Shown: positions 1 through 64,000 of the stretch, piece by piece | Numbering within the stretch: position 1 is the first letter of the stretch | Layout: each line of letters opens with the position of its first letter | Virus record (IMG/VR): IMGVR_UViG_3300033145_003233 | Coordinates: 1 to 64,000 of that record | Length of the DNA stretch: 64,000 nucleotides | Direction: 5' to 3' (one strand) | Program-made: the position numbers and the translations under genes | Notes under the pieces: generated by a model | What the model was told of the DNA's origin: nothing | The model's input: the letters and a program-made list of their open reading frames with translations, nothing else | The model's database searches: none

Positions 1-1293
1 ACAAATAACATTTGTAGGTGTTCCACCTGGAGTATCTAGACTACATAAAATAATATTACCTTCAGGAGCATCTTCCTGACAATAAGCTTTCTTACCATAT
101 GCAGAAACACCTGAAGTTCCTGACGAACCACTGCTACCAGAAGAACCACTACTACCAGATGTGCCAGAAGAACCTGATGTTCCACTACTACCTGAAGACC
201 CACTACTACCTGAAGAACCTGAGCTACCTGACGTTCCGCTACTACCTGAACTTCCAGAAGAACCACTACTACCTGACGAACCAGATGTTCCACTACTTCC
301 AGAGCTGCCTGACGAACCTGAGCTTCCGCTCGCTCCTTGTGCTCCTGACGAACCTGAACTTCCTGATGAACCTGAACTTCCTGAACTACCAGAGGTTCCA
401 CTACTCCCAGATGTGCCTGACGAACCACTACTACCAGAACTTCCACTACTACCCGATGTCCCCGAAGAACCTGAAGAACCGCTATCACCCTGCGCCCCTG
501 AAGAACCACTGCTGCCAGAGGAACCTGAAGAGCCTGAAGAACCGCTATCACCCTGCGCCCCAGAAGAACCACTACTGCCCGAAGAACCTGATGAACCGCT
601 ACTGCCCGATGTTCCTGAACTACCCGAAGAACCCGAACTTCCACTATCTCCTGCTGCCCCAGAAGAACCACTACTTCCCGATGAACCAGAGCTTCCACTA
701 CTACCAGAAGTTCCTGATGTACCTCCCCCACCGCCACCTGCTGAGATAGCAGTATCTGCATAATCTCCCACATACACATAGCAAGTAATTTTAAGACTAG
801 TTACACTAGCAAGTTCTCCAGAGCCAGGAACATGAGTAGTTTGAAGCATAACTATTCCAGCATAATAATCTACATCCCAAACCCCTGTAGTAGGACTAAT
901 TTCAGCATTATTCTGATCATATAATCTTGCCTGATATCCATATGAAGGAGCAGCAGTCGTAGAATGAGGAACATCTGTAGGAGCTATCCATGGTTTAATA
1001 AACACTCCTCCATCGCTCAAATACCAAGCCTCGCCATTACTACCACCTATTTCTGTCAAAGTAGCATGAACATATCTTTTCACAGAAGTAATGCTAGGAC
1101 TACCAGCTAATCCAACAGCCGTAGCTTCATCTACAGCATAATCTACAGTATCAGCCCATACATCACTTGTTCTTAATGAATGCGCAGATTTATACAATGC
1201 CTCATAGTTAGCCTGATTAGCCTCAGTATTAGTCTTGCTAAACGCATGAGCATAAGCTTTAGCTCTTTTAAATGCATCACTAGGTGTTGCCAT
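1..1293 (-). CDS. Virion fibre/structural protein with long Gly-Ser-Ser repeat tract; runs off the left edge (3' partial)
   Basis: Missed by the ORF track. ATG at 1293 (MATPSDAFKRAKAYAH...), open to position 1. About 210 codons of G-S/T-S triplets, then the AYCQEDAPEGNIILCSLDTPGG module shared with the upstream fibre gene. Confidence 0.85.
   Translation of the reverse strand, partial: MATPSDAFKRAKAYAHAFSKTNTEANQANYEALYKSAHSLRTSDVWADTVDYAVDEATAVGLAGSPSITSVKRYVHATLTEIGGSNGEAWYLSDGGVFIKPWIAPTDVPHSTTAAPSYGYQARLYDQNNAEISPTTGVWDVDYYAGIVMLQTTHVPGSGELASVTSLKITCYVYVGDYADTAISAGGGGGGTSGTSGSSGSSGSSGSSGSSGAAGDSGSSGSSGSSGTSGSSGSSGSSGSSGSSGAQGDSGSSGSSGSSGSSGSSGAQGDSGSSGSSGTSGSSGSSGSSGSSGTSGSSGTSGSSGSSGSSGSSGSSGAQGASGSSGSSGSSGSSGTSGSSGSSGSSGSSGSSGTSGSSGSSGSSGSSGSSGTSGSSGTSGSSGSSGSSGSSGTSGVSAYGKKAYCQEDAPEGNIILCSLDTPGGTPTNVIC
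107..735 (-). repeat. In-frame 9-bp-unit repeat coding (Gly-Ser/Thr-Ser)n
   Basis: Degenerate ccactacta/cctgaagaa units, Gly every third codon on the minus strand. Confidence 0.9.
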
Positions 1294-1466
1294 TATTTAC
1301 TCTCTAACTCACTTTCTGTATTATCTAAATAATTTTGTATAGCAACCCTCAATCTATTTAAATCATTTCTAGAAAAACAATATCCATCACTTTTTTCTTC
1401 TCTCTTAACAATCAACCAATGTTTATCAGACATGTCTGATTGTTTTATTTCAAATTGATAAATCAT
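1293..1466 (-). CDS. Small hypothetical protein, 57 aa (MIYQFEIKQSDMSDKHW...), between the two fibre genes
   Basis: Hand-translated; fills the gap, and its stop overlaps the next start (TAATG). Confidence 0.55.
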   Translation of the reverse strand: MIYQFEIKQSDMSDKHWLIVKREEKSDGYCFSRNDLNRLRVAIQNYLDNTESELESK

Positions 1467-1472
1467 AATATT

Positions 1473-4400
1473 TTAACTCCAAGTAGTAATTTCTATTTTA
1501 GCCATTTCTACACTGCTCGCATCGTGCATCGTAATCTTTAACCATATTCCCCATCCTGGCCCAGTTCCAACAGCAGTAAAACCTCCTGTTCCAAGGGTAA
1601 AATCTAAACTAGGCATAGTTGTCCCAGGATTAACCCTACATCCGTCTCCATTATTTAAAGCTCCCCCTCCATATAATTCGTTACAATTATACCAATCAGT
1701 TCCATCTAAACTAATTTCTATAATAACATCATCATCTGTTAAATTTTGTTCTGTAACTCCAGTAATATTAAATGTACCATTAGAATGAGCAGTCCCATTA
1801 TGCCACATCCCCCTATAAAAATATCTGTCATTTGCGAGAGAAGAATAATCTGGTTGACTACCAGAACTAGGTTCATAAGCTCCATAATTTACAGATGGAT
1901 AAAATAATTTTGTTCCCTCCCCCACTTGTAACCCCTGACCATCATCAGCAGAAGCTAAGCTAGCTGTGCTATCCCAAGGAGTAGATAAATCATCCTCTAA
2001 TCTCTCATCTTCACTTGTAAAATCTTCCACAATCGCCGTAGAATTATCATTATAAGTATCTATGATAATGGAAGCATTAGCAGAATTAGTATTAGCTCCA
2101 TATCCACTCCAATCCCGAGTATCTGCATATATATTTGCTGTAGTCGTCATAGTATATAGATTAGAACTGCTGATAGTTAAAGCAGCATTAGAATAAGAAG
2201 CATTAACATTATTATAAACATTCGTCCAACTTGTTAAATCTCCTCCAGTTATACTATCAGTAGATATTCCATACTCAGTACATACTAATCTAGCAAAAGT
2301 AGAAAGATAAGTATCTGAATTCATATAATCTAAATCAGCAATAGCCCCTGTAAAAGTGCTACCAGTATCATAATAATAAACGCCTGACTTACGCAAAATG
2401 ACAGGAGTATTCTCTGCTATAGTTACTCCAGATATTGCTTGAGCATTAGGCTCAAGGTCATAAAAAATATTATTTTGTGTATATGTTTGATCCCCATCTC
2501 CAGCATCATGATGGATAATCTCAACACTAAATCTGCCCGATTGTAAAGTATCAAGTATAGTGTCAATATTAAACGTCACTGTTATAATCCCCTTATATTG
2601 ATCAGTATCTGCTGCCCAACTAGTTACTTCTATTTGAATATTGTCTACTGTGACATCAGTATTCCCTGTAATAGCAGCAGTAGTATGAGTTGCTAAAGTA
2701 CTTACTCCATCAGCATCATATACATTAACTTCTATAGTCGTTGTAGAATTATCTTTAAAACTACATGTATTAGAATTAGAACTATAAACACAACTAGCGA
2801 CAGAAGCCCTGATAGCACTTACTGTATCTCCTCCCGACCAGCTTCCTATATTAAAAGGATTACCTTCACCAGTCGGAGCCGCCACAAGTCTGCTAGTTAC
2901 ATTCTTATCATCCACTCTACAATCATTCGTTCCATTATTATCATCAAAATTAGAGACATAAGATGGAGGAGGAACATACACATTTACTTCCCCACTTACA
3001 CAATCTTTTGCCTGAACTGTAGCTCCTTTAAAATTGATAGTAGTTACATTTCCACAAATTAAACTGCCCTCATCTTCTACATTTAAAGACCATCCTCCAA
3101 AATCATGCCCATGTAAGTCATCAGCATTATTAGAAGGGCCACCAACCAATCCCCAATATTGATCTGTATTTAAATGATAATATTCCCCAACCTCTCCTCC
3201 TTGAATACCCACTAGCTCACTATGATCTATAGTAGTATTAATCCATACCGAACCACTCCATTTTAAATATTCATTTGTTTGAAGGTCTATAAGAGAGACA
3301 TCATATAAATCTGACATATTTAAATAACTAGAAGTAAGATCGAATATAGTTGTGCAATAATAATTACCTCCTATTTCTACAATTGTTATTTCATCTCCAT
3401 CATATAGACGAGGGGTTGCCGCATTTAAATCTTCATCTACTGAAGGGTTACTTCCGACAATCAAACAAATAACATTTGCTGGAGTACCGTCTGGAGTATC
3501 TAAATTACATAAAATAACATTTCCTTCAGAAGCATCTTCCTGACAATAAGCTTTTCTACCAGAACCTGAACCGGAAGTGCCGGAACTACCAGCTGAACCA
3601 GAGCTACCTGAACTACCTGATGAACCTGAGCTACCCGAAGTTCCACTACTTCCTGAGCTACCAGAAGTTCCTGAGCTTCCTGAGCTACCACTACTACCTG
3701 ATGTACCGGAGCTACCACTACTACCTGATGAACCTGAGCTACCACTACTACCTGATGTACCGGAGCTACCACTACTACCTGATGTACCGGAGCTACCACT
3801 ACTACCTGATGTACCGGAGCTACCAGCCTCTCCTCCTCCAAACGGAACTCCATTTCCCCAGTATTCATCACAAACAGAAGGATTTCCTAAAACACTAGGA
3901 TTAGCAGGAGGAGTATCATTCCTAAAATATAATAGTCCATTATCAGTATCTAAAAAACTAAATCCTTCTAGTTCATCTATATAATCACAAAGTTCGTTAA
4001 CAGGGCCTTGTACGTCTACACTAAATGAAACACCATCTTGACCTGAGCTACCGGAGCTACCACTACTACCTGAGCTACCACTACTACCTGAGCTACCAGA
4101 GCTACCACTGCTACCTGATGTCCCTGCCGAAGGAATACTAAATATTGTCGTACAATAGTAAACGCTATTTATTTCTACAACTGTAATTTTATCACCATCA
4201 AACAAACGAGGTATAGCATTATTTAAATCTTCATCTACTGAAGGATTGTTACCTGCTATAAAACAAATAACATTTATAAGTGTTCCACCTGGAGTATCTA
4301 GACTACATAAAATAATATTACCTTCAGAAGCATCTTCCTGACAATAAGCCACAGTGCCGATGCCGCTGCCCGTACCCGAAGTCCCAGAAGAACCAGCACT

Positions 4401-5039
4401 TCCCGATGTCCCACTACTGCCAGCACTTCCACCAGCACCTGTCCCTGAATGAACGTGACAACAATCAGCATTACTACCATCAAGTAATTTTCTAAAATTA
4501 ACTATTATGAAAGGGTCTTCATCATCTATATGTTCTAAAAGAGTGTGTGCTTCATCGTGAGCTTTAGTAACAGTATCCTCAATTGTAGCTCCATCAGAAG
4601 ATACATCTGATAATTGATTAATGCTTCCATCTTTTCTTACATACTCATCTATCTCCAAACCATTAATAGCATTATCTATTCCGGTTTGTAATTCAGAATC
4701 TGTTATAAGAGTAGAATGAGTATGTAAACTATCTGCATCAGAGGAAGGTCCTATCGTTAGAATATCTAATCCGCTATGAGTATGAACCTCTAAAGCCCTA
4801 TCATCATGAGTATGCATATACCCAGTAGTAGATATTCTAGGAGGATCTGTTCCTACTCCAACTAGAAGATTTCTATAAACATCAGAAGCAGCCAACCTCT
4901 CAGGAGTGGTGTAGTCTAATGCTTCAATTGTTTCTCCTGGTTGTATCCACGACATCCCCGGTATATCAAAAATTCTTAATCTAACCGGAGAAACATTGGT
5001 TATTTCCCAAGATTCTCTCGGATGCTGAATGTCCGCCAT
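1473..5039 (-). CDS. Tail fibre-like virion protein, 1188 aa, with GSS repeats, HxH motifs and a twice-repeated ~70-aa module
   Basis: Three G-S-S tracts; HTH/HVH/HGH motifs typical of trimeric metal-binding fibre shafts; beta-rich C-terminal half. Confidence 0.75.
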   Translation of the reverse strand: MADIQHPRESWEITNVSPVRLRIFDIPGMSWIQPGETIEALDYTTPERLAASDVYRNLLVGVGTDPPRISTTGYMHTHDDRALEVHTHSGLDILTIGPSSDADSLHTHSTLITDSELQTGIDNAINGLEIDEYVRKDGSINQLSDVSSDGATIEDTVTKAHDEAHTLLEHIDDEDPFIIVNFRKLLDGSNADCCHVHSGTGAGGSAGSSGTSGSAGSSGTSGTGSGIGTVAYCQEDASEGNIILCSLDTPGGTLINVICFIAGNNPSVDEDLNNAIPRLFDGDKITVVEINSVYYCTTIFSIPSAGTSGSSGSSGSSGSSGSSGSSGSSGSSGQDGVSFSVDVQGPVNELCDYIDELEGFSFLDTDNGLLYFRNDTPPANPSVLGNPSVCDEYWGNGVPFGGGEAGSSGTSGSSGSSGTSGSSGSSGTSGSSGSSGSSGSSGSSGTSGSSGSSGSSGTSGSSGSSGTSGSSGSSGSSGSSGSAGSSGTSGSGSGRKAYCQEDASEGNVILCNLDTPDGTPANVICLIVGSNPSVDEDLNAATPRLYDGDEITIVEIGGNYYCTTIFDLTSSYLNMSDLYDVSLIDLQTNEYLKWSGSVWINTTIDHSELVGIQGGEVGEYYHLNTDQYWGLVGGPSNNADDLHGHDFGGWSLNVEDEGSLICGNVTTINFKGATVQAKDCVSGEVNVYVPPPSYVSNFDDNNGTNDCRVDDKNVTSRLVAAPTGEGNPFNIGSWSGGDTVSAIRASVASCVYSSNSNTCSFKDNSTTTIEVNVYDADGVSTLATHTTAAITGNTDVTVDNIQIEVTSWAADTDQYKGIITVTFNIDTILDTLQSGRFSVEIIHHDAGDGDQTYTQNNIFYDLEPNAQAISGVTIAENTPVILRKSGVYYYDTGSTFTGAIADLDYMNSDTYLSTFARLVCTEYGISTDSITGGDLTSWTNVYNNVNASYSNAALTISSSNLYTMTTTANIYADTRDWSGYGANTNSANASIIIDTYNDNSTAIVEDFTSEDERLEDDLSTPWDSTASLASADDGQGLQVGEGTKLFYPSVNYGAYEPSSGSQPDYSSLANDRYFYRGMWHNGTAHSNGTFNITGVTEQNLTDDDVIIEISLDGTDWYNCNELYGGGALNNGDGCRVNPGTTMPSLDFTLGTGGFTAVGTGPGWGIWLKITMHDASSVEMAKIEITTWS
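3570..3826 (-). repeat. In-frame (Gly-Ser/Thr-Ser)n tract; shorter tracts at about 4040-4125 and 4370-4440
   Basis: Tandem ctgatgtaccggagctaccactactac units within the 1188-aa ORF. Confidence 0.9.
4263..4349. repeat. 87-bp segment nearly identical to 1-87; third, more diverged copy at about 3464-3552
   Basis: Direct comparison: 3 mismatches in 87 nt between 1-87 and 4263-4349. Confidence 0.9.
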
Positions 5040-5112
5040 ATTTAAATTCTCTTATACATCTTAAGTTATCAGGTAATTAATTAATTTTCAGGTACTTAGT
5101 TATATCCTTTTT

Positions 5113-5139
5113 AATTCTATCTAAAATGGCTAAAACCTT
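5113..5139 (-). promoter_or_regulatory. Putative phage-sigma (late) promoter AAGGTTTT-N11-ATAGAATT upstream of the fibre operon
   Basis: 15-mer AATGGCTAAAACCTT (5125-5139) is identical to 37832-37846, also upstream of an operon start. Confidence 0.55.
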
Positions 5140-5162
5140 GTTTTTTCTAGGTTTGAAACAGG

Positions 5163-5193
5163 ATAAAAAAAACCGTGACTATGAATCACGGTT
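5163..5193 (-). terminator. Intrinsic terminator
   Basis: AACCGTGA/TCACGGTT stem followed by a T-run on the minus strand. Confidence 0.7.
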
Positions 5194-5270
5194 AGTAGAT
5201 AAATAAAAGACTCTTTCTTTCGAATATATTAAACTCGTTCAGTTATATAAATTTTCTAGTCTTCGTTCTA
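5165..5270 (-). ncRNA. Candidate ~105-nt small RNA between a TATAAT box and a terminator
   Basis: No ORF; TATAAT at 5273-5278; nested pairings GTAGA/TCTAC and AAGACT/AGTCTT. Confidence 0.3.
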
Positions 5271-5355
5271 CCTATTATACATTCAAAATAAAATGAAAAA
5301 TCCCTCTCTTTTTATTTAAAAATATATAAAAAAAATGTCTTTAAATAGCCATAAA

Positions 5356-5592
5356 TTATTGCCAATTTATACCAAGATCCATTACTACTTGCCTGATAGT
5401 TCTGGGATCAGTATCACCCCTATTATTGCCAAGAGGAACAGCAACACTTCTTCCACTAGGACCAACCCATATTTCATGAGATCCCTTCCCAGGTCTAACA
5501 AATTTAGCTCCTAGGCTCTTTAATTTTTTAATAACCTTTCTAATATTATAAACAGGAAGGCCTGCATAAAGATATTTTTTATACCAGTTCAT
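5356..5592 (-). CDS. hicA: HicA/YcfA-family mRNA interferase-like protein with MNWYKK leader
   Basis: KKLKSLGAKFVRPGKGSHEIWVGPSGRSVAVP matches the HicA GKGSH signature; no hicB nearby. Confidence 0.8.
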   Translation of the reverse strand: MNWYKKYLYAGLPVYNIRKVIKKLKSLGAKFVRPGKGSHEIWVGPSGRSVAVPLGNNRGDTDPRTIRQVVMDLGINWQ

Positions 5593-5595
5593 ATT

Positions 5596-5814
5596 CTAAG
5601 CCATAGAAGGTGTTAATAACTCTGTATTTTGCCATTTTTTATTTTCAGGAGTGCCAAAATTCATAAATCTCTCTATTAATTCTTTTTGCACTTCACTAGG
5701 ATGGGGCCTTCTTCCCAACTTCTTTTCTAATTGCCTAGTAACTTCTTTCCAAGTTCCATAGGAGAAATCAGCCCAATCAGCAGTTTTTATTATTATTCTA
5801 CTATACCAATTCAT
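5596..5814 (-). CDS. Hypothetical protein with MNWY leader
   Basis: MNWYSRIIIKTA start; in operon with hicA. Confidence 0.75.
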   Translation of the reverse strand: MNWYSRIIIKTADWADFSYGTWKEVTRQLEKKLGRRPHPSEVQKELIERFMNFGTPENKKWQNTELLTPSMA

Positions 5815-5865
5815 ATAATAATAATATTTCTACATTTTTTGACTTTTTCCTTTTTTTTTGGACAT

Positions 5866-5898
5866 AAAAAATAGCAGGACTATTACTAGTCCTGCTAT
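5866..5898 (-). terminator. Intrinsic terminator after the vWA gene
   Basis: Perfect 12-bp stem ATAGCAGGACTA/TAGTCCTGCTAT, 4-nt loop, T-run. Confidence 0.8.
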
Positions 5899-5947
5899 TC
5901 GGCCTACTGCACAACCCGTTTCCGAGTTCGAATCCCGCGTGCGAATT

Positions 5948-6586
5948 TTATGTCTTATCTTTATCCATAGCGGCTGTTCTGTCATCATCGGTGTAAGAAG
6001 CACTTCCTTTAGCCATATAGCATGTTGCATAACTTTTAACAGCACTCTTCATGCCCCGTACTCCTCCGGCAGAAGCTGCAAAATCAAGAGAATCACAAAC
6101 AGCAACTCCGAGACCACCGCCATCTTTAATAGCATCGCTATTGGCCCCGATAAAGGTAAATCCCCATCTGTTTTTCGTCTTCTTTTCTTCGATTAATTCG
6201 AAGACCTTATCTTTGGTGAATTCCCTACTTGAATTTTCCTCACCATCAGTAACGATAACAAACAAGACTCTTTCAGGTCTTTCATCCTCTTCTGCCGCAT
6301 CAAACTTTTCAGAGACGGCATTAATTGTTCTTCCGATCGCATCGAGCAGGGCCGTTGAGCCTCTGGGTTTTAACTCTATTTCGGAAACATCTGCAATAGG
6401 TGTGTCGCTGAAAACTTCTTCATACTGACTGTCAAAACGCACGAAAGTGACTAACATCTCTCCCTTATGCGTCTCTTTTTGATCCTTCAAAACTTCTTTT
6501 ATTGCTCCCGACATATCAGAAGCAATAGTGGACATCGACCCTGATCTATCCACGATAAAAACTAATTTTGCTAAACCTTGTTTCAT
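5948..6586 (-). CDS. von Willebrand factor A (vWA) domain protein
   Basis: MIDAS motifs DRSGSM, GSTALLDA, IVTDGEEN; strong AAGGAG Shine-Dalgarno. Confidence 0.9.
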   Translation of the reverse strand: MKQGLAKLVFIVDRSGSMSTIASDMSGAIKEVLKDQKETHKGEMLVTFVRFDSQYEEVFSDTPIADVSEIELKPRGSTALLDAIGRTINAVSEKFDAAEEDERPERVLFVIVTDGEENSSREFTKDKVFELIEEKKTKNRWGFTFIGANSDAIKDGGGLGVAVCDSLDFAASAGGVRGMKSAVKSYATCYMAKGSASYTDDDRTAAMDKDKT

Positions 6587-6672
6587 TTCAAATCTCCTTT
6601 ACTAACTCTAACTCTATACTAACACTAACTTTACATTAAAAACCATTCCACACGAATGGTCAATCTTTCCCT

Positions 6673-6700
6673 ATTATACCATAAATTTTTCACTTTTCAA
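6673..6700 (-). promoter_or_regulatory. sigma70-like promoter TTGAAA-AGTGA-N-TG-n-TATAAT (16-bp spacer)
   Basis: Same architecture at 6791-6818, 7755-7782 and 45496-45523. Confidence 0.7.
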
Positions 6701-6701
6701 G

Positions 6702-6740
6702 AAAAAAATAAAAAGGCAGAACCCAACGAATCCTGCCTTT
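6702..6740 (-). terminator. Intrinsic terminator
   Basis: AAAGGCAG/CTGCCTTT stem plus T-rich tail. Confidence 0.7.
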
Positions 6741-6788
6741 CTTCCCCGCCTCCATGTCCCCCCAGAAAACATATCTTCATTCTCCATG
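6702..6788 (-). ncRNA. Candidate GGA-rich small RNA (possible CsrA/RsmA sponge) or 29-aa micro-ORF
   Basis: Bounded by the promoter at 6791-6818 and the terminator at 6702-6740; ACATGGAG twice plus 3 more GGA. Confidence 0.35.
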
Positions 6789-6790
6789 TT

Positions 6791-6818
6791 ATTATACCAT
6801 TATTTTTTCACTTTACAA
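6791..6818 (-). promoter_or_regulatory. sigma70-like promoter TTGTAA-AGTGA...TGG-TATAAT
   Basis: Near-copy of the 6673-6700 promoter. Confidence 0.7.
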
Positions 6819-7568
6819 GTTTATTTTTAAAATATTTGACATTTCATTATAAAACCTGATATCATATTTATTCATTTGTCTTAATAACTTACGAACTTTT
6901 TTATCTTTCCATCCAACTCTAGGCTTATTCTTCGAAACATTACTCCTTTTTAGAGATTTTTTCTTCCATCCTAATTTATCACTTAATTTCTTAAAATCAT
7001 TAACATAATTCTCTTGAAAACCTACAAAATAATAATTATTCAAAAGATTGTACTTTGCTGCTTCATAAAATTTCTCCATTTCATCTTCAGAATATTTCTT
7101 TTTCCTTGAAGTGTAAATATATGTATATTTTATTCCTGGCACTCTAATAATATTAGAAAGATCTTCTAATCCCGATAGCATCTTTACCATTACATTACAA
7201 TGCATATCATTTTTTAAAACATAGCTCAAAAAAGAAATTATATTCCCCCTAGCTTTCTTTATCCATAATTCTCTGCGATAAGAGGTATTTGTAGTAAAAA
7301 TAGTTTTATTAAAAAAAGATTTCCATCTTGATATAGGATTTCTTAAAAAAGTAATATATTTAATATCTTTGGTATCTGGAAAATATTTATGACACCCATA
7401 AGCCACATGCCCTACAGCAAATTTATATTTGTCTGGATAAGAAGGAGGAGGATCACTGTATTCTTTCCTATGAAACCTTGTAACGGTTCTCTTTCTGCGA
7501 TATTCTTTATAAGAATATTCTATTAAAGCCCTACCACCTGTCCTCGGTATATGTGTGAAAATTATCAT
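6813..7568 (-). CDS. Sulfotransferase family (Sulfotransfer_2-like) protein
   Basis: 5'-PSB-like IFTHIPRTGG and 3'-PB-like FLRNPISRWKS motifs; terminal DIRFY motif. Confidence 0.75.
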   Translation of the reverse strand: MIIFTHIPRTGGRALIEYSYKEYRRKRTVTRFHRKEYSDPPPSYPDKYKFAVGHVAYGCHKYFPDTKDIKYITFLRNPISRWKSFFNKTIFTTNTSYRRELWIKKARGNIISFLSYVLKNDMHCNVMVKMLSGLEDLSNIIRVPGIKYTYIYTSRKKKYSEDEMEKFYEAAKYNLLNNYYFVGFQENYVNDFKKLSDKLGWKKKSLKRSNVSKNKPRVGWKDKKVRKLLRQMNKYDIRFYNEMSNILKINL

Positions 7569-7581
7569 AAAGACCTTTTAA

Positions 7582-7629
7582 ATAGTTACCATACAACTAT
7601 GAGAATTAAAAGATTTGTATGGTAACTAT
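7582..7629. repeat. Perfect 15-bp inverted repeat with 18-nt spacer in the sulfotransferase leader
   Basis: ATAGTTACCATACAA (7582-7596) / TTGTATGGTAACTAT (7615-7629). Confidence 0.85.
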
Positions 7630-7637
7630 ATATCGAC

Positions 7638-7668
7638 AAAAAAAGAGCAGAACCTAAATCCTGCTCTT
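7638..7668 (-). terminator. Intrinsic terminator
   Basis: AAGAGCAG/CTGCTCTT stem plus T7. Confidence 0.75.
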
Positions 7669-7748
7669 AGGGCCATAGTTGAATAAAAATTCAACTTGCC
7701 TCCACCAGATAGGTTAAGCCTATCACTCTATGAGTGTATTGGTATACA
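7638..7748 (-). ncRNA. Candidate ~110-nt multi-hairpin small RNA
   Basis: Promoter at 7755-7782; hairpins CACTC/GAGTG, GATAGG/CCTATC and AGTTGAAT/ATTCAACT, then terminator. Confidence 0.4.
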
Positions 7749-7754
7749 TACTAT

Positions 7755-7782
7755 ATTATATCATATTCTTTTCACTTTTCAA
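7755..7782 (-). promoter_or_regulatory. sigma70-like promoter TTGAAA-AGTGA...TGA-TATAAT
   Basis: Third copy of the AGTGA promoter class. Confidence 0.7.
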
Positions 7783-7997
7783 TATAATTCTCCCATCTTA
7801 ATTAACTCTTCTGCTCTCTTGTCTTTTATACTTGGCCCCATTCTATATAGACGCTCCCCCCACCTTTTCTTCCTCTTTGCCTCTCTCTTCTTCTCTTGCC
7901 TCTTATGATCTGCAAATATTTTAGAAACCCTTTTAGGATTGAATAAGGCAACAAAAGCTGTTAATATACAAGTAATAAATAATCTTATTCTCTTCAT
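7779..7997 (-). CDS. Small basic protein with N-terminal hydrophobic segment (likely start MKRIRLF, 72 aa)
   Basis: Start reassigned because the upstream extension overlaps the 8026 gene; GCCGATAT box at 8004-8011; ends KRAEELIKMGELY like the LAGLIDADG gene. Confidence 0.65.
   Translation of the reverse strand: MKRIRLFITCILTAFVALFNPKRVSKIFADHKRQEKKREAKRKKRWGERLYRMGPSIKDKRAEELIKMGELY
7783..7820. repeat. 38-bp direct repeat (copy 1); copy 2 at 9786-9823; partial copies at 9344-9372 and about 9020-9050
   Basis: TATAA(T/C)TCTCCCATCTTAATTAACTCTTCTGCTCTCTT, 1 mismatch between the full copies. Confidence 0.9.
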
Positions 7998-8025
7998 ATC
8001 TTTATATCGGCAAAAAAGAAAAAGA

Positions 8026-8652
8026 CTAAATAGTTGTTCCTTGAGGAACCTCATCAGGAAATGTGTGATTGTCAATGATTTGCTTATATTTGTTATAAAC
8101 ATTAAAAGCTCTTTCGCTGCTTTCACCTCCTATCCTTCTAGAATTATGATTCAACATAGCAATAGCTTTATCTCTAGTCGAACAATTTAACAACATCCCC
8201 TCAAAACCTCCCATATCTTCAATCCTTTGTTTCATCTTTATAGAATGTTCTTGAACTAATTCTGGATGGTCTATAAATTTCTTTCGAGCAGCTTCTGATC
8301 GCCCTCTCCATTGATCTAATAAATTTAATCTCTCTAAAGCTTTAAACACTGTTGTAAGATTAGTTCCATATTGTTTAGTTATCTGTTGAGCAGTCATGCC
8401 TTTTCCCCTAGGAGGTAAAAGATAAAGACTTGCAAGATATTCATCCTTTTTTCTCCTGTATTCTACAAGATCCCTCCATTGATACTTCTTGTTTAATCTT
8501 TCGATAGTATGACTATTTACTCCAAACATCTTCGCTATACTTAAAAAAGACTTGCCTTGATTTACTAATCTCTCCATTTCTGCCAATTCTTTACTACTCC
8601 ATCCTCTTGGAGCAGCAAATGCTATCTTTAATTGCTTTTTATACCAATTCAT
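8026..8652 (-). CDS. Double HTH protein with MNWYKK leader
   Basis: SFLSIAKMFGVNSHTIERL and MTAQQITKQYGTNLTTVFKAL HTH-like segments. Confidence 0.7.
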   Translation of the reverse strand: MNWYKKQLKIAFAAPRGWSSKELAEMERLVNQGKSFLSIAKMFGVNSHTIERLNKKYQWRDLVEYRRKKDEYLASLYLLPPRGKGMTAQQITKQYGTNLTTVFKALERLNLLDQWRGRSEAARKKFIDHPELVQEHSIKMKQRIEDMGGFEGMLLNCSTRDKAIAMLNHNSRRIGGESSERAFNVYNKYKQIIDNHTFPDEVPQGTTI

Positions 8653-9022
8653 AATTTTTTTTAATATAATTTAATATATAATACTGAGGAAAATTCGGAA
8701 ACATTCTCCAATATTTACTTATTAATTTCATATTCACTTCTTTCTCTTTGGATTTTATAAAATCTATAACATGATCTATCCTATGATCATTTTCGCTTCT
8801 ATCCTCTACCTCAGGATATAAAATTGATGCCTTCTCTTGATAACTCATCTCATCAGGAGGCCTACCAAAATCCTTAGCTTTATAGTCCATATAATCTTCT
8901 TTCACAAATGGAGGATCATCACTATGAAAATAATCATATAATTGCTGATGAGTTTCAGGCATGCGCCTTTTCTTCTCTACTGACCATTCTTGAGATTCGA
9001 TAATTCGATTATACCAATTCAT
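8639..9022 (-). CDS. Hypothetical protein with MNWY leader (start reassigned to 9022)
   Basis: MNWYNRIIESQ start matches the leader family. Confidence 0.7.
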   Translation of the reverse strand: MNWYNRIIESQEWSVEKKRRMPETHQQLYDYFHSDDPPFVKEDYMDYKAKDFGRPPDEMSYQEKASILYPEVEDRSENDHRIDHVIDFIKSKEKEVNMKLISKYWRMFPNFPQYYILNYIKKNYELV

Positions 9023-9064
9023 ACTAATATAATTCACCAATTTTTATCAAATTCCTGCAATGGT

Positions 9065-9346
9065 TTATTTTATGGGTATCAACCCATGCTTACTGATATG
9101 CTCTCTATTATCTTCTATGTATTTTTCTAACTCTTGATCAGTTTGATAGATGCCAGGATCATTTTGAAAGTCTGATTTATTCTCAGACATATATTTAAGA
9201 ACGAAAACATAACTACAAATTTCACATGACAAAACTCTTAAAAACTTCCTCTTTTGACATTCCTTATCATCTACTACTCCATCAAAATGCTTGATATGCT
9301 CATCTATACTTCTATCCATCTCTTCCCACATTTCTTCCAGACCCAT
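9065..9346 (-). CDS. Hypothetical protein
   Basis: Start sits directly after a junction repeat carrying a GGGAG SD. Confidence 0.7.
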   Translation of the reverse strand: MGLEEMWEEMDRSIDEHIKHFDGVVDDKECQKRKFLRVLSCEICSYVFVLKYMSENKSDFQNDPGIYQTDQELEKYIEDNREHISKHGLIPIK

Positions 9347-9368
9347 TAGTATAATTCTCCCATCTTAA

Positions 9369-9782
9369 TTAATCTAAAATGTTCTTAACTGCTATCACCT
9401 CATCTTTATATCGGTCTTCATATGTTCCAATCATATGTTCCATAAATTCATAAACTAATCCCATAAAACGATGGGTTTTTTCAAATTTATCTACAATGCT
9501 ATTGGATGGGAAGGCCTCTACCCAATCACAAGGATATGTTGTCTCGTCAGTTAACTTATATACTGTTATTGTATACATAGACTGCTGGAATTGTAAAAAA
9601 TCACTTTTAGTGATAAAAGGAAAAACCTTTATAGCTAAAAAAGCGTCAACCTCTTCTTCCTCAACCCCATCTGGATATTCTAATGAAGCAGCTATATCCA
9701 TCCCTCCTCTTCCAAAAATATATATTAATTCTATTTTTTTACCAACTAATCTTGAATAATATTTACCTATTTCTAATTTCAT
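9369..9782 (-). CDS. Hypothetical protein
   Basis: Start coupled (TAATG) to the homing endonuclease stop within the junction repeat. Confidence 0.7.
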   Translation of the reverse strand: MKLEIGKYYSRLVGKKIELIYIFGRGGMDIAASLEYPDGVEEEEVDAFLAIKVFPFITKSDFLQFQQSMYTITVYKLTDETTYPCDWVEAFPSNSIVDKFEKTHRFMGLVYEFMEHMIGTYEDRYKDEVIAVKNILD

Positions 9783-10549
9783 TAGTATAACTCTCCCATC
9801 TTAATTAACTCTTCTGCTCTCTTTATATGTATCGGTAAAAACCTAGGACGGCCACGATCACTTAATCGATAGGTCTTAATCTTGCCAATCTTTACAAGAT
9901 GACTGAGACGATTGTAAGAAACTCCTAACTCCTTGCTAACTTCTTTCATTCTCTTACTCTCAAATCTCCAACTAGGAAGATCGAATTTATAGTCGTAACA
10001 TTTGACTGGACTAGTTCTACCTATGTAGTTGAAAAAGGCAGGGATGCCACGAGCTTTGATAAAGACTCTGTTACAGTCATCTCTATGAGCTTTTATTCCC
10101 ACTTTTCTAATTTTCTCTGCTAAAAATTCAACCTCTTCCGGCAAAAAACCATCTGTTGCAAAACGGACCATTATTCTTTTGCCCTTATCGGGTTGAGTAA
10201 CTGACCCATCCCCTAAATACCACATCATAACTGAAGTAGGCGTAATTTCCACATCCTTAGGAACAGATTTATATCTTTTACCATCTTTATATCTATACCA
10301 TCTCAAACACTGCTTAAAGAAATAAGAATGATACATCGTTCTTCCTGCAAAAACATATCCTTGCTTCATATTCGCAGAATTATATTTTGATACAGAAGCA
10401 TTATAATCCTTGAAAGGACTCATCAGATACTCACAGAACTCCTTATACTGCAAACTACAAGTAGCTCTAGCTACATCTCTTTTTAATCTTTTATCAACAG
10501 ATAAACAGCCATCTCCTAATAAAAAACCATCTATATATTCATTACTCAT
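9782..10549 (-). mobile_element. Free-standing LAGLIDADG homing endonuclease with C-terminal HTH
   Basis: Two motifs YIDGFLLGDG and MWYLGDGS, plus FATDGF; directly downstream of the capsid gene terminator. Confidence 0.85.
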
Positions 10550-10585
10550 AAATCACCCCTAAATATCATTTTAACTAATGGGTAT

Positions 10586-10616
10586 AAAAAGAGTGGGCTA
10601 TAAAAACCCACTCTTT
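10586..10616 (-). terminator. Intrinsic terminator after the major capsid gene
   Basis: AAAGAGTGGG/CCCACTCTTT 10-bp stem plus T-run. Confidence 0.8.
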
Positions 10617-10647
10617 AAATTTTAACTAAATGCTCTTAATTCAAAGA

Positions 10648-11520
10648 TTAAGATGCATTGGCATCCGTCATATTAATCCTGCTGATAGCATAGTTATTTA
10701 CCACTACGATACCAACTTCCTCGTATATGACCCAGCCGAGCCTTAATTTCTTTGGATCGTCAGCAGGCAGAACTGTGATGTCCTGTCTGATTGGAAAAGC
10801 CCCTACTGTTTCAGGGCTAGCAACGATAAGAACTGTCGTGCTGCTCATTCTTGAAGATACGTGAATATCGGCTGTCCACAAGTGACCATATAGGCCAGTT
10901 GTTATAATTTCACGCTGAGTTGCTTCATCAAAGAAGTCCTTACCAAATGTACGAATGCTAGCATATTGGAAAGCATGCGTAACTATTTTAGCGGCAACAA
11001 GGTCATGCTGCTCTATCTGCTTAAAAGCCTCATTCAAAGCTGCAACAGTCAGAGTTCCATAGTTTGTAATGGTCTGAGCTGCTGTGCAGGCAGTCAATAA
11101 AGCGTTAAAGATATTGCTATCCTCTTCTTTTTGTATAGCTTCTTTAGCTTTAATCTGGGCACGGTCTACAATGTAGAACCTTCTTGCCTTGATCTCACTA
11201 AGTCTTACTGTTGGGTTAGCGGCGATCTCGAATGTAGGTACGAGAACCTCTTCACCCTCTTGAATCTGATCAGGTACAGCACCTCTACGAGATACTACCC
11301 ATGCTATTGCAGCAACGTCTCTCTCATAACGAGCAAGAGCGCCCTGTGGTAGTTCATCAACCATGAGAAGTTTTCTTCCAACTGCTTGATATTCCAACGC
11401 CCTACGAATAGGTTCTACCATTGCTTGAGCAAGGGCAGTTCTGCCTTCATCTGTTTCCAGAGCCTGAGCAATGACCATCTCTTTCTCTGAATCTGTTAAA
11501 CCATTTTTATCAAAAGCCAT
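10648..11520 (-). CDS. Major capsid protein (HK97 fold, compact ~290 aa)
   Basis: ALAQAMVEPIRRALEYQAVGRKLLMVDELPQG and GWVIYEEVG motifs recalled from phage G-like capsid proteins; strong SD; last gene of protease-decoration-MCP order; own terminator. Confidence 0.85.
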   Translation of the reverse strand: MAFDKNGLTDSEKEMVIAQALETDEGRTALAQAMVEPIRRALEYQAVGRKLLMVDELPQGALARYERDVAAIAWVVSRRGAVPDQIQEGEEVLVPTFEIAANPTVRLSEIKARRFYIVDRAQIKAKEAIQKEEDSNIFNALLTACTAAQTITNYGTLTVAALNEAFKQIEQHDLVAAKIVTHAFQYASIRTFGKDFFDEATQREIITTGLYGHLWTADIHVSSRMSSTTVLIVASPETVGAFPIRQDITVLPADDPKKLRLGWVIYEEVGIVVVNNYAISRINMTDANAS

Positions 11521-11602
11521 TTTATCTCTCCTTTATCTATTCTTAGGTATTATTCAAAGACAATCCTAAGATATAGCATAATATTAACACTATTTCTTTT
11601 TT

Positions 11603-12166
11603 TTATAATCTTAGAATCACTGGGATATAATCACCCAATGTCATACTTCCAGCTTCCACATCTGTGCCAGGAACACCACTATCATAGGCTGTCACTGGGC
11701 CAACTGCTATTGCACAAATATCATCACTATCTACTGTTGTACTTACTCCATCATCCCACTCGCCATTTGTTGAGTCGCTAATACCTAGAGTAGTTCCAGG
11801 GATGATTCCAGCAGGGGCATCAAATAAATCTGTGGTGATCCAGAATTTACCACCACCGTTATAAACAGTGATTTTCTGAGAAGCTACTGTCTCGTTATAA
11901 AAATCAGAAACTCTATTCTCTGTATAACGAGTTCCAGCACCATCAGCACCTATTACTACCTGAGCAGAATAAGCTGTTGTTTGTCCTTCTTGTGCCAAAG
12001 CTGAATCACCTGCAATACCTATTGCAGTAACTTTAGGGCTTGCTGTACCAGTTGGAGCCGCTACTGCCTGACCTGCTGCATTAAGAGTAACGATCATACC
12101 AGCTGTGATATTTCCACTTAGCGGATACATATCCGCGATTACATGATATTCAACTATAAGAGCCAT
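11603..12166 (-). CDS. Probable capsid decoration (cement) protein
   Basis: 187-aa Gly/Ala/Thr-rich beta protein immediately upstream of MCP; G(M/I)(I/A)V...IGIAGD pattern. Confidence 0.65.
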   Translation of the reverse strand: MALIVEYHVIADMYPLSGNITAGMIVTLNAAGQAVAAPTGTASPKVTAIGIAGDSALAQEGQTTAYSAQVVIGADGAGTRYTENRVSDFYNETVASQKITVYNGGGKFWITTDLFDAPAGIIPGTTLGISDSTNGEWDDGVSTTVDSDDICAIAVGPVTAYDSGVPGTDVEAGSMTLGDYIPVILRL

Positions 12167-12199
12167 AATATCACTCCTTTACTTTACAAAATTATTATT

Positions 12200-15100
12200 T
12201 TACTTTCCGTAAGTTTTTCTCAATTGAGTTAAGGTATTATCATCAGCTTCCTGATTCTGTTTCCCTAAGGTGAACATAGATGACAACTTACTACTTAACT
12301 CATCCTGATTATTTCTTACGCTACTTGCCTCATTTATTTGAACGGATTGAGACAATTTTCCGTCTGAAACAGTGTTGAGTCCTTTTTCGCCTGCAAAAAT
12401 GGCTTTCTCAAAATCTTTAATTTGTTCAGCCTTATAGGATTTTAATTCATCTATTTTCATTTGTAATTCTGAAGCTTCAATTCTTTTAGTTTGAAGCATT
12501 CTTCCTGCTACCCTATAAGCCTCGGACTCCGAATCGCTTTTAGCGATTACCGTACCTTTATCTTTTGTAGTTTTTTCACTATCTAACTCTTCCTTACCCT
12601 GTTGGGCATTACCCGTAAACACTTCAGGGTGATCTTTAGGAGAGTCAGGTTTTGAACCTATTGTTTCACTTTCATGCCCCATCATTCCACTATCGCTTTT
12701 AATATCGGATTCATTAATTTCTTCTGCTTTAAATTTTTCTTCTTTTCCGATTGTGCTATCACCTGAAAACGGTTGGATATCTTTATCTTTAGCGACTGGT
12801 TCTTTTGGAGCTAATTTCTTTGCAATTCTTTCTGCCAAACTTGAAATTCCGTCTTTTGAGGAACCGAATCCTCTCATATGGTAAAGGTCTTTATCAACAG
12901 AAGCTAATTCTGTTTTGCCTTGACCTTGATCTCCACCAGTAAATCTTGAATCACCACCACTTAATCCTACTTCCTTCTCATGACCCATCGTACCATCGTC
13001 TGATGGGATAACTGGTAGAGGCTTATCCTGTGGATTTAAGTCAGAAGGCTCTTGACCCATTGTTGCATTATCTCTTGGTACGCTTGGTTTTCCTGCTGAA
13101 GGAATAGTCTCGCCCTCATGACCCATCTTGCCGCCTTCAGGTCCTTCTGTATATTGGCCTATATCTTTTGAGTCTTGGGCTGTTTCCTGAGAGATTTCTT
13201 TCTCTCCAGCTTGCTTATTTAAAACATTAATAACACTAGATAAATCCATCATAGGTTTACCCACTTTTCCAATTGAATTATTAGCAACTAAATCTTCTTT
13301 AGGATCTTTTTCTGCCCCTGCCGTAACAGGTCTTCCATCAACTTTAATCTCTACATTCGATGTTTGTTGTGGAATTCCTTTATTATTTTGCATATCATTT
13401 TGCATATCATTTTCAAATGGGGCTACTCCTGGAGTTGCGGGTTTCATATTTCCGCCGCCCATTGGTTGATCTTGAAGATTCATTGAACCAGGATCGACTG
13501 CTTTCATTTCTCCTCCACCCATAGGATCAGCAGGTTTCATTTCTCCCCCGCCCATTCCAGGCATAGATGGCTTAGTCTCATCTAATTCTCCTGGAGCTAT
13601 TGACTCATCAATACCTTCTGCCATTGGATCTCCCATTGGATCTCCCATTGGATCTCCTTCGATACCTTCTGCCATTGGATCTCCCTCAATACCCTCTTCT
13701 CCTATACCTCCACCTTCAGCTACTTCTATAGCCTGTCCAAGTTGTTCTACTATTTCTGATGGAAGTTCCAGAGTCACTGTCCCTCCTATATCTCCACCAC
13801 CTTCTTCTGCAAACGGATCAATTTCGTCGCCCATTCCTTCTTCTTCTACAGGAGCATCACTAACAATATCTTCTCCTGCCATCTCATCTGCTAAGAAATC
13901 TTCTCCATCAGCAACAGCTATTTTCAAAGAAGCACAAATTTCTGCTGACTGTCTTAACCCATGACCTGAACGAACCTGATGAGTGATACAATCTTCATCC
14001 CCATCAGTATCAGACCAACTATCTGCTAACTTTACAGATATATTAGATGTATAAATATCTGCCTTCTTTAATCTATTACATACAGACTCAGCAAGTGGCT
14101 TGCCTTCATCTGGACCACTTAAACAAAGGGCATTCTGACCAAATCTTCGTGAAAGTTTTTCTATACAAGATTCTATTGGGAAGCTATCTCCATAACCACC
14201 ATATGCTAATTTATAATCATCAATAACAGAACCTTCTTTACTTGCAGTCTTAATTGATTTTAATTTTCCTGCCTGTTTTAATTTAAGAATAGTATCTACT
14301 TGATCTTTAAGCTCTAACTTATCAAAATCACCTATCTTCATATCCATACTTGAAAGAGCCTTAACAAATCTTTGCTTTGCCCTATTACATGATGGGCAAA
14401 TGGCATTAGCTACCTTTGGTTCCCATTCCCACTGCCCATACACTTGCTTACCATCTTTTGAAACCATATAAGATACTTTATATTTCGTTCCTGTATCTAA
14501 ACAGATATAAGAACCTTCCCCCACCTTAACTGTATTAGGTTTTCCTGTTGCGGGGCTAATCGAACCTATTTTTATATCATTAGAAGAGGCTTTCTTTACC
14601 ACTTCTGGAGTTAATTTCATAACTGTAGCGAATTTAGGAATTCTCCAATTATTTACAGAAGCGGCTGATGGAATTTCTCCCATTTCGGCCTCTTGTCCCA
14701 TTCCCATTTCAGGTTCTGTTGGCATCTCAAAACCTTCTCCTTCAAAACCTTCCTCTGCTGCTCCTAATTCTTCTTCTTCGCTTGGGGTTGTCCCCTGCCA
14801 TTTTGTGACATTGACTTCTACTTTATATGTCATTTCCGAAGAACAATTATTACATTTTCCTTTTCCACCTATAATATCAACATCATCACTTCCACAAGCA
14901 GGGCAAATAGACCCAGGAGGAAGTGGCTCAAGAGTATCTTCTAATCCGCCTTCTTCTCCGAATCCACCTTCTTCGCTAAGATTTTCCATTGGAGGTGTTT
15001 CCATAGCCGGTGCTTGTGGCATACTAGCTCCAGCTCCTGGGCCTTGACCCATTCCACCTTGACCACCCATTTCTCCGCCCATCATTTGAGCTTTCTTTTG

Positions 15101-17806
15101 GATTTCTGTTTTAGCAGCAGATACTTTAATATCTTTTTCACTAGACTGACAAGCTTCCATTCCTCCGCCGCCTGCTGGTGCTCCGCCGCCATATCCCATA
15201 TCCTTAGTTTCCTCTTCTCCGTTTAAGTCGGCATCAATATCTTCTACAGGGCCTTCGATAACATCTCCAATATCATCCGGGCATATCTCTTCCTCTGCCC
15301 CAGCACCATCTTGAATATCAATAATAAGACCACCATCTCCAGAAACTTCCACCTTAATAACAGCGGCTGCTACCGATTCATCGTCAATCATTTCTTGTGC
15401 AAACTTTTTAACTCCAGCAACAAAAGCTTCCTTGTCAGTAATAGGAACTCCTATATCTTCCATGGTAGCTTTAATTTGGTATCTTCCATCTTCAGGCTTA
15501 TCAAGAGCTTTAATAGCAGAATTAAGAGCATCTGCTTTAGTAATAAAATCTCCCTGTACCAAACTATTTAACTTACTTTTTGCTAAAGCATCAACTTTAT
15601 CCATAGTAGTTATATCATTAACTATATGGTTAATAGTATCAAAGAGATCTTCTGCCTTCATACCTGTTTGAGCATTATCTGCCGTTGAAAGAACCAAAGC
15701 ATCTACAGTAGATACACTATTTTGAGAAGCAGTTTTATTAAAATAAGCTGCATTAGCAGCTATCATATTTCTATTCTCTTTCTTTTGAGGTAGAGAATTA
15801 ATAATAGAAAGAAAAGCAACCTTCGTTTTCATGCTGGCATTATCACTAATAAGAGAAGAAATCTTCTTAACTTCTTCTGGAGACTTGCGATATTTAGCAA
15901 TAACATCGGCCACTATGTTTGTAGCAGTCTTAACAAGAGACAAAGAGTAATCCTTATTTGCCCATCGTTTCAAGCCATCTGTCATAGAAATATTTCTTAG
16001 CTGATCTTCTGTAATGGTTTCTAAATTACCTATAAACTTATGCTTAGTAAGAAGTTCTCTAATTTGAGCTTGTGTAATATATTCGGTATAATCTTCTGCT
16101 AAATCTCCAGCTATATCTCTGCTAAAATCATCCCATTGTTTTTCAGTAATAACATCAGGATACTCATTAAAGTGAATAACAGCATCGCCTAATGCACTTT
16201 CGGTTTTCAACTGATCTTCTGTAATGGTTTCGTATGTACCTTTGCGAACCTGTGGGCTTTCGCTAGTCGTATCATTAGATCTTTCCGACCCACCAACCTG
16301 TTCTTTGCTTTCGGTAATACCTTCATACACTTCTCCCGTCCTAGGATGAAGCTGTTCTTCTTCTTTCATAAGTTGTTTCTCTGTTATTACTTCCAGATTA
16401 TCAGCACCGGCTGCTGTTTTTATATTCTTATCATTAGTAGCCATTTTTGCTCCTATATCTAATTGATTATTAATATTTTTATTTAACCTATTATTTAAAT
16501 CACACATACTCTGAACTAGAGAATTGATCTTATTACTTAACTTTTCATTTATTTCGGAAAAATCCTCTTTATTTTTTGAAGATTTTTTAGGCATAGTCAG
16601 ACTTCCAAGCCCTCCCAGGTCAGAAGTTTGAGCACCAGGAGCTTCTCCTCCTCCACCTTGTGGTGGCATTTGTTGTGGCATTACTGGGTCAGGGAATTGT
16701 TCTGTAGGAATAGGAGATTCACTATCGGCTGTTATTTCGGGAGAAGGTAATGCCCCATAACCCATTTCAACTAGTTCATCAAAGATACCTTGGACATCAG
16801 CCATAGCTTTTACTAAATCGCTAACATATTCCATAGAAACATTTTCTTTTTGCTGTAGCATACTTTTTACAACATTTTCCATTTCATTCATGCTACTTTT
16901 AAGGGAATCTAACTCTTTTACTCCTCCCAACTTAGCAAGAATTTTACTATCATCAGTATCAAGATATGACTCTTTAAGAAGCCTATTAACATTTTTTGAA
17001 AGCGATGCTACTTTCTTCTCAAGATTTGGAACATTAAGAACACACCTAACCCCACAAATATCACAAGCAGGATTAACTACAAAACTATTTTCTATAAATT
17101 TTAAACCATAATTGTGCTCAAAAATCGCTTGTTCTGCATGTTTAAGCATTTCAGGATTATCTGAGGAGCTTCCGCACAAGGGGCATTTTTCTTCTTTATC
17201 TGTAGGGCTATTATGATAAGCGCATCTTATATCTCCACTATACTTTCTATTTTTCCTATTAGAGACATGAGAGCAATAGTCCTCTGCTGTATTAGCTTTA
17301 TTATGACAAACAGAACAAAGACTTGATTCTACTGAGCATCCCATTGATGTCCCTGTAATATATCCTTCTTCAAGACCTCTTGCCAAACGTGGATAGGCAA
17401 CTTTATCTACCCTACCAATAATATAAATTCCACCTTCTTTTTTATCGTACCACGAATGAACACATTCTCCCCTTGCTTTTTCTACATCATCATTTTGATG
17501 ATTAGTAAACAAGGGAACTCCCACAAATGACTCTGTAGCAGTTTTAAGTTCTTTCTCGCTAAAAGAATCTCCATTATCATTTGGTTCATCTTTTTTAATA
17601 GCAAAGATTTTTATATATAAATGATCTGGATGTTCTTTAGTAGCTTCTTTAAGATCAAATCCACCCAAATCTTCACCCTCTATATCAACAGAAGCTGTTT
17701 TTATTTGATTGGGCAAATTATAAATATCCCATCCTTCTCCTTCTGGCCTGTTTAATGCCTTAATAGGACATTTATAAGAAAAAGTTGCTCTTTTATACAT
17801 TGCCAT
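12200..17806 (-). CDS. Prohead maturation protease fused to a very large scaffold/core region (1868 aa)
   Basis: N-terminal PNDNGDSF, LFTNHQ and GTSMG (His/Ser pair of HK97/assemblin-type proteases); several CxxC ribbons; acidic Gly/Met-rich linkers; ITExQ repeats. Confidence 0.8.
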   Translation of the reverse strand: MAMYKRATFSYKCPIKALNRPEGEGWDIYNLPNQIKTASVDIEGEDLGGFDLKEATKEHPDHLYIKIFAIKKDEPNDNGDSFSEKELKTATESFVGVPLFTNHQNDDVEKARGECVHSWYDKKEGGIYIIGRVDKVAYPRLARGLEEGYITGTSMGCSVESSLCSVCHNKANTAEDYCSHVSNRKNRKYSGDIRCAYHNSPTDKEEKCPLCGSSSDNPEMLKHAEQAIFEHNYGLKFIENSFVVNPACDICGVRCVLNVPNLEKKVASLSKNVNRLLKESYLDTDDSKILAKLGGVKELDSLKSSMNEMENVVKSMLQQKENVSMEYVSDLVKAMADVQGIFDELVEMGYGALPSPEITADSESPIPTEQFPDPVMPQQMPPQGGGGEAPGAQTSDLGGLGSLTMPKKSSKNKEDFSEINEKLSNKINSLVQSMCDLNNRLNKNINNQLDIGAKMATNDKNIKTAAGADNLEVITEKQLMKEEEQLHPRTGEVYEGITESKEQVGGSERSNDTTSESPQVRKGTYETITEDQLKTESALGDAVIHFNEYPDVITEKQWDDFSRDIAGDLAEDYTEYITQAQIRELLTKHKFIGNLETITEDQLRNISMTDGLKRWANKDYSLSLVKTATNIVADVIAKYRKSPEEVKKISSLISDNASMKTKVAFLSIINSLPQKKENRNMIAANAAYFNKTASQNSVSTVDALVLSTADNAQTGMKAEDLFDTINHIVNDITTMDKVDALAKSKLNSLVQGDFITKADALNSAIKALDKPEDGRYQIKATMEDIGVPITDKEAFVAGVKKFAQEMIDDESVAAAVIKVEVSGDGGLIIDIQDGAGAEEEICPDDIGDVIEGPVEDIDADLNGEEETKDMGYGGGAPAGGGGMEACQSSEKDIKVSAAKTEIQKKAQMMGGEMGGQGGMGQGPGAGASMPQAPAMETPPMENLSEEGGFGEEGGLEDTLEPLPPGSICPACGSDDVDIIGGKGKCNNCSSEMTYKVEVNVTKWQGTTPSEEEELGAAEEGFEGEGFEMPTEPEMGMGQEAEMGEIPSAASVNNWRIPKFATVMKLTPEVVKKASSNDIKIGSISPATGKPNTVKVGEGSYICLDTGTKYKVSYMVSKDGKQVYGQWEWEPKVANAICPSCNRAKQRFVKALSSMDMKIGDFDKLELKDQVDTILKLKQAGKLKSIKTASKEGSVIDDYKLAYGGYGDSFPIESCIEKLSRRFGQNALCLSGPDEGKPLAESVCNRLKKADIYTSNISVKLADSWSDTDGDEDCITHQVRSGHGLRQSAEICASLKIAVADGEDFLADEMAGEDIVSDAPVEEEGMGDEIDPFAEEGGGDIGGTVTLELPSEIVEQLGQAIEVAEGGGIGEEGIEGDPMAEGIEGDPMGDPMGDPMAEGIDESIAPGELDETKPSMPGMGGGEMKPADPMGGGEMKAVDPGSMNLQDQPMGGGNMKPATPGVAPFENDMQNDMQNNKGIPQQTSNVEIKVDGRPVTAGAEKDPKEDLVANNSIGKVGKPMMDLSSVINVLNKQAGEKEISQETAQDSKDIGQYTEGPEGGKMGHEGETIPSAGKPSVPRDNATMGQEPSDLNPQDKPLPVIPSDDGTMGHEKEVGLSGGDSRFTGGDQGQGKTELASVDKDLYHMRGFGSSKDGISSLAERIAKKLAPKEPVAKDKDIQPFSGDSTIGKEEKFKAEEINESDIKSDSGMMGHESETIGSKPDSPKDHPEVFTGNAQQGKEELDSEKTTKDKGTVIAKSDSESEAYRVAGRMLQTKRIEASELQMKIDELKSYKAEQIKDFEKAIFAGEKGLNTVSDGKLSQSVQINEASSVRNNQDELSSKLSSMFTLGKQNQEADDNTLTQLRKTYGK

Positions 17807-17819
17807 AATTATTATTCCC

Positions 17820-18107
17820 TTATATAACTCTGTTAGTATGCAAACTAGGCATAGTTTTTAATTGTCTATCTTGTTCTCCAGAAGAGATGCCTCTACTTTC
17901 TAATTCTTTTCTATAAACTGATGCTTGATCAAAGTATTTACCTTCATTAACACTTATTCGAGATGCTTCAATAGCATCTTTTAAAGCTCCTAATAAAGAT
18001 CCTGTATCCATTTGTTTTGCCTTCTCTTCTTCTCGTTGAAAATCTACCTTAAATGGATCGTACCCTTCAAAAGTATTTGCATATTTTTTAGTAATAATTC
18101 TTTTCAT
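17820..18107 (-). CDS. Hypothetical head-region protein
   Basis: MKRIITKKYA N-terminus carries the K-x-A motif. Confidence 0.7.
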   Translation of the reverse strand: MKRIITKKYANTFEGYDPFKVDFQREEEKAKQMDTGSLLGALKDAIEASRISVNEGKYFDQASVYRKELESRGISSGEQDRQLKTMPSLHTNRVI

Positions 18108-18203
18108 TTATAATTTTGCCCCACAAGTAGGACATGTGCTCTTACTAGATGAAAAACAACTCCCACAACGAGAGCAGCAAACTGTATTCTTTTCTTCTTC
18201 CAT
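18108..18203 (-). CDS. Zn-ribbon microprotein (MEEEKNTVCCSRCG...CPTCGAKL); may start at 18266
   Basis: Hand-translated; two CxxCG knuckles; stop abuts the next ATG. Confidence 0.55.
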   Translation of the reverse strand: MEEEKNTVCCSRCGSCFSSSKSTCPTCGAKL

Positions 18204-18328
18204 TTGTTCTTTTCTTATTCCAAATGTGTATTTTCTATTATTTTTTTGGCCACATTTTAAAAACATATTCTGTTCTCCTACTTATAGACATTATATATTT
18301 GCAATATAAATAAAAAAATCCTCTATAT

Positions 18329-18544
18329 TTATATATAGATACGCTGAGCAGCAAATCGTCCTAACCCTATTTTTGACCCCTTAACAAAGATAGATATTGG
18401 GCCATTAAGAAATCCCTTAGAAATGATTTGAATTTTAGAACCTGGAATAATCCCCATTGAGATTAAACAATAAGAAAGACTGCCGTTCCCACCTATTCTG
18501 GAAACAACTCCTTTCTGGCCCTCCTCCATTTCAGCTAAACTCAA
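18329..18544 (-). CDS. feoA: FeoA-domain protein
   Basis: LAEMEEGQKGVVSRI...LISMGIIPGSKIQII...GPISIFVKGSKIGLG...AQRIYI is a full FeoA pattern. Confidence 0.85.
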   Translation of the reverse strand: MSLAEMEEGQKGVVSRIGGNGSLSYCLISMGIIPGSKIQIISKGFLNGPISIFVKGSKIGLGRFAAQRIYI

Positions 18545-18548
18545 TTCC

Positions 18549-18965
18549 TTATCCCTTAACGTGTCTTGGTATTTCTATGGCTGCTAACTGATCAACTGAA
18601 TATTTAGGGGCACCTTTCGGAAATGGTATCCCCCATTTTTCAGAAGTATGACTTAAAGCTGCTACAGATGTAGTAAAATATTCTCCGCTAGGAGCATAAA
18701 CTTTTTTTGTTGGATCATCAGGTAATTTTTTTATTCCAGCAAAAAACATTTTCTTTCCTTCTTTGGTTAACGAAGGTCCCATAATTACAAAATAATCTGA
18801 ATCAGTTGTATAATCATGTCCTTCCCATCTTATATATGACAAAGGCCCTATGTCTTTATCAAATCTCTCTTTTAGCCTTTTAGACCTCTCATGATAAGCT
18901 GGTTCCCATTTAATTCCTCTATCTTTGATTCTTTTTCTACCAGCATATTTTAATATATTAGTCAT
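18549..18965 (-). CDS. Hypothetical protein downstream of portal
   Basis: Overlaps portal stop; MTNILKYAG. Confidence 0.75.
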   Translation of the reverse strand: MTNILKYAGRKRIKDRGIKWEPAYHERSKRLKERFDKDIGPLSYIRWEGHDYTTDSDYFVIMGPSLTKEGKKMFFAGIKKLPDDPTKKVYAPSGEYFTTSVAALSHTSEKWGIPFPKGAPKYSVDQLAAIEIPRHVKG

Positions 18966-21243
18966 TAGCTACATTCCCTATACATAAAATCTGACCATGT
19001 GGAATAGATGTTCTATTACATCCTATCTTGCCCTTCGAAAGACAAGCCTCGTATTGAGGATTATTCCCATTTATAGAAGCATACTTGATAAATTCTTTAT
19101 CTTCACTCGCTGCCTTATGGTTTCTTGCTGCTTCAGATATATGTTTAAAAACAGTATCAGATACAGTATCCATATTTTCATTAATAGCTTCTTCATTAAA
19201 TCTCAAAATTCTCCATCCAACATTCGCCAACTTCTGATCTCTATTTAAATCTCTTTGTTGAAAATCCTCTCTTTCATGCCAAATAGCTCCATCAATCTCT
19301 ACCCCAACTCCTATCCTAGGATAGGCGAAATCAATAGAATAAGGCCTCCCTTCCCCTGGAACCTTGATTTGATACTGAGCATATAATTCATAAGGTTGTT
19401 TCAAAGAAGTTAAAACCTTAAACATCTTTTGCTCTAACTTTGTTAATTTTATCATTTTAGGAGGTGGACCTTGTTCTTCTTCTTGTTGTTGCTGACTTTG
19501 TGATCCTCTTTTTCCTATCTTAGGCAAAGGAGTTTCAGCAGAAGCGGCCATACCCATACCGCCACCCATACCACCGCCCATACCTCCACCCATGCCGCCT
19601 CCCATGCCGCCTCCCATGCCGCCGCCCATATCTCCTCCTGCTCCAGGCATGCCTCCCATGCCTTCTCCTCCCATATCCGCTGGCATACCGCCCATACCTG
19701 CGCCCATGCCCATCGTCCCTAAATTACCAGCCTGATCTCCACCAGCAACCATACCGCTAGCAGATGCCATTATCTGCTCCTGTCTTATTTTCTCTACCTC
19801 AGAATCATAATCTAAATCTAATTCATCTAAAATTGTCTCAGCAGAAACCAGACCTTTATCATAACATTGTAACAATGTCTGTATTCTGTTGGTTTTATCT
19901 CTAAGTTGTAAATCATTCCATATTAATTCAGGATAAAGATAAACAACCTTTCCCATTTCTTTTGATTCTTTTTCATCTATAAATCCCTGCATCATAGCAA
20001 GAGGTAAAAAGACATTTTTCTCTACCCATAATTTTAATTTATTTCTCCAGTTGTCTAATCTTCTGATAAGAACCTCTACACCAACCTGAGCACTTGTATA
20101 ACCAGCCATTTCTCCATTTAGAATTGCCTGATTCAACATTAAACCATCTAAAATTTCTTTCCCGACTTGCTCTAACTCTTGTGTTATATTATGAATCTTA
20201 CCTGTAGCTCCATACCACTCATAATCAAAAGCATGATGAGTAACAATTGTAAGATTAGGATCATTAGCAACAGCAGACAATTGATTCTGAACATCTTGCA
20301 AATCATTATCTGTAGCAGGACGATCTTTATCACCTATTTTAACAACTCTAACCGGAAGAATCAATCTCTCAGCAACAATCCAGTTGGCAGTCATAATTTT
20401 AGTTTTATATGCTAAAACAGTAAATAATCTCTGAAGCATAGAAGTGCCATAAGTTCCATAATCGCTTGCATTATGCTTTAAATGACTGATACACCTATCT
20501 GATAATGGAACAGGCTGACCAGTAGCAACTAGGTCGACTAGAGATTGTGGCAAACTATCATAAATACTTCTGGGTTCTTTTCTCTGTACAATCAATTTTA
20601 ATTCTTCATCAGGCATTAAATAATATTCAGGATTATTAGCAATAGGATTATCTCTTACTTCTATATAATCAGGATTCATTAATTTTATGGTTTTAAATTT
20701 ACCATCCGGATGATTGCATTTCTCTCCCTTTTCATCCCTACCTCTACCCCCGCAATGAGGACAATCAATTTCTGTAAATGGGAAAACATCTCCCAATAAA
20801 AAATATTCATGACTAACGCTATTTAATTTATCTGTAAGATCTAAAGTCTTTACCATATCTTCGAAAAATTTTAGTATCTTTCTAGACTTACATTCTAATT
20901 TAAAACCATTCATACTAAAATTAGCATAAAAATCTACTCCTGCTGCCACCTTAGGTTCATTCATATAGTAGAACCTAGCCCATTGCATAATCTCTCTTCT
21001 TCTACTAGCAATCTGCCAGTTTTGAGGAGTATGTAAAGGACTAAAGAACATAGGTTGCGTCCATGCAACACTAGCTCCAGCTCCAGCGTATTGAGCATTT
21101 TTAGTAATAGGAAAATTAGCAGTTACGGATGACGCATATTTTTTATTAGCTCTTGGTCCACTTGATGAATTATAAGCTCCAGAAGCCGCCACCATTCTTT
21201 GTTTGTTTTTAGGTGAATTATCTGATACAATGAATTTAGCCAT
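18958..21243 (-). CDS. Portal protein with Gly-Met linker and C-terminal DUF559 (Vsr-like) nuclease domain
   Basis: Portal-like core (NPDYI; HLKHNA...YGTSML; LILPVRVVKIG) in head-module position; IDFAYP..GVEIDGAIWH...RDQKLANVGWRILRF is a DUF559 signature. Confidence 0.78.
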   Translation of the reverse strand: MAKFIVSDNSPKNKQRMVAASGAYNSSSGPRANKKYASSVTANFPITKNAQYAGAGASVAWTQPMFFSPLHTPQNWQIASRRREIMQWARFYYMNEPKVAAGVDFYANFSMNGFKLECKSRKILKFFEDMVKTLDLTDKLNSVSHEYFLLGDVFPFTEIDCPHCGGRGRDEKGEKCNHPDGKFKTIKLMNPDYIEVRDNPIANNPEYYLMPDEELKLIVQRKEPRSIYDSLPQSLVDLVATGQPVPLSDRCISHLKHNASDYGTYGTSMLQRLFTVLAYKTKIMTANWIVAERLILPVRVVKIGDKDRPATDNDLQDVQNQLSAVANDPNLTIVTHHAFDYEWYGATGKIHNITQELEQVGKEILDGLMLNQAILNGEMAGYTSAQVGVEVLIRRLDNWRNKLKLWVEKNVFLPLAMMQGFIDEKESKEMGKVVYLYPELIWNDLQLRDKTNRIQTLLQCYDKGLVSAETILDELDLDYDSEVEKIRQEQIMASASGMVAGGDQAGNLGTMGMGAGMGGMPADMGGEGMGGMPGAGGDMGGGMGGGMGGGMGGGMGGGMGGGMGMAASAETPLPKIGKRGSQSQQQQEEEQGPPPKMIKLTKLEQKMFKVLTSLKQPYELYAQYQIKVPGEGRPYSIDFAYPRIGVGVEIDGAIWHEREDFQQRDLNRDQKLANVGWRILRFNEEAINENMDTVSDTVFKHISEAARNHKAASEDKEFIKYASINGNNPQYEACLSKGKIGCNRTSIPHGQILCIGNVAND

Positions 21244-21260
21244 TTTTTATCCTATGAATT

Positions 21261-21941
21261 TTAACCATCTATTTCTAGGTCTCGACAAGATTTCATTACT
21301 TCTTCTTTTCTATCGACAAAATGACGCATAAATCTTTTTGGTTCTAAACATTGATTAAATGGATCTGAAACAAAAACATCTTTTGCTGTTGAGTCATCTT
21401 GCTCAGCATTGTCTTTATCTTTTTTCTTTCTTTTTAAAGAATCTTTGCTTTGAGCAGCCCTAGAAAGATATGGATTTACAAATACATCTCGATTTGTTCC
21501 AAATGGAGATGGAGATTCTCCCTTATCTGGAACTTTTCTCTGATATGGTTTTCCTTTAGAGATTTGAGTCTGTCCACAATTATGACAAACTTTTTCTTTT
21601 TCATTCAATGCTGAGCCGCACCATTTACAAGTAGTAATAGGTTGAACTGGATCAGGATCTCCAGGATATTTGATAGGTTTAAGACCTAATTCCTTCATAT
21701 CTTTAAGTTGAGCAAAAGTAGCAAGACCATGCTTATGTCTGATTTGATTAATTTCTTTTTTAAGTTTATCTAGAACTTCAGGAGAAACATTGTTTTGTTG
21801 TGCTGATGATTCTAAACTACCCATCATAAAATTATATTTTGCAACATCATCGCCTATTGAAAGAAATGGGCCAATCCAATCCCATAGATTAGCATATCTG
21901 ATTAGCTTTTTTTTTTGGCCTCTGCTTGTTTGCCCTTGCAA
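21261..21941 (-). CDS. Hypothetical protein with Zn ribbon
   Basis: CKWCG...CHNCG. Confidence 0.7.
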   Translation of the reverse strand: MQGQTSRGQKKKLIRYANLWDWIGPFLSIGDDVAKYNFMMGSLESSAQQNNVSPEVLDKLKKEINQIRHKHGLATFAQLKDMKELGLKPIKYPGDPDPVQPITTCKWCGSALNEKEKVCHNCGQTQISKGKPYQRKVPDKGESPSPFGTNRDVFVNPYLSRAAQSKDSLKRKKKDKDNAEQDDSTAKDVFVSDPFNQCLEPKRFMRHFVDRKEEVMKSCRDLEIDG

Positions 21942-23266
21942 AAATGAGAATGCCTAGGAGACCACTGTTCTCCACAATGGTCGCATATTCTTTTTCCCGA
22001 TCTATCTATACTAGTCCCAGGTAACTTGTCTGGCATGTATTTTTTATTTTCTTCCGCTTGAGCCTCTTTCCAGTTAAAAGGTTTTGTCTTATCAACTAAT
22101 GGGCTACCAGGAATATCTCCTTTTGACCTTGCCGTTTGCAAGCGAGCCTCTGTGTTCCCATATTCTGGGAGAATTGGTTTTCTAAGTTGTCCAGGTTTTA
22201 ATTGATAATTACTAGTTTCTGGAATATTCTTATCTACTTCAAATCTCTTTTGAATATAGCCGCCTACCCAATTACCACTAGCATCTCTATATGAACGATA
22301 ATATTTATCCATAACATTTTCACGCCATATAGTTTCATAATCTATATTCCAAACATCATCTACAACAAGGCCAAAGCCCTTGTTTCTCTCAACTATATGC
22401 CAATCAGAAACAGGTTGGTGTAAAAATGGATCTATTCTTGATTGTTCTGGTCCCCATAAGATAGCATTATCCAAAGATTTGTGTTGTGCTGTTTTTTTAA
22501 GATTAAATTTTTTCTTTTTATTTTTATTAGCAGTTTTCTTTGCTATTTTTTTTAATATATTTTCTACATCTCCGAATTCATTTAATCGAGCAGGGATACC
22601 CTGTTCTTCTTCTGCTTTTAAACTTCCTGGTAAAGTATCAAAAATTTGACCTGCTATTCTTTCAATAGCTCTTGAATCACCCATAGGATCTGATACTGCA
22701 CTATAAAAAGTTTCTACCAGCTCTTTAGAAGTATCTGCCCTTCCTGAGCCATCATCATGTTGAGCGATAAGTTGTTGTGCCCCTCTTAAATCTACCTCAC
22801 TAGTTAGCCATTTTTGCACATCTGCTCCGTTAGAAAATTTTCTTTCTCCAGTATCATCCATCATCGCCCTTTGATCACCCATCATTTCAGAACTATCATT
22901 TAATCCCATTGGGTCCATAGGGAAAGGAGCTTCCTGAGCCTTTTTTAAATTAAAAGGTTTAGTCATTTTACTTTCCTTTTTAGCTGTCTTAATATTAGAC
23001 GGTTTTGTTTCTTGTAGAACTTGACTCAATTGATCTTCAGCATTCTCCATTGTTTGAGCTGGAGCTACCGCATCTTCTACTTGTGTAGAGTTGGCCCATT
23101 TATCATATTCTGCCATAACCCCCATCGCCCCTCCTAATTGAGCAACCATATCTGCCATAGTAGAAACATTGGGATCATTCTTATAAAGAGTATTCCACAG
23201 ATATTTAGCGGCTATCGGATTAACCCCAGTAGGAATAGACATCATATCCATATCCATTGTATTCAT
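21902..23266 (-). CDS. Hypothetical head-associated protein, K-x-A motif rich
   Basis: IKTAK, FNLKKAQ, FNLKKTAQ and FNWKEAQ; terminal Zn ribbon. Confidence 0.8.
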   Translation of the reverse strand: MNTMDMDMMSIPTGVNPIAAKYLWNTLYKNDPNVSTMADMVAQLGGAMGVMAEYDKWANSTQVEDAVAPAQTMENAEDQLSQVLQETKPSNIKTAKKESKMTKPFNLKKAQEAPFPMDPMGLNDSSEMMGDQRAMMDDTGERKFSNGADVQKWLTSEVDLRGAQQLIAQHDDGSGRADTSKELVETFYSAVSDPMGDSRAIERIAGQIFDTLPGSLKAEEEQGIPARLNEFGDVENILKKIAKKTANKNKKKKFNLKKTAQHKSLDNAILWGPEQSRIDPFLHQPVSDWHIVERNKGFGLVVDDVWNIDYETIWRENVMDKYYRSYRDASGNWVGGYIQKRFEVDKNIPETSNYQLKPGQLRKPILPEYGNTEARLQTARSKGDIPGSPLVDKTKPFNWKEAQAEENKKYMPDKLPGTSIDRSGKRICDHCGEQWSPRHSHFCKGKQAEAKKKS

Positions 23267-23307
23267 AAAACTTTGTGCTTTTTTTATTTTAAGATTAAAA
23301 ATTATTA

Positions 23308-23979
23308 TTACTCCGGCTTCTTTGTTAATTGGTCAAAATAACCAGCTATTAAATCTTTAGAAGAAAGAGATTTCCCTCCACCTCTCCAAGAATCATCTTT
23401 TTGACCTTTTCTATTCTGAACATCTTCTGAAACTTTTTCTCCCTCTGTTTTATCTGCTACTCTAGCAAAATCTTTTGTATCAAATATGCTCATATTATTT
23501 ACAGGATTTTTATAATTACTCCCCGCATAATATCCTTGAGGAGAAACTGAAGAACCCTTAGTTTGATCTGTGCCTGACAGTTTTTCTACCATATCTGCCA
23601 TTCTTTTCTGTTCTGCTTCTCTTTTATTAGTAGCAATCTGTTCTTTCTCTTGAATAGTTTTTGTTTTATTGTCTATTTCTTGAGACAATCTTGCAGTTTT
23701 ATCACTATCCCACAAAGTATTAGAAGTTTCGCTTTTAATATATTTTGTTGGGCCTCCCTTATCAGTAATCTCTCCCGTAACGGCAGAGCTAATATGGTGA
23801 GATGTCATAAGCCCGTTATCTTTATTATTCAACTTTTTTGCTTTTTGCTCTTCCATCACTTGCTCTATTGTTTTTTCTGGCTTAGCTTCTGATTGTTTAG
23901 CAGGTTCGGGAGAACCTTCTCCCTCTGTAAACTTAATTTTATGTTGATCTGACATTCTTTGAAGCATATTATTCTCCAA
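23308..23979 (-). CDS. Hypothetical protein
   Basis: Long ORF in operon. Confidence 0.75.
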   Translation of the reverse strand: MENNMLQRMSDQHKIKFTEGEGSPEPAKQSEAKPEKTIEQVMEEQKAKKLNNKDNGLMTSHHISSAVTGEITDKGGPTKYIKSETSNTLWDSDKTARLSQEIDNKTKTIQEKEQIATNKREAEQKRMADMVEKLSGTDQTKGSSVSPQGYYAGSNYKNPVNNMSIFDTKDFARVADKTEGEKVSEDVQNRKGQKDDSWRGGGKSLSSKDLIAGYFDQLTKKPE

Positions 23980-24727
23980 TCGCTTTCTTTAGTTCACTAA
24001 CTATTTTGTCCTTCTGCTCTTTTATCATCTCTCTATGGGTAAAAGCTCTAACTACTGGCTTCTTTTCTTCTATCCCACCGCTGCTACTGCCGCCTCCTGG
24101 TTGGCCTCCTTTATCTGGCCTGCCATATACTTGATCAAGACTATCTCTACTCATTTCTAAATCCTCAGGGCCAGCCAGATTAGCAGAAGTAAATTTAATA
24201 GTCCACTTCCCTCCAGCACGATCTGCTCCATTAAAATTAAGCCCAAAGGTTTGATTTACTTCATGAGCTATTTCTTTAAGCTCTTCATTCTCGATAGTAT
24301 CAGTAAAGCCTTTTTCATCAGGATATTTTTTATCAGGAAGAACCACTTCAATATCTTTAACTCCTTCAGGAGACACAGATTCTTTTACAAATTCTGTCTT
24401 AAATTCTTGTAACCTACGACCAGGATAGCCGTAATTTTGAAGTTTCTCAAAAATATAAGAAGTTAGGGTTTTTCTTCCTTTTTCTTTAGAAGATAGTTGT
24501 TCTTCTTCTCCTGGAGTGAGACTAACATCATCATTAACGCCAGTCCCAACATCATTGGTAACATCTTCTTCCATAGCTTGCCCAGTCTCCAGAGACTGTT
24601 CAGGACCCGCAGAACGAGGACCTGCACCTTCTTCTGCAACAGAAGGAACACCATACCCTCCCGATAATGGGTTAGGATAATTTTGAGCGACCATTACACG
24701 CGCCTTGCCGCTTGGAACAATAGACAT
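23969..24727 (-). CDS. Hypothetical acidic protein
   Basis: Long ORF in operon, overlapping the next start. Confidence 0.75.
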   Translation of the reverse strand: MSIVPSGKARVMVAQNYPNPLSGGYGVPSVAEEGAGPRSAGPEQSLETGQAMEEDVTNDVGTGVNDDVSLTPGEEEQLSSKEKGRKTLTSYIFEKLQNYGYPGRRLQEFKTEFVKESVSPEGVKDIEVVLPDKKYPDEKGFTDTIENEELKEIAHEVNQTFGLNFNGADRAGGKWTIKFTSANLAGPEDLEMSRDSLDQVYGRPDKGGQPGGGSSSGGIEEKKPVVRAFTHREMIKEQKDKIVSELKKAIGE

Positions 24728-24762
24728 AACATCAACTCCATTATTAAAGTATTATTTTATGA

Positions 24763-25557
24763 TTATTTGTCAGAAACAAGAGCGTTTACGTAATCATCAC
24801 CAAAAAGTTGTCTCCAATAAGTTGTTAAGAAAGACTTATTCTTTGAGTCAAGATTAGCGAATCTTACGAATTGTGTCTTTTTAGAAGCTTCTTTATCATC
24901 TTCACCATCACTGCAATCTTTTGTGTCATCTTTTTTGCCGTCTTTTTTGCCTTTAATTTTATCTTGCACAGCTTGTGGAAGATCCTCTAAAGCAGCTTCC
25001 TTAATCTCTTCATCATCATCATCCTTGTCCTTCTTAGCTTCCTTAGTCTCTTCTTCATCATCATCCTTCTTAGCTTCTTTGGTCTCTTCTTCGTCATCAT
25101 CTTTCTTAGCTTCCTTCTTCTCTTCTTCTTCATCGTCATCTTTACACTTTTCACAACCCGCTACCTTAACATCTCCCTTGGTTGATCCACCTTTTTCTTC
25201 CTTAGAAGGAGTCTTTGGATCATTAGTAAACTTTTCCGAACCCTCTGCCTTTGGTTGACCTGAATCTTGAGCCTCATCCGGCTCATCGGTCTTAGCTTTA
25301 GCAGATTTGCCTTCATCTTTACCTTCTTTTTTAGCACTTGGACCTGCTTTAGGCATAGTCGTTGACTCTCCTGTTTGATGTAAAGGTTCGACATCGAGCT
25401 GACCACTAGAATCGGCCTCTTCTTGCTCTGCCGCAACTTTTACGTTCTTTTCTTCTACAGCAGCAGTTTTAATTTGATGTTCTTCTCTATACTGCTTTAC
25501 AAAATCCTCAAAACGTGGAGCTTTGCCTGTCTTGATTTTATTAGTGATAAACTGCAT
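24763..25557 (-). CDS. Highly charged scaffold/core-like protein with (KKDDDEEETKEA)n repeats
   Basis: 36-nt tandem units at about 25010-25140; multiple K-T/V/E-A motifs; AGGAG SD. Confidence 0.75.
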   Translation of the reverse strand: MQFITNKIKTGKAPRFEDFVKQYREEHQIKTAAVEEKNVKVAAEQEEADSSGQLDVEPLHQTGESTTMPKAGPSAKKEGKDEGKSAKAKTDEPDEAQDSGQPKAEGSEKFTNDPKTPSKEEKGGSTKGDVKVAGCEKCKDDDEEEEKKEAKKDDDEEETKEAKKDDDEEETKEAKKDKDDDDEEIKEAALEDLPQAVQDKIKGKKDGKKDDTKDCSDGEDDKEASKKTQFVRFANLDSKNKSFLTTYWRQLFGDDYVNALVSDK

Positions 25558-25642
25558 TATATCATTCTCCTTTTAAATATTCTTAATCTTAAAATTTTAC
25601 ACCTTTATAATTTGCACTTAATTTATAAAAAAACCTTTATTT

Positions 25643-27538
25643 TTATTTATATTTAGATATACCAGCTCCCTGACCCCTACCTCTAATAGTATTAACTAGA
25701 GTGCTAAGATATTTATACATCTCTGGATCTGCCACTAATAATTCCAAATCTGCTGTCTTATCCCCTGTTAATTTATATTTAGCAATAGATTCTTCTGGAG
25801 TTGATTGTAAACTTTGAGCACTATCTTGACCGAACTCTCCCGCTTCCGCTGGAGCAGATACTTGGCCTTCTCCCCCCATATCAACAGATGGTCTATCTGA
25901 GTCAGGAATATTATAAACTGAATTCATAGCCATATTAACACCATTAAGAACTTTTACCGCATTATCATAAATACCCTGATAAGTAATCCCTCCTTGTCCC
26001 CAAGCCGCATTGCTTTGATTCACTACTTCCTGTAAATTACTAATAGCCGGTTGAAGAATTTGTTGAGTTCTTGGATTTTCTTGAGAAATAAGACCCCCCA
26101 TCCAAGTAAGCATCTCCCCTGCTTCACTAACAATATCCTGATATTCTGTGTAAACGTTTCTTTGTAAATCGTTTGTAACTTGTGCAGTTTGAACTTGTCT
26201 GGTAGATCTAACATTTTTTTGAATCAAATTAACTAATCTATTAGCCCTATTAGCTAAATTCTGCAACTTCTTAATCAAAGTTCCTTTTCTAGCAACTAAA
26301 TTACCTACCCAGTTAGATATACCCTTTCCGACATCCTTCACTGTGTCCCATAACCCAGCTTCTTTTAATAAACCTATAGAAATATCTGCTAGCTTATCTC
26401 CAAGTTCTGTATATCCATTTTCTTTTAGAGATTCTGCTAAATTTGTTAAATTAGCCGAACTTTCTACAATTAAATCTGTATGTTTTTTTGATTCTTCTTC
26501 TATAGTAGCATAAATAGCTTGTGGAGTTGTAAGCCCTTCTTTCACTCTTCCTTCTATTTTCGTAATAAAGAGTTTATTCCACCCTTTTTCTTCTTTTTCG
26601 CTTAATTTAATTTTTTTCTTTTCTTTTGTGGCATATTTTTCCCATCCACTCTTGTCGTTATTAATGGAATTTTTATATTCTTCCCAGCATTCCATCCATA
26701 CTTCTTGTGCAGGAGTTTCTGGCTTAGTGGTTCTTTTGCTTCTATAACAATTATCCCAGCATCTCCTGTTTCTTAGCCAATATCCTTGGACTCCGACATA
26801 TTGTGCTATTTTTAAATTAGCCAATGCTCTATGAGCATCTTTAACTACCTCTGCTGATTTTTTCATCCCGTTCTTTTGTAATTTATCTATTGCAAAATCT
26901 AATTCTTTATTTATTATCATGGCTTTTATCCCTTTTCCGGATTGTGGCATAACTCTCATTCTTTCTCTAAATTCTTTCCCTGGAAATATATAATTAACAA
27001 TATTAGGAACTATAAAAGCCCTAATATGTCTCACAGATCTATCAAAAGTAACTAGGATTAAATTGCCATTCTTGGCAGGATACATATAATGGGGTTCAAT
27101 TATCCTTGTTATTGATGCCCCAGTTCCTAATCCTATTTCTCTTTTTAGCTTTCTGCCTCCTCGACTTTTTGTTCTTCCCTGAGTTATATAATTAATTCTT
27201 ACTACTTTATTATTATCAATAGCCCACTTCATTGCTTCTTCTGTACTTCCAAACTCAGGAAGTCTTTCATCTGTAATCTCTGGTTCTTCATATGGTTCCT
27301 CAACAACAGGAGCTTCTTCAAAATTATCGGCTAAATATTCACCTACATTTTCATCACCTATTTCTACAACAGGGACTTCTCCCCTTTCTAATGCATCATA
27401 ATCAATAGCATCTACATCCTTGGACATATAGTTTTTATAATCGCTAATGGTGTCATCGCCAAAAAAATCATACAACTCATCAAAGTTGGTTCCTTCCACA
27501 AAACTAGCGATACTCAATGCTGTATTAATAATTCTCAT
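25643..27538 (-). CDS. Multidomain protein with WYL-like domain and Cys/Trp-rich central motif
   Basis: AIDNNKVVRINY...RIIEPHY...LVTFDRSVRHIRAFIVPNI resembles WYL; GYWLRNRRCWDNCYR...WMECW. Confidence 0.65.
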   Translation of the reverse strand: MRIINTALSIASFVEGTNFDELYDFFGDDTISDYKNYMSKDVDAIDYDALERGEVPVVEIGDENVGEYLADNFEEAPVVEEPYEEPEITDERLPEFGSTEEAMKWAIDNNKVVRINYITQGRTKSRGGRKLKREIGLGTGASITRIIEPHYMYPAKNGNLILVTFDRSVRHIRAFIVPNIVNYIFPGKEFRERMRVMPQSGKGIKAMIINKELDFAIDKLQKNGMKKSAEVVKDAHRALANLKIAQYVGVQGYWLRNRRCWDNCYRSKRTTKPETPAQEVWMECWEEYKNSINNDKSGWEKYATKEKKKIKLSEKEEKGWNKLFITKIEGRVKEGLTTPQAIYATIEEESKKHTDLIVESSANLTNLAESLKENGYTELGDKLADISIGLLKEAGLWDTVKDVGKGISNWVGNLVARKGTLIKKLQNLANRANRLVNLIQKNVRSTRQVQTAQVTNDLQRNVYTEYQDIVSEAGEMLTWMGGLISQENPRTQQILQPAISNLQEVVNQSNAAWGQGGITYQGIYDNAVKVLNGVNMAMNSVYNIPDSDRPSVDMGGEGQVSAPAEAGEFGQDSAQSLQSTPEESIAKYKLTGDKTADLELLVADPEMYKYLSTLVNTIRGRGQGAGISKYK

Positions 27539-27584
27539 TAACTCATTCTTTTATATTTATAAAAAACAGCCAAATTCCTTGATT

Positions 27585-27944
27585 TTATTTTTCCTTTATA
27601 ATTTTGTCCAATCTAGACAGTTCTATAGGAGAGATATTAAAACCATCTAAGTCCCCTATAGGAATTGGCTCAAAATCTATTTCTACTTCTTCCATTAAAA
27701 ACTGAGAATATTCTGCACGGAACTTCTCCTCTTCTTCGTCCTTAACCTTGTACCCATCTTTATCATTCCCTACTCCATATTTCTTGACTAAATCAGTTCG
27801 TGATTTTTCTATCATTACTAATTCTTTAGAACAAGCGCTCATAAGTCTGGACAACCGATATGATGTTTTAACCGGCAATTCTAACGTAATTAATTTCGAC
27901 ATGTTCTTTCCTATAGCTCTAATTTCAGCTAATGTAAACTTCAT
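27585..27944 (-). CDS. Conserved phage protein (DUF1617-like)
   Basis: LPVKTSYRLSR...LVKKYG...EEVEIDF pattern. Confidence 0.55.
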   Translation of the reverse strand: MKFTLAEIRAIGKNMSKLITLELPVKTSYRLSRLMSACSKELVMIEKSRTDLVKKYGVGNDKDGYKVKDEEEEKFRAEYSQFLMEEVEIDFEPIPIGDLDGFNISPIELSRLDKIIKEK

Positions 27945-27961
27945 ATTTAACTCCTTATTTC

Positions 27962-28330
27962 TTAATCTACAAATTTTACAAGAGTCGTATAATCTTCTTG
28001 TATTATCTCTATTTTAGCACCTATTTCTATATCGTTATTTTTAAAGAAATCATAATTAGCTTCTATAGCAATTTCACAATCAGTATCACTTGAAACAGAT
28101 ATATCTGAACAAGGACTTATATATGAAATCTTTACAATTTCTTTTTCTGAAGAAACAAAAGCTATAGCTAATGGCATAAAAGTATTAACTCCCCAGAACT
28201 TTAGGTTGTGAGGTCTTTTAAATTTAAAAAGCATACCATCATCTTCTCCCAACTTCTTTCTAAACATCAAACCTCTTTGGTGTTGGAAGGGAGTTTCTGC
28301 TATCTCAACTTTTAAATAATGTTTTACCAT
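27962..28330 (-). CDS. DUF192 family protein
   Basis: VEIAETP...RGLMFRKKL..DDGMLFKF...FW..NT.MPLAIAFV. Confidence 0.9.
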   Translation of the reverse strand: MVKHYLKVEIAETPFQHQRGLMFRKKLGEDDGMLFKFKRPHNLKFWGVNTFMPLAIAFVSSEKEIVKISYISPCSDISVSSDTDCEIAIEANYDFFKNNDIEIGAKIEIIQEDYTTLVKFVD

Positions 28331-28331
28331 A

Positions 28332-28622
28332 TTACCAAGGACCCCAATGTTCTGCTCTAATCATTGCTATTGATGCTTCCTCCCAGTTATATTTTTTTTG
28401 AACCTTAGCTCTCATCATCCCATAATAAAGTTCTTGAGAAAATCTTTTATCCCAAACAGGATCATAAACCTCATTCCCCTCTTCAATCCAAGCATGAGGG
28501 TTATCAAAATCCTTACCAGTAAACCTAGCTCCATTAATAGTTCCATGAACCAAAGTAGAATTTTGATTATCCATAACGTATCGACCAGACAAGAGATAAC
28601 AATCTCCCAGTCTATCCTCCAT
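28332..28622 (-). CDS. Small protein with possible transglutaminase/papain-like Cys-His-Asp triad
   Basis: GDCY...HAWIE...YDP ordering. Confidence 0.45.
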   Translation of the reverse strand: MEDRLGDCYLLSGRYVMDNQNSTLVHGTINGARFTGKDFDNPHAWIEEGNEVYDPVWDKRFSQELYYGMMRAKVQKKYNWEEASIAMIRAEHWGPW

Positions 28623-28663
28623 ACCTTGTTCTATATATTTCTTGCTTATTATCTTTTTTATTT

Positions 28664-29098
28664 TTATATCCTATAATCAAAGCTTCTTCTCTCACAACTA
28701 TACAAAAAATCATCAGCCTCATTTGACGGAACATCAAATTCAATTCCGTCATATTCATAACCAACTATACTAACAGAACTATTATTATAGTTAGAATAAT
28801 TATCAAACCATCTTTCTACTTCTTTTCGATTAGAAATAGTTTTAACTCTATTATAATTAATAATCTCTAAATCTTCTGCTTTAGGCAACATCCTATAAGT
28901 ACTTTTTATGCCCCTTTTATTTCTTTCTTCTTCTCCCATTGTTACAAGATACTCATCTTCTCTATACTCAAAACCTAGCTTGCCTCCGCGGAGAACTTGC
29001 ATTTCTTGTTTTACAGTATCGTACCAGCTTAGTTCTCTTTGGATATTTTCCTTAACTGGTTCTGATTTAATTCTAAACAATACGGTTATTATCGGCAT
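28664..29098 (-). CDS. Hypothetical protein
   Basis: ORF in operon. Confidence 0.7.
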   Translation of the reverse strand: MPIITVLFRIKSEPVKENIQRELSWYDTVKQEMQVLRGGKLGFEYREDEYLVTMGEEERNKRGIKSTYRMLPKAEDLEIINYNRVKTISNRKEVERWFDNYSNYNNSSVSIVGYEYDGIEFDVPSNEADDFLYSCERRSFDYRI

Positions 29099-29108
29099 AT
29101 TATTTCTC

Positions 29109-29525
29109 TTAAAATCTGTCCCACCAACTAGAAGCTACTTTGTGTCGTTTCGCGGTTTTCACTCCTTTAGAATTATTCAATGCTATATTATAGTCTATAC
29201 TAACCCCATCATCTTCAAATATAGATCTATCATCTCCTAAAATCATTACCCTAATAACTTTTTCACCCTTGTCAGTAATTGTTAGGTTATCTCCTATAGC
29301 TTGAATCAATCCAGCATCTTTCATTCTTCTAACTTCTTCCTGTCCCAAAGTCGCTGGTTTTTTAAATGTTTTTTCTTTTTGTTTTGAACCTGTTCTCCAT
29401 ATATTATATAAAGATTTAGCAGCAATGGGATCTACGTAGTCTGGGCTTTTTAATATCTTCTCTCTAAACTCTGGCATTATCCTAATAAGATTATCCCATA
29501 TTGAAGACTGACTATTTTTTATCAT
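29109..29525 (-). CDS. Hypothetical protein (possible winged helix)
   Basis: MKDAGLIQ...LTITDKGEKVI wHTH-like wing. Confidence 0.7.
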   Translation of the reverse strand: MIKNSQSSIWDNLIRIMPEFREKILKSPDYVDPIAAKSLYNIWRTGSKQKEKTFKKPATLGQEEVRRMKDAGLIQAIGDNLTITDKGEKVIRVMILGDDRSIFEDDGVSIDYNIALNNSKGVKTAKRHKVASSWWDRF

Positions 29526-29536
29526 TATAATTTTCC

Positions 29537-29818
29537 TTATGCTGTAGTTTCTATGAAATCAAATTCTTTAATCGCCCCCTTAAGAGTAGGCTTACATTGA
29601 TACGCTCTATGAGTATTACAAACATACCAAGTTTTACCATTTACTACTGCCTTCCATACGGCAGGAGTGGATTCTCCATTGGGACCATGATGCCAAACCG
29701 CACCAGCTTCCATAACTTTTTTTCTTTCTTCATCTGTTAATGTTCTTCTATTCTTCTTTAAGGTCTTCATTTCAGGGCCTTTACTTCTAGCATATTTTGT
29801 TGTTTCAATCGTTTTCAT
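29537..29818 (-). CDS. Hypothetical protein
   Basis: MKTIETTKYA start. Confidence 0.7.
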   Translation of the reverse strand: MKTIETTKYARSKGPEMKTLKKNRRTLTDEERKKVMEAGAVWHHGPNGESTPAVWKAVVNGKTWYVCNTHRAYQCKPTLKGAIKEFDFIETTA

Positions 29819-30071
29819 ATTTTTTCACAATTTTCAAAACTTTTCTAGCCTCTTCTCTATCAGATTCTTTTTCCTCTTCTGGTAAATCTTTATAATCAGT
29901 TTCAAGTTGTCTTTTCCACCTATCTACCAACTCCTTAGAAATCGTTTCTCCCCCATCTTCATTTGATGTTGTCTTACTAAATAAATACTTCATCCATCCA
30001 GACCAAGCTTTATGAGCAAAGTCAGCATGCTCTTCAATTCTTTTCTTCTTATTTGAAAAAACTAATTTCAT
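29805..30071 (-). CDS. Hypothetical protein
   Basis: HKAWSGW...RWKRQ...YKDLPEEEKESDR, a common phage motif. Confidence 0.75.
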   Translation of the reverse strand: MKLVFSNKKKRIEEHADFAHKAWSGWMKYLFSKTTSNEDGGETISKELVDRWKRQLETDYKDLPEEEKESDREEARKVLKIVKKYEND

Positions 30072-30072
30072 T

Positions 30073-30321
30073 TTAACTTTTCATTTTAGATCTTTGTCTT
30101 GGAGCCAAATGCTTAAATGCAGGATTCGCAAAAGTCTCAACATTACTATTCTCTATTACCCCATGAACTATCTCATTATGGCATTCTCTACATTGTCCTT
30201 TAATAGGCCCCTTACATACAGGGCAATCGTGAATAGGATTTGCTTCTTCACAAGAATTACAAAATGTCATTCCTTGATTTTGAAACATCTCTCTATATTT
30301 TCCTGATTGTATAATTTTCAT
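30073..30321 (-). CDS. Cys-rich microprotein
   Basis: Three CxxC pairs. Confidence 0.65.
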   Translation of the reverse strand: MKIIQSGKYREMFQNQGMTFCNSCEEANPIHDCPVCKGPIKGQCRECHNEIVHGVIENSNVETFANPAFKHLAPRQRSKMKS

Positions 30322-31091
30322 TATCTACTCAATAGACTCCTACTTGGATATGGATCATTATAAGCCCTATCAAACCAACTAAACGGTTCATTACGAACCT
30401 CACGCCAATAATGCCCCTCACCAACTCGACCATCATTATTATAATTTTCTAAACCCTTCCTATATCTTCTTTGCTCTTGCTTCCCTTTTGTTCTTTGGTC
30501 TAGAGCCTTGTCCCATGGAAAAATTCTTTCTTCCATAGGCAAGTCTAAATGTGCCCAAGGACCCGAAATCCCTTTTGCGGTTTTAACATCGCATTGAGAA
30601 ATTCTTTTCCTACCCATTGCAGTAAAACCCAGCAACCTAGATATATATAGTAATTTACAGATTGTTCTATTAATCCAATCTATAGAAATTTTATAATCAG
30701 GCACTTTATAAATTTGTTTCTTATTAAAGCTCTTTATGTCTCTAGTAAGAGAAAAAGAAATGACATTATAATATTTTGATTTTTCAGACCCCTCAAAACA
30801 TAATAAAAATTTAGAAAGGTCCTTCAGAGAAAAAACAAAAAGATTCATCATATTGTCATCTAATAATTCTTCTGTAGGAATATCTCCCTGAAGCAATTCT
30901 ATCATCTCGTCCCATAGCAATAAGAGAATCTTTTTTTGTTTTTTTATAATTCCTTTTATCTCTCTAATTGTCATGATAACTCCCTGTACCCTGCTCCCTC
31001 CATCATCGTCATAAATTTCGCATTTCTTATTATCTATTAGACGGATGCCATAATAATCCAATTCTTTACACAATAAACTCCAGGTGTCCAT
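30321..31091 (-). CDS. Hypothetical protein
   Basis: ORF in operon. Confidence 0.75.
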   Translation of the reverse strand: MDTWSLLCKELDYYGIRLIDNKKCEIYDDDGGSRVQGVIMTIREIKGIIKKQKKILLLLWDEMIELLQGDIPTEELLDDNMMNLFVFSLKDLSKFLLCFEGSEKSKYYNVISFSLTRDIKSFNKKQIYKVPDYKISIDWINRTICKLLYISRLLGFTAMGRKRISQCDVKTAKGISGPWAHLDLPMEERIFPWDKALDQRTKGKQEQRRYRKGLENYNNDGRVGEGHYWREVRNEPFSWFDRAYNDPYPSRSLLSR

Positions 31092-31111
31092 TTTTGAAAC
31101 ACACCTCTACT

Positions 31112-32002
31112 TTATTTTTCTCTTAATCTTTCTTGCTCCTGTTCTTTGTCAACAAAACCCACTTCACCAGGGACGTGTAAAGAATCTATCATATGCTGTA
31201 ACTCATCAGAAGCTTTCTTTTTCACATTACCCCTGCTATCTAATTCTATAACGGCATCAGCAGCCGTCAACGGCGGCCTAGCTTCTCCAACAGGATGTAT
31301 TGTCTTAACTTTCTTTTTTTTGAGGTGTTTATCCTTTTTTTTACTAGTTTTCTTCTGGCTTTTTTTTCTAGTTGTTTTTTTCTTCTTTTTCTTAGATTTT
31401 TTCTTTTTGGTCTTTTTATCAACAAAATCCACATCTTTTTCTTCTTTTTCTTCATCTATCTTAACAAGCTTAGGTGCTTTAGGAACTTTTTGAGCTTTTT
31501 TGGTTTTTTTAGTTTTAAAATCCCACACTACTGGTTCAACATCAATATCTTCTCCACTTTTAACCTTCTTGTCTTTTATCTCAACAACCTCAACTTTCTT
31601 TGATTTAGGACTCTTTCTTTTTTTCTTCATAGAGCTTTTCTTTTTAGAAGAAGGTGTCTTATCATAAATAATATTAATAAAATTATTCTTCTTAGCTGCC
31701 TGCATGGGGATAGATTCAGCTTTATCCCGATCAACTGGCAATGTTGCTCGTGGACGGAGGACAAGATCCCCCAGTACCAAAACCTGATCCGTTTTATTAA
31801 CAATCACGACCCTAGAAGAAGCCTTTTTCTTTTTATAATTAGGATCTGTTGACTTTAAAAGGCCCTGTTCAATTGCCCTTCTAATATCAGGAGCATATAA
31901 ATCATTTCCACAAATGGATACTGTCATTCCGGCACTAAGAGCTTTTTTTAAAGTATGTAAAACACAACTTCCCTCAAAATTTTCTGGAACTTTAAAAATC
32001 AT
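31112..32002 (-). CDS. Lys-rich basic protein (start reassigned to MIFKV)
   Basis: AAGGAG SD before 32002; poly-Lys tracts KKKSKKKKKKTTRKKSQKK. Confidence 0.75.
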   Translation of the reverse strand: MIFKVPENFEGSCVLHTLKKALSAGMTVSICGNDLYAPDIRRAIEQGLLKSTDPNYKKKKASSRVVIVNKTDQVLVLGDLVLRPRATLPVDRDKAESIPMQAAKKNNFINIIYDKTPSSKKKSSMKKKRKSPKSKKVEVVEIKDKKVKSGEDIDVEPVVWDFKTKKTKKAQKVPKAPKLVKIDEEKEEKDVDFVDKKTKKKKSKKKKKKTTRKKSQKKTSKKKDKHLKKKKVKTIHPVGEARPPLTAADAVIELDSRGNVKKKASDELQHMIDSLHVPGEVGFVDKEQEQERLREK

Positions 32003-32093
32003 CAGTTTCTCCTTTAAAATCAATATCTATATCTATTTATTCTATAATAGTTTATCGGAAAAAAATGCCTCAAAGATTAAAGAAATGAGGTTC

Positions 32094-32522
32094 TTATAAC
32101 TTTAGACCCCTGATGGTGGTGTCTTTTTTAATTCTCTTAAAGATATTCCCTTTTTGCATATTATGAGGCCCAACATCTACATTATCTAATATCTTTGACA
32201 CATCCCTTATGGGAAGTTTATCTACTTCTGACACAAATCTCTCATCATTTGCACCCTCTCCTGTAGGAGGATCTTGATCCATTAAAACATTTTCTCCCGG
32301 CAACTGACCATGTATCCTTTCATATTCTGTCTCATTCTCATCTTCAATACGACTAATATTCTTTGGATACCCAGGCCTTTTATGCCCTCCAAATTCTGGC
32401 TTAGCATTAACTAATGAACGAGGGTCTTTTTTGTGATTTGATGACGAAGGACGACGGCCTTCGTTGTATTCTTCCATTATAGGAATTCCTCGATTCCAAG
32501 AATTTTTAAACCAGTTACTCAT
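32094..32522 (-). CDS. Hypothetical protein with MSNWFK leader
   Basis: Leader-family variant. Confidence 0.7.
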   Translation of the reverse strand: MSNWFKNSWNRGIPIMEEYNEGRRPSSSNHKKDPRSLVNAKPEFGGHKRPGYPKNISRIEDENETEYERIHGQLPGENVLMDQDPPTGEGANDERFVSEVDKLPIRDVSKILDNVDVGPHNMQKGNIFKRIKKDTTIRGLKL

Positions 32523-32525
32523 TAT

Positions 32526-32750
32526 TTAGATAACCCGTTGGTAAGGAGCTACATTCTGTGAATTTATCCTTATGCCATGAACATCTACACTAGATGCCGC
32601 TTGCGTAAGTAACTCTTGAGCAACCATTTTTTCTTGCTCTTTGTCCTCTTGTTCTTCAATAAATATATCTCCTTCTATAGAAAAAGAGTATCTTGAAGAT
32701 TGACGTTGCTTATTAAACCAATTTTGAGCCTTTTTAAACCAATTAGCCAC
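32526..32750 (-). CDS. Hypothetical protein with tandem NWFK leader (GTG start, MANWFKKAQNWFNKQ)
   Basis: Start reassigned to GTG overlapping the upstream stop. Confidence 0.65.
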   Translation of the reverse strand: MANWFKKAQNWFNKQRQSSRYSFSIEGDIFIEEQEDKEQEKMVAQELLTQAASSVDVHGIRINSQNVAPYQRVI

Positions 32751-33564
32751 CCATATCTCCTTCAGGATAATTAGCTTTTGCTTCTTCACAGCTTTTGAAA
32801 TTATCAATAGGAGTCCCATCATGCTCACAAACCTGTATTAATCCATCTGGCCCTTTCTTAAAAACCGGGTCTGGACTTGAAGAAACAGGATGTTCTAAAG
32901 ATCTTCTTATTGGAGGAACCATATTTTGAGATAATAATCTTAACTTTCCTGCCGTGATATCTATTACCTGTTGTTTTTCATCGTCATTAAGATCTCTATT
33001 AGTCTTAGCTGCTATAGCATAAATATGAAATAACATAGCATCTGCATCTTTAAGAGATGCCATTACCATTTTATCTATACTCTTCCCTTTAAAACGATCA
33101 GGATGATTTTGCAATTGGCTTGAAGATGATGGAATATTATTTTTTACTTTTGTCTTCTTGCCCTCCATTTGCACCCCAACATATTTATCCCAAAATACTG
33201 TATCTCTTTTAGAATTATCTTCTGCCTTCTTATAGTCTTTTAGCTTTTCTTGATTTAGTTCTTCTGACTTCGCATTAATAGGAGTAACACCTTCAGTCTT
33301 CTCTCCGAAAGCCACAGTCTTATCATCCATATCTGCCTCCGTAATAGCTACAACCGCTTCATTTTTCCTGGCAGCATTAAGTTGCTGATTAAATGGGACA
33401 GTATTGTCCTTATCTTTTGTCGGCAAACTTAAATTAATATTTTTTTCAACTACTCCCTGAGACTCATTAGACAAACCCATGCTTTTTCTATTATCTTCTA
33501 GCATTTTGTCATTTATGGCATAATCAGACGAACTAGCCTTTTTGCTTAAATTAAATTTTTCCAT
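32743..33564 (-). CDS. Hypothetical head-associated protein
   Basis: MEKFNLSKKASS start; preceded by AAGGTTTT promoter motif at 33613-33621. Confidence 0.75.
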   Translation of the reverse strand: MEKFNLSKKASSSDYAINDKMLEDNRKSMGLSNESQGVVEKNINLSLPTKDKDNTVPFNQQLNAARKNEAVVAITEADMDDKTVAFGEKTEGVTPINAKSEELNQEKLKDYKKAEDNSKRDTVFWDKYVGVQMEGKKTKVKNNIPSSSSQLQNHPDRFKGKSIDKMVMASLKDADAMLFHIYAIAAKTNRDLNDDEKQQVIDITAGKLRLLSQNMVPPIRRSLEHPVSSSPDPVFKKGPDGLIQVCEHDGTPIDNFKSCEEAKANYPEGDMGG

Positions 33565-33638
33565 TACATAGCCCTCTTATCACAGAATATATTATATCTA
33601 TATTTATATTTTAAAAACCTTAAATCCTTTTATTTTAT

Positions 33639-35537
33639 TTAACGCTTATACATCGGCCAACTTGCCCTTTTCTCCAATTGAGCAGCAACTCTCTTTCCAG
33701 AACCGACTCCATACACTCCACCCTGCATATTTCTCCACACAACATTATTCCCTGATGGGTTCCCCAATGATGCTAATCTTATACTAGGCAATCTACTTAT
33801 TTGTTTTTCTATAGCCACATATGTTGCCCCTGCCAGACAATCCACTATGTCATCACTTTTGGCCCCATCACCCTCTGTCTTTGGAAGAACCTTAAAACCA
33901 GTAGGAGTAAACTTCCTCTGTAATTCTATCATTTCATTATATAAAAGATGCTCATAAGGAATAAACAGCTTCTTCATATTAATCATATTTTCTAACTCTT
34001 TATAAATCTTGAATTTATACTGACCTGTAAATCTAGTTTCCTTATTCGGAATGCCTGCTTTTCTTAGTTTTAAAATACTTTCCTGACTAGCCCACTGATC
34101 ATATGTCACTATACCTATATGAAATTTATGTTTCAACCCAATCACATATGAAATAACTTCACTGGGATCAATCGGAGCATGAATAGGTTGCCAATATTTT
34201 ATATGATCTACAACAATCCTAAAGTCGGCCTTCTTGGTTTTAAGGTTCATATAAAATTCTTTATGCAAAACTACCAAAGCATAATTATGGCTTGATGTAG
34301 CAGGATCTAAATGAATAAAATAAACCTTACCAGGAGATCCCATCGGAACATTTCTTAAATTATGACCTGTAAACAGCGGCTTTATTTGATCCTCTGTAAA
34401 GAAGCTTTCTAAGCCTGTGCCACTAAATTCAGCACCAAATTCCATATTAAATTCAGTTTCAGACATAGCATTATTCTCTGTCCTTAAAGATTCCCTTGTG
34501 TGATAAGGATTAACACCCCATGTCGATACCCTCATCGCCAACCTATTAGGAACATTCCCTGCTGTCTTAAATAAATCATAAAATTTGCCTTCTTTAGCCC
34601 TCGGAGAAGAAATACTAATTGTTTTTCCATCATAAATTCTATTTGTAATAATCCTTTGCTTATGCTCATTAAGAACATAATTACCATTCTCATCTTTTTC
34701 ATAATCTTTTCTAACATATGTCTGGATAGTAGGAGTAAGAGCCGCATAAATTCTATCTCCAGATGAAGACCCTCCCGTTGATTTATATGAAGCCACCTCA
34801 TCAAGAATAAGGACAATACACCCCATTCCCAAAAGAGAGTCAGAGTTACTATGTCCAACCAAAATACCTATTGACCCTTTTTTAATAGGTAAACCTTTTG
34901 CTTTAAACTCCTTATTATCTTCTTTATCTTTAGGAGTTAAAAGATAAATAGCTCCTGCTCCTATTCCGTCTTTAACATATTTATCTTTAAAATATTCGCT
35001 ATGAAATAATTTTTCTCTTATTTCTAAAAATGCGATATTAGCCTGTGATTTGGAATTAGCTACCGTTAATATATTAATAGTATTAGCAGAAGACAACTCG
35101 TACATAGCATAAGGATCTCCACCAGGACACTCCAAAAGCTTCATCGCCTCATATAGAGCGATAATACTAACTATAAAATCTTTCCCTGACCTTCTTCCCC
35201 ACACCAACACCAACTCTCTAAACAAAGAGTCTCCATGATATTTATCTAGAACATTCCCATTATCATCATTATCTAATCCTAAATCTTTCAACATTTCTAA
35301 TTCTAAATCTGTTAACTCGAGATCCTCATTACCAACAGTTCCTCTATAGAATGCTTTTAACATAATTTTTTGCATTGGAAATAAATTAATCGGATTAGAA
35401 GGATGAACTGGAAGACCCAACCACTCCTCAGCCTCTACAAAAGTAACAATGTCTGGTATCTCTACCTCTTTTTTAAAATCTATCTCTAATTGAAGATCAT
35501 CAATTAAATCTCCAACTAATTGTTTATTTTTTGCCAT
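33639..35537 (-). CDS. terL: Terminase large subunit
   Basis: Walker A GRRSGKD, Walker B ILDEVA, coupling ISSP, RNase H-like HLDPATS and DDIVDCLAG. Confidence 0.92.
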   Translation of the reverse strand: MAKNKQLVGDLIDDLQLEIDFKKEVEIPDIVTFVEAEEWLGLPVHPSNPINLFPMQKIMLKAFYRGTVGNEDLELTDLELEMLKDLGLDNDDNGNVLDKYHGDSLFRELVLVWGRRSGKDFIVSIIALYEAMKLLECPGGDPYAMYELSSANTINILTVANSKSQANIAFLEIREKLFHSEYFKDKYVKDGIGAGAIYLLTPKDKEDNKEFKAKGLPIKKGSIGILVGHSNSDSLLGMGCIVLILDEVASYKSTGGSSSGDRIYAALTPTIQTYVRKDYEKDENGNYVLNEHKQRIITNRIYDGKTISISSPRAKEGKFYDLFKTAGNVPNRLAMRVSTWGVNPYHTRESLRTENNAMSETEFNMEFGAEFSGTGLESFFTEDQIKPLFTGHNLRNVPMGSPGKVYFIHLDPATSSHNYALVVLHKEFYMNLKTKKADFRIVVDHIKYWQPIHAPIDPSEVISYVIGLKHKFHIGIVTYDQWASQESILKLRKAGIPNKETRFTGQYKFKIYKELENMINMKKLFIPYEHLLYNEMIELQRKFTPTGFKVLPKTEGDGAKSDDIVDCLAGATYVAIEKQISRLPSIRLASLGNPSGNNVVWRNMQGGVYGVGSGKRVAAQLEKRASWPMYKR

Positions 35538-35547
35538 ATTTTAATCC

Positions 35548-35925
35548 TTATGATACATTATCTATATTTGCTGCATCAATGGGATACCCCACTATCTCTG
35601 ATATTTCTGCAAAAACAGGCAAGACTTGAGTGTTATTGACACTAAGAAAATCATTAATAGAGCCATAACTATTATATATATATTCTTGCAGTTTAAATAC
35701 AAAAACCAACATAAACTCTACCTTCTCCGAGTGCCTTGACGAAAGAACATTCGAAGTTGTAGATATTTGTGCTTCTAACTTCTCTTTATTTATATTTTCG
35801 GTATTAATTTCAGAACTATTTAAATCTGTATTCATTTTATTTATATAATAAATAATATCAGTTCCTCTGCTCTGAGCATTATTCACAAAATCCGTTATTA
35901 TTTTATATAAAGCTGCTGTAATCAT
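35548..35925 (-). CDS. Hypothetical protein
   Basis: ORF between TIGR03790-like gene and terL. Confidence 0.7.
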   Translation of the reverse strand: MITAALYKIITDFVNNAQSRGTDIIYYINKMNTDLNSSEINTENINKEKLEAQISTTSNVLSSRHSEKVEFMLVFVFKLQEYIYNSYGSINDFLSVNNTQVLPVFAEISEIVGYPIDAANIDNVS

Positions 35926-37809
35926 TTAACTATAAATTATCTCAGTATATTCTCTTGAATTATATTCTTCTGTAGTTTCTATATTATATTGATTAACTCT
36001 AAAATAATACGTCTCTCCTCTTATTAAATATTCATCTAAACCAATTAAAGAATCTTGCCTGCTTTCATATCTAACTCTCCTCCCAATATAACTGGAAGAA
36101 ACGCCACTAAAAGTTACAGGAACAAAATTTCCCTTCTCCTTCTCATATGTCCAATTTCTTATTGCAAAACTATCCTTATTAATAAGAATATTATTAAAAT
36201 TTTCATCATCAGAAATTACCAGTCTAAAATGATAATTAACAAAATTATTACTATCATCATCCTGAACAACAAACTCGAACTGCCACCAACCCTCATCTAA
36301 TAAATTAGCTTCTTCTATAATAGCTTCTCCGCTAATAGATGACAAAATTCTACTAACCTTAAAACCCTGATCCCCTAAATAATCATTAACATTAGGAGCA
36401 AGAGTATCAGAACCAGTATAAAAATAATTATGTTTCGGGAAGTCAAAAAAAGTGTCAACAAGAGGTTTTAATTGTGATTGCCATTCTTCTTGATTATTAT
36501 TCATATATAAATTATTAGCGGGATATAATAATAAAGGCAAATCATAATCATTATCAGTAGAAATAGATGGATCTCCTCCTATATCTAACATTGTCAAATC
36601 AACAAAACTATTAACTATCCCCCTTAATTCATTTTCTTTCTTATATAAATGAGCAGCAGATATTGCTAAATCTTTAGACATCATCTCCCAAACAGTATGA
36701 TTCCCTATCTCGTCTTCATCTGGGACTTCTGAAGATGGAAAAGAACAATATGTTAAGGGATCTCCTATTAACGTCATAGTCCAATCTAAATAAGGAAGGC
36801 TAAACAAATATGCCTCTCCTATAGTAGCCCCTCTAAGCAAAGCATAAAAGAAAGCACTTGAATCTAAAAAACCACCAATAGTAGGATTAGACATGGCCCC
36901 TGCTGCTGTTGAATACCCCGCACTCATAGCTAAGTAAGGCCATCTCTTACCATTTTCATCTCTAAGAACCTCTGCTCCATCATAATCGGCATTATAAAAA
37001 AATACTCTCAAAGCATTACTTTGTTGAAAAAATGTAGTTGTTGCCCTATCAGAAAACCAAGACCACACAAAAGAATCATTCTCAACAAATGGTATCGCTA
37101 CATCAATATAAGGGTCCATATAAGTAGTAGACCAACTATCTAAATTTAATGAAGGCAACAAATTATTTTTAAAATCTAAAATAGAATCTTCATATGCTTC
37201 TGCTCCCGCCGCAGCCCTATCTGAATATGGATCTATATAAAAAGTTCCATTAGCAAATAACTGTGTATTTAATTTTTCCGCATTGTCTAGATATTCTTTT
37301 GCCAGTTGTATATTAGGAGCATCTATCCTAGAACATATTAAAGCATGGTCAGTATCAGAAGAATCAAATCTCTGAAAAACAGAGCGATTATATAATTTAT
37401 TACTTACTTGTTTGTTAAAGGTAGAGCTACGCCTAGAGATACGAGAAGTAGAAGATATAATATCATAACCACTACGAAACCCTCCCGGAATATTATACCC
37501 TAAAACGATTCCCCATATGTTCCTATCTCCAAGTTCCGCTGAGCTATTAAAAGCATCATTAATAGGATTTAAAAGTTGAGTATTAAAAACTGCTTCTGAC
37601 GACAGAATCTCAGAATCATCTGTAAATCTAATACCAAGAAGTTGTCCATTTATCTCCCATTCAATACCTCCTGTTTCTCCTGTGCTTCCAGAAGGATTGA
37701 GAGTCGTTGTGTCCATGTTATGTTTGGTAGCATAGTAGGCAGCAAAATCCGCACTATCTAAATCACCTAGCTCATAGACAACTATAAAATTATCTTTTGT
37801 TATAGCCAT
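35926..37809 (-). CDS. TIGR03790-like protein with C-terminal FN3-like tail
   Basis: IVVY...SADFAAYY; IVLGYNIP; SRIDAP; GAMSNP; GATIGEA.L.SLPYLDW....IGDPL. Confidence 0.7.
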   Translation of the reverse strand: MAITKDNFIVVYELGDLDSADFAAYYATKHNMDTTTLNPSGSTGETGGIEWEINGQLLGIRFTDDSEILSSEAVFNTQLLNPINDAFNSSAELGDRNIWGIVLGYNIPGGFRSGYDIISSTSRISRRSSTFNKQVSNKLYNRSVFQRFDSSDTDHALICSRIDAPNIQLAKEYLDNAEKLNTQLFANGTFYIDPYSDRAAAGAEAYEDSILDFKNNLLPSLNLDSWSTTYMDPYIDVAIPFVENDSFVWSWFSDRATTTFFQQSNALRVFFYNADYDGAEVLRDENGKRWPYLAMSAGYSTAAGAMSNPTIGGFLDSSAFFYALLRGATIGEAYLFSLPYLDWTMTLIGDPLTYCSFPSSEVPDEDEIGNHTVWEMMSKDLAISAAHLYKKENELRGIVNSFVDLTMLDIGGDPSISTDNDYDLPLLLYPANNLYMNNNQEEWQSQLKPLVDTFFDFPKHNYFYTGSDTLAPNVNDYLGDQGFKVSRILSSISGEAIIEEANLLDEGWWQFEFVVQDDDSNNFVNYHFRLVISDDENFNNILINKDSFAIRNWTYEKEKGNFVPVTFSGVSSSYIGRRVRYESRQDSLIGLDEYLIRGETYYFRVNQYNIETTEEYNSREYTEIIYS

Positions 37810-37819
37810 ATCCTTATAT

Positions 37820-37846
37820 AGTTCGTAAAATAATGGCTAAAACCTT
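37820..37846 (-). promoter_or_regulatory. Putative phage-sigma promoter AAGGTTTT-N11-TACGAACT
   Basis: Shares the 15-mer with 5125-5139; 10 nt upstream of the ATG at 37809. Confidence 0.55.
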
Positions 37847-37858
37847 TATAAAGAGCAC

Positions 37859-37892
37859 AAAAAAAAGAGTAGGACTTCTAATCCTACTCTTT
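37859..37892 (-). terminator. Intrinsic terminator after dut
   Basis: AAAGAGTAGGA/TCCTACTCTTT stem plus T-run. Confidence 0.8.
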
Positions 37893-37944
37893 CGGTCCGG
37901 GTTCGAATCCCATTGTTTTTACAATACTCGAACCAATTTATTTT

Positions 37945-38451
37945 TTAATTCCCTGTACTCCCAAACCTTCCTTCTCCCCTATCTGTTTCATCTAGCTCTT
38001 CCACTATCTGAAATATCGACCTATAAGCTTTAGATAGTTTAACTTGACAAATTCTTTGATCGGGAGTAACAATATGAACTGTCTCTTTATTATTAACAAA
38101 AATAACCATTAATTCTCCCCTATAATCACTATCTAGAATACCTGGAGAGTTTCTTATAGATATTTGTTCTTTGGCAGACTGACCACTTCTTGGGCTTATT
38201 CTTAATTCAAAACCATCTGGAATAGAAAAAGCTATTCCTGTAGGAATTATTTTTTGGGAATGAGGAGGAACCCTAAATACCTGATCTTTCTGCAATAAGG
38301 GATACATATCAAAAGCTACTGCTCCTTTTGTATGATATTTAGGAACTATAGCATTAGGATGTAATTTTTTAACTTTTACAATTCTGTTAATAGAAATTTC
38401 TTTTTCTATTTCTGATATTCTTTTCTCTAGTTCTTTAATTTTTTCTTCCAT
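37945..38451 (-). CDS. dut: Trimeric dUTP pyrophosphatase
   Basis: Motifs PRSG, PGILDSDYRGE, RICQ and RGEGRFGSTG. Confidence 0.95.
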   Translation of the reverse strand: MEEKIKELEKRISEIEKEISINRIVKVKKLHPNAIVPKYHTKGAVAFDMYPLLQKDQVFRVPPHSQKIIPTGIAFSIPDGFELRISPRSGQSAKEQISIRNSPGILDSDYRGELMVIFVNNKETVHIVTPDQRICQVKLSKAYRSIFQIVEELDETDRGEGRFGSTGN

Positions 38452-38466
38452 TTTTATACAGCCTCT

Positions 38467-39315
38467 TTATATAAATTTTTTCTCACATTTAGGACAACCA
38501 TCTTGGATGTCAGGAGCATAATCTTCTCCATAATCACACGGAATAGGTCTATCAAAACTATACCAACAATGATTACAAGTATATTGCTTGCCTCCCCTCA
38601 TGCGTTTTTTAGTTTGCCAATAATATGTTTCGCAATTTTTACAAGTTCTACAATAATAGGAACCTATATCCCCACACATAGAAACTAGTCTTCCTCCTAT
38701 CTTTTTCTCCCTTTCTAAAACATATTCCATAAATTCGTCAGTAGCACAATAATAAGAATTAATATGCCTCACCTTATAGACATAGCATTCTGGGTCAGAA
38801 AGTCCAAATCTCTTTCCATTATCAATAGGTTTATTAGTATAATAAGCCATGAAGGTAAGAACCACAGGAACTCCCTGATTAGTCCACGATTTAACGGCAG
38901 CATTTATCAGGCTCAGATTAGTATTGGAAACTCTTAATCTTACAAACATTAAGTTGTCAGTAATCTCTTCATTATGAAAAGCATGAAAGCTTTTTTCTTC
39001 TTCCTTATTCGCTGTAAAAACGACTGGCCCTGGAAAATCAAAATTAGGAATAGAAGTATTAAAAAATCTTTCAGGATAGATTGCTGTTTTTTCAACTACT
39101 AATTTCTTTTGAAAATTAGAATCATGCCCAGAGTTCACTCTCATTATCCCATCTCCCACCTCTTCTGCTGTAGGCATATGTTCTTTTTCTGGATCAACAT
39201 AGAAAGCATCTGGTCTATTATAAAAACACTGATTACAGTTTAAAGGGCATGACCCTTTTTGAGGTTTACAATCATACAGATTGCTTCCTTCTTGTTTTGG
39301 ATTTCTTATCGTCAT
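38467..39315 (-). CDS. Radical SAM-like protein with C-terminal Zn fingers
   Basis: CPLNCNQCFY = CxxxCxxC; RVNSGHD. Confidence 0.55.
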   Translation of the reverse strand: MTIRNPKQEGSNLYDCKPQKGSCPLNCNQCFYNRPDAFYVDPEKEHMPTAEEVGDGIMRVNSGHDSNFQKKLVVEKTAIYPERFFNTSIPNFDFPGPVVFTANKEEEKSFHAFHNEEITDNLMFVRLRVSNTNLSLINAAVKSWTNQGVPVVLTFMAYYTNKPIDNGKRFGLSDPECYVYKVRHINSYYCATDEFMEYVLEREKKIGGRLVSMCGDIGSYYCRTCKNCETYYWQTKKRMRGGKQYTCNHCWYSFDRPIPCDYGEDYAPDIQDGCPKCEKKFI

Positions 39316-39326
39316 TTTCTCCCTCT

Positions 39327-40055
39327 CTAATTATTGTTAGCAACTAATTTACATAACTTAATGAAATAATCTTGGGAATGAATATTCTTCATTTTGTTAA
39401 TATGCTTATGAACCCATTGGACATTGCCCTTCATGTATCCTCTTGTATTGTCAACGCGATCAAGGGAAGCAGTGCATTCCCTTGCTAGTTCTTCTTTTCT
39501 ACTTCTTAACCCTAAATCCAAATTTATTCCGCTTAAAGCACATTTTCTATTTTGTTTTTCAAATAATTTCCACAAATATTTTTTCGTAACTCTAAAACTT
39601 AACTTTCTTCTACTAGCATTAAATTCGAATTTATGAAACAGCCCTCCCGACAAATCTTTATAGCCCTTATAACATGGGTGGTCTTGCCCCACAGGGTTCT
39701 GAAGACAACCACACGATCTATGACTTCCATATTTGAGAGTATGGCTAGTTAATACAATCTCTTTTCCACAATCGCATGAACAACGCCAATAATAACTCCT
39801 TTGACCCCTCTTAGCTCTTTCAAGAACGGTTAAATTACCATATCTTTCACCTATTTTAATATGATCATAAACACAACCACAACTTTGTAAATTATGTTTC
39901 CTAATCACATCAGATCGAAAAACTTTTGTTTCTCCACAATCGCATTCGCAATCCCAATAAGTCCCAGCCCTACTATATTTCTTGGACCTAGATGTCACAA
40001 CTAACTTTCCAAATCTTTTACCTGTTAAATCAATCAATCTCGAACCATTTTTCAT
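39327..40055 (-). mobile_element. HNH-type homing endonuclease with duplicated DLTGKRFGKL..YWxCxCDCG domains
   Basis: Two GxRxGxL/WxCxCDCG repeats; C-terminal SLDRVDNTRGYMKGNVQWVHKHINKMK; downstream of nrdJ. Confidence 0.85.
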
Positions 40056-40142
40056 AAATATTCCCTTTCAATATAAATGTTATTTACATCTATATTGAAA
40101 GAAATAATAAAAAATCCTTCTTGTTTTTCTGAAAATGTAAAC

Positions 40143-42593
40143 TTAGCACCTCGCCCAGCCGCAGCTTTTGCATGCTACGCAACCTTGTTCTCTAATTAAT
40201 TCTCCACCACATTCTTTACAAACTTCTCCATGTATTTTTGTATCATCAGGAATATATTTTTTCAACACTCTGCTCAATGCCTTAGCAAAACTCATCAAAT
40301 CTCCCTTAACCTTCTCTAACTGATGAACCACGAAGCTAACATCACAACCATGTCTGAGAGAAGCAGATATAAGCCTCGTAATAGCTTCTTGATCTTCATC
40401 TATATGGATTGAAATATCCTCTTGAACAACTTCCCCATTTTCCTCTAGTAAAGAATATTTGCCCCTCTTAATTTTTTTAACAACTCCATATCTAAGAGAT
40501 TTTTTAATGTTCCCATTTTTTCCAGCAAAAATTTCATAAGGATCATCTCCAAGCAATCCGATTATTACAAAATATGAATCTCCCCTAGATATTGTATGAT
40601 AAATATCTACTGGTAATATTTTAGGCCGTTTAGAAGCATTCGTTTTCTTTATAGCAAATTCTCCCTCTTCCTTAGTGTTGTCAACCATCACTCCACTTCT
40701 GCAACCCTTACGATAAACTGTAACTCCTTTACATCCTTCCTTCCAAGCTGCCTCATAAATCTTTGCAACTTCTTCTACTTTTATATCTTGAGGGACATTT
40801 AAAGTGCTAGAAATAGAATGGTCTATATTTTTATTGGCAATAGCTTGCAGCTTAACTCGATTAATCCAATCTATATCATAAGCACAACTGTCATTCCATG
40901 GAGATTTTGTGATATCTGTCTCCCCTGTAATTTCCATCCATTCCTTTACTTTAGGATGTAATATTTCAAATTCTTGCCAACAGTCTCCATTAGCATCTAT
41001 AACATCAATTCTAGTATCTTTATCATTAACATTAATTTTTTTTCTTCTTTTATAACTAATTTGATAACATGGTTCTATCCCAGAAGTGGTCTGGGTAAGA
41101 ATAGAAACTGAACCTGCTGGAGCAGAAGTTAAACAAGATATATTTCTTCTTCCATATTTATTCATCTCACGATACAACTCAGGGTCATCATCTTTTATCC
41201 TTAATAAAAATGGATTGTCTTTTTCTAATTTAGAATCCCACACCTCGAATGGACCTAGCTCTTTAGCCATCTCAACAGAAGATTTATAACAAGCTAATTT
41301 TAATGTTTTAAAAATATCATCTACAACACCTAAACTTTTTTTAGAGCCATATCTGATATTTAGTGCCGCCAAAGTATCTCCCAATGCTGTTGTCCCAGTT
41401 CCAGTTCTTCTTCCCCTAGCACAAATTTTCTTCATATTTTTCCACAAATCCAATTCCGTTCTTTTTATATTTAGAGGTTCAGGATCATTTTTTAATTTTT
41501 TAATTATCCTTTCTATCATTTCCACCTCAATATCAACAAGGTCATCCATAAACCTTTGAGCTATCATTGCATCTGCCCTAAACATGTCAAAATCGAAATA
41601 AGCCTCCTTAGTAAAAGGTTCCCTTACATACCCATAAAGATTAAGCAATAATAAACGACAAGAATCGTATGGGCATAAGGGAATCTCTCCACATGGATTA
41701 GTTGAAGTGGTCTTATAGCCGAACTCTTGATAACAATCAGCTGGGCTTTCTCTAATTATATTATCCCAGAAAAGAAGTCCAGGCTCTGCTGTAGCATGAG
41801 CACTTTTAATAATTTCCATCCATACTTCTTTAGCGTCTACCATTGTAGAAATTTGTTTTTCTCCATCTTTAGCATCTACAGGAAATCTTTGCTCATATTT
41901 TTTTCCCTTTTTTACAGCGTCCAAAAATTCATCTGTCAATCTAATTGAGATATTAGCTCCTGTTATATCATCTGGATTTCTTTTAGACCTAGCAAAATGA
42001 ATCACCTCAGGATGATGAATAGAGATTGTAAGCATTAACGCCCCTCTACGTCCCGATTGCCCCACTTCCCTAATAGAATTACTATATCTTTCCATGAAGG
42101 GAATAATACCAGTACTAGTTCTAGCAGCATTTGTAGTAGCACTTCCATTAGGTCTTAAATTAGAAATATCTGTTCCTACTCCACCTCTCCTTTTAGATAT
42201 TTGTAGAATATGCTCGTCTTCTCTACAAATGCCTCCATAAGAATCAACTGGAGAAGGAATTACATAACAATTTGAAATAGTAACATATTGATAAGGATTC
42301 CCTATCCCTGACATAGGAGATCCTTGCGGAATAATTCTTTTGAAGTCTTTTAGATATTCTATTATTTCTTCGTAAGAAAGGGGCTTTTTGAATTTGTTTT
42401 TTTCTATACGGTGTATCTCAGAAGCAATCCTACGAAACATATCTTCTGGAGTTTGTTCTAACAATTGTTGTTGTTTATTTTTTAAAGCGTATTTATCTAA
42501 AAATACTCTTGCTGAAATTTCTTCCCCTTTGAAATATTCCATGCTCTTTTTTAAAGCATCAGAATACTCGTACACTTCCCCACCCTCTGTCAT
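40143..42593 (-). CDS. nrdJ: Class II (adenosylcobalamin-dependent) ribonucleotide reductase
   Basis: SNC, RRGA, NPCGEIPL, SAPAGS..SGIEP, GCKGVTVYR; C-terminal Zn ribbon. Confidence 0.92.
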   Translation of the reverse strand: MTEGGEVYEYSDALKKSMEYFKGEEISARVFLDKYALKNKQQQLLEQTPEDMFRRIASEIHRIEKNKFKKPLSYEEIIEYLKDFKRIIPQGSPMSGIGNPYQYVTISNCYVIPSPVDSYGGICREDEHILQISKRRGGVGTDISNLRPNGSATTNAARTSTGIIPFMERYSNSIREVGQSGRRGALMLTISIHHPEVIHFARSKRNPDDITGANISIRLTDEFLDAVKKGKKYEQRFPVDAKDGEKQISTMVDAKEVWMEIIKSAHATAEPGLLFWDNIIRESPADCYQEFGYKTTSTNPCGEIPLCPYDSCRLLLLNLYGYVREPFTKEAYFDFDMFRADAMIAQRFMDDLVDIEVEMIERIIKKLKNDPEPLNIKRTELDLWKNMKKICARGRRTGTGTTALGDTLAALNIRYGSKKSLGVVDDIFKTLKLACYKSSVEMAKELGPFEVWDSKLEKDNPFLLRIKDDDPELYREMNKYGRRNISCLTSAPAGSVSILTQTTSGIEPCYQISYKRRKKINVNDKDTRIDVIDANGDCWQEFEILHPKVKEWMEITGETDITKSPWNDSCAYDIDWINRVKLQAIANKNIDHSISSTLNVPQDIKVEEVAKIYEAAWKEGCKGVTVYRKGCRSGVMVDNTKEEGEFAIKKTNASKRPKILPVDIYHTISRGDSYFVIIGLLGDDPYEIFAGKNGNIKKSLRYGVVKKIKRGKYSLLEENGEVVQEDISIHIDEDQEAITRLISASLRHGCDVSFVVHQLEKVKGDLMSFAKALSRVLKKYIPDDTKIHGEVCKECGGELIREQGCVACKSCGWARC

Positions 42594-42665
42594 TTAAAAT
42601 CCCCACTAAAAATTTTATTATTAATATCTGAATATTATAAGAAGCGTTCTATCACTTTTCAAACA

Positions 42666-43376
42666 TTATAATAAAATTCCTTCTAATTCTTCCCTCGTAT
42701 ATTTTTTTTCTCCACACATCTCTATAGCCTCTTCTAAGGTATGTTTCGGAAAAACTTTATTATTTGAGCAATTGATAATTGTCTTATTTTTACTGTTATC
42801 TCTTATAAATTTCAGACCCTTAACACAGGCAGGAAGGGTATGTGGCCTGTGCATAGCATTATTTCCATAAAAATCTGTCTCTTTCTTCTTCCCATATTTA
42901 CAGTCCATCCCCACCAAAACGATAGGATTGCATCTTAAGGTATAAGCAAATTGGTATGTAATAGTTCCACTACTCCCCCTGCCATAAAGAACGGTAGTAT
43001 TAGGGGGTAAACGAGGTTCTCTCCCTCCTAGTTTAAATGAATAAAACCCCCCTTGAGTTTCAGATCCTTCTCTACAATATTTTATCGCCCTGGTCTTAAG
43101 AACCTTCTTTTTTTCCTGTAACCACAATGCTAAATCTTGCCATATCAAAATAGTCGGATCGTATTTAAAAAAAATTCTATTCATCCCTATTGTGAAATAA
43201 TCATTCAACAAGGATAAATTAACATTATTAAGAGAAGGAGCATTCCCGAGTAAAAAAACGGGAATGTCCTTCATTTTACCTGTCCAATTTAAAGGATTTA
43301 AAGGCTTAACTCTTGCTCTTCGTTGCTTAGTCCTTATATTCCTTCTCATCCAACTTGGCCTATAAACTTTTCCCAT
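42666..43376 (-). CDS. Maf/DUF115 (MptE-like fold) glycosyltransferase-like protein
   Basis: LLGNAPSLN...TIGMNRI...SGTITYQFAY..RCNPIVLVGMDC. Confidence 0.65.
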   Translation of the reverse strand: MGKVYRPSWMRRNIRTKQRRARVKPLNPLNWTGKMKDIPVFLLGNAPSLNNVNLSLLNDYFTIGMNRIFFKYDPTILIWQDLALWLQEKKKVLKTRAIKYCREGSETQGGFYSFKLGGREPRLPPNTTVLYGRGSSGTITYQFAYTLRCNPIVLVGMDCKYGKKKETDFYGNNAMHRPHTLPACVKGLKFIRDNSKNKTIINCSNNKVFPKHTLEEAIEMCGEKKYTREELEGILL

Positions 43377-43918
43377 GAAGATGGAATCTTCAACTTAGGG
43401 TCGAATAACAACTGCTTATCGCTTGGTTTTCCAGGTTTCTTAATCAACTTTAGACCAGCTTCCTGAGGAGTTTTATTTCCTTTAGCTCTATTAAGATCTC
43501 TTGAACAAACAACCATATTCTCCCAAGAATTCTTTCCTCCTCTTGAACGAGGAACAACATGGTCAATGTCCGCATTTTTATGATTAACCTGTTTACCAGT
43601 ATATTGACATTGATATCCATCCCTGATATAAAGATTTCTCTTAGTTAATCTTAGAGATTTTCTATGCACCTTATCATAATTTAGTAGAACGACCACCTCT
43701 GGAATCTTTATATCACCCTGAGTAGTCGTTATGCCTTCTTCTTCCTCTGCTACGGGCAAAGAGGCCCATTTCTCCCAATTATGAATAGAATAGTCGCTGG
43801 GCAGCACTATAGATGCCTTGTCTGCAAAGATTAATTTGAGACATCTTTTTACAGAGGCTACTCTAATTGGAATCCACATTTTGTTAAGAACCAACACTGG
43901 TTTTGCCAAAGAAGACAT
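43346..43918 (-). CDS. HNH endonuclease (HNH_5 type)
   Basis: VLVLN...RDGYQCQY...IDHVVPRSRGG..SWENMV....N..KGNKTP. Confidence 0.92.
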   Translation of the reverse strand: MSSLAKPVLVLNKMWIPIRVASVKRCLKLIFADKASIVLPSDYSIHNWEKWASLPVAEEEEGITTTQGDIKIPEVVVLLNYDKVHRKSLRLTKRNLYIRDGYQCQYTGKQVNHKNADIDHVVPRSRGGKNSWENMVVCSRDLNRAKGNKTPQEAGLKLIKKPGKPSDKQLLFDPKLKIPSSWEKFIGQVG

Positions 43919-43920
43919 AA

Positions 43921-44421
43921 TTACTCCTTTTTCAATAAAGACACTTCATTTATAAACTCTTCATTCTCATCAATAATTTTTAACTCAATTTTTTCTTTAA
44001 ACTTATAACAAGCTTCCATTGTAGCTCTAGCTACACTTTTTTTATCAAGACCTCCTGGTTCAATGCCAAGGCCACATATAGTTGCTGTCTCTATATTATC
44101 GGCAACTATAGCACTCAAAGTATTATCTAATGCTCTCTCTACTATATAAATAGAACTGAAATCACTTTGTAATCTTTTTATTACAGCATGATAAATTCTT
44201 TTAAGTCCTCTTCGATTTAACCTACCTGATCCTGTACAAAAACATTCTCCTAATTCTATTTCATTATCTAAAGCAAAAGCCCTTGCTTCTTTAGAAATAC
44301 CAGTTAGCCCATCTTTTACAATCTTAGCTGCTCTGCCTCTCCCCATCACCCCCATTGCATTAGCTGGTATAATAAGAGCTTCGGACTTAGGATAGCAGAT
44401 ATTTCCCAATATTATTTTCAT
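43921..44421 (-). CDS. Macro domain protein (ADP-ribose binding/hydrolase), divergent
   Basis: ALIIPAN..GVMGRG.A; GEC.CTGSG.L; IYHAV; CGLGIEPGG. Confidence 0.8.
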   Translation of the reverse strand: MKIILGNICYPKSEALIIPANAMGVMGRGRAAKIVKDGLTGISKEARAFALDNEIELGECFCTGSGRLNRRGLKRIYHAVIKRLQSDFSSIYIVERALDNTLSAIVADNIETATICGLGIEPGGLDKKSVARATMEACYKFKEKIELKIIDENEEFINEVSLLKKE

Positions 44422-44613
44422 TTTACACTATTTCTCACTTTTTGTCAACTTTTTTCTACTTTTTTTGAAATATTTTTATTTTTTACTTCTTTTTTTTGTC
44501 TAGCAACGTACAATGAATCAATAGTATTGATAGTATCGATAGGTACATACTATAACTATCTACTAGTACCTGGATATTATTATAAATAATAATATACACG
44601 TCCATCTCTTTTT

Positions 44614-45459
44614 TTAAAATAAAGGATCATTGTTATTACACCTCTCTATGTACCCTGAAATGTCTTTTCCAAAGAAAACAGGGTTTCTCTCTATTTTATC
44701 CCTTAATCTGGGAAGAATAGCTGTATGGAGTTGGCTTATCCTAGATTCTGACATGTTTAGTTTTCTAGCAATATCTTCCATTGTTAGATTTTCATAATAA
44801 TAGTAATATATAATCTTTTGCTCCATTCTTGTAAAGCTCTTACTCATTAACTTGTTGAGAAATTCCTTTCTTAGTAAAGTACTATCAGGAGTCTTTGTTT
44901 TTTTATCTTCTATATCTCCCAAAGAATCCTGCTTGAAATTCTCCTGCTTTTCCTTACCACAAATATCTGATCCCTCTAAACTGATAAAGCTTATTGGTTT
45001 ATACTTTTTGATATTTTTAAGATATTCTGTTTGATTTATACCTAATTTTTCCACAACTTCATAATCTGTAACTTTCCCTCCTTTAGTATTTTCCATCTCG
45101 GACTTCATTTTTTCAAGAAGATTATTATTAATCCTTACACTTCTTGGTATAATATCTTCTTTTCTGATACCATCTATCATAGAACCTCCTATCCTACGAT
45201 TAGCATAAGTAGGGAAATCTACTCCAGCATCTAGACAAAATCTATCTATAGCCGAATATAGACCATCTATTCCTAAACTAGTAAGTTCTTCTGGTAGGAC
45301 TTTCCACCTTAAATTCTTTGCAAATTTATAAGATATTTTTTGAACTAATGGGTAATATATCTCTATTAATTCGTTTTTAAGGTTCCCTTTTTTCTTTTCA
45401 TTTTTTTCTTTTTTAAATCTGATCCACAAATCCAAGTTGTGTATTTTCTGCTTTTCCAT
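44614..45459 (-). CDS. RNA polymerase sigma factor, FliA/WhiG (sigma28)-like
   Basis: Region 2 EL..LG..GL..AIDRF....F.TYA..RI.G.MID.IRK; region 4 LTMEDIA..LNMSESRISQLH. Confidence 0.9.
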   Translation of the reverse strand: MEKQKIHNLDLWIRFKKEKNEKKKGNLKNELIEIYYPLVQKISYKFAKNLRWKVLPEELTSLGIDGLYSAIDRFCLDAGVDFPTYANRRIGGSMIDGIRKEDIIPRSVRINNNLLEKMKSEMENTKGGKVTDYEVVEKLGINQTEYLKNIKKYKPISFISLEGSDICGKEKQENFKQDSLGDIEDKKTKTPDSTLLRKEFLNKLMSKSFTRMEQKIIYYYYYENLTMEDIARKLNMSESRISQLHTAILPRLRDKIERNPVFFGKDISGYIERCNNNDPLF

Positions 45460-45495
45460 ACTCTCCCCTTCCTCTTAGATATGAAAGCATATCTA

Positions 45496-45523
45496 TTTTT
45501 AACAAATTTCTCTCACTTTTCAA
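45496..45523 (-). promoter_or_regulatory. AGTGA-class sigma70-like promoter for the sigma gene
   Basis: TTGAAA-AGTGA...TGT-TAAAAA with 16-bp spacer. Confidence 0.5.
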
Positions 45524-45531
45524 CAATTTTC

Positions 45532-45560
45532 TTGACAAAACCCCTGAAATAGAGTATAAT
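45532..45560 (+). promoter_or_regulatory. Consensus sigma70 early promoter TTGACA-N17-TATAAT
   Basis: Perfect -35 (45532-45537) and -10 (45555-45560) upstream of pncB. Confidence 0.88.
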
Positions 45561-45641
45561 TCTAGAATTAATTTTCCAGACAACTGTTTTTTTGTAGCAA
45601 AAGTATAATTAAACCTTGTTTTTTCTTTGATTGGAGTTTAA

Positions 45642-46994
45642 ATGAAGAGAATTATCAATAGCATATTAGATAACGATTTATACAAATTTACCATGCAACA
45701 AGCGGCCCTTGAGTTGTTTCCTAATGCAGAAGTTACATACGCATTTAAAAATAGGGGAGATCAAAGATTCACTCCTGAATTTATAACAGAACTCAAAAGC
45801 CAAATATCTAGAATGATTGATATTAAGTTAACCCCTGATGAATACTTTTGGTTAAAAAACAATATATCCTTCTATAAACCTCAATATCTGGAATATTTAG
45901 CAAATTACAGATTTAATCCAGGAGAAGTAGACGTTATTTTAAATGATAATAATGATTTAGTTCTAAATATCAGTGGGAAATGGCATACTACAATCCTATG
46001 GGAAGTTCCTCTGATCGCTCTGATTAGTGAATTATATTTCAAGATGATAGATACAGAGTGGAAAGGGGAAACAATTATGCAGAGAAAATGTTTCCCAGAT
46101 GACTGGTATGGAGATTTGGGTCTTACATGGGAAGATGCCCCAAAGAGATGGGACAAAACAGATCAAAGGGAAAATGCCTTTATAAAAATAAGAGAGATGC
46201 AAAAAAATCAATGTGGTTTCGCTGATTTCGGAACTCGCAGAAGAAGAAGCTTTGAGAACCAAGACAAAATAATTAAAGCTTTCATGGATTTTCAGAAAGG
46301 AATACAAGATAGAATTGTTCTTCCTGATGAGATAGATGAATTCAAACCTTCTCCAGATAATGGGTTCCCATTCGTTGGAACTAGCAATCTTTATTTTGCT
46401 ATGAAGTATGGATTAAAACCCATAGGAACTATGGCCCACGAATGGATTATGGCAATGGCTATTTTGGAAGGATTATACAACTCTAATTACTATGCCCTTC
46501 AAAACTGGGTAAGAGTTTATAACTCTGATTTAGGAATCGCCCTTACAGATACTTATGGTCTACAAACTTTTCTCCGCAATTTTAATATTAGATTAGCAAA
46601 ATTATATGACGGAGTAAGGCATGACAGTGGATGTCCCTTTAATTTCGCAGACGCGATTATTTCTTATTACAATAGTCTCAATATAGATCCAACTTCTAAG
46701 ACTATTGTATTTAGCGATGGTTTAAATATAGAAAATGCCATCCAAATTAAAAAACATTGTACTGACAAATGGGATAAACCAAGAATTAAATGTTCCTTCG
46801 GCATTGGAACACATTTGACAAACGATCTTGATGGGAGCAAGGCTCTTAATATCGTGATTAAACTATTTTCTTGTGAAGGAATCCCTGTCGTAAAATTAAG
46901 CGATGTAGAAGGTAAGGTAATGGGAGATCCTGATGCTGTAAGAGTAGCCAAGTGGATGTTCCAAAAAAGACCCTTAGATTGGAAACATAGATAA
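45642..46994 (+). CDS. pncB: Nicotinate phosphoribosyltransferase
   Basis: LDNDLYKFTMQQ, DFGTRRR, GTSN, GTMAHEW, LTDTYG, GVRHDSG, VFSDGL, FGIGT, KLSD. Confidence 0.95.
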   Translation: MKRIINSILDNDLYKFTMQQAALELFPNAEVTYAFKNRGDQRFTPEFITELKSQISRMIDIKLTPDEYFWLKNNISFYKPQYLEYLANYRFNPGEVDVILNDNNDLVLNISGKWHTTILWEVPLIALISELYFKMIDTEWKGETIMQRKCFPDDWYGDLGLTWEDAPKRWDKTDQRENAFIKIREMQKNQCGFADFGTRRRRSFENQDKIIKAFMDFQKGIQDRIVLPDEIDEFKPSPDNGFPFVGTSNLYFAMKYGLKPIGTMAHEWIMAMAILEGLYNSNYYALQNWVRVYNSDLGIALTDTYGLQTFLRNFNIRLAKLYDGVRHDSGCPFNFADAIISYYNSLNIDPTSKTIVFSDGLNIENAIQIKKHCTDKWDKPRIKCSFGIGTHLTNDLDGSKALNIVIKLFSCEGIPVVKLSDVEGKVMGDPDAVRVAKWMFQKRPLDWKHR

Positions 46995-47041
46995 TGATTA
47001 AAGAAACTTTAGAACAGATATTTAAAAGGAGAAATAAAACA

Positions 47042-47350
47042 ATGAGCCTAATGAAAAAAATCATAATAGCAGCAGTGACCCTAATAATTATATTGTCTGT
47101 TATTTCACTTGCCCCTAAATCAGAAAAACCTGCTCCATATTTTCAAAATGGAGAGATAGTAGTCCACACTCTGAGCGGAAGAAAGGGGCAAATTATTGAT
47201 AATGCTTATCAATATAATAGGAAGTCAGAGTGTTGGAGAGTTAGTGCTAAAATGGTAGACCCTGATCAAAAAGGTTCTGTCCTCCTTGGAAAAATAACTG
47301 GAATGATAACTGAAAATTTTAATGAATTTGAATTGAGAAAAGAAGAATAG
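47042..47350 (+). CDS. Membrane-anchored or exported small protein
   Basis: AAGGAG SD; KKIIIAAVTLIIILSVISLA hydrophobic N-terminus. Confidence 0.7.
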   Translation: MSLMKKIIIAAVTLIIILSVISLAPKSEKPAPYFQNGEIVVHTLSGRKGQIIDNAYQYNRKSECWRVSAKMVDPDQKGSVLLGKITGMITENFNEFELRKEE

Positions 47351-47351
47351 A

Positions 47352-47564
47352 ATGAAAAATCCAGAAGAACATTATACAAAACATGGCTTTAAAGACCATG
47401 CAGTAAATCTTGCTAATTTAGAAAAAAGCACTGGCTTTTTTACAAATAATGCAGACGACCTAGAGCTAGAAGATCACCCAGACCTTCTTGATGCCCTATG
47501 GATGGTAGAAGAGTGGGCCAGAAAAGAAATGGAAAAAATAGAACTCAAATATTTAGATACTTAA
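47352..47564 (+). CDS. Hypothetical protein
   Basis: Tightly packed operon ORF. Confidence 0.7.
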   Translation: MKNPEEHYTKHGFKDHAVNLANLEKSTGFFTNNADDLELEDHPDLLDALWMVEEWARKEMEKIELKYLDT

Positions 47565-47577
47565 AGAAAAAACAACC

Positions 47578-47799
47578 ATGGCAAAAGAAGATATAGAAAA
47601 GCATCTTAACCAACCAAAGATAGAAGCCGTTTGTCCTAAATGTGGATGGACAGCTAATGTTCCTACAAGATTGGTTGGGAATGAATGGCCAATTGATGAT
47701 GTTAAGTGTAGTAAATGTTTCAAAGAACGACTTACATTTGTGAATCTTGTGCCTAAAAATGTAATAGATCAAATATCCTGTTATCATAAAAGAAATTAG
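47578..47799 (+). CDS. Zn-finger microprotein
   Basis: CPKCG...CSKC. Confidence 0.7.
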   Translation: MAKEDIEKHLNQPKIEAVCPKCGWTANVPTRLVGNEWPIDDVKCSKCFKERLTFVNLVPKNVIDQISCYHKRN

Positions 47800-47808
47800 G
47801 AGACAACT

Positions 47809-48042
47809 ATGCCAAAAACAACAAGAGCAAGAACAATATATAATTCTAAATGTCTATGTTGCAGTGATATGCAACATGAGATGGTTAAAATTGGTCAGAT
47901 GACTTTTTGTCCAAAGTGTTTTAAAAAAGAGTTTGTTGACACTGGGGCATATAATATTAAAACTCATGAAGTCTTATATAACAGCCCTGCTTATCAGGAT
48001 TGGTTTGAATCATATAAAAAGTATATAGTCAGGATTAGTTAG
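47809..48042 (+). CDS. Zn-finger microprotein
   Basis: CLCC...CPKC; AGGAG SD. Confidence 0.7.
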   Translation: MPKTTRARTIYNSKCLCCSDMQHEMVKIGQMTFCPKCFKKEFVDTGAYNIKTHEVLYNSPAYQDWFESYKKYIVRIS

Positions 48043-48048
48043 GAAATT

Positions 48049-48327
48049 ATGAAATGCCTGAAATGTGGATATTGCTGTGATTTTTCAGATGTAGTTATTG
48101 TAGATGATCCCTCGAAAGGAATATCTACAGATAATTTAACTATAAAAAAAACTGGAGAACGATGCCCACACTTAAGAGGCGATAAGCCAGGAAAATTTTC
48201 TTGTGCTATTCATGATTATCCATGGTATGAAGAAACTCCTTGTTTCTCTCATGGTCAAATAGAAAGAAATATTAATGATAAATGTAGAATGGGAGTTCAT
48301 ATATTAAAGGAAAAAAAACATGCTTAA
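48049..48327 (+). CDS. CxxCxxCC (YkgJ/FliB-like) Cys-cluster protein
   Basis: CLKCGYCC...CPHL...CAIH....C. Confidence 0.7.
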   Translation: MKCLKCGYCCDFSDVVIVDDPSKGISTDNLTIKKTGERCPHLRGDKPGKFSCAIHDYPWYEETPCFSHGQIERNINDKCRMGVHILKEKKHA

Positions 48328-48946
48328 AAATATAATATTAAAACCTTGTCCAGGTGGATGCGAATGTAAGCCTATTTACAAAGACTTCCAAAGCATAGGT
48401 GAAGGAAGATTTATTATGTGTCCAGGTTGTGAATGGACTGGCCCTACATGTGGCACAGAAGCCGAAGCAGCCTCTATGTGGAACAAAAGATGTAGTGTTT
48501 TTCAATCTAAAGAAGCACTGATATATGCTTTAGCAAGAATAGAAAATTGCTGGACACATCACCAAGATGGATCTGATTTGAGAAAAACTCATAGTTCTCA
48601 TCTTTTTAGTTTGATTTTTAACGACTTAAAATGGGCAATAACAGATGATCCTGATTTTCAATGGAGCCGCATGTTCTTAGAAGGAGAAGAAGAAGAAATA
48701 AAATACCTCTTCGAAAAAGATTATAGCTTCGCACAAACTCTAAAAAGAATAAAAAAAGTAGAAGTAAAAGCTCAAAGTAATATAAATGATGATTTACTCA
48801 ATGCTTGTCAAGATATGGCATCTATCCTCAATGGTTTACATCTTGGAACAATGATTGACAATGGCGACAAGGTTGATAGAATACGAGAAGTTGAAGACAA
48901 TGCAAGGGATATAATTGCAAGGGCAAAGGCAGATAAAAAAACATGA
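48320..48946 (+). CDS. Lar (restriction alleviation)-like Zn finger fused to unknown domains
   Basis: LKPCP..C...IMCPGC..TGP....AEAASMWNKR. Confidence 0.6.
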   Translation: MLKNIILKPCPGGCECKPIYKDFQSIGEGRFIMCPGCEWTGPTCGTEAEAASMWNKRCSVFQSKEALIYALARIENCWTHHQDGSDLRKTHSSHLFSLIFNDLKWAITDDPDFQWSRMFLEGEEEEIKYLFEKDYSFAQTLKRIKKVEVKAQSNINDDLLNACQDMASILNGLHLGTMIDNGDKVDRIREVEDNARDIIARAKADKKT

Positions 48947-49092
48947 ATATAATGTGTGCTGCCTGTAAGCACAAATTTAAAATTACTACAGAAGAATTTC
49001 CAACATGGAATGAAACTTGTATTAAATGTAAATCAAGAATGATATTGAGAATAATTGATAAAGAGTATTTTGAACATGAAAAAAATGAGTGA
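48943..49092 (+). CDS. Zn-ribbon microprotein, 49 aa
   Basis: Hand-translated MNIMCAACK...CIKCK; ATGA overlap with the upstream gene. Confidence 0.55.
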   Translation: MNIMCAACKHKFKITTEEFPTWNETCIKCKSRMILRIIDKEYFEHEKNE

Positions 49093-49531
49093 ATTAAAAA
49101 AAGCTTTGAGAGCAGAGTTGAGACATTGGGAAAGGCTCAGAGATGGAGAGTTTAAATTCCATATCATAGGGGACAGAACCGAACCTCTCCAAAGACCATT
49201 ATGTAAATATCAACATAAGGTAAGAGGGGAAATGCCCCGGCATGTAAAGGACGCTATCAAAGAGCTTTGGTCTAAGTTGGAAGAACATGAAATAGAACAT
49301 AATATTAGATATGTAAAATGTCTTAACTGCCCTCTATGTAATCCTGATGGAAGAGGAGTGGGAGGAGCTACTAGTGAATGTTGTTGTCATGAATATAATA
49401 CACTTGAATGCTGTTATTTAAAATTAGATGAGCATAATGAATATAGCAAAGATTACTGGGTTCATTTGTGTAATGGATTAATTATTGAAATCAAAGAAGA
49501 ATTAAGACAATTAGATAGAGATAAAAAATGA
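49085..49531 (+). CDS. Cys-rich hypothetical protein
   Basis: Start reassigned to MSELKK. Confidence 0.7.
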   Translation: MSELKKALRAELRHWERLRDGEFKFHIIGDRTEPLQRPLCKYQHKVRGEMPRHVKDAIKELWSKLEEHEIEHNIRYVKCLNCPLCNPDGRGVGGATSECCCHEYNTLECCYLKLDEHNEYSKDYWVHLCNGLIIEIKEELRQLDRDKK

Positions 49532-49806
49532 AAGTTAAACAAACCATTCCAGTTCTTAGTAGTATCTCAGTAGTCATAGAGGAAATTAAATATAAAAACA
49601 CTCTTTGCACGATAGAAGTTACTTGTAATCTCTATGATTATAATGATGATGAACCAACATGGAGTTGTACTACTGCTTCCTGTAAAGAACCTTATTTTAT
49701 TATGGGTAGTAGTTTTTGGGCAGAAGAGTTTGGAAAAAGACAAGCAAATAGAATTGTAAAACTATGCAATCAATCAGTAAAAACTTATTTGAAAGAAAAT
49801 ATATAA
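49528..49806 (+). CDS. Hypothetical protein
   Basis: Coupled overlaps on both sides. Confidence 0.65.
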   Translation: MKVKQTIPVLSSISVVIEEIKYKNTLCTIEVTCNLYDYNDDEPTWSCTTASCKEPYFIMGSSFWAEEFGKRQANRIVKLCNQSVKTYLKENI

Positions 49807-50351
49807 TGGAACACAAAATAGATGATATGGAGATGTTAAGTGGTCTTGAATCCCATGGTGGAGGCGGAATTTTTAAAGGTTTTGTTTTTGTAAAGTCTAA
49901 AAAATATGATGCCTTATCAAAAGAAACAAAAACTCATATATCTTTCGAAGCCTCTGATTACTTGCAGATAATTCAAAATAAGATCGAGATGGAATGGGCT
50001 AAGGTCCATGAAGCTAAAGAACGCAATGACCATGTAACTGAGTTAACTGAGATATTTAAGTCGGCAGGGTTTAATGTTATCCACGTTGAGGCAATAGATA
50101 GCCAATATTGTAGCAAAGCTTGTTGCTATAAATGGCCTTGGGTTATTGTCACCACCCAAAAAGGTCGTATTAAACTTGGGTGGAGAAAAAGAGTAATAAA
50201 TCTGGACTGGTCAGAATCAGATATCAAAGCTATTGGTATGGAATTATTTAAGGGTGAAAACGTTACAACTGGAGAACATTATATACATTGCTGGGGTAAA
50301 GACAAGGCAATTGAATATTTAAAAAAGCTTAACTCTGTTATCTCTATTTGA
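49806..50351 (+). CDS. Hypothetical protein
   Basis: TAATG coupling; WPWVIVTTQKGRIKLGWRKRVINLDW. Confidence 0.7.
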   Translation: MEHKIDDMEMLSGLESHGGGGIFKGFVFVKSKKYDALSKETKTHISFEASDYLQIIQNKIEMEWAKVHEAKERNDHVTELTEIFKSAGFNVIHVEAIDSQYCSKACCYKWPWVIVTTQKGRIKLGWRKRVINLDWSESDIKAIGMELFKGENVTTGEHYIHCWGKDKAIEYLKKLNSVISI

Positions 50352-50363
50352 AGGGATGCTAGG

Positions 50364-51524
50364 ATGAAGAAGATACTAATAACAGGCGGACCAGTTCCTG
50401 CTTATTTAGATGATGTTAAAATCATCACTAATAAGTTCAAAGGTGGACTTATGGCTAATTTAGCAGAGATGTTTTATGATCAGCCTGATTTATTCCCGGA
50501 TGTAGATATTACTTATCTCACCTATAAAGGATCAAAAATCCCATATTTAGGTGGAGATAAAAAAATAAACCGTGTTGTCTACCACGATGGGATATTTGAT
50601 TATAAAGATAAAGTTTTAGCATTATCTCCTGAAATGGATGCAGTTATTCTAGGGGCCGCTGTCGCTAATCTTATCCCGCGAAATAGAATCGAAGGGAAAT
50701 TTCCCAGTCATAATTATAAACCAGGGGATGTTATTGAACTCTATTTTACTATCGCTCCAAGAATAATAGATGAAGTTAAAAAAGTTGCTCCTAAAACTCA
50801 TCTGTTTGGATTTAAACTACTTTCAGGAGCAGACTACGAAGAACTAATTAGTGCGGCATATGGAGTTCTGTTAGAATCAAGAGCCACAGCCGTATTCGCT
50901 AACGATGCTATGGATCTAATGCAGAAATATGCTGTAACTAAAGAAAGAGCAGTCCATCCTATCACCAATGGACAAGTTCCTCAATGGATATGGGAAGCAA
51001 TACACGAAGAATACTATCAAACAGAATTTAAAGATCTTCCTAATATTTATAATGCCTATAGCAACATAACATACGTTCAAAAAATGATAGAAATTATAAA
51101 GTACTATAGAAAGGATTTTGTAGAAGTAGAAAATCAAATCCTTCTAGGAACCGTTGCTGTAAGAGAAAATGATGGGTTCTTAACAACGAGAAGGAAAAAA
51201 GGTTTGAATCTATTTTCTATTGACCCTATCCGTGATGTTGTATATGTGGAGAAAGTAGATCATAAGAAAAGAATAGTTTATACGTGGGACAATAAAAAGG
51301 CAACTCTAAATGCTCCATTATTAGCTCGCATTTTTGAGGTAAGGGAAGATGTTGATTATATTGTTCATCACCATCACCAAAGAAAAGATTTGCCGACAAA
51401 AAAATATGCGACCCCAGGAACAAAAGAAGATAGTAATAGAAGGGTAAAACAACACCCATCATTTAATATTAAAAAACATGGTTGTATTTTGTCTTTTAAT
51501 AGAGAAGGAAATTTAATAAAATGA
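50364..51524 (+). CDS. CoaB (phosphopantothenoylcysteine synthetase)-like domain fused to a class II aldolase/adducin-like domain
   Basis: ILITGGP....LDDVKIITNK.KG; ILGAAVAN; LFGFKL; C-terminal LLARIF...DYIVHHHH...KHGCI. Confidence 0.7.
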   Translation: MKKILITGGPVPAYLDDVKIITNKFKGGLMANLAEMFYDQPDLFPDVDITYLTYKGSKIPYLGGDKKINRVVYHDGIFDYKDKVLALSPEMDAVILGAAVANLIPRNRIEGKFPSHNYKPGDVIELYFTIAPRIIDEVKKVAPKTHLFGFKLLSGADYEELISAAYGVLLESRATAVFANDAMDLMQKYAVTKERAVHPITNGQVPQWIWEAIHEEYYQTEFKDLPNIYNAYSNITYVQKMIEIIKYYRKDFVEVENQILLGTVAVRENDGFLTTRRKKGLNLFSIDPIRDVVYVEKVDHKKRIVYTWDNKKATLNAPLLARIFEVREDVDYIVHHHHQRKDLPTKKYATPGTKEDSNRRVKQHPSFNIKKHGCILSFNREGNLIK

Positions 51525-52219
51525 AACATCCCTATCCGAAAATAGAAAGATATAAAATTCTTTATGCTCGATTTCTTCAGGGAGATAGAAGCAAACAATT
51601 AATGGATCTTGCCGGAGATTTCAAAGATAAAGTTTTTCTAGATATTTGTTGCGGAGAGGGGTTGTTAACACTAGAAGCAATAAAAAGACAAGCTAAATTA
51701 GCTCTTGCTGTTGATTCTAATCCTCAAATGTGGGGGAAAAGATTAGATAAGATAGATAAAGTTTTTACATTTTCTCAAAAGATAGAAGCTGCCCTAGTCT
51801 CTATAAAAGAAGGGGCAAATCGATGGAGGCAATATCCAAGAATAGATATAGCGATATGCCAACAAGGAATTAATTACTGGCTTGATGAAGAAGTGGCAGT
51901 TAGGATGGCCAATGTCATGAATGACAAAGGGGTTTTTATTTTTAATACTTTTAATGAGAAACCTTCAAACTCCCTTAAAATAGAAAAATATAATCTTAAT
52001 AATAAAAACTATATTGAAATAACATGGAGATCTCCAAATATATCAACGTGTGATATTCAGCATGTACAAATATGTGAGGGTTATCCTTCTCATACAACTC
52101 AATTTATGTGGCTGAGCGATGAATATATTAGATGTTGTCTTCAAAAATATTTTGATATAGAATTAATTAAAGACGGAAAAACAAGTATTTATAAATGCAC
52201 GAGAAAGGAAAAAATATAA
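51521..52219 (+). CDS. Class I SAM-dependent methyltransferase
   Basis: FLDICCGEG, AVDS, DIAIC, GVFIFNT. Confidence 0.85.
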   Translation: MKHPYPKIERYKILYARFLQGDRSKQLMDLAGDFKDKVFLDICCGEGLLTLEAIKRQAKLALAVDSNPQMWGKRLDKIDKVFTFSQKIEAALVSIKEGANRWRQYPRIDIAICQQGINYWLDEEVAVRMANVMNDKGVFIFNTFNEKPSNSLKIEKYNLNNKNYIEITWRSPNISTCDIQHVQICEGYPSHTTQFMWLSDEYIRCCLQKYFDIELIKDGKTSIYKCTRKEKI

Positions 52220-52479
52220 TGGCAAAATTAAGCCACAAAGAAATAGTAGAAAAGATTCAACAATGGCAAAACTGCCCATTTGTTCATGAATTAACATGTA
52301 GAGATAGTAATTGTGATGGTATTTTAATCCCTAAGATTTCTGATGCAACTCATCTTTCTGTATACTTAAAATGTCCTAAATGCTCTTATACCCAAAGTCA
52401 TGTCCCAGAAATGGTATTTCATACAAATTTTGAAGCAATAGAAAAACTTTTAGATACTCTTAAAGGAGAAGCCGAATGA
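52219..52479 (+). CDS. Zn-finger microprotein
   Basis: HELTCRDSNC...CPKC. Confidence 0.7.
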   Translation: MAKLSHKEIVEKIQQWQNCPFVHELTCRDSNCDGILIPKISDATHLSVYLKCPKCSYTQSHVPEMVFHTNFEAIEKLLDTLKGEAE

Positions 52480-53252
52480 ACTGTCAAGCAGAAATCGATC
52501 ACATAGCAAAATGGATAAAAGATTATCAAAAAAATAGCGGATGTAAGGGGTATATCTGTGGAATTAGTGGGGGCATAGACTCAGCCGTTTGTCTGGCCCT
52601 CTTAAAAAGAAAAATTCCCAATAAGAATATTATAGCGGTAGCACTACCTTGTAATAGTAATGAAAGTAGTTTAATAGATGCTCAAAAATTAGTAGATAAT
52701 TTGAACATCAAACTAGAAATTATTGATTTAAGAAATAGTTTTAATTCTATTATAGATAATTTAGAGACGATAAATCATAAAAATGAAGAAATTAGCAATT
52801 TAGTCAGAGGGAATATAGCGGCCCGTTTAAGGATGGTGCAACTATATTCAATAGCAAATCTACATAATTACCTTGTATTAGGAACGTCAAACAAAAGTGA
52901 GATATTGGTTGGTTACGGGACCAAATTTGGGGATTTGGGAATTGACATTGATCCTCTTGGAGATTATTACAAAACAGAGATTTATGAGATAGCAAAATTA
53001 ATGCCAGAAATTCCACAAAGTATTATAGACAAAGCTCCAAGTGCCGATCTTTTCGAAGGACAAAAAGATCAAGATGATCTTTATTTCGACTACCCAACGC
53101 TTGATAAAATTTTACAAAGATGGAAGACTGATTGTGAAAAATATATCAATTATAATGATGGGATAACAAAAGAAGATTTTGAAAAAGTTTCATTGATGAT
53201 TAAAAAAGCCGGACATAAGAACAACATGCCCCCTATGTGCCCAAGATCGTAA
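52476..53252 (+). CDS. nadE: NH3-dependent NAD+ synthetase
   Basis: GISGGIDSAV, GNIAARLRM..LY, GTSNKSE..VGYGTKFGD, YKTEIY, KAPSADL. Confidence 0.95.
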   Translation: MNCQAEIDHIAKWIKDYQKNSGCKGYICGISGGIDSAVCLALLKRKIPNKNIIAVALPCNSNESSLIDAQKLVDNLNIKLEIIDLRNSFNSIIDNLETINHKNEEISNLVRGNIAARLRMVQLYSIANLHNYLVLGTSNKSEILVGYGTKFGDLGIDIDPLGDYYKTEIYEIAKLMPEIPQSIIDKAPSADLFEGQKDQDDLYFDYPTLDKILQRWKTDCEKYINYNDGITKEDFEKVSLMIKKAGHKNNMPPMCPRS

Positions 53253-53333
53253 CCTTAAGATACTCATTTGTCTATTTTAATCTTGCAACTTTAGCAAAAT
53301 AATTAATTAAAAAATATCAAAGAAAGGACAAAA

Positions 53334-53759
53334 ATGAAAAAAACAATAATTTTAATATATTTAATAATGATTTTTTGTAATGGATGTTCAAAAAGAAATA
53401 TGCGTGATAATTATGATGGTAAAATTACTGTCGATGTAAATAAAAAATATGATATTGTCTATAGCAGATTATTAGAGCATACCTATAATACGAAAAGTCT
53501 AAATAATTTATATGACGATAGTAAAATCGAGCATGTATTATTTAATGATACTAAAAAAGGCTATATTAGGCATTCTTATAATAACTTACTTGGGATAGAG
53601 TATTGTCTAACTTTAATAGATATACTCGGGATATCAGACAAAAAAACTAATATTACTTTATTCTATACCTATTTTTATCTTTTTGATAAACATTTAGATA
53701 AAAAAAGATTTTTACAAGATGTTGGGACATTGTTCCAAAATTATACCGTAATAGAATAA
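53334..53759 (+). CDS. Putative lipoprotein
   Basis: MKK-hydrophobic-CNGC signal peptide II-like N-terminus. Confidence 0.55.
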   Translation: MKKTIILIYLIMIFCNGCSKRNMRDNYDGKITVDVNKKYDIVYSRLLEHTYNTKSLNNLYDDSKIEHVLFNDTKKGYIRHSYNNLLGIEYCLTLIDILGISDKKTNITLFYTYFYLFDKHLDKKRFLQDVGTLFQNYTVIE

Positions 53760-53782
53760 AAGCAAGATATAAAAACGAACCC

Positions 53783-54700
53783 CTACATATCTGAAGTTAT
53801 AGTTTTTTTGTTAAGAAACTCATTTAATTGTTGTTTATTATTGTTTCTTTTCCCATACGTTTTATGAAAACCGTTATGGCATTCTTGACATAATACCCTC
53901 CCATTAGAAACCTTTGTTCTTAATTTTTTATTATCAGCATATCCTCGAATATGATGTGCATTTATTTTTTTATATTTGTTGTTCTTATCTTTTTTATTTT
54001 TACATTTTTGACAAATATAATTATCTCTTTTATATACTTTTTTTCTCCACTCTTCGTATCCTGGGAGCTTTCTATTAAGAATTCTGTCTTCATTAGTTAG
54101 ATTCGAATTATAATTATAATTATTTTTTCCTGTCGTTCTTTCTACCCCACATTTATTACATCTATGACCATTTTTAAAATGATAAAACTTTGTTGTACTA
54201 ATATTTTTGCAACTACATTTATATTTTATTTTAGTACGAGAATTTATATATCCTTTTTCTAATAATTCACAATCTTGCTCTTTAAAATAATTATAAACAT
54301 ATTCGAAAGTAAATTTTTCGCTACCTCCACATTTTGTACACCTTTCTCCTAATTTAAAATTAGCAAGACGTATTCCACTAATATTCCCGCACTTGCACCT
54401 ATATCTCATTTTAGTGTGAGAATTTATATATTTTTTTTCTAATAACTCACAGCCTTGTTTCTTAAAATAACTATAAACATATTGAAAAGAAAATTGTCTA
54501 TCTTTTCTTAATTGTTTATTGGCACAGTTTTGACATCTTCTTCCTTGCTTAAAATTATCAAAATTTATTTTATTTATATTTCCACATTCACATCTATATT
54601 TCATTTTAACTTTACAATTTTTATACTCTTTCTCCAACAGCTTGCATCCATGCTCTTTAAAATATTGTTCAACATATTCATAAGCCAATTTCTTACCCAT
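53783..54700 (-). mobile_element. HNH homing endonuclease with three tandem Zn-ribbon repeats (start MGKKLAY)
   Basis: 3x (YEYV..YF...GCELL...Y.N...KM.Y.C.CG...RC..C) plus WRKKVYKRD...AHHI...NG..LC..CH..FH. Confidence 0.85.
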
Positions 54701-54912
54701 TTTCTCTCCAATAAAAAAAGAGTAAAGTCTAATCCTAAACTCCGATAAAGGAAAAGACAATACTCTTTATATTATATAATCTATATTTTTACTAAAATAC
54801 TTTAATTCGGAGTTTAAGTATTCTAATCATTATATATTCTATATTTTATCTTATATCCCTTTTTTATTATTATTAAAATGTCGATATAATAATATACTTA
54901 AAATAAACAGAT

Positions 54913-55407
54913 ATGGGGTATAAAATGAAAAAATATGAAAAACAAAATAAAGCGACAATAGCATTAGCTAAAAAGTTAAATATTGATAATATTGAAGATA
55001 AATTATTTTATACAAGTTATGGGAGAGTTACAGATAGAGAGGAAAAATATGATATAAAAAGAATAAGTGAAAAAAATGCAAAAACTTATATTGTTTATTT
55101 TTTCTATGATTTATGTTATGATGGTGTTAGTGAAATTCTAAGAATATTTTGTTGTTATAATAATGAGCACAAGGTTGCTATTCTATTAAAAGGAGCAAGT
55201 GATTTTATTGTTTCAGTGGAAAGGGTGGAAGAATTTCTTGAAGAATATAAGAATGCTATTATAAAAAAGAAGAAAGAATTATTTTATAAATATTATCCTA
55301 TGGAGAATAGACTTCCCATAGACAACGAAGAAGAATTTATTTTGGTAGAAAATAATAGGGATGAAGATGACGATTACACTTTTGAAGTCAAACTTGATAT
55401 GATATAA
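54913..55407 (+). CDS. Hypothetical protein
   Basis: Isolated plus-strand ORF. Confidence 0.6.
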   Translation: MGYKMKKYEKQNKATIALAKKLNIDNIEDKLFYTSYGRVTDREEKYDIKRISEKNAKTYIVYFFYDLCYDGVSEILRIFCCYNNEHKVAILLKGASDFIVSVERVEEFLEEYKNAIIKKKKELFYKYYPMENRLPIDNEEEFILVENNRDEDDDYTFEVKLDMI

Positions 55408-55427
55408 CGACCCTCCTCCTCGATGTT

Positions 55428-57880
55428 CTAGATTATAAGTTCTTCTACTAGTGTCCCATTGACAACTATTTGAAGACTTCCTTCTTCCGCTATATATTCT
55501 ATATAAACATCTTCATCTTCTCCCTCAATAGAAGAACTGCTGGAGCTTACAGAGCTGCTTGAGCTTACGGAACTACTTGAGCTACTCACAGATGAGCTAC
55601 TTGAACTTACCGAGCTACTTGAACTTGAAACTGATGAACTACTAACAGATGAACTGCTCGAACTTGAAACAGACGAACTGCTTACTAAACTACTACTTGA
55701 GCTTATAGAACTAGAGCTTACAGAACTAGAGCTTACAGAACTAGAGCTACTGCTAACCGAAGAACTACTAACTGAACTACTGCTTGAGCTTATAGAACTA
55801 GAGCTTACAGAACTAGAGCTACTACTAACCGAAGAACTACTAACGGAAGAACTGCTTGAACTTATTGAGCTACTAGAGCTGCTATCTTCTGCTACACTAC
55901 TACTACTTGAACTTACTGAACTACTTGAACTTGAAACCGAAGAACTACTAACAGATGAGCTGCTTGAGCTTACTGAACTACTTGAGCTTGAAACTGATGA
56001 GCTACTAACAGATGAGCTGCTTGAACTTACTGAACTACTTGAGCTTGAAACTGATGAGCTACTAACAGATGAGCTACTTGAACTTACTGAACTACTTGAG
56101 CTTGAAACTGATGAGCTACTAACAGATGAGCTACTTGAGCTTACTGAACTACTTGAGCTTGAAACTGATGAGCTACTAACAGATGAGCTACTTGAGCTTA
56201 CTGAACTACTTGAGCTTGAAACTGAAGAACTACTAACTGAACTACTGCTAGAGCTTACAGAACTAGAGCTTACAGAACTAGAGCTGCTACTAACCGAAGA
56301 ACTACTAACTGAAGAACTGCTTGAGCTTATTGAACTACTAGAGCTGCTATCTTCTGCTGCGCTACTGACCGAAGAACTACTTACTGAACTGCTGCTAGAA
56401 CTTACCGAACTACTTAAGCTTGAAACTGACGAACTACTTACTGAACTGCTGCTAGAACTTACCGAACTACTTGAGCTTGAAACTGATGAGCTACTTACTG
56501 AACTAGAGCTTGAACTTATAGAGCTAGAACTTACAGAACTAGAGCTTACAGAACTAGAGCTGCTACTAACCGAAGAACTACTAACTGAAGAACTGCTTGA
56601 GCTTATTGAACTACTAGAGCTGCTATCTTCTGCTGCGCTACTGAAGAACTGCTTACTGAACTACTTGAACTACTAATTGATGAGCTACTTACAGAGCTGC
56701 TAGAACTTGAAACTGACGAACTGCTTACTGAACTACTAGAACTTGAAACTGACGAACTGCTTACTGACGAACTGCTTGAGCTTACTGAACTACTTGAACT
56801 TGAAACTGACGAACTGCTTACTGAGCTACTAGAACTTGAAACTGACGAGCTGCTTACCGAACTACTGCTTGAACTTACTGAGCTACTTGAGCTTGAGACT
56901 GATGAACTGCTAACAGATGAACTGCTAGAGCTTACTGAACTACTTGAGCTTGAGACTGATGAACTACTTATAGAAGAACTTGAGCTTGAGACTGATGAAC
57001 TACTTACAGAAGAACTTGAGCTTGAGACTGATGAACTACTTACAGAAGAACTTGAGCTTGAGACTGATGAACTACTTATAGAAGAACTTGAGCTTGAGAC
57101 TGATGAACTACTTACTGATGAACTGCTAGAACTTACTGAACTACTGCTGACAGATGAGCTACTAGAACTTACTGAACTACTAGAGCTTGAAATTGATGAA
57201 CTGCTTGATGATCCCTCCGGCAATATTTCAAGAAGATGACCACAATTTTCGTCACTAAAACCACCAGCCCAGTCAATTATTATTGAATCAGGTGCCCCGC
57301 CTATTTTATCTCCGACATAGAAACTTTCATCTTGAGAAGTAGAACCTCCTCCAGTCTCACCATTAGCGATTTGAAAAAATCCAGCACCTCCTGTAGTAAC
57401 AGGAGATCCATCTGCTCCATAAGCACAAGCCACTGCAAATAATGTACTTCCTGTTGTTGCCGAGCCAGATGGCAGAACAGTTGTTGTTGTAAGACTATTA
57501 TTTACATCTTCACTGAGAAAATTAGTAGCATCGGCTACTGAGCTATTAATCGTTCCAAGATAATTAACTGCCGTGGAATGAGTATGGGCATCAGTAGTTT
57601 GTGTAAAAGTAATATTAGCGATTCCGGGAGAGGGATTAACTCGCCCATAAGTAGTGATTTTTTTATCTCCGCCACTAGAAGTGTCATTTGTAGTAGCATC
57701 AATAATAGAAAGAGTCTCAGTTGTATTCCCTGCAGGTGCAATACTAATACTCTCATTAGCATCCTGAGTAACAGTGACAACAAGGAGAGTCGTCCCTTCA
57801 TCAACCTCATGCACATAAGTTATCTCACTTGCATTATCGGTCAATGTATATGTTGTATATTGTCCTCTAGTTATTGCCAT
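55428..57880 (-). CDS. Giant poly-Ser virion/adhesin-like protein interrupted by one frameshift near 56642 (about 818 codons if restored)
   Basis: ORF 56603-57880 drifts out of frame. The Ser frame continues without stops in the segments checked to ...SIEGEDEDVYIEYIAEEGSLQIVVNGTLVEELII* at 55428. Confidence 0.75.
55530..57211 (-). repeat. About 560-codon low-complexity (S4-7-V/I)n tract with three S-A/V-A-E-D punctuation units
   Basis: Hierarchical gagctact/gaactact repeats; AED units near 55885, 56350 and 56628. Confidence 0.92.
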
Positions 57881-57981
57881 TAATCACCTTTTTGATTATT
57901 TGCTCCAAACATATACTAGTTATATTTGAAATGGTAAAAACCTCTAAAACAATGAGGGAAGGGGGTGTTTTCTTCTTTAAT

Positions 57982-58482
57982 CTATATGATTTTATCTACA
58001 ATAGACTTTAGAAATTCTTTTTCTTTATCATTATAGCTAAATCTATCTTGATTCTTCTCAAGAGAGGCAAAGATATTTCCATCAGTATGTCTCTTAGTGG
58101 CTGCAATCCAATCTGCTGTCATTTCTAGCTTGTCAAGATGTGATAGCCCTTGATATCCATCTTTATAATATTCTGGATGATGACTATTTTTGCTATAATG
58201 TAGGGTGATACATGGTTTAATACATTTTAACATCTCTCTATATTCATCTGTCCCATAAGTTATTGTTTTTAATTTAAAAGCAACTTTTGCAAAATATTTT
58301 GCTTCTGCCCAAAAAAATTTATCAAGATCATGTACCAAACCTCTTTTAAACAATGCCCATTTATCTGGATGTTTAATTTTAAAATTAATTTTTATGATGT
58401 AATAAAAAACCCATAATTTATGCCGAGATACCTGAACGTGTCCCCAAAAATATCCTGCCCAAAAAACAATTAACTTCTTCAC
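57982..58482 (-). CDS. HD-superfamily DUF5662-like protein
   Basis: H..SRHK..V; GLVHDLDKF; HY..NSHHPEY; EM.ADW. Confidence 0.75.
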   Translation of the reverse strand: MKKLIVFWAGYFWGHVQVSRHKLWVFYYIIKINFKIKHPDKWALFKRGLVHDLDKFFWAEAKYFAKVAFKLKTITYGTDEYREMLKCIKPCITLHYSKNSHHPEYYKDGYQGLSHLDKLEMTADWIAATKRHTDGNIFASLEKNQDRFSYNDKEKEFLKSIVDKII

Positions 58483-58484
58483 CC

Positions 58485-58850
58485 TTATTTTTCTTTCAAA
58501 TTATTATCGATGTATATATCATGTTCTTTATCTATAGCATTAAGAAATTCTATCATAGACCATGTAAATCCCATTGCAGTAAATCCGCTGAAAGGCCAGA
58601 AAAAATAAGGACAACCCAATAAGGTAGAAACAATACAAATAACTATATCAGCTACTAAAGCTCCCCAGAAAGAAGTGCAAGTGGTACAAAAAAGCATTTG
58701 TGGAAGTTTATAATGTATCTTTCTTAAAAAGAATTGTATTCTTATCCTAAACGGTCTTACAGGCCAATCTTTCCCTTTTTCAACGAAGGTAACAGCAAGA
58801 CCAAAAGATAGCAAAACAGACATAACTAGACATATAAAAAAATTAAACAT
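58485..58850 (-). CDS. Membrane protein (DUF1360-like)
   Basis: Three hydrophobic segments; LFCTTCTSFW. Confidence 0.6.
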   Translation of the reverse strand: MFNFFICLVMSVLLSFGLAVTFVEKGKDWPVRPFRIRIQFFLRKIHYKLPQMLFCTTCTSFWGALVADIVICIVSTLLGCPYFFWPFSGFTAMGFTWSMIEFLNAIDKEHDIYIDNNLKEK

Positions 58851-58870
58851 ACTAATATATCGTCTTTTTG

Positions 58871-58899
58871 CAGGATTTAGTAAAATATCTCCAAATATA
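58871..58899 (+). promoter_or_regulatory. Putative phage-sigma promoter CAGGATTT-N12-CCAAATAT, giving a near-leaderless mRNA
   Basis: Matches the RAGGWTTT class; ATG 7 nt after the -10 box; no SD. Confidence 0.5.
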
Positions 58900-58905
58900 T
58901 AACTT

Positions 58906-59280
58906 ATGAATTGGTATAAAAGATCACAATTATCTACTGTAGATGTTATAGAAGATCATAATAAGGATTATTTAGAGATAGGACATGATTATTATCGTGG
59001 CAAAAACCCCCCTCCTAATAAACCTAATTATCTTTGGATGTTTCATAATGGAGAAATATTATATGAAGAAGAAACCTCTGAACGGTCGAACCATGGAATG
59101 GTAGAAGAATGGAAAATTCTAAGCGGAGATATATTTAGTGGTAGATTTGAATCTGCTACAGGTTCGTTAAGTATTAGTAGACCTCAAACTGGGGTGAGAG
59201 AATATCTTCCCATTCCTAAATCTATACTGTATAAATTATATCAAAAATTTCCTGGAATAAAACAAGTTTATATTTTTTAA
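58906..59280 (+). CDS. MNWY-leader protein; paralog of the C-terminal domain of the next gene
   Basis: IGH, NYLW, GRFES.TG.LS..RP and KLYQKF.GIKQ shared. Confidence 0.85.
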   Translation: MNWYKRSQLSTVDVIEDHNKDYLEIGHDYYRGKNPPPNKPNYLWMFHNGEILYEEETSERSNHGMVEEWKILSGDIFSGRFESATGSLSISRPQTGVREYLPIPKSILYKLYQKFPGIKQVYIF

Positions 59281-59284
59281 AATT

Positions 59285-61426
59285 ATGAGTTGGTATAAAA
59301 AAGCACAATTAAGTAAAAAACTTCTTAAAAACATTGAGAAGAAGAAGCAAATTTCTCTTCAAAAAGGATGGACTCCTGAAGAGGTAAATTGGGTTGCGGA
59401 TATATCAACCAAACTTAATGACCCATCTTATTTTCTATGGTTATTGGAGCAAACCAGAAATGGCAGTGCTAACATACAAACTAGAGAAGATGATAAAAAA
59501 ATATTTGAAGCATTGGAGAAATTTGATGAACTTAAAAAGAAAAAACTTATTTCAGAAGATATTAATAAATTCAAAACATTTGCTGATTTATATGAAGTAG
59601 TTAAAGACTTTTTAGAACAACAGGGTCGATCTTATATGCAAGATGTCGGATCAATGGGAGGGGCAAAACTTCTTTATAACGAGAATAATATATCTGTCAT
59701 TGAAGTAAGAAACTCTAAAGCTGGTCAAGAATTATTCCGAGATTCAGGGTGGTGTGTAAAAGAGCCTGAACAATTTGACCATTATGGCCCTCCTTTCTAT
59801 CTATTTAGAAAATACAACGAGAACTATGCCTTGTTCCATGCAAAATATGGAGACTTTAAAGACGTAGCAGATAAATCAATGAGAATGAGAGAAACAATTC
59901 CATTGCTTCCATCTTTTAATTTTTTATTTCAATCAGAAATAATTGATCCAAAGAAGCAGAGATTAGGAGATATAAGAGTTATTCCTGAAATTATGCAACA
60001 AAAAGAAACAACAAATAAACTTTGCGAAATTGGAGATATGCAAGCTTTAGACAATGTTATAAGTAGCGACTTAGAATATTCCAATCTTATTGAAAAATTT
60101 AATTTAACACCTGAAATAGTAGATTTGGTAAAGAATAACTTTTTAAAAACACGGGGAAAACTGTCAAAACCTGAAGAAATTAATGATTTTTATCACAGTA
60201 TTCCTGTCTATTTAGATCAAGCAGGAATTTTACCGACAGAGCAAGAAAAATCAATTGTTAGTGGTGCTATGGATATTAGTATAGATAGAGATTCTTATGA
60301 GATGCTTGAAAAAGGGTATTTAGATCTCAACTACCCTTCAAAAATAGTTAGAAACCTAGAGACTATAAATAATTTATACAGGAAATTACACAAATCACTA
60401 AAAACCGACAAAATAAAAAGAGAAGCTGTTCGATGGAATAAAATGATAATAAAAAGCGCCCCCGAAGCTATTGAATTATGGGCTATGCTTCCTGAGGAAT
60501 TAAAAAGAGAATGCCTTCCAGAAGCTCAAAAAGGGGCGGCAGATGAAATTCGCCGTGATCCTAAACTATATTATGATCCTGAACAACAAAAACAAATCCC
60601 ACCGGAATTAATAACAGAAAATCTTAAAAATGCTTCTTATAGAGGAGTTTTACAACTACTTCCAAAAAAACCTTATCTATCATGGGAACAAAAGATTCCT
60701 CCAGAATTTCGCACTGACGACTTTGACAATATCCTTTATGAAGCCCGCATTAAAGGAGTTCCCACTAAATTTTCTTCATGGGAAGATATGGACGAGATAT
60801 TTAAAACAAAAGAGTTATGGAATAAATTTTACTCTTTAGCTTTAAATAGTATTCAAAACAGTTATAGCCCTTCAATTATTAGTCGCATACCAGATGAGTT
60901 TAAAACAGAAGAATTGATTGCTCTTTATTACCAACATCATTCTGAACAAGCACAAGATTATCTTCCTGCTAAGATTATGCAGCAACAAAAAGAATTATTA
61001 GAACAACAACTTCAAAATAAAGTAAACACCCCTGAGCAAGTAGATCCTCTACAATCCGAACACAAAACCAATTGGTATAAAAAATCTCAATTATCAACTA
61101 TAGACGTGCCGGAAAATCACAATAGAACCTACATGGATATAGGGCATGAGGGGCTTGATGATGAAAATCCTAATTATTTATGGGTTTTATATGATGGAGA
61201 AATATTATCTGAACAAGAGGACCCTGGTCTTCCACAACATCCTGATTTGTGGCCTAACATAAATTTTGGAAAAGTATTTTGTGGGAGATTTGAATCTTCT
61301 ACAGGAGCGCTAAGCGTTCATAGACCGCTTGATAATGCCATGGTGAGGAATAGACCTGTCCCAAAATCAATACTATTTAAATTATATCAAAAATTTCAAG
61401 GAATAAAACAAATTTACACCTTTTAA
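59285..61426 (+). CDS. MSWYKKAQ-leader multidomain protein (PcfJ-like WC domain, helical repeats, fused internal NWYKK module)
   Basis: SGWCV motif; IP.EF.T repeats; internal TNWYKKSQ at about 61067. Confidence 0.8.
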   Translation: MSWYKKAQLSKKLLKNIEKKKQISLQKGWTPEEVNWVADISTKLNDPSYFLWLLEQTRNGSANIQTREDDKKIFEALEKFDELKKKKLISEDINKFKTFADLYEVVKDFLEQQGRSYMQDVGSMGGAKLLYNENNISVIEVRNSKAGQELFRDSGWCVKEPEQFDHYGPPFYLFRKYNENYALFHAKYGDFKDVADKSMRMRETIPLLPSFNFLFQSEIIDPKKQRLGDIRVIPEIMQQKETTNKLCEIGDMQALDNVISSDLEYSNLIEKFNLTPEIVDLVKNNFLKTRGKLSKPEEINDFYHSIPVYLDQAGILPTEQEKSIVSGAMDISIDRDSYEMLEKGYLDLNYPSKIVRNLETINNLYRKLHKSLKTDKIKREAVRWNKMIIKSAPEAIELWAMLPEELKRECLPEAQKGAADEIRRDPKLYYDPEQQKQIPPELITENLKNASYRGVLQLLPKKPYLSWEQKIPPEFRTDDFDNILYEARIKGVPTKFSSWEDMDEIFKTKELWNKFYSLALNSIQNSYSPSIISRIPDEFKTEELIALYYQHHSEQAQDYLPAKIMQQQKELLEQQLQNKVNTPEQVDPLQSEHKTNWYKKSQLSTIDVPENHNRTYMDIGHEGLDDENPNYLWVLYDGEILSEQEDPGLPQHPDLWPNINFGKVFCGRFESSTGALSVHRPLDNAMVRNRPVPKSILFKLYQKFQGIKQIYTF

Positions 61427-61431
61427 AAATT

Positions 61432-61974
61432 ATGAATTGGTACAAAAAAGCAAATAGCTATATAGCTTATTATGGAACTCCTACAGATTTTCAAAATTTC
61501 TCTTATGAATTTCTTGGAACTAACGGAACTGCCGAGGGCTTTGGTTTTTATTTTACTAGTAATAAAAGTATTGCTGAAGGATATGCTGATGGAGGGATAT
61601 TAAAAAAAGCTATTCTTGATATTAAAAAACCCCTAAATTTTGTAAGGCTTAGTATCTCTAAGCAAAACCTAGCTGTGTTTTTAAGAGCATTAGATCCTAC
61701 AGGTGAAGGATATCTGTCAAATTGGGGGGAATCTAGCTACGAAGGATATCAACAAGTTTTAAATACAGCTATTGAAGGAGAGTTTTCAGGGTCAGATAAT
61801 GATGTAGATTTAATATCAGGAATCATACAAGCTCAAGGAGGGGATGCTGAATCTATATATAAAGTATTAAAACAAACATTGGGATATGATGGAATTGTTG
61901 TTAATCGTCCATCATGGGGAGGAAATCAAGTTATATATGTAGTATTTGACAACTCCCAGATTAGGGAGATATAA
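61432..61974 (+). CDS. ADP-ribosyltransferase-like (ART-PolyVal type) protein with MNWYKK leader
   Basis: AY(Y/H)GT..DF..F...G.GFYFT.....A.GY; YDGIVV; YVVFDNSQI. Confidence 0.7.
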   Translation: MNWYKKANSYIAYYGTPTDFQNFSYEFLGTNGTAEGFGFYFTSNKSIAEGYADGGILKKAILDIKKPLNFVRLSISKQNLAVFLRALDPTGEGYLSNWGESSYEGYQQVLNTAIEGEFSGSDNDVDLISGIIQAQGGDAESIYKVLKQTLGYDGIVVNRPSWGGNQVIYVVFDNSQIREI

Positions 61975-62508
61975 ATGAATTGGTATAAAAAAACAGTTGA
62001 AAGTGAAAAGAATCATAGTATAATAGTTGCTATGAAAAAAGAATTTGTAATAATGCGTGGTCTTCCTGGCTCAGGTAAAAGCACCCTAGCTAAGCAATTA
62101 GCAGGAACAAATGGTCAAATATTCTCTGCTGATGATTTCTTTATGGACACAGATGGAAACTATAATTTTGACCCTTCTAAATTAGGACAAGCTCATGAGT
62201 GGAATTATAATAGAATCAGAGAGGCTATCAGCGCAGGGGCCTCCCCTGTTATCCTGGACAATACAAATGTTGCACAATGGGAGTTAAGGAAATTAAAACC
62301 TCTCATAGAACATGCTACATTAAGAGGATACAAGTCAAGAATAGAAGAACCTCAAACTCCTTGGGCAATGGACCCAGAAGAACTTGCGAAAAGAAACACT
62401 CACGGAGTTCCTCAAGAAGCTATTGAAGGAAAACTTAGAAAATGGGTTAAAGATCCCACAATAGAAGATATCCAAAGCAATTTTGGCATTCCTCAATCTC
62501 CCCAATAA
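61975..62508 (+). CDS. P-loop (N4BP2/AAA_33-like) polynucleotide kinase with MNWYKK leader
   Basis: IMRGLPGSGKSTLA, SADDFF, AHEWN, ILDNTN, RNTHGVP. Confidence 0.85.
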   Translation: MNWYKKTVESEKNHSIIVAMKKEFVIMRGLPGSGKSTLAKQLAGTNGQIFSADDFFMDTDGNYNFDPSKLGQAHEWNYNRIREAISAGASPVILDNTNVAQWELRKLKPLIEHATLRGYKSRIEEPQTPWAMDPEELAKRNTHGVPQEAIEGKLRKWVKDPTIEDIQSNFGIPQSPQ

Positions 62509-62565
62509 AAATGGGGAGAAAACCCTTGCAGGCCTTCCCCCCACAGAGTAGTGGAATCAGGGGGG

Positions 62566-63180
62566 TTATTTACATTTTATCGCGTTAGCAAATAAATCTT
62601 TTATTTTAACTTCTTCCATTTTATACCATCCGGTTGGCATATCATTAAAATATTGATTTATATATTGTTTATAAGAATTGAACCAGTTCTTTCTGTTTTT
62701 TTCTGATGTTTTGTTTATTTTTTTTCGGCTAATTCCAGTCAAATATGTTGCATAGTCTTCTGCTTCTTTGTTTACATTATCAGAATCATTCTTATTGCAG
62801 GAAGCAGGCCCCCAATGAAGCAACTTTCTATCTGAAGAAATGGCCCAACAGTCTACATTATATTTAGACAATTCTAAAAATTTCTTACTAAATTTTATAG
62901 CTTGAGGATCATAACCTTGATTTTCTAAATTCTCGTCAGAACGACTTTCTTTAACTATTACATCATTTATAGCTATTAAGTCGCCAGAATTGAATTGAGT
63001 TTTAACTAAAACATCTATATCTCTAATTCTAAAATCTGAATTATCAATATTCTCAGCATAAGATCCCCAGAGATAAAGATCTTTAACTCCCTTTACTTTT
63101 CTAAAATCTTCTAACGCCCCTGATATGTGGGGCTTTATATCTTTTATCTTAGGCATACACTTTTCGTACCAAGAACTCAA
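62566..63180 (-). CDS. Pol-beta-type nucleotidyltransferase domain protein
   Basis: LYLWGSYA...RDIDVLV (GS plus DxD), third Asp VDCW; MSSWYEK leader variant. Confidence 0.7.
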   Translation of the reverse strand: MSSWYEKCMPKIKDIKPHISGALEDFRKVKGVKDLYLWGSYAENIDNSDFRIRDIDVLVKTQFNSGDLIAINDVIVKESRSDENLENQGYDPQAIKFSKKFLELSKYNVDCWAISSDRKLLHWGPASCNKNDSDNVNKEAEDYATYLTGISRKKINKTSEKNRKNWFNSYKQYINQYFNDMPTGWYKMEEVKIKDLFANAIKCK

Positions 63181-63321
63181 TATTAATCTCCTCGTAACTT
63201 TATTAATGTTTTTTATTTCAAGTATATTTATTATATTCCTTTTTTTGTCTTTCCGCTTAATGAAAAAAAGAGGTTTTTCCGATATATAAAAATATATAAA
63301 AGGGGTTTTAAAGTATAAAGA

Positions 63322-64000
63322 ATGAAAAAAATATTTTTAATTCTGTTATTGTTATCGTTAATAACTGCTGCTTGGGCAGGAACAAGAAGAACTAGGGAAC
63401 AAGAGTACCTGAAAGGGTCGTTCACTATAGAAGAAGGTATGTCTTTTTCCAGAAATTTTCGGGCTTGTGATGTAGATGGAGATCCCTTAATAATAGAAAT
63501 AGATGACTTGCCTCCAGGAGCAACTTTATCAGATGCCATACCTTTAATCTGGGACCCTGATCCCAATCATTGTAATAATGAATCAGATCCAAACTATTGC
63601 ATGACCTGTTTCTCTGGTTCTGTAAATACTAGTTGGTATATTTCAACTTTTGACTGGACCCCCGATTATACTCAAGCAGGATTCTATCAACTACATCTTC
63701 ATGTAATGGACGATCAGGGAGGAGATGATTGGGTGATGTATGAGATAACTGTTACCAATGTAGATCAAGGGCCTGGAACAAGAAGACCAAGAGAAGACGA
63801 ATATTTAGCAGCCACGATAAATGTATCAGAAGGAGAACTTGTTTCTGCTACTATCAGAACTTGTGATGTAGATGGAGACCCGATACAAATAGAAGTAGAA
63901 GATTTGCCTGCTGGGGCAATCTTGTCAGATGCCATTGAAATAGTCCCATCTCCTGATCCAAATGTGTGTGACGAAGATCCCAACAATATGGAAGCATGCC
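63322..64000 (+). CDS. Secreted protein with tandem Ig/cadherin-like repeats; runs off the right edge
   Basis: Missed by the ORF track. Signal peptide MKKIFLILLLLSLITAAWA; two repeats GTRR.RE.EYL...CDVDGDP..IE..DLP.GA.LSDAI; WTPDYTQAG.Y. Confidence 0.8.
   Translation, partial: MKKIFLILLLLSLITAAWAGTRRTREQEYLKGSFTIEEGMSFSRNFRACDVDGDPLIIEIDDLPPGATLSDAIPLIWDPDPNHCNNESDPNYCMTCFSGSVNTSWYISTFDWTPDYTQAGFYQLHLHVMDDQGGDDWVMYEITVTNVDQGPGTRRPREDEYLAATINVSEGELVSATIRTCDVDGDPIQIEVEDLPAGAILSDAIEIVPSPDPNVCDEDPNNMEAC

Follow-up and report, generated by a model that had tools for sequence, protein, structure and literature searches.

An uncultured megaphage with a genome of about 548 kb (virus record IMGVR_UViG_3300033145_003233, 547,943 bp) encodes, in one reading frame, a tailed-phage portal protein that is followed by a long disordered tether and an apparently active Vsr-like endonuclease domain, and the same fusion recurs throughout a clade of very large phages. 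The window analysed is the stretch of 64,000 nucleotides that makes up positions 1 to 64,000 of this record, and its relevant features are collected in Table 1. As to what the fusion does, the most likely function, which is put forward tentatively, is that the nuclease is loaded into the virion on the portal, would be released there, and is delivered together with the DNA.

Table 1. Coordinates of the portal-nuclease gene, its parts and the neighbouring genes in the 64,000-nucleotide window
Feature	Position	Strand	Basis or remark
Whole portal-linker-nuclease ORF (P0001)	18958..21243	-	761 aa plus stop, one frame, no internal stops
Portal core, aa 1-496	19756..21243	-	PHROG and structure-model matches
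CxxC...CxH zinc-ribbon-like insert	20710..20763	-	C161, C164, C176 and H178 at the tip of a beta-hairpin
Disordered G/M/A/P-rich tether, aa ~497-574 (region about ~491-581)	19522..19755	-	Ends in a semi-conserved Ala block
12-nt tandem repeat, 6.6 copies	19552..19630	-	Encodes strict (GGGM)n; Tandem Repeats Finder score 95-114
Junction segment, aa 575-597	19453..19521	-	Basic K-I-x-K-R-G-K motif, then acidic/Pro patch
Vsr-like / EDxHD / DUF559 endonuclease domain, aa 598-714	19102..19452	-	Pfam, PDB profile, Foldseek
Variable C-terminal tail, aa 715-761 plus stop	18958..19101	-	Poorly conserved, gappy; holds K720
Conserved 138-aa ORF	18549..18965	-	Start overlaps the last codons and stop of the portal gene
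1868-aa protein with N-terminal prohead-protease-like domain	12200..17806	-	PHROG
Large terminase TerL (632 aa)	33639..35537	-	PHROG 2, E=3.5e-24
Major head protein (290 aa)	10648..11520	-	PHROG 2522, E=1.2e-64; completes the head module

The product is a tailed-phage portal protein by profile, fold and head-module context, which bears out the portal core claimed in a first-pass annotation of this DNA. The best profile for aa 20-432 is PHROG 16240 'portal protein' (E=1.8e-43), with further matches to PHROGs 2833, 2739 and 64, and Pfam Portal_Mu scores 20.1 bits against a cut-off of 23.9, which places the ORF outside that Pfam family. An AlphaFold model of aa 1-500 (pLDDT 71) gave 144 PDB matches at E<0.001 in Foldseek, and the best-listed of these are all portals of phages or archaeal viruses (T4 gp20, lambda, HFTV1, G20c, SPP1). 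After some 70 disordered N-terminal residues, the core runs through wing, stem, clip and crown, the final crown helix being formed by aa 479-496, and its closest cultured relative is gp14 of Bacillus phage G (31.7% identity across aa 46-490). From what is known of the portal family, we take the protein to assemble into a dodecameric ring at one capsid vertex. The CPHC...C zinc insert that had been noticed in the core is present as C161-P-H-C164 ... C176-x-H178, between model strands 152-160 and 182-189, and is judged from the order of the secondary-structure elements to lie in the wing region. Among 83 homologues, the three cysteines are at least 90% conserved and H178 is invariant, and the four residues probably bind metal.

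The genes for the portal, TerL, the protease fusion and the major head protein all lie on the same strand and provide the head-module context. The protease assignment comes from aa ~57-200 of the 1868-aa protein, which match PHROG 18299 (head maturation protease, E=2.4e-10) and PHROG 2774 (E=3.7e-26), while its N-terminal 302 aa gave no meaningful PDB sequence match. Directly downstream of the portal gene, the 138-aa ORF is found in 69/69 loci (49-81% identity); its product has no Pfam, PHROG or PDB-profile match and no usable Atlas lead, and a complex prediction with the nuclease domain scored 0.00, which is not evidence either way.

The nuclease domain is recognised at the levels of profile, fold and catalytic residues. 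Pfam DUF559 (PF04480) matches aa 634-702 with 39.8 bits (43.6 in the genome scan, cut-off 20.6), and the portal ORF holds the only DUF559 match in the whole 548-kb genome; the MTES_1575 family (PF18741) scores 35.5, under its cut-off of 38.2. The PDB sequence-profile matches are 3r3p, the catalytic domain of I-Bth0305I (E=3.4e-6, the best), and 3hrl, and in Foldseek the model, with a core pLDDT of ~90, reaches a TMt of 0.80 with 3r3p, 0.76 with 3hrl and 0.51 with Vsr (1cw0). AbaSI and PvuRts1I are matched as well, at high rmsd and through the shared Vsr-like catalytic domain only. The five E-D-x-H-D positions were mapped by means of the 3r3p alignment and the published motif (Taylor 2011), E604 being the least certain, as it was placed by the N-terminal helix. 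In 116 homologues, E604, D638 and H656 are conserved at 100%, D665 at 98% and D651 at 96%, and E649 is also 96-100% conserved. The motifs described as intact in the first-pass annotation, namely IDF (637-639), EIDG (649-652), WH (655-656) and RD (668-669), were all found, with 96-100% conservation in the same homologues. dN/dS amounts to 0.025 for the nuclease versus 0.024 for the portal core, based on only 10 pairs. Judging from these sequence comparisons, the catalytic residues are under strong purifying selection, and the domain is apparently an active endonuclease. The homologue alignment contains no conserved Cys in the domain that could build a Vsr-type zinc site. Pfam and PHROG scans revealed no NUMOD or HTH DNA-binding module in the ORF, where the domain is preceded by low-complexity linker and a short basic motif, and no MuF domain was matched by Pfam at E<=0.1.

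The tether is uncharged and composed mainly of G (44%), M (14%), A (13%) and P (13%). Across the family it has a median length of 76 aa (range 56-108), its sequence itself is unconserved, and its dN/dS is 0.095. An earlier estimate of 'about 70 aa' of (GGM)n-type linker was right as to length, the 12-nt repeat coding for (GGGM)n. The database entries P0173 and P0193 finish at this repeat in out-of-frame W/R-rich tails, which we read as frameshift artefacts. Within the junction segment, which has low pLDDT in the model, K578 is 89% conserved and G580 invariant (100%), and the segment might act as a DNA-binding arm or as a processing site. Beyond the nuclease, the C-terminal tail (model pLDDT 51-75, dN/dS 0.133) retains G750 in 82% of the homologues. 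The K-x-A sequences reported near the C-terminus do exist, as K710-A-A712 (K710 94% conserved) and K720-Y-A722 (K720 79%), and are candidate cleavage sites only.

Core and nuclease lie in a single ORF in each of the 75 related IMG/VR loci, from independent metagenome contigs, whose downstream sequence is long enough. A word search yielded 441 matches, of which the best 120 nearly all carry DUF559, on contigs of up to 515 kb. In a tree of 125 representatives, built from spliced cores from which inteins had been removed, the 109 portals that bear the nuclease all group together in a single clade (support 1.0), and this clade is made up of very large genomes (contigs up to 548 kb). All complete representatives that score at least ~380 bits on the core possess linker and nuclease, remoter portals being without them; the more distant portals, including that of Bacillus phage G, have a disordered tail only and no nuclease. 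Because these distant portals carry just such a tail, the nuclease was added once to a pre-existing one; by the tree, the fusion arose a single time and has been inherited vertically with the core, and the identities of core and nuclease co-vary (Pearson 0.81). No nuclease-less allele exists inside the clade among the 109 complete representatives and the 75 loci, the apparent exceptions being truncations, frameshifts or gene-call fragments. That the nuclease also occurs naturally as a standalone or split gene was considered and rejected: 11 short matches begin at a Met within the Met-rich linker and lie on short contigs, and P0271, the one that was examined, is a mis-called continuous core-intein-linker-nuclease frame. 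The concern that the fusion might be an assembly or stop-loss artefact unique to this contig, or the domain unconserved, is ruled out by the 75/75 contigs, the conserved residues and the single 109-member clade.

The portal gene of this clade is also rich in inteins, with 137/263 family proteins carrying one to five of them at a minimum of six sites. Inteins typically occupy conserved active sites. In 13 homologues, an intein is inserted exactly in the E-x-D catalytic motif, directly after E649 of E649-x-D-G and with canonical C...HN/C junctions, and its splicing restores an E-C-D-G motif.

In solved portals the crown, and with it the C-terminus, lies inside the capsid and touches the DNA (T4 review), and the nuclease domains are therefore inferred to face the capsid interior. 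If the portal is dodecameric, as many as 12 of them would surround the DNA channel at its inner opening, within the head. The earlier proposal, which placed up to 12 of these domains at the DNA gate or free in the head, was therefore topologically correct, as judged from the crown position. For release and delivery, the function favoured here, the portal fusion would serve to load the nuclease, so that each virion is certain to receive a small and fixed dose. During head maturation, the prohead protease, whose gene belongs to the same head module and lies ~1.2 kb further downstream, would free the nuclease from its tether, the Ala block and the K-I-x-K-R-G-K junction being the candidate cut site. 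The freed nuclease would then exit with the DNA at infection and cut or nick DNA in the newly infected cell, where its target may be DNA of the host or of a competitor, or else the phage genome that has just entered, whose processing it would begin. In that case the nuclease would belong with conserved injected enzymes of a 'housekeeping' kind, such as the RNA polymerases that N4 and phiKZ carry in their virions, and not with weapons that evolve fast.

To our knowledge, every enzyme found so far inside phage heads acts after ejection. Release and delivery are further favoured by the presence of the protease gene in the same head module as the portal and by the semi-conserved Ala block and invariant Gly motif at the junction, the rest of the linker being unconserved. 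There is also a published precedent, as RNase, 2H and InPase domains occur on portal or MuF proteins and have been predicted to be injected (PMC5512222). However, the candidate cleavage site is only semi-conserved, and if the nuclease remains tethered, a linker of ~100 aa is too short to pass a long tail. No more than 12 copies would be available per virion, for a nuclease that has no recognisable specificity module and is accompanied neither by a MuF domain nor by a demonstrable immunity partner, the conserved 138-aa downstream product being a conceivable candidate for that part. Unlike MuF or polymorphic-toxin effectors, it displays no domain polymorphism among hundreds of relatives, and phage G, whose genome is about as large, does without it.

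Possible, though doubtful, is that the nuclease instead stays tethered and nicks, trims or holds the phage's own genome in the head during entry or storage, for which relief of torsional stress while a ~0.5-Mb genome is packaged, or capture and processing of the leading end, are possible purposes. Tether length and composition are kept while the sequence drifts, which suggests that the leash itself matters, and no universally conserved cleavage motif was found in the family alignment. A strictly conserved, non-polymorphic domain with core-like dN/dS is also what a housekeeping component of the packaging machinery would be expected to look like; the clade is made up of very large genomes, the crown region touches the packaged DNA in T4, and Vsr itself is a nickase (PMC3239194). 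On the other hand, an active nuclease amid packaged DNA would be a hazard unless highly specific or inhibited, and TerL retains its own nuclease residues, therefore no cutting function is missing. We know of no phage that needs a nuclease inside its capsid, and the domain is absent from the portal of phage G (498 kb) and from other sister portals. Branched DNA, moreover, is unable to pass the portal, which makes debranching inside the head implausible. That the nuclease is never released at all, and would act as a permanent, catalytically active portal part that processes the phage's own chromosome inside the capsid, is regarded as rather unlikely.

A homing endonuclease, either domesticated or still selfish, is also an unlikely identity for the domain; it would derive from a free-standing downstream EDxHD gene that was fused to the disordered portal tail by loss of a stop codon, and would act in the cytoplasm, ahead of assembly or independently of it, on the portal alleles of co-infecting relatives to drive its own inheritance. 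Such an origin is suggested by the catalytic domain of I-Bth0305I, which is both the best PDB profile match and the one with the highest TM-score, and by the fact that phages and marine metagenomes have EDxHD genes both free-standing and inside introns or inteins (PMC3239194). Selfish elements are exceptionally frequent in the portal gene, as seen from its inteins, and the domain-less tail of the sister portals makes a read-through fusion a plausible origin. However, with no nuclease-less allele among the representatives and loci surveyed, there is nothing to home into; the domain, which lies in neither an intron nor an intein, shows no decay, its dN/dS being as low as that of the core; it co-diverges with the core rather than being sporadic; and it is without the NUMOD/HTH module that gives I-Bth0305I its specificity.

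A non-catalytic role, in which the domain would be a DNA-binding or structural plug or anchor in the head and its nuclease chemistry irrelevant, is improbable. It could, for example, hold a genome end or contact a G/M-rich scaffold or protease protein during assembly: in a genome-wide G/M scan, the protease/scaffold-like 1868-aa protein was the only other one with G/M-rich segments, which hints at a shared low-complexity role in assembly, sister portals keep enzyme-free disordered tails, and a basic motif precedes the nuclease domain. Yet conservation of the five catalytic positions and E649 at 96-100% over deep divergence is unexpected for binding alone, and the catalytic motif interrupted by the intein at E649 is restored upon splicing. 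Replacement of a lost TerL nuclease, with the portal nuclease making the packaging cuts, is rejected as highly improbable: TerL has neither a Pfam terminase-nuclease match nor a PDB sequence match, but it aligns with annotated terminases across aa 103-578, through its C-terminal half, its D411, D480, D563 and D566 are kept without exception in a comparison with four remote terminase homologues, of which three are annotated, and the portal C-terminus, being inside the head, is on the wrong side for cutting the concatemer. The mismatch role that had been suggested initially is unlikely in its canonical Vsr/Dcm form, because the 548-kb genome holds no C5-methyltransferase (PF00145), its only four methyltransferases being of the N6/N4 type, and the domain has no conserved zinc-site Cys; Dcm-linked mismatch repair is hence rejected. 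The same applies to 5hmC-dependent restriction, as the genome contains no ThyA/dCMP-hydroxymethylase family gene and the AbaSI/PvuRts1I match extends to the common catalytic domain only.

Portals generally count as passive rings and sensors. In this case, a whole lineage of the largest known phages would carry an apparently active endonuclease on the interior face of the portal, selected like the portal itself. If the nuclease is released, the fusion offers a minimal and elegant means of setting the dose of an injected enzyme, with 12 copies per virion as the upper limit, and the portal/MuF 'cargo' principle would reach the megaphages. If it stays tethered, DNA would be processed inside the capsid in a step that is absent from all packaging models, and if it is never released, it would have no known forerunner among enzymes in acting on DNA inside the head of a virus, and the virion DNA of the clade would then bear characteristic nicks or processed ends. 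The portal genes of the clade are often auto-named 'very-short-patch-repair endonuclease' in databases and are therefore missed as portals in metagenome annotation. The fusion provides a clean single-origin marker for this megaphage clade, and with its many inteins the gene forms an exceptional natural collection of these elements.

Enzymatic domains fused to portal or MuF head proteins are a described class (Iyer 2017, PMC5512222). Like these effectors and the MuF toxins (Jamet 2017, PMC5576092), the present fusion has its enzyme C-terminal on a packaging protein of the head interior in a terminase-portal phage and would be packaged in the capsid, delivery with the DNA being predicted for the former by their authors (PMC5512222). 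In contrast to them, it has no MuF, one invariant nuclease clade-wide (109/109), a long G/M-rich tether and no demonstrated immunity gene. A Vsr-like DNase was not found in that survey ('Vsr' has 0 occurrences in PMC5512222), nor was a portal-DUF559/Vsr fusion described anywhere in a full-text literature search, although most subscription journals lie outside its coverage and absence is unproven. The principle of portal-enzyme fusion is hence already known, while the variant with a Vsr-like nuclease appears undescribed. The first-pass statement that this is not a standard architecture has to be qualified, since within the megaphage clade the fusion is standard and represented by hundreds of database proteins.

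With I-Bth0305I (PMC3239194; 3r3p), the portal nuclease shares the five catalytic positions and the W-H dipeptide, both are phage-borne, and I-Bth0305I is likewise without a zinc motif (PMC3239194). Position 'x' is Asp (D651) in the portal nuclease and Asn in I-Bth0305I, and in contrast to the latter, the portal nuclease has no NUMOD/HTH, is not in an intron or intein, is not sporadic and sits on a structural protein. E. coli Vsr (1vsr, 1cw0) and Pfam DUF559 have the fold and the catalytic constellation in common with it, whereas the zinc-site Cys and the Dcm-type methyltransferase partner of Vsr are missing here. Gp14 of Bacillus phage G, also a ~0.5-Mb phage, has a homologous core followed by a long disordered low-complexity tail, but this tail is G/P/S/A-rich, measures ~130 aa and has no folded domain and no nuclease. 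The nearest engineered counterpart is T4 gp20 with GFP at its C-terminus, which assembles and can account for as much as roughly half of the subunits with prohead function retained (T4 review). This GFP is taken to be in the capsid interior because the crown is interior. The gp20-GFP fusion is artificial, only partly occupied, without a long tether and perturbs prohead expansion; like the natural fusion, it places a folded domain, here of ~25 kDa, on the C-terminus of a portal.

The virus record (547,943 bp, 33.6% GC; the window is its initial 64 kb) can be analyzed with the standard genetic code, and the frame encoding P0001, the 761-aa protein whose residue numbers are used here, is uninterrupted. 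Its first ~500 residues match PHROG 16240 'portal protein' (E=1.8e-43), and the closest cultured relative of this core is Bacillus phage G gp14 (31.7% identity across aa 46-490). An AlphaFold model of the core (pLDDT 71, input 83 homologues) gave 144 PDB matches with E<0.001, and among those listed the best ones are all portals, e.g., T4 gp20, lambda, HFTV1, and G20c. The C-terminal domain (aa 598-714) matches Pfam DUF559 (PF04480; 39.8 bits vs. a threshold of 20.6), the only such match in the whole genome. The architecture proposed in the first-pass annotation, namely a portal core, a linker and a DUF559 nuclease in one ORF, is thus borne out, as is the Cys-rich insert in the core, where a CxxC...CxH motif (C161, C164, C176, H178) is conserved in the homologue alignment and sits on a beta-hairpin tip in the model.

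The PDB structures matched by a profile of the C-terminal region (114 homologous regions) are I-Bth0305I (3r3p, E=3.4e-6) and the DUF559 protein 3hrl. A model of aa 575-761 (pLDDT ~90 over the domain core) has its nearest fold match in 3r3p (TMt 0.80), followed by 3hrl (0.76) and, lower, E. coli Vsr (0.51), and also resembles the Vsr-like catalytic domains of AbaSI and PvuRts1I. In the EDxHD motif, E170/D196/N208/H213/D222 of I-Bth0305I are equivalent to E25/D51/H64/H69/D97 of Vsr, with an additional acidic residue where Vsr has F62 (Taylor et al., 2011; PMC3239194). Mapped via the I-Bth0305I profile alignment, the counterparts in P0001 are E604, D638, D651, H656, and D665, plus E649, and their conservation among 116 homologues is 100% for E604, D638, H656, and E649, 98% for D665 and 96% for D651; the IDF, EIDG, WH, and RD motifs, earlier described as intact, coincide with these positions. 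The domain is probably not a canonical Vsr, as the homologue alignment has no conserved Cys for a Vsr-type zinc site and no C5-methyltransferase was found in the genome, nor was a gene of the ThyA/dCMP-hydroxymethylase (thymidylate-synthase) family. The genome encodes four N6/N4-type DNA methyltransferases, which may bear on the self-protection of phage DNA from a virion nuclease.

The fusion is not an artifact. Core and nuclease share one ORF in all 75 related IMG/VR loci with sufficient downstream sequence (the remaining five of 80 end at a contig edge). A word search found 441 relatives, and nearly all of the best 120 of these carry PF04480, on contigs of up to 515 kb from JGI, ENA, NCBI, Logan, and Tara. 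As the argument depends on where the fusion is missing, the core-profile HMM search was exhaustive (1.84 billion cluster representatives), and it revealed a sharp boundary: complete representatives scoring at least ~380 bits all have linker and nuclease, and lower-scoring ones do not. The few seemingly nuclease-less proteins inside the clade are truncated. In two database proteins, P0173 and P0193, the C-termini look like the GGM repeat read out of frame, and the 12-nt (GGGM) repeat appears to be why public protein sets contain portal entries that are frameshifted or truncated. A separate nuclease-only search returned 11 short 'standalone' proteins, each starting at a Met within the Met-rich linker; inspection of contig L091, which bears one such database protein (P0271), showed that core with intein, linker, and nuclease form one continuous frame split by the gene caller, and standalone 'VSR endonuclease' genes were rejected as false starts at internal Met codons. 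In a maximum-likelihood tree of 125 portal cores, with inteins spliced out, 109/109 nuclease-bearing portals are separated from 12 genuine nuclease-less portals by a branch with support 1.0, which indicates that the fusion arose once. Public pipelines name these genes 'very-short-patch-repair endonuclease' (JGI also 'intein/homing endonuclease'), and one NCBI homologue entry is binned as a Petrotogales bacterium, so that the portal identity of these homologues is generally missed.

Downstream of the final helix of the crown (aa 479-496) lies the G/M/A/P-rich linker. Across the clade it retains its composition (G 44%, M 14%, A 13%, P 13%) and its size (median 76 aa, range 56-108), but not its amino acid sequence. 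The junction that follows holds a basic K-I-x-K-R-G-K motif, in which the Gly is invariant, then an acidic patch. Sister portals terminate either in a charged helical extension or in short low-complexity tails rich in G/P/A/M/D/E, and the C-terminal ~130 aa of phage G gp14 are G/P/S/A-rich and without a folded domain; the disordered tail is thus the older element, and the nuclease was added at its end. Within the clade, the identities of core and nuclease co-vary (Pearson 0.81). Median dN/dS values, taken from the 10 locus pairs whose dS is not saturated, a small and non-independent set, are 0.024 (core), 0.025 (nuclease), 0.095 (linker), and 0.133 (C-terminal tail).

The clade's portal gene is an extreme hot spot for inteins. 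Inteins, both full-size and mini, are present in 137/263 family proteins (1-5 each), and the homologous proteins (P0010-P0264) reach 3003 aa; the window's own portal is intein-free. Recurrent sites lie near core residues 90, 110, 165, 345, and 383, and at E649 in the nuclease, where the catalytic motif of 13 proteins is interrupted exactly between E649 and residue 650 with textbook junctions (E|C...HN|C-D-G; one of the 13 is a mini-intein). Inteins characteristically persist where functional proteins are most constrained, and we read the E649 insertions as further support for the importance of the active site.

The genes around the portal form an ordinary head module, with large terminase, 1868-aa protein (see table), and major head protein. 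The 138-aa ORF downstream of the portal (49-81% identity) exceeds the nuclease domain in conservation, and family and structure searches with it gave no match. The FeoA ORF is found in 0/69 related loci with room downstream of the portal, and thus appears to be an inserted gene (moron) peculiar to this genome. The 1868-aa protein is the only other one in the genome with G/M-rich segments; it has several CxxC pairs and the short motifs I-T-E-(K/D)-Q (four copies), M-G-H-E (three), and M-G-Q-E (one), and these repeats could be candidate maturation-cleavage sites ending in Glu.

Features of the window and, for the methyltransferases, of the complete record
Feature	Coordinates	Strand	Remarks
Collagen-repeat tail-fibre-like protein, 1188 aa	1473..5039	-	annotation
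Giant protein, 1868 aa	12200..17806	-	head module; prohead-protease-like N-terminus
FeoA-domain ORF, 71 aa	18329..18544	-	Pfam FeoA E=2.1e-17; between portal module and protease gene
138-aa ORF	18549..18965	-	start overlaps final codons and stop of portal; directly downstream in 69/69 loci
Portal-linker-nuclease (P0001)	18958..21243	-	
12-nt tandem repeat	19552..19630	-	in linker-coding DNA; encodes part of linker as (GGGM)
226-aa ORF	21261..21941	-	between 454-aa ORF and portal; weak zinc-ribbon match; detectable in 14/63 loci
454-aa ORF	21902..23266	-	upstream of portal, beside it in 63/63 loci; no family match
Class I ribonucleotide reductase large subunit	40143..42593	-	PHROG 84, E=2e-108
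Nicotinamide phosphoribosyltransferase-like gene	45642..46994	+	PHROG 448
N6/N4-type DNA methyltransferases (four)	G000:C1 94556-95230, 221504-222427, 243245-244138, 263329-264285		outside window; whole-genome coordinates

In T4, the portal clip lies outside the capsid, stem, wing, and crown lie inside with the crown contacting packaged DNA, and GFP engineered onto the C-terminus of gp20 can occupy about half of the positions (PMC9958956). Since the portal model aligns with gp20 and other portals along its length, the tether should exit on the capsid-interior side, and with the dodecamer assumed from knowledge of the family, up to 12 nuclease domains would surround the inner mouth of the channel. 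The reading we favor, without regarding it as probable outright, is that the fusion serves to load the nuclease: attachment to the portal would fix the dose in each head, the maturation protease would free the domain (a candidate site is possibly the semi-conserved Ala block and K-R-G junction), and the freed nuclease would leave with the DNA and work inside the infected cell. To our knowledge, all enzymes so far found within phage heads act post-ejection. Injection has likewise been predicted for RNase, 2H, and InPase domains on portal/MuF proteins (PMC5512222), but here the nuclease is not polymorphic, a MuF domain is absent and there is no demonstrated immunity partner. A nuclease that stays tethered and acts within the capsid is favored by the conservation of the leash and by a pattern of conservation like that of a housekeeping part; we consider this distinctly less likely than release, although its novelty would be greater. 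Domestication of a homing endonuclease is the most likely origin of the domain, but it accounts less well for today's function, for which we hold it unlikely; a typical homing endonuclease it probably is not, with no DNA-binding module, sporadic distribution, decay or empty allele in the clade. A non-catalytic role is very improbable given the invariant active site, and the domain is probably not a stand-in for a lost terminase nuclease, as TerL aligns with annotated terminases (aa 103-578) and retains the acidic residues D411, D480, D563, and D566, which are shared without exception by four distant terminase homologues, of which three carry an annotation.

A portal-DUF559/Vsr fusion was not found described in the full-text literature searched, is absent from the jumbo-phage comparison of Iyer et al., and has no counterpart among the portals of 50,697 GenBank phage genomes, a set that possibly leaves out this genome and its close relatives and that gave six weak matches only (helicase fusions, a homing endonuclease, and small DUF559 proteins). 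The initial impression that this is not a standard architecture therefore holds for the Vsr-like version, of which no description was found, but not for the principle, as enzymes fused to portal/MuF proteins are a known class. With that class (PMC5512222), the fusion shares the placement of an enzyme on the portal, while differing in that its enzyme is a non-polymorphic nuclease carried without MuF.

What the first reader, a model, noticed from the sequence alone, without database searches (positions are those of the whole stretch)
42666..43376. Possible virion O-glycosylation/sulfation kit: Maf-like transferase, sulfotransferase and three huge Ser-rich acceptors
Seen: a Maf/DUF115-like gene here, a sulfotransferase (6813-7568), about 560 codons of poly-Ser (55530-57211) and two GSS fibres. 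Known: Maf proteins transfer nonulosonic acids (pseudaminic/legionaminic) to Ser/Thr of flagellins; sulfotransferases use PAPS. Inference: the phage builds mucin-like, anionic glyco-fibres for shielding, adhesion or receptor mimicry.
Basis: partly seen in the sequence, partly recalled or inferred. Interest (0 to 1): 0.6.

Follow-up and report, generated by a model that had tools for sequence, protein, structure and literature searches.

The report
Phage mini-Maf sugar transferase gene
A 548-kb bacteriophage carries a small, strongly conserved enzyme that looks like the bacterial enzymes that attach sialic-acid-like sugars to proteins, and the same genome encodes the sugar donors, sulfotransferases and serine-rich fibres that would let it build a mucin-like coat, but nothing yet shows what this particular enzyme modifies.

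Summary
ORF 42666-43376(-) is a real gene; its start is probably ATG 43349, giving 227 aa. It has more than 150 close homologues. It encodes a single-domain MptE-like/DUF115 protein. Its AlphaFold model (pLDDT 93) matches the catalytic domain of the Maf flagellin glycosyltransferase (Z 17.0), well ahead of archaeal MptE kinase (11.2) and sialyltransferases (9-10). A family profile aligns to CstII donor-site motifs (E 8.5e-5).

The window's 6813-7568 gene is a carbohydrate-type sulfotransferase (Z 15.8 to heparan 2-O-sulfotransferase). The poly-Ser gene and two Gly-Ser-Ser collagen-like fibres exist.

The genome beyond the window supports a glycosylation kit much more strongly. It holds a 312-400 kb glycan island with KdsB, three more CMP-sugar synthetases, three NeuB synthases, about eight MptE-like genes, two more sulfotransferases and many glycosyltransferases. 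No polytopic membrane proteins were found.

The target itself is not next to any acceptor. In every relative it sits in a tight macro(DarG-like)-HNH-target cassette upstream of RNR, dUTPase and terminase.

Verdict: probably a CMP-ulosonic-acid transferase, not a pterin kinase.

The parts
42666..43376 (-). Target gene: a single-domain Maf/GT42-like (MptE-like superfamily) transferase. The probable true start is ATG 43349 (227 aa). The N-terminal ~35 residues are basic and modelled at low confidence.
43346..43918 (-). Conserved 190-aa HNH nuclease. Its stop codon overlaps the target's start as ATGA. It is always the gene immediately upstream of the target in relatives.
   Evidence: Pfam HNH_4, phrog_16726, synteny, overlap.
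43921..44421 (-). Macro-domain protein (DarG-like), 2 nt upstream of the HNH gene. It is the first gene of the tight three-gene cassette.
   Evidence: Pfam Macro 37.9 bits; PADLOC DarG E 2e-9.
44614..45459 (-). Phage sigma-70 family factor, the conserved upstream neighbour of the cassette.
40143..42593 (-). Ribonucleotide reductase, the conserved downstream neighbour. It follows a 72-nt gap that holds a promoter-like site.
6813..7568 (-). Carbohydrate-type PAPS sulfotransferase, one of three in the genome.
   Evidence: Pfam 21.8 bits against a cut-off of 22; 22.1 with neighbouring stretches; PAPS-binding motifs; fold Z 15.8 to heparan sulfate 2-O-sulfotransferase.
1473..5039 (-). 1188-aa fibre protein with three collagen-like (Gly-Ser-Ser / Gly-Thr-Ser)n blocks. 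It is a candidate acceptor.
   Evidence: Pfam Collagen 51.6 bits; PHROG tail-fibre families; sequence.
1..1293 (-). Second GSS collagen-like fibre gene, cut by the contig start. Similar modules lie at the other contig end.
56603..57880 (-). Poly-Ser protein, first part: a 228-aa globular N-domain followed by (SSSSSSV / SSSSV)n.
55428..56660 (-). Continuation of the poly-Ser tract in the -1 frame, ending in a short acidic C-terminal segment. The frame change is either an assembly error or real.

Best explanation
The gene encodes a soluble, single-domain glycosyltransferase of the Maf / GT42-sialyltransferase type. It is essentially the catalytic domain of a Maf protein without Maf's two flanking domains.

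It most likely takes a CMP-activated ulosonic acid and transfers it in the host cytoplasm to a phage-specified acceptor. The donor would be Kdo or a nine-carbon nonulosonic acid. The phage activates Kdo with its own KdsB, and encodes its own NeuB-type synthases and three further CMP-sugar synthetases for the nonulosonic acids.

**Shown:**
- the fold
- the conserved donor-site motifs
- strong purifying conservation, and the fixed position in a macro-HNH-X cassette
- donor-pathway genes, sulfotransferases and Ser-rich fibre genes in the same genome

**Inferred:**
- the donor class
- that the enzyme acts on a virion component. This could be a Ser/Thr side chain, as for Maf, or a sugar of a glycan already on the protein, as for CstII.
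- that the product contributes to a glycosylated, partly sulfated fibre coat
For: **Family and fold.**
- phrog_4603 sialyltransferase, E 1e-9 over residues 44-220.
- AlphaFold2 model pLDDT 93.3.
- In an exhaustive structure search, the Maf central domain (5mu5) scores Z 17.0, rmsd 3.0 over 194 residues. MjHPPK scores 11.2 and sialyltransferases 8.6-9.3.

**Donor-site motifs.** The profile of 55 diverse relatives hits CstII at E 8.5e-5. It aligns GN(G/A)PSL, the invariant N66 with CstII N51, R133-G-S-S-G with CstII R129-I-T-S-G, and G-M-D with G-I-D. These positions are invariant in the close family.

**Glycan association of relatives.**
- Distant relatives are fused to GT2, GT4, FkbM methyltransferase and epimerase domains.
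- A 41%-identical paralogue ends a sugar-nucleotide gene array.
- Another paralogue is flanked by KdsB and a sulfotransferase.

**Donors in the genome.** There are four cytidylyltransferases. One is a KdsB scoring above NCBIfam cut-offs and three are PseF-like. There are three NeuB-family synthases.

**Cytoplasmic glycosylation.** No ORF of 100 aa or more has more than four TM-like segments, so the phage has no flippase, polymerase or WecA-type proteins. This fits direct cytoplasmic glycosylation.

**Distribution.** Look-alikes are almost all viral.
Against: - The Pfam score is below the gathering threshold and covers only 37 residues.
- The catalytic base could not be mapped, because the CstII alignment stops at the GxD motif. 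H176 is invariant only in the close family.
- The MptE kinase and thiamin pyrophosphokinases share the fold (Z 11 and 7-9).
- The gene is about 270 kb from the donor genes.
- Its fixed neighbours are DNA- or nucleotide-directed: a DarG-like macro domain, HNH, RNR and dUTPase. They are not glycan or fibre genes.
- Co-occurrence with donor genes in relatives could not be tested, because all relatives are fragments.
- No biochemical data exist for any stand-alone viral member.
Confidence: 0.55

Rival explanations
1. One reading: this enzyme is the Maf-like O-glycosyltransferase that puts nonulosonic acids directly on Ser/Thr of the poly-Ser and GSS collagen-like fibres. Sulfation then makes them mucin-like.
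For: - The best fold match is Maf, a Ser/Thr O-transferase.
- Ser-rich proteins are abundant in the genome.
- The gene lies in the same long minus-strand array as the terminase, portal, protease, fibres and sulfotransferase.
- A poly-Ser gene lies 6 bp upstream of an MptE-like candidate at 530 kb.
- The phage encodes no membrane-bound glycan export machinery.
Against: - The protein lacks Maf's N- and C-terminal domains.
- It is not adjacent to any Ser-rich gene.
- The 530-kb neighbour is a different paralogue with weak family scores (Pfam 15.2 bits; hhalign E 1e-3, probability 22%).
- Relatives of the poly-Ser protein's N-domain carry other tails, so the tract could be just a flexible spacer.
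- The target is a lineage-wide core gene, whereas Ser-rich genes were not seen in the 10-kb flanks of any relative.
Confidence: 0.22
2. A sialyltransferase-like chain-capping or chain-extending enzyme. The acceptor is a sugar of an oligosaccharide built by the phage's other glycosyltransferases, as for CstII or WaaZ, rather than an amino acid.
For: - The only significant sequence-level match to a solved protein is CstII.
- There is a weak NCBIfam hit to the WaaZ Kdo-III transferase (E 1e-3).
- The minimal single-domain architecture resembles GT42.
- The genome has many GT2, GT4 and GT9 genes that could build the underlying glycan.
Against: - The structural match to Maf is much stronger than the match to CstII (Z 17 against 10).
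- There is no Pfam CST-I hit.
- The acceptor type cannot be read from the sequence.
Confidence: 0.2
3. A host-envelope modifier. The enzyme adds Kdo or a nonulosonic acid to host LPS or capsule precursors during infection, to block superinfection or the re-adsorption of progeny. The basic N-terminal tail would attach it to the membrane.
For: - The phage has KdsB without KdsA, which implies a host that makes Kdo.
- It has GT9 heptosyltransferase-like domains.
- The protein has a basic, disordered N-terminus.
Against: - The phage encodes no lipid-carrier, flippase or ligase functions.
- Glycosyltransferase and methyltransferase genes are interleaved with fibre genes.
Confidence: 0.08
4. Not a glycan enzyme. 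As part of the macro-HNH-X cassette, it acts on a nucleotide or nucleic acid. It could be a pyrophosphokinase of the MptE / thiamin-pyrophosphokinase type, or a transferase onto DNA or RNA. This includes the narrow case of a true pterin kinase.
For: - The gene is invariably linked to a DarG-like macro domain and an HNH nuclease, with translational coupling.
- RNR, dUTPase and NAD-salvage genes are its neighbours.
- The fold is shared with pyrophosphokinases.
- The basic N-terminal tail could bind nucleic acid.
Against: - The Maf match exceeds the kinase matches by about 6 Z units.
- CstII carboxylate- and CMP-site equivalents are conserved.
- Relatives are fused only to glycan enzymes.
- The phage has no thymidylate-synthase-type hydroxymethylase and no DHPS.
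- No PADLOC family matches the protein.
Confidence: 0.07

Closest known systems
Maf (motility accessory factor) flagellin nonulosonic-acid O-glycosyltransferases, e.g. Magnetospirillum magneticum Maf (PDB 5mu5) and Clostridium botulinum CbMaf (PMC11339370)
   Same: It is the best structural match (Z 17.0, 194 residues). The protein shares the central MptE-like catalytic domain. CMP-nonulosonic acid and Kdo donors are plausible because the pathway genes are in the same genome. Like Maf, it would act in the cytoplasm as a soluble enzyme.
   Different: The protein is 227-236 aa, against about 630 aa for Maf, and has no N-terminal Rossmann-like or C-terminal helical domain. The phage has no flagellin. 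Sequence identity is 11%. It is viral and sits in a macro-HNH cassette.
CAZy GT42 sialyltransferases CstII / Cst-I of Campylobacter jejuni (PDB 1ro7, 2p2v)
   Same: The profile match is E 8.5e-5, with aligned GNGPSL, N51, R129-x-T-S-G and G-x-D motifs. Both are single-domain proteins of similar size. The PHROG family of the target is annotated as a sialyltransferase.
   Different: The structural Z is only about 10. There is no Pfam CST-I hit. The CstII lid region and His188 have no alignable counterpart. CstII acts on lipo-oligosaccharide sugars.
MptE, archaeal 6-hydroxymethyl-7,8-dihydropterin pyrophosphokinase (PDB 8sd5), which gives Pfam PF01973 its name
   Same: They belong to the same superfamily fold (Z 11.2) and share the N-terminal glycine-rich loop.
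   Different: MptE is a kinase, not a transferase. The phage has no pterin-pathway context. Relatives of the target are fused to glycosyltransferases, and the Pfam score is below threshold.
Virion glycosylation in mycobacteriophages (Freeman et al. 2023, PMC10527164, as cited in PMC12619734) and fibril glycosylation in giant viruses such as Mimivirus (own knowledge)
   Same: These are virus-encoded glycosyltransferases that decorate structural proteins in the cytoplasm. Giant viruses carry whole sugar-nucleotide pathways, and ChoanoV1 has DUF115 look-alikes.
   Different: Here the predicted sugars are ulosonic acids with sulfation. The candidate acceptors are poly-Ser and collagen-like tracts. 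The scale (about 90 kb) is that of a giant virus rather than a phage. None of this has been verified experimentally.
Serine-rich repeat glycoproteins (GspB/Fap1) and the collagen-like BclA of Bacillus spores (own knowledge)
   Same: Both have long Ser-rich or Gly-X-Thr/Ser repeats that are heavily O-glycosylated by dedicated cytoplasmic glycosyltransferases to form a surface nap.
   Different: Those systems use GT4-type enzymes and hexoses, HexNAc or rhamnose. They are bacterial and are exported by dedicated routes.

Membership tests
MptE-like / DUF115 superfamily (Pfam PF01973) | Scores at or above the Pfam gathering threshold | tested here: not met
   32.2 bits against 34.6, matching profile positions 134-170 only. 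The six-frame search gave 24.2 bits.
MptE-like / DUF115 superfamily (Pfam PF01973) | Fold of solved members (Maf central domain, MjHPPK) | tested here: met
   Z 17.0 to 5mu5 and Z 11.2-11.4 to 8sd5; these are the top two of 48,161 chains.
Maf flagellin glycosyltransferases | Three-domain architecture (N-terminal Rossmann-like, central catalytic, C-terminal helical; about 600 aa) | tested here: not met
   The protein is 236 aa and the model is a single domain. The match covers 5mu5 residues 258-526 only.
Maf flagellin glycosyltransferases | Flagellin acceptor, with the gene in a flagellar glycosylation island | tested here: not met
   No Flagellin_N match in the 548-kb genome. The neighbours are macro, HNH and RNR.
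Maf flagellin glycosyltransferases | CMP-nonulosonic acid (or CMP-Kdo) donor pathway in the same genome | tested here: met
   Four CTP_transf_3 genes, including a KdsB scoring above cut-off, and three NeuB-family genes.
Maf flagellin glycosyltransferases | O-linkage of the sugar to Ser/Thr | not testable with these tools
   This needs enzymology or glycoproteomics.
GT42 sialyltransferases (CstII/Cst-I) | Conserved CMP-sugar binding motifs (GNGPS loop, Asn51, Arg129-x-Thr-Ser-Gly, Gly-x-Asp) | tested here: met
   The family profile A3 aligns to 1ro7 residues 3-156 at E 8.5e-5. The equivalents G44-N45-x-P47-S48, N66, R133, S136-G137 and G156-x-D158 are invariant or nearly so.
GT42 sialyltransferases (CstII/Cst-I) | Catalytic His188 and phosphate-binding Tyr156/Tyr162 (residue roles from own knowledge of the CstII literature) | tested here: inconclusive
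   The alignment ends at the GxD motif. Y170 and H176 are invariant in the close family but could not be placed in register.
GT42 sialyltransferases (CstII/Cst-I) | Match to the Pfam CST-I model | tested here: not met
   Pfam returned no family other than MptE-like at E<=0.1.
MptE pterin pyrophosphokinase (functional family) | Pterin/folate pathway context, i.e. a consumer of the product | tested here: not met
   No Pterin_bind (DHPS) gene in the genome. Fused relatives carry GT2, GT4, FkbM and epimerase domains.
MptE pterin pyrophosphokinase (functional family) | ATP-dependent pyrophosphoryl transfer | not testable with these tools
   This needs an enzyme assay.
Sulfotransfer_2 carbohydrate sulfotransferases (gene 6813-7568) | Pfam threshold, PAPS-binding 5'-PSB and 3'-PB motifs, and sulfotransferase fold | tested here: met
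   The Pfam score is 21.8 bits against a cut-off of 22, or 22.1 with neighbouring stretches. The motifs H-I-P-R-T-G-G and F-L-R-x-P-x-x-R-x-x-S are conserved in ten homologues. The fold gives Z 15.8 and 14.5 to heparan sulfate 2-O- and 6-O-sulfotransferases, and all top 50 rows are sulfotransferases.
Collagen-like triple-helix repeat proteins (1-1293, 1473-5039) | Uninterrupted Gly-X-Y repeats | tested here: met
   Pfam Collagen 51.6 bits in three stretches. The repeats G-S-S and G-T-S can be read directly from the sequence.

The most novel reading that the evidence does not exclude
The lineage-wide, translationally coupled cassette of a DarG-like macro domain, an HNH nuclease and the mini-Maf could be a nucleic-acid-directed module. 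The Maf-like enzyme would put an ulosonic acid, or another nucleotide-activated group, on phage DNA or RNA, or on a nucleotide. The macro and HNH partners would remove competing ADP-ribose marks and cut unmodified DNA. This would be a new kind of nucleic-acid glycosylation chemistry. The evidence weakens this reading: there is no hydroxymethylase, the CstII-like carboxylate site is conserved, and the only fusions are to glycan enzymes. It does not exclude it.
Probability: 0.05. Interest if true: 0.9.

Novelty: new variant of a known kind. Interest (0 to 1): 0.6.

Why it matters
If the enzyme and its paralogues do what the sequence suggests, this 548-kb phage makes its own sialic-acid-like and Kdo donors. 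It would then build sulfated, acidic glycans on serine-rich and collagen-like fibres. That is a bacteriophage counterpart of the glycosylated fibrils of giant viruses, and a far larger kit than the two-glycosyltransferase systems of mycobacteriophages.

My literature searches found no paper linking huge phages to nonulosonic acids or Maf-like enzymes.

Stand-alone MptE-like proteins are common in uncultured phages and some giant viruses, and none has been characterised. Assigning a function to one member would therefore annotate thousands of genes.

A minimal 227-aa Maf-type catalytic domain would also be a useful tool for glyco-engineering, for example O-sialylation of proteins.

Tried and rejected
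- **Complex prediction.** HNH plus target gave score 0.01 against a mark of 0.32. This is no answer and is not evidence either way.
- **INPHARED.** No DNA match for window 30-50 kb. No tblastn match for the target or for the 530-kb paralogue. The nearest TerL is an uncultured 485-kb phage at 26% identity.
- **PDB sequence searches.** The close-family profile A1 found nothing relevant. Only the broadened profile A3 reached CstII. The 530-kb paralogue alone found nothing.
- **Co-occurrence in relatives.** IMG/VR holds only four fragments of 24-90 kb, the three searched being 5-19% complete. 'Relatives' cannot be drawn for a virus record. Three more distant homologues lie on 1-2 kb contigs.
- **Sequencing runs.** None was listed, so expression timing is unknown.
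- **Literature.** No open paper on the MjHPPK/MptE active site was found. The jumbo-phage comparative paper does not mention these families.
- **Contig ends.** Joining the contig end to its start does not close the cut GSS gene; a stop follows after 3 codons.
- **Atlas fold library.** It was unavailable.
- **Rejected ideas.**
  - T4-like DNA glycosylation on hydroxymethyl bases: no thymidylate-synthase homologue.
  - Phage-made PAPS: no APS kinase.
  - Phage-made Kdo-8-P: no KdsA.
  - ORF 12200-17806 as a GSS fibre: it has a prohead-protease-like N-terminus and an acidic scaffold-like body.
Full report
**1. What is at the coordinates**

ORF 42666-43376 on the minus strand encodes 236 aa. The database copy from the same 547,943-bp contig starts at the second Met and is 227 aa. 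That ATG (43349-43347) overlaps the stop codon of the upstream HNH gene as ATGA, so 43349 is probably the true start.

The gene is real and strongly constrained.
- The word search found 156 homologues at 50-85% identity, many on contigs of 90-180 kb.
- In an alignment of 42 of them, 40 columns are invariant.
- An exhaustive HMM search found 2299 representative clusters at E<=1e-3, and 73 at E<=1e-30. Most are stand-alone proteins of 200-280 aa.
- Look-alike clusters in the ESM Atlas are 88-100% viral.
- BFVD lists many uncharacterised proteins from uncultured Caudovirales, plus DUF115 proteins of a giant virus.

**2. What kind of protein it is**

Family scans gave three hits.
- Pfam gives only a sub-threshold MptE-like hit: 32.2 bits against 34.6, covering 37 residues.
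- PHROGs places residues 44-220 in phrog_4603, annotated alpha-2,3-sialyltransferase (E 1e-9).
- NCBIfam gives a weak hit to the Kdo-III transferase WaaZ (E 1e-3).

The AlphaFold2 model is confident (pLDDT 93.3, pTM 0.87) except for the basic N-terminal ~20 residues.

Against all 48,161 PDB representatives, the central catalytic domain of the Maf flagellin glycosyltransferase is first:

| Match | Z |
|---|---|
| Maf, 5mu5 (rmsd 3.0, 194 residues) | 17.0 |
| M. jannaschii MptE/HPPK | 11.2 |
| Sialyltransferases ST8SiaIII and Cst-I | 9.3 and 8.6 |
| SteA | 9.1 |
| Thiamin pyrophosphokinases | 6-7.6 |

The close-family profile finds nothing in PDB by sequence. A profile of 55 diverse relatives hits CstII at E 8.5e-5. 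It aligns the GN(G/A)PSL loop, N66 with CstII N51, R133-G-S-S-G with R129-I-T-S-G, and G-M-D with G-I-D. With the same profile MptE scores E 7e-3 and Maf E 0.12, both on the N-terminal loop only.

Distant relatives occur as domains of large proteins, together with GT2, GT4, FkbM methyltransferase and NAD-epimerase domains.

Taken together, this is a nucleotide-sugar transferase of the Maf/GT42 kind, not a pterin kinase. The phage has no DHPS.

**3. Immediate context**

On the minus strand the gene order is:
- sigma-70 factor (45459-44614), then a 192-nt gap
- macro domain (44421-43921), then a 2-nt gap
- HNH (43918-43346), then the ATGA overlap
- the target, then a 72-nt gap
- RNR (42593-40143)
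- a homing-type HNH
- a 282-aa ORF
- dUTPase
- two unknown ORFs
- large terminase (35537-33639)
- further down: portal (21243-18958), a giant protease/scaffold protein, the sulfotransferase and the GSS fibres

The block NAPRTase | sigma, macro, HNH (always 189-190 aa), target, RNR, dUTPase is the same in five other phages. One of them has a target only about 46% identical.

The macro domain resembles that of DarG (PADLOC E 2e-9), and the HNH is generic. Promoter-like sites lie before the macro gene and before RNR. No minus-strand terminator-like site was found.

The target is therefore a core gene of this lineage, in a tight three-gene cassette. The cassette's other members act on ADP-ribose and DNA, not on glycans.

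**4. The rest of the genome changes the picture**

The window is bases 1-64000 of a single 547,943-bp virus record.

Between about 312 and 400 kb there is an uninterrupted, almost entirely minus-strand array of about 100 genes. It includes:
- four cytidylyltransferases: the one at 331.6 kb is KdsB, scoring above NCBIfam cut-offs, and the others are PseF-like
- three NeuB-family synthases
- five GT4-type and four GT2 glycosyltransferases
- GDP-mannose-dehydratase-like enzymes and epimerases
- many methyltransferases
- radical-SAM enzymes
- dTDP-sugar enzymes
- two more Sulfotransfer_2 genes

About eight ORFs give MptE-like hits.
- One at 332.4 kb lies between KdsB and a sulfotransferase.
- One at 312.2 kb is 41% identical to the target and closes a sugar-nucleotide array. 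In a poorly resolved quick tree it falls in a different clade from the target, so it is not a recent duplicate.

The phage has no KdsA and no APS kinase. Kdo-8-P and PAPS must therefore come from the host, which suggests a Gram-negative host.

A crude hydropathy scan found no ORF of 100 aa or more with more than four TM-like segments anywhere in the genome. The phage therefore has no flippase, polymerase or WecA-like proteins. This favours direct cytoplasmic glycosylation of proteins over export of a polysaccharide.

**5. The Ser-rich proteins**

- ORFs 1-1293 and 1473-5039 carry long collagen-like (G-S-S / G-T-S)n blocks (Pfam Collagen and PHROG tail-fibre families). The first is cut by the contig start.
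- Similar modules sit at the other contig end, but the two ends do not join in frame.
- The poly-Ser gene has a 228-aa globular N-domain. Its few relatives are secreted or phage fibre-like proteins with other tails.
- Its tail is 588 aa and 78% Ser, and is interrupted by one -1 frame change near 56.6 kb.
- At 528-548 kb there are more such genes: a 277-aa protein that is 58% Ser, and two LamG-domain fibre proteins with poly-Ser segments.
- These are interleaved with GT9+GT4+methyltransferase giants and an FkbM methyltransferase.
- The 58%-Ser gene ends 6 bp before an ORF with weak MptE-like and CstII-like features (Pfam 15.2 bits; hhalign E 1e-3, probability 22%).

From my own knowledge, poly-Ser tracts can also be simple flexible linkers. 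Glycosylation of these proteins is an inference.

**6. The sulfotransferase**

The Pfam score is borderline. The protein and nine homologues conserve the two PAPS-binding motifs. The model (pLDDT 79.6) matches heparan sulfate 2-O- and 6-O-sulfotransferases at Z 15.8 and 14.5. Every one of the top 50 rows is a sulfotransferase.

**7. Most likely mechanism**

I give 0.55 to this account: the target is a soluble CMP-ulosonic-acid transferase that uses phage-made CMP-Kdo or a CMP-nonulosonic acid on a phage-specified acceptor.

Within that account, I cannot separate two cases:
- a CstII-like sugar acceptor (about 0.2)

Host-envelope modification is less likely (about 0.08). A non-glycan role in the macro-HNH cassette is also less likely (about 0.07), and this includes the pterin-kinase case.

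**8. Membership**

The protein works like Maf and GT42 enzymes, but it should not be filed as a Maf protein. The three-domain architecture and the flagellin association were both tested and not met. It is a viral, single-domain branch of the MptE-like superfamily.

**9. Novelty**

Virus-encoded virion glycosylation is known in mycobacteriophages (PMC10527164, cited in PMC12619734) and, from my own knowledge, in giant viruses. Maf and CstII chemistry is known (PMC11339370).

New here is the combination in a phage of the following:
- a minimal Maf-type enzyme family with about eight copies
- several ulosonic-acid donor pathways
- carbohydrate sulfotransferases
- poly-Ser and collagen-like fibres

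My searches found no paper describing this.

**10. Limits**

- There are no complete relatives, no expression data, and no residue-level structural superposition.
- The catalytic base is unassigned.
- The link between this gene and any acceptor is unproven.
- All reading was done with genetic code 11.
- The frame change in the poly-Ser gene was only read through conceptually, to count composition.

Noticed in passing
G000:C1:312000-400000 (outside the window; loci L008-L011, L028): There is a glycan-biosynthesis island of about 90 kb, almost all on one strand. It holds KdsB, three PseF-like cytidylyltransferases, three NeuB synthases, GT2, GT4 and GT9 enzymes, FkbM and other methyltransferases, radical-SAM enzymes, E1-dehydrogenase/transketolase-like genes, two sulfotransferases and intein-splicing hits.
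   Followed up: partly
window 56603-56660: The poly-Ser gene changes frame (-1) just before the first A-E-D-S repeat boundary. This is either an assembly error in a highly repetitive region or a real or programmed frameshift.
   Followed up: partly
window 1-1293 and G000:C1:545900-547943: Both contig ends lie inside near-identical GSS collagen-like modules. Joining the end to the start gives a stop after 3 codons, so the assembly probably broke in this repeat family even though the record is rated 100% complete.
   Followed up: partly
window 43921-44421 and 45642-53252: A DarG-like macro domain sits beside a NAD-salvage block (NAPRTase, NAD synthase), a DFP/CoaB-like protein and a methyltransferase. 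The arrangement is conserved in relatives and may be a counter-defence or NAD-replenishing module.
   Followed up: partly
window 18958-21243: The portal protein (phrog_16240) carries an extra HNH-like domain at residues ~585-726.
   Followed up: no
window 39327-40055 and 9782-10549: There are two homing-type endonuclease genes. An HNH lies between RNR and dUTPase; it is absent at that position in L001 and L002, while L024 has an ORF there with a similar N-terminus. A LAGLIDADG gene with a MerR-like tail is the second.
   Followed up: partly
window 12200-17806: This 1868-aa protein has a prohead-protease-like N-terminus (phrog_2774, phrog_18299) and a long acidic, Gly/Met/Pro-rich body. It is probably a giant protease/scaffold fusion.
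   Followed up: no
L025:10745-14497: The RNR of one relative is 1250 aa, against 816-826 aa elsewhere. It probably carries an intein.
   Followed up: no
G000:C1:530206-531747 (L027:2206-3747): A 277-aa protein that is 58% Ser is followed after 6 bp by a 233-aa ORF with weak MptE/CstII-like motifs. This is the only Ser-rich / transferase-like gene pair that is directly adjacent.
   Followed up: partly
window 5948-6586: A VWA-domain protein lies between the GSS fibre gene and the sulfotransferase.
   Followed up: no
whole genome G000: KdsB is present, but KdsA and APS kinase are absent, and no polytopic membrane proteins were detected. The phage appears to depend on a Kdo- and PAPS-producing host (probably Gram-negative) and to glycosylate in the cytoplasm.
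   Followed up: partly

What the first reader, a model, noticed from the sequence alone, without database searches (positions are those of the whole stretch)
45532..53252. Early-expressed Preiss-Handler NAD+ route (PncB + NadE): candidate NAD-reconstitution anti-defence pathway
Seen: intact pncB is the first gene behind a perfect sigma70 promoter, and nadE lies near the end of the same co-directional run. Known: Thoeris, DSR and SIR2-type defences deplete NAD+; the described phage counters NARP1 (Adps/Namat) and NARP2 (Nampt/Nmnat) use the amidated route. PncB makes NaMN from nicotinate and PRPP, and NadE amidates NaAD. Inference: a distinct deamidated route that rebuilds NAD+ using host or unlinked PncA and NadD/NadM, which are not in this window.
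Basis: partly seen in the sequence, partly recalled or inferred. Interest (0 to 1): 0.78.

Follow-up and report, generated by a model that had tools for sequence, protein, structure and literature searches.

The report
Phage-encoded nicotinamide-to-NAD+ salvage pathway
A 548-kb phage carries all four enzymes that turn nicotinamide back into NAD+, behind host-type promoters; such gene sets are already described in giant phages, and their proposed role against NAD-depleting defences is still untested.

Summary
An intact pncB (45642-46994) sits 82 nt behind a 12/12 sigma70-type promoter. A single-domain, NH3-type nadE (52476-53252) is gene 15 of a tightly packed 16-gene run on the + strand.

The window is the first 64 kb of a 547,943-bp virus record. 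The same genome also encodes nadD (93.85 kb) and a nicotinamidase-like PncA (73.6 kb). The phage therefore has the whole route from nicotinamide through nicotinate, NaMN and NaAD to NAD+. It also has an NAD-dependent DNA ligase.

All three NAD transcription units carry host-type promoters like those in front of the phage's sigma-factor genes. Early expression is therefore a reasonable inference, but no expression data were found.

The arrangement of a sigma gene facing pncB…nadE recurs in related metagenomic phages. pncB-nadD-nadE clusters are common in IMG/VR contigs.

The kind is published: "NAD-jumbo phages" with Preiss-Handler clusters (Li et al. 2024), which also proposed counter-defence. 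No experiment shows it. NARP1, NARP2 and NARP3 are different enzyme sets.

Sequence alone cannot separate counter-defence from simply supplying NAD+ to the phage ligase. Verdict: a real pathway, a new member of a known kind, moderate interest.

The parts
45532..45560 (+). Perfect sigma70-type promoter (TTGACA, 17 nt, TATAAT), 82 nt upstream of pncB
   Evidence: Genome-wide enrichment and intergenic placement. A near-identical cassette lies at genome 436250-436318(-).
45568..45583 (+). Phage-specific 'class II' promoter box (TTAATTTTCCAGACAA). A second TATAAT follows at 45604-45609, 3 nt further from the box than in the consensus.
   Evidence: There are 33 strict copies in the genome, nearly all intergenic and aimed at genes. 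One lies before ligA. The box is conserved upstream of pncB in four related contigs.
45642..46994 (+). pncB, nicotinate phosphoribosyltransferase (E. coli-like type), with two lineage-specific loop insertions
46994..50351 (+). Ten small or medium ORFs of unknown function. One (48320-48946) has a weak Lar-like restriction-alleviation N-terminus.
   Evidence: PHROG 599, E 2.4e-6; Pfam PF14354 at 19.9 bits, below its cut-off
50364..51524 (+). Fusion protein with a CoaB/PPCS-like N-domain and a class II aldolase-like C-domain; function unknown
   Evidence: An HxH plus H pattern is conserved in the C-domain.
51521..52219 (+). SAM-dependent methyltransferase. It follows the CoaB-like gene in all 14 full loci found in other viral contigs.
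52195..52479 (+). Small ORF (94 aa) overlapping the nadE start; unknown function
   Evidence: A homologue lies at the same place in L109.
52476..53252 (+). nadE, NH3-dependent NAD+ synthetase, single domain
53334..53759 (+). Last ORF of the co-directional run (141 aa), after an 81-nt gap; unknown function
   Evidence: No terminator-like fold in the gap.
44614..45459 (-). FliA/WhiG/SigF-like phage sigma factor, divergent from pncB. Its own host-type 'class I' promoter lies at about 45523-45495(-).
   Evidence: The sigma-pncB divergence is conserved in L109, L111, L118 and L124.
43921..44421 (-). DarG-like macrodomain (ADP-ribose hydrolase family), with a class I promoter at 44448-44420(-)

Best explanation
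The run from 45.5 to 53.3 kb is the core of a complete phage-encoded deamidating (Preiss-Handler) salvage pathway.

The four steps are:
1. A nicotinamidase-like PncA (genome 73.6 kb) converts nicotinamide to nicotinate.
2. PncB (this window) uses PRPP and ATP to make NaMN.
3. NadD (genome 93.85 kb) adenylates NaMN to NaAD.
4. NadE (this window) amidates NaAD with ammonia to give NAD+.

PRPP, ATP and ammonia come from the host.

Each of the three transcription units starts with a sigma70/sigmaA-type promoter. The same kind of promoter drives the phage's own sigma-factor genes. Host RNA polymerase therefore probably reads them from the start of infection. pncB also has a second, phage-specific promoter box that it shares with the NAD-dependent ligase gene.

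The pathway keeps the NAD+ pool up in the infected cell. That serves the phage ligase, and it would also buffer the cell against NADase-type defences by recycling the nicotinamide they release.

Shown here: gene identities, conserved catalytic motifs, the PncA fold, the promoter motifs and their conservation, and synteny.

Inferred: enzyme activities, timing of expression, and the benefit to the phage.
For: Gene identities:
- pncB and nadE score above curated cut-offs.
- nadD: TIGR00482 at 184 bits and NF000840 at 180 bits, both over their cut-offs. It has the GGTFNPIHVGH and ISSSDIR motifs.
- PncA-like: D12, K165 and C215 (triad) and D62, H64, H71 and H131 (metal site) are invariant in 26 sequences. 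The motifs align to M. tuberculosis PncA. The AF2 model has pLDDT 91, and its 22 best PDB matches are all nicotinamidases.

Promoters:
- nadD and the PncA-like gene each have a class I promoter. ligA has the class II box. pncB has a perfect sigma70 promoter plus the class II box.
- The tandem arrangement upstream of pncB is conserved in four relatives.

Operon and distribution:
- pncB to nadE is packed like an operon.
- The synteny recurs in L109, L118 and L124.
- Of the 80 best IMG/VR loci with a PncB relative, 55 have NadE and 55 have NadD within 10 kb.

NAD+ consumer: the phage encodes NAD-dependent LigA at 70837-72918. LigA is present in 17 of 25 near-complete PncB-encoding virus records.
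Against: - No enzyme assay, no transcript data and no known host.
- The PncA-like protein scores just under the Pfam cut-off (25.4 against 27 bits) and carries large insertions relative to solved nicotinamidases.
- PncB has two lineage-specific insertions.
- The class II box lies just downstream of the sigma70 -10 element, so it could be an operator that shuts the promoter off rather than a second promoter.
- The promoter classes are defined by motif only.
- The phage has no PRPP synthetase, so flux depends on host PRPP.
Confidence: 0.72

Rival explanations
1. Dedicated counter-defence, a fourth NAD+ reconstitution pathway. The main selected function is to rebuild NAD+ from the nicotinamide released by TIR, SIR2 or DSR-type NADases early in infection.
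For: - The pathway starts at nicotinamide, the NADase product. The phage encodes its own nicotinamidase.
- It has no NMN deamidase (PncC), which would be needed to recycle the NMN that the ligase produces.
- The promoters are host-type.
- Neighbouring genes include a DarG-like macrodomain and a weak Lar-like protein.
- One complete PncB-encoding relative has no NAD-dependent ligase (G010).
- NARP2, which has a similar logic, was shown to counter defences.
Against: - No experiment exists for any phage PncB/NadD/NadE set. Searches for NARP4 and related terms found none.
- The route has four steps, needs three ATP-consuming reactions and depends on host PRPP. It is slower and costlier than NARP1, NARP2 or NARP3.
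- Most PncB-encoding phages lack the PncA-like gene (strong match in 8 of 50 records).
Confidence: 0.35
2. Purely an auxiliary metabolic module. The pathway tops up NAD+ for the phage's NAD-dependent DNA ligase and for redox metabolism during a long infection by a very large genome, with no role in immunity.
For: - LigA is encoded in the genome, and its promoter carries the same class II box as pncB.
- 17 of 25 near-complete PncB-encoding virus records have an NAD-dependent ligase. In the phage genome collection only 242 of 50,697 records do.
- Li et al. report the same link in 90 of 174 NAD-jumbo phages.
Against:
- Ligase releases NMN, not nicotinamide, and the phage has no PncC.
- Eight of the 25 near-complete records lack LigA.
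Confidence: 0.35
3. The operon makes something other than plain NAD+. The conserved CoaB/aldolase-like and methyltransferase pair would act with PncB and NadE on a pyridine or ribose-phosphate intermediate, for example to give a modified nucleotide.
For: - The pair sits inside the pncB…nadE run here and in L109, L118 and L124.
- It sits next to PncA-like, PncB and NadE in a different gene order in L122, L123 and L125.
Against: - Only 6 of 14 virus records with the pair have any NAPRTase-family gene. Four complete or nearly complete records have none.
- 79 of the 80 PncB loci examined lack the pair within 10 kb.
Confidence: 0.07
4. The genes are inactive passengers, or the record is not a phage.
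For: Three Pfam models for terminase and tail sheath found nothing in the genome. These models also missed most of the other virus records tested, so the search has low power.
Against: - All catalytic motifs are intact.
- Synteny and promoters are conserved across relatives at 55-62% protein identity.
- The tool reports a virus record with 100% CheckV completeness.
- The genome has 29 tRNAs, at least four sigma-like genes, homing endonucleases and 93% coding density.
Confidence: 0.03

Closest known systems
'NAD-jumbo phages' with Preiss-Handler clusters (Li et al. 2024, Microbiome, PMC11662467; for example Kuafu_71 pncB-nadD-nadE)
   Same: A genome over 200 kb that encodes every step of a salvage route, often together with an NAD-dependent ligase. 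Counter-defence was proposed there from sequence alone.
   Different: Here the genes lie in three separate transcription units (45.6, 73.6 and 93.9 kb), not in one cluster. A nicotinamidase-like entry enzyme is included. Promoter and ribosome-binding signals look sigmaA-like with strong Shine-Dalgarno sites, whereas the Kuafu clade was assigned to Bacteroidota hosts.
NARP2 (Nampt + Nmnat; Osterman et al. 2024, bioRxiv 10.1101/2024.02.11.579819)
   Same: It starts from nicotinamide and PRPP and ends in NAD+. It is phage-encoded.
   Different: NARP2 has two amidated steps through NMN. Here there are four deamidated steps. NARP2 was tested experimentally and this pathway was not. That paper does not mention PncB, NadE or nicotinate.
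NARP1 (Adps + Namat)
   Same: A phage pathway that rebuilds NAD+ from NADase products.
   Different: NARP1 uses ADP-ribose directly and needs no PRPP. This genome has no PRPP-synthetase-like gene, and its only NAPRTase-family gene scores as true PncB.
NARP3 (PnuC + NadR; Yan et al. 2026, PMC13464706)
   Same: A phage-encoded route that restores NAD+ under SIR2-HerA attack.
   Different: NARP3 imports nicotinamide riboside. No PnuC is found here, and the only cytidylyltransferase-like gene is NadD.
Bacterial PncA-PncB-NadD-NadE salvage
   Same: The same four reactions and the same enzyme families.
   Different: It is encoded by a virus. The PncA is a roughly 270-aa family, mostly unnamed metagenomic sequences (some on contigs up to 461 kb), with insertions. 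PncB carries extra loops.

Membership tests
PncB (nicotinate phosphoribosyltransferase, TIGR01514 / NF003704) | Whole-protein score above the curated cut-offs, with the N-terminal and catalytic domains | tested here: met
   458.5 bits against 379; 431 bits against 269.55; PF17767 plus PF04095
PncB (nicotinate phosphoribosyltransferase, TIGR01514 / NF003704) | Conserved phospho-histidine and PRPP-binding motifs | tested here: met
   GTMAHEW, FGTRRR, RHDSG and FGIGT align to solved NAPRTases and are invariant among relatives. Assigning the His as the phosphorylated residue rests on my knowledge of the Salmonella enzyme.
PncB (nicotinate phosphoribosyltransferase, TIGR01514 / NF003704) | Catalytic activity on nicotinate rather than nicotinamide | not testable with these tools
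   Needs an enzyme assay
NadE, NH3-dependent NAD+ synthetase | NAD_synthase domain above cut-off, SGGxDS PP-loop, no glutaminase domain | tested here: met
   PF02540 at 219 bits; TIGR00552 at 220 bits against 63.65; SGGIDS present; 258 aa in a single domain. The best solved matches are NH3-dependent enzymes. The equivalog NF010587 is just under its cut-off (249.7 against 255).
NadD (NaMN adenylyltransferase) | Score above cut-off; HxGH and SxxxxR motifs | tested here: met
   TIGR00482 at 183.7 bits against 112.45; NF000840 at 180.2 bits against 150; GGTFNPIHVGH and ISSSDIR present. The gene lies outside the window, at genome 93850-94512.
PncA (nicotinamidase, isochorismatase superfamily) | Pfam or NCBIfam score above cut-off | tested here: not met
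   PF00857 at 25.4 bits against 27; NF008623 at 29.6 bits against 174
PncA (nicotinamidase, isochorismatase superfamily) | Asp-Lys-Cys triad, Asp/His/His metal site, and nicotinamidase fold | tested here: met
   D12, K165, C215 and D62, H64, H71, H131 are invariant. The motifs align to 3PL1. The model has pLDDT 91.3, and its 22 best PDB matches are nicotinamidases (TM by target 0.72-0.79).
NARP1 (Adps + Namat) | PRPP-synthetase-like Adps plus a NAMPT-like Namat | tested here: not met
   No PF13793 match. The single PF04095 gene scores as PncB.
NARP2 (Nampt + Nmnat) | A nicotinamide phosphoribosyltransferase | tested here: not met
   There is only one NAPRTase-family gene in the genome, and it is above the cut-off for nicotinate-specific models.
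NARP3 (PnuC + NadR) | A PnuC transporter and a NadR-type NMNAT/kinase | tested here: not met
   No PF04973 match. The only PF01467 match is NadD. The NadR kinase domain was not searched separately.
NAD-jumbo phage (Li et al. 2024) | A phage genome over 200 kb that encodes a complete salvage or Preiss-Handler route | tested here: met
   A 547,943-bp virus record with pncB, nadD and nadE, plus a PncA-like gene
Anti-defence system against NADase immunity | Restores NAD+ and phage growth in cells armed with an NAD-depleting system | not testable with these tools
   Needs infection assays. No published test of a phage Preiss-Handler set was found.

The most novel reading that the evidence does not exclude
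The conserved early module, with the sigma gene facing pncB…CoaB/aldolase-like-methyltransferase…nadE, together with the phage nicotinamidase and nadD, is a true fourth NAD+ reconstitution pathway. It recycles nicotinamide by the deamidated route. The uncharacterised CoaB-like/methyltransferase pair adds a step not found in cellular salvage, for example handling a ribose-phosphate or pyridine intermediate.
Probability: 0.1. Interest if true: 0.75.

Novelty: new member of a known kind. Interest (0 to 1): 0.38.

Why it matters
NAD+ depletion is one of the most common outcomes of bacterial anti-phage systems. Three phage pathways that rebuild NAD+ have been proven. A deamidated four-enzyme route would be a fourth, and pncB-nadD-nadE sets are frequent in viral contigs (155 IMG/VR contigs hold a PncB relative).

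This genome is a clean test case. It has the full set, including a phage-type nicotinamidase, conserved host-type promoters, and a defined gene list that can be cloned and tested against Thoeris, DSR or SIR2-HerA.

It also shows why the anti-defence label should not be given from sequence alone. The same phages usually carry an NAD-dependent ligase, which needs the product.

Tried and rejected
- Megablast of the 8-kb region against the phage collection gave no match.
- Two look-ups for public sequencing runs, one with the 8-kb region and one with pncB alone, listed none. No read mapping was possible.
- Searches of the whole genome found no PRPP synthetase, PnuC, SIR2 or PncC/CinA.
- I tried to show that the sigma28-like 'class III' promoters head structural (late) genes. 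PHROG matches of ten downstream genes were homing endonucleases, a Ro60-like protein, a methyltransferase and unknowns, so the late label is not established.
- Terminase_6N, TerL_ATPase and tail-sheath Pfam models found no hallmark gene in this genome. They also missed most of the other virus records tested, so viral status rests on the tool's record class and on genome features.
- No terminator-like fold lies in the 81-nt gap after nadE (z-score 0.3).
- A single-sequence search for the CoaB-like gene in viral contigs found nothing. An alignment-based search found 15 loci.
- I considered an obligate link between the CoaB-like/methyltransferase pair and NAD genes and rejected it. Only 6 of 14 records with the pair have a NAPRTase-family gene.
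- The closest named cellular PncB relatives are Methanolobus and a Bacteroidales MAG at 47-50% identity. They give no clue to the host.

Full report
**What is at the coordinates**

The + strand from 45642 to 53759 holds 16 ORFs. The first 15 have gaps of 13 nt or less, or overlap.

The first ORF is a 450-aa nicotinate phosphoribosyltransferase. It scores 458.5 bits on NF003704 (cut-off 379) and 431 bits on TIGR01514. Its conserved motifs align to solved NAPRTases. Compared with its closest relatives it has two extra loops, but every invariant position is kept.

The fifteenth ORF is a 258-aa, single-domain NAD+ synthetase with the SGGIDS PP-loop. Its best solved matches are NH3-dependent enzymes.

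A 12/12 sigma70-type promoter lies at 45532-45560, 82 nt before the pncB start. Chance expectation is 0.08 such sites per window.

**The genome**

The window is the first 64 kb of a 547,943-bp IMG/VR virus record, rated 100% complete by CheckV.
- GC content is 33.6%. The standard genetic code gives about 93% coding density.
- There are 29 tRNA genes and at least four sigma-factor-like genes.
- Upstream regions are enriched in AAAGGAG-type ribosome-binding sites.
- Together with the promoter types below, these features suggest a low-GC host with canonical sigmaA promoters. The host was not identified.

**The rest of the pathway**

A genome-wide search found one cytidylyltransferase-like gene, at 93850-94512. 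It is NadD: TIGR00482 gives 183.7 bits against a cut-off of 112.45, and both signature motifs are present.

A weak isochorismatase match at 73624-74457 turned out to belong to a large family of proteins of about 270 aa, with 3776 hits. The sequences are mostly unnamed and metagenomic. Several sources label members nicotinamidase/pyrazinamidase, and some sit on contigs up to 461 kb.

In an alignment of 26 members, the Asp-Lys-Cys triad and the Asp/His/His/His metal site are invariant, and the motifs align to M. tuberculosis PncA. The AlphaFold model has pLDDT 91.3 and pTM 0.90. Its 22 best PDB matches are all nicotinamidases.

The phage therefore encodes all four steps from nicotinamide to NAD+. 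It lacks PRPP synthetase, PnuC, SIR2 and the NMN deamidase PncC.

It also encodes:
- an NAD-dependent DNA ligase at 70837-72918, beside a MutT-like Nudix;
- a second, NudE-like Nudix;
- two macrodomains.

**Regulation**

Perfect sigma70 promoters are enriched in the genome: 10 against 1.2 expected. Eight of the ten are intergenic and aimed at a gene.

K-mer enrichment in 295 upstream regions revealed three motif classes.
- Class I is a TTGAAA -35 element, an AGTGAAAG spacer element and a TGnTATAAT -10 element, at about 30 sites. It precedes the sigma gene next to pncB, the macrodomain gene and another sigma gene at 257 kb.
- Class II is the box TTAATTTTCCAGACAA followed by a T-run and a TAGAAT-like -10 element. 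There are 33 strict copies, dense before small ORFs at 155-168 kb.
- Class III is a sigma28-like CCGATATA element, a plausible target of the phage's FliA-like sigma factor.

The NAD genes carry these promoters as follows:
- nadD and the PncA-like gene each have their own class I promoter.
- ligA has a class II box.
- pncB has the perfect sigma70 promoter followed 8 nt later by a class II box.

A near-identical tandem cassette lies at 436 kb.

The phage sigma genes themselves must be read by unmodified host polymerase. Class I and the perfect sites are therefore the best candidates for early promoters. This supports 'early' as an inference only.

The class II box could be a second (middle-type) promoter or an operator. 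At pncB its -10 element sits 3 nt further from the box than in the consensus.

**Conservation**

The closest PncB relatives (56-62% identity) are on large metagenomic contigs.
- In a 219-kb scaffold (L109), and in L118 and L124, the whole arrangement is kept. HNH, macrodomain and sigma genes lie on one strand. Facing them are pncB, small ORFs, the CoaB-like gene, the methyltransferase and nadE.
- In L111/L112 only the part up to pncB is kept.
- The tandem host-type promoter plus CCAGACA box is present upstream of pncB in all four relatives.

More widely, 155 IMG/VR stretches encode a PncB relative. Of the best 80 loci, 55 have NadE and 55 have NadD within 10 kb, mostly as a tight pncB-nadD-nadE operon.

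The PncA-like family matches strongly in 8 of 50 PncB-encoding records, those with the PncB closest to this one.

**What it is for**

Two readings fit, and they do not exclude each other.

For a metabolic role:
- 17 of 25 near-complete PncB-encoding virus records carry an NAD-dependent ligase. Only 242 of 50,697 records do in the phage genome collection.
- ligA shares the class II box with pncB.

For counter-defence:
- The route begins with nicotinamide, which NADases release. Ligase releases NMN, and the phage has no PncC to recycle it.
- The promoters are host-type.
- The neighbours include a DarG-like macrodomain and a weak Lar-like protein.
- A complete relative (G010) has the pathway but no LigA.

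No tool here can decide between the two readings.

**Literature**

- NARP1 and NARP2 (Osterman et al. 2024) do not involve PncB, NadE or nicotinate.
- NARP3 is PnuC plus NadR.
- Li et al. 2024 described 174 'NAD-jumbo phages', including pncB-nadD-nadE clusters. They noted the NAD-dependent ligases and proposed counter-defence against NAD+ depletion, while stating that experiments are needed.
- A 2026 paper on Xanthomonas phage X1 makes the same suggestion.
- Searches for an experimental test or a 'NARP4' found none.

The kind is therefore known from sequence, and this genome is a new, well-resolved member.

**Other genes in the run**

The 386-aa protein at 50364-51524 has a CoaB/PPCS-fold N-domain and a class II aldolase-like C-domain with conserved HxH and H residues. 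In the ESM Atlas its family is dominated by viruses.

A SAM methyltransferase follows it in all 14 full loci found, and 7 of those have PncA-like, PncB or NadE within 10 kb.

Only 6 of the 14 records have any NAPRTase-family gene, and four complete or nearly complete records have none. The link to NAD genes is therefore frequent but not obligate, and it may reflect shared ancestry.

**Limits**

- The host is unknown.
- There are no expression data.
- The gene calls outside the window are my own crude ones.
- Promoter classes are motif-based.
- Viral hallmark genes were not found with the three Pfam models tried.

Noticed in passing
Genome-wide. In the window: 45568-45583(+). Elsewhere, for example G000 70773-70790, 155-168 kb and 436 kb: A phage-specific promoter-like box, TTAATTTTCCAGACAA, followed by a T-run and a TAGAAT-like -10 element. 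There are 33 strict copies, 28 of them on the - strand, mostly before small ORFs. It is also conserved in related phages.
   Followed up: partly
G000 187149-187264: Four TTTCCAGAC boxes in alternating orientation within about 120 nt, forming two near-identical inverted pairs in one intergenic region. This could be an operator array or divergent promoters.
   Followed up: no
Window 6673-6700, 42634-42662, 44420-44448 and 45495-45523 (all -), and about 25 further sites in G000: Host-type promoters that share a conserved AAGTGAAAG element in the spacer between TTGAAA and TGnTATAAT. They precede at least two phage sigma-factor genes (at 44.6 kb and 257 kb), nadD and the PncA-like gene.
   Followed up: partly
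Window 54880-54888(+), before ORF 54913-55407; about 25 intergenic sites in G000: A sigma28-like element, (G/T)(C)CGATATA, preceded by a T-rich stretch. It is a candidate target of the FliA-like phage sigma factor encoded at 44614-45459. The downstream genes tested were not recognisably structural.
   Followed up: partly
Window 50364-52219; also L109, L113-L126 and L021: A two-gene module, a CoaB/PPCS-like domain fused to a class II aldolase-like domain plus a SAM methyltransferase, is conserved in large viral contigs. It lies next to NAD salvage genes in about half of them. No function is known and no paper was found.
   Followed up: partly
Window 43346-44421(-): A DarG-like macrodomain next to an HNH endonuclease. 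The HNH-macro-sigma order is conserved in four related contigs. It is a possible counter to DNA ADP-ribosylating (DarT-type) toxins.
   Followed up: partly
G000 228069-229823(-): A Ro60/TROVE homologue with a vWA domain (PF25045, 204 bits), behind a perfect sigma70-type promoter and a class III element.
   Followed up: no
G000 171686-183550: A cluster of 27 of the genome's 29 tRNA genes on the - strand, interspersed with class II boxes.
   Followed up: no
G000 76447-79930: An FtsH-like protein (M41 peptidase with a ClpB D2-small domain) followed by a 570-aa protein with a Ser/Thr kinase domain. A similar kinase sits next to pncB-nadE in the 195-kb relative L021.
   Followed up: no
Window 45642-46994, residues about 146-173 and 220-241: PncB carries two insertions that are absent from its closest relatives (393-411 aa). 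Their effect on activity or regulation is unknown.
   Followed up: partly
G000 255179-256489(-) (L005:1992-3302): A 436-aa protein made of repeated HTH domains. It has a weak match to the Wolbachia phage WO Wmk family (58.9 bits, far below the cut-off) and lies next to a NudE-like Nudix.
   Followed up: no
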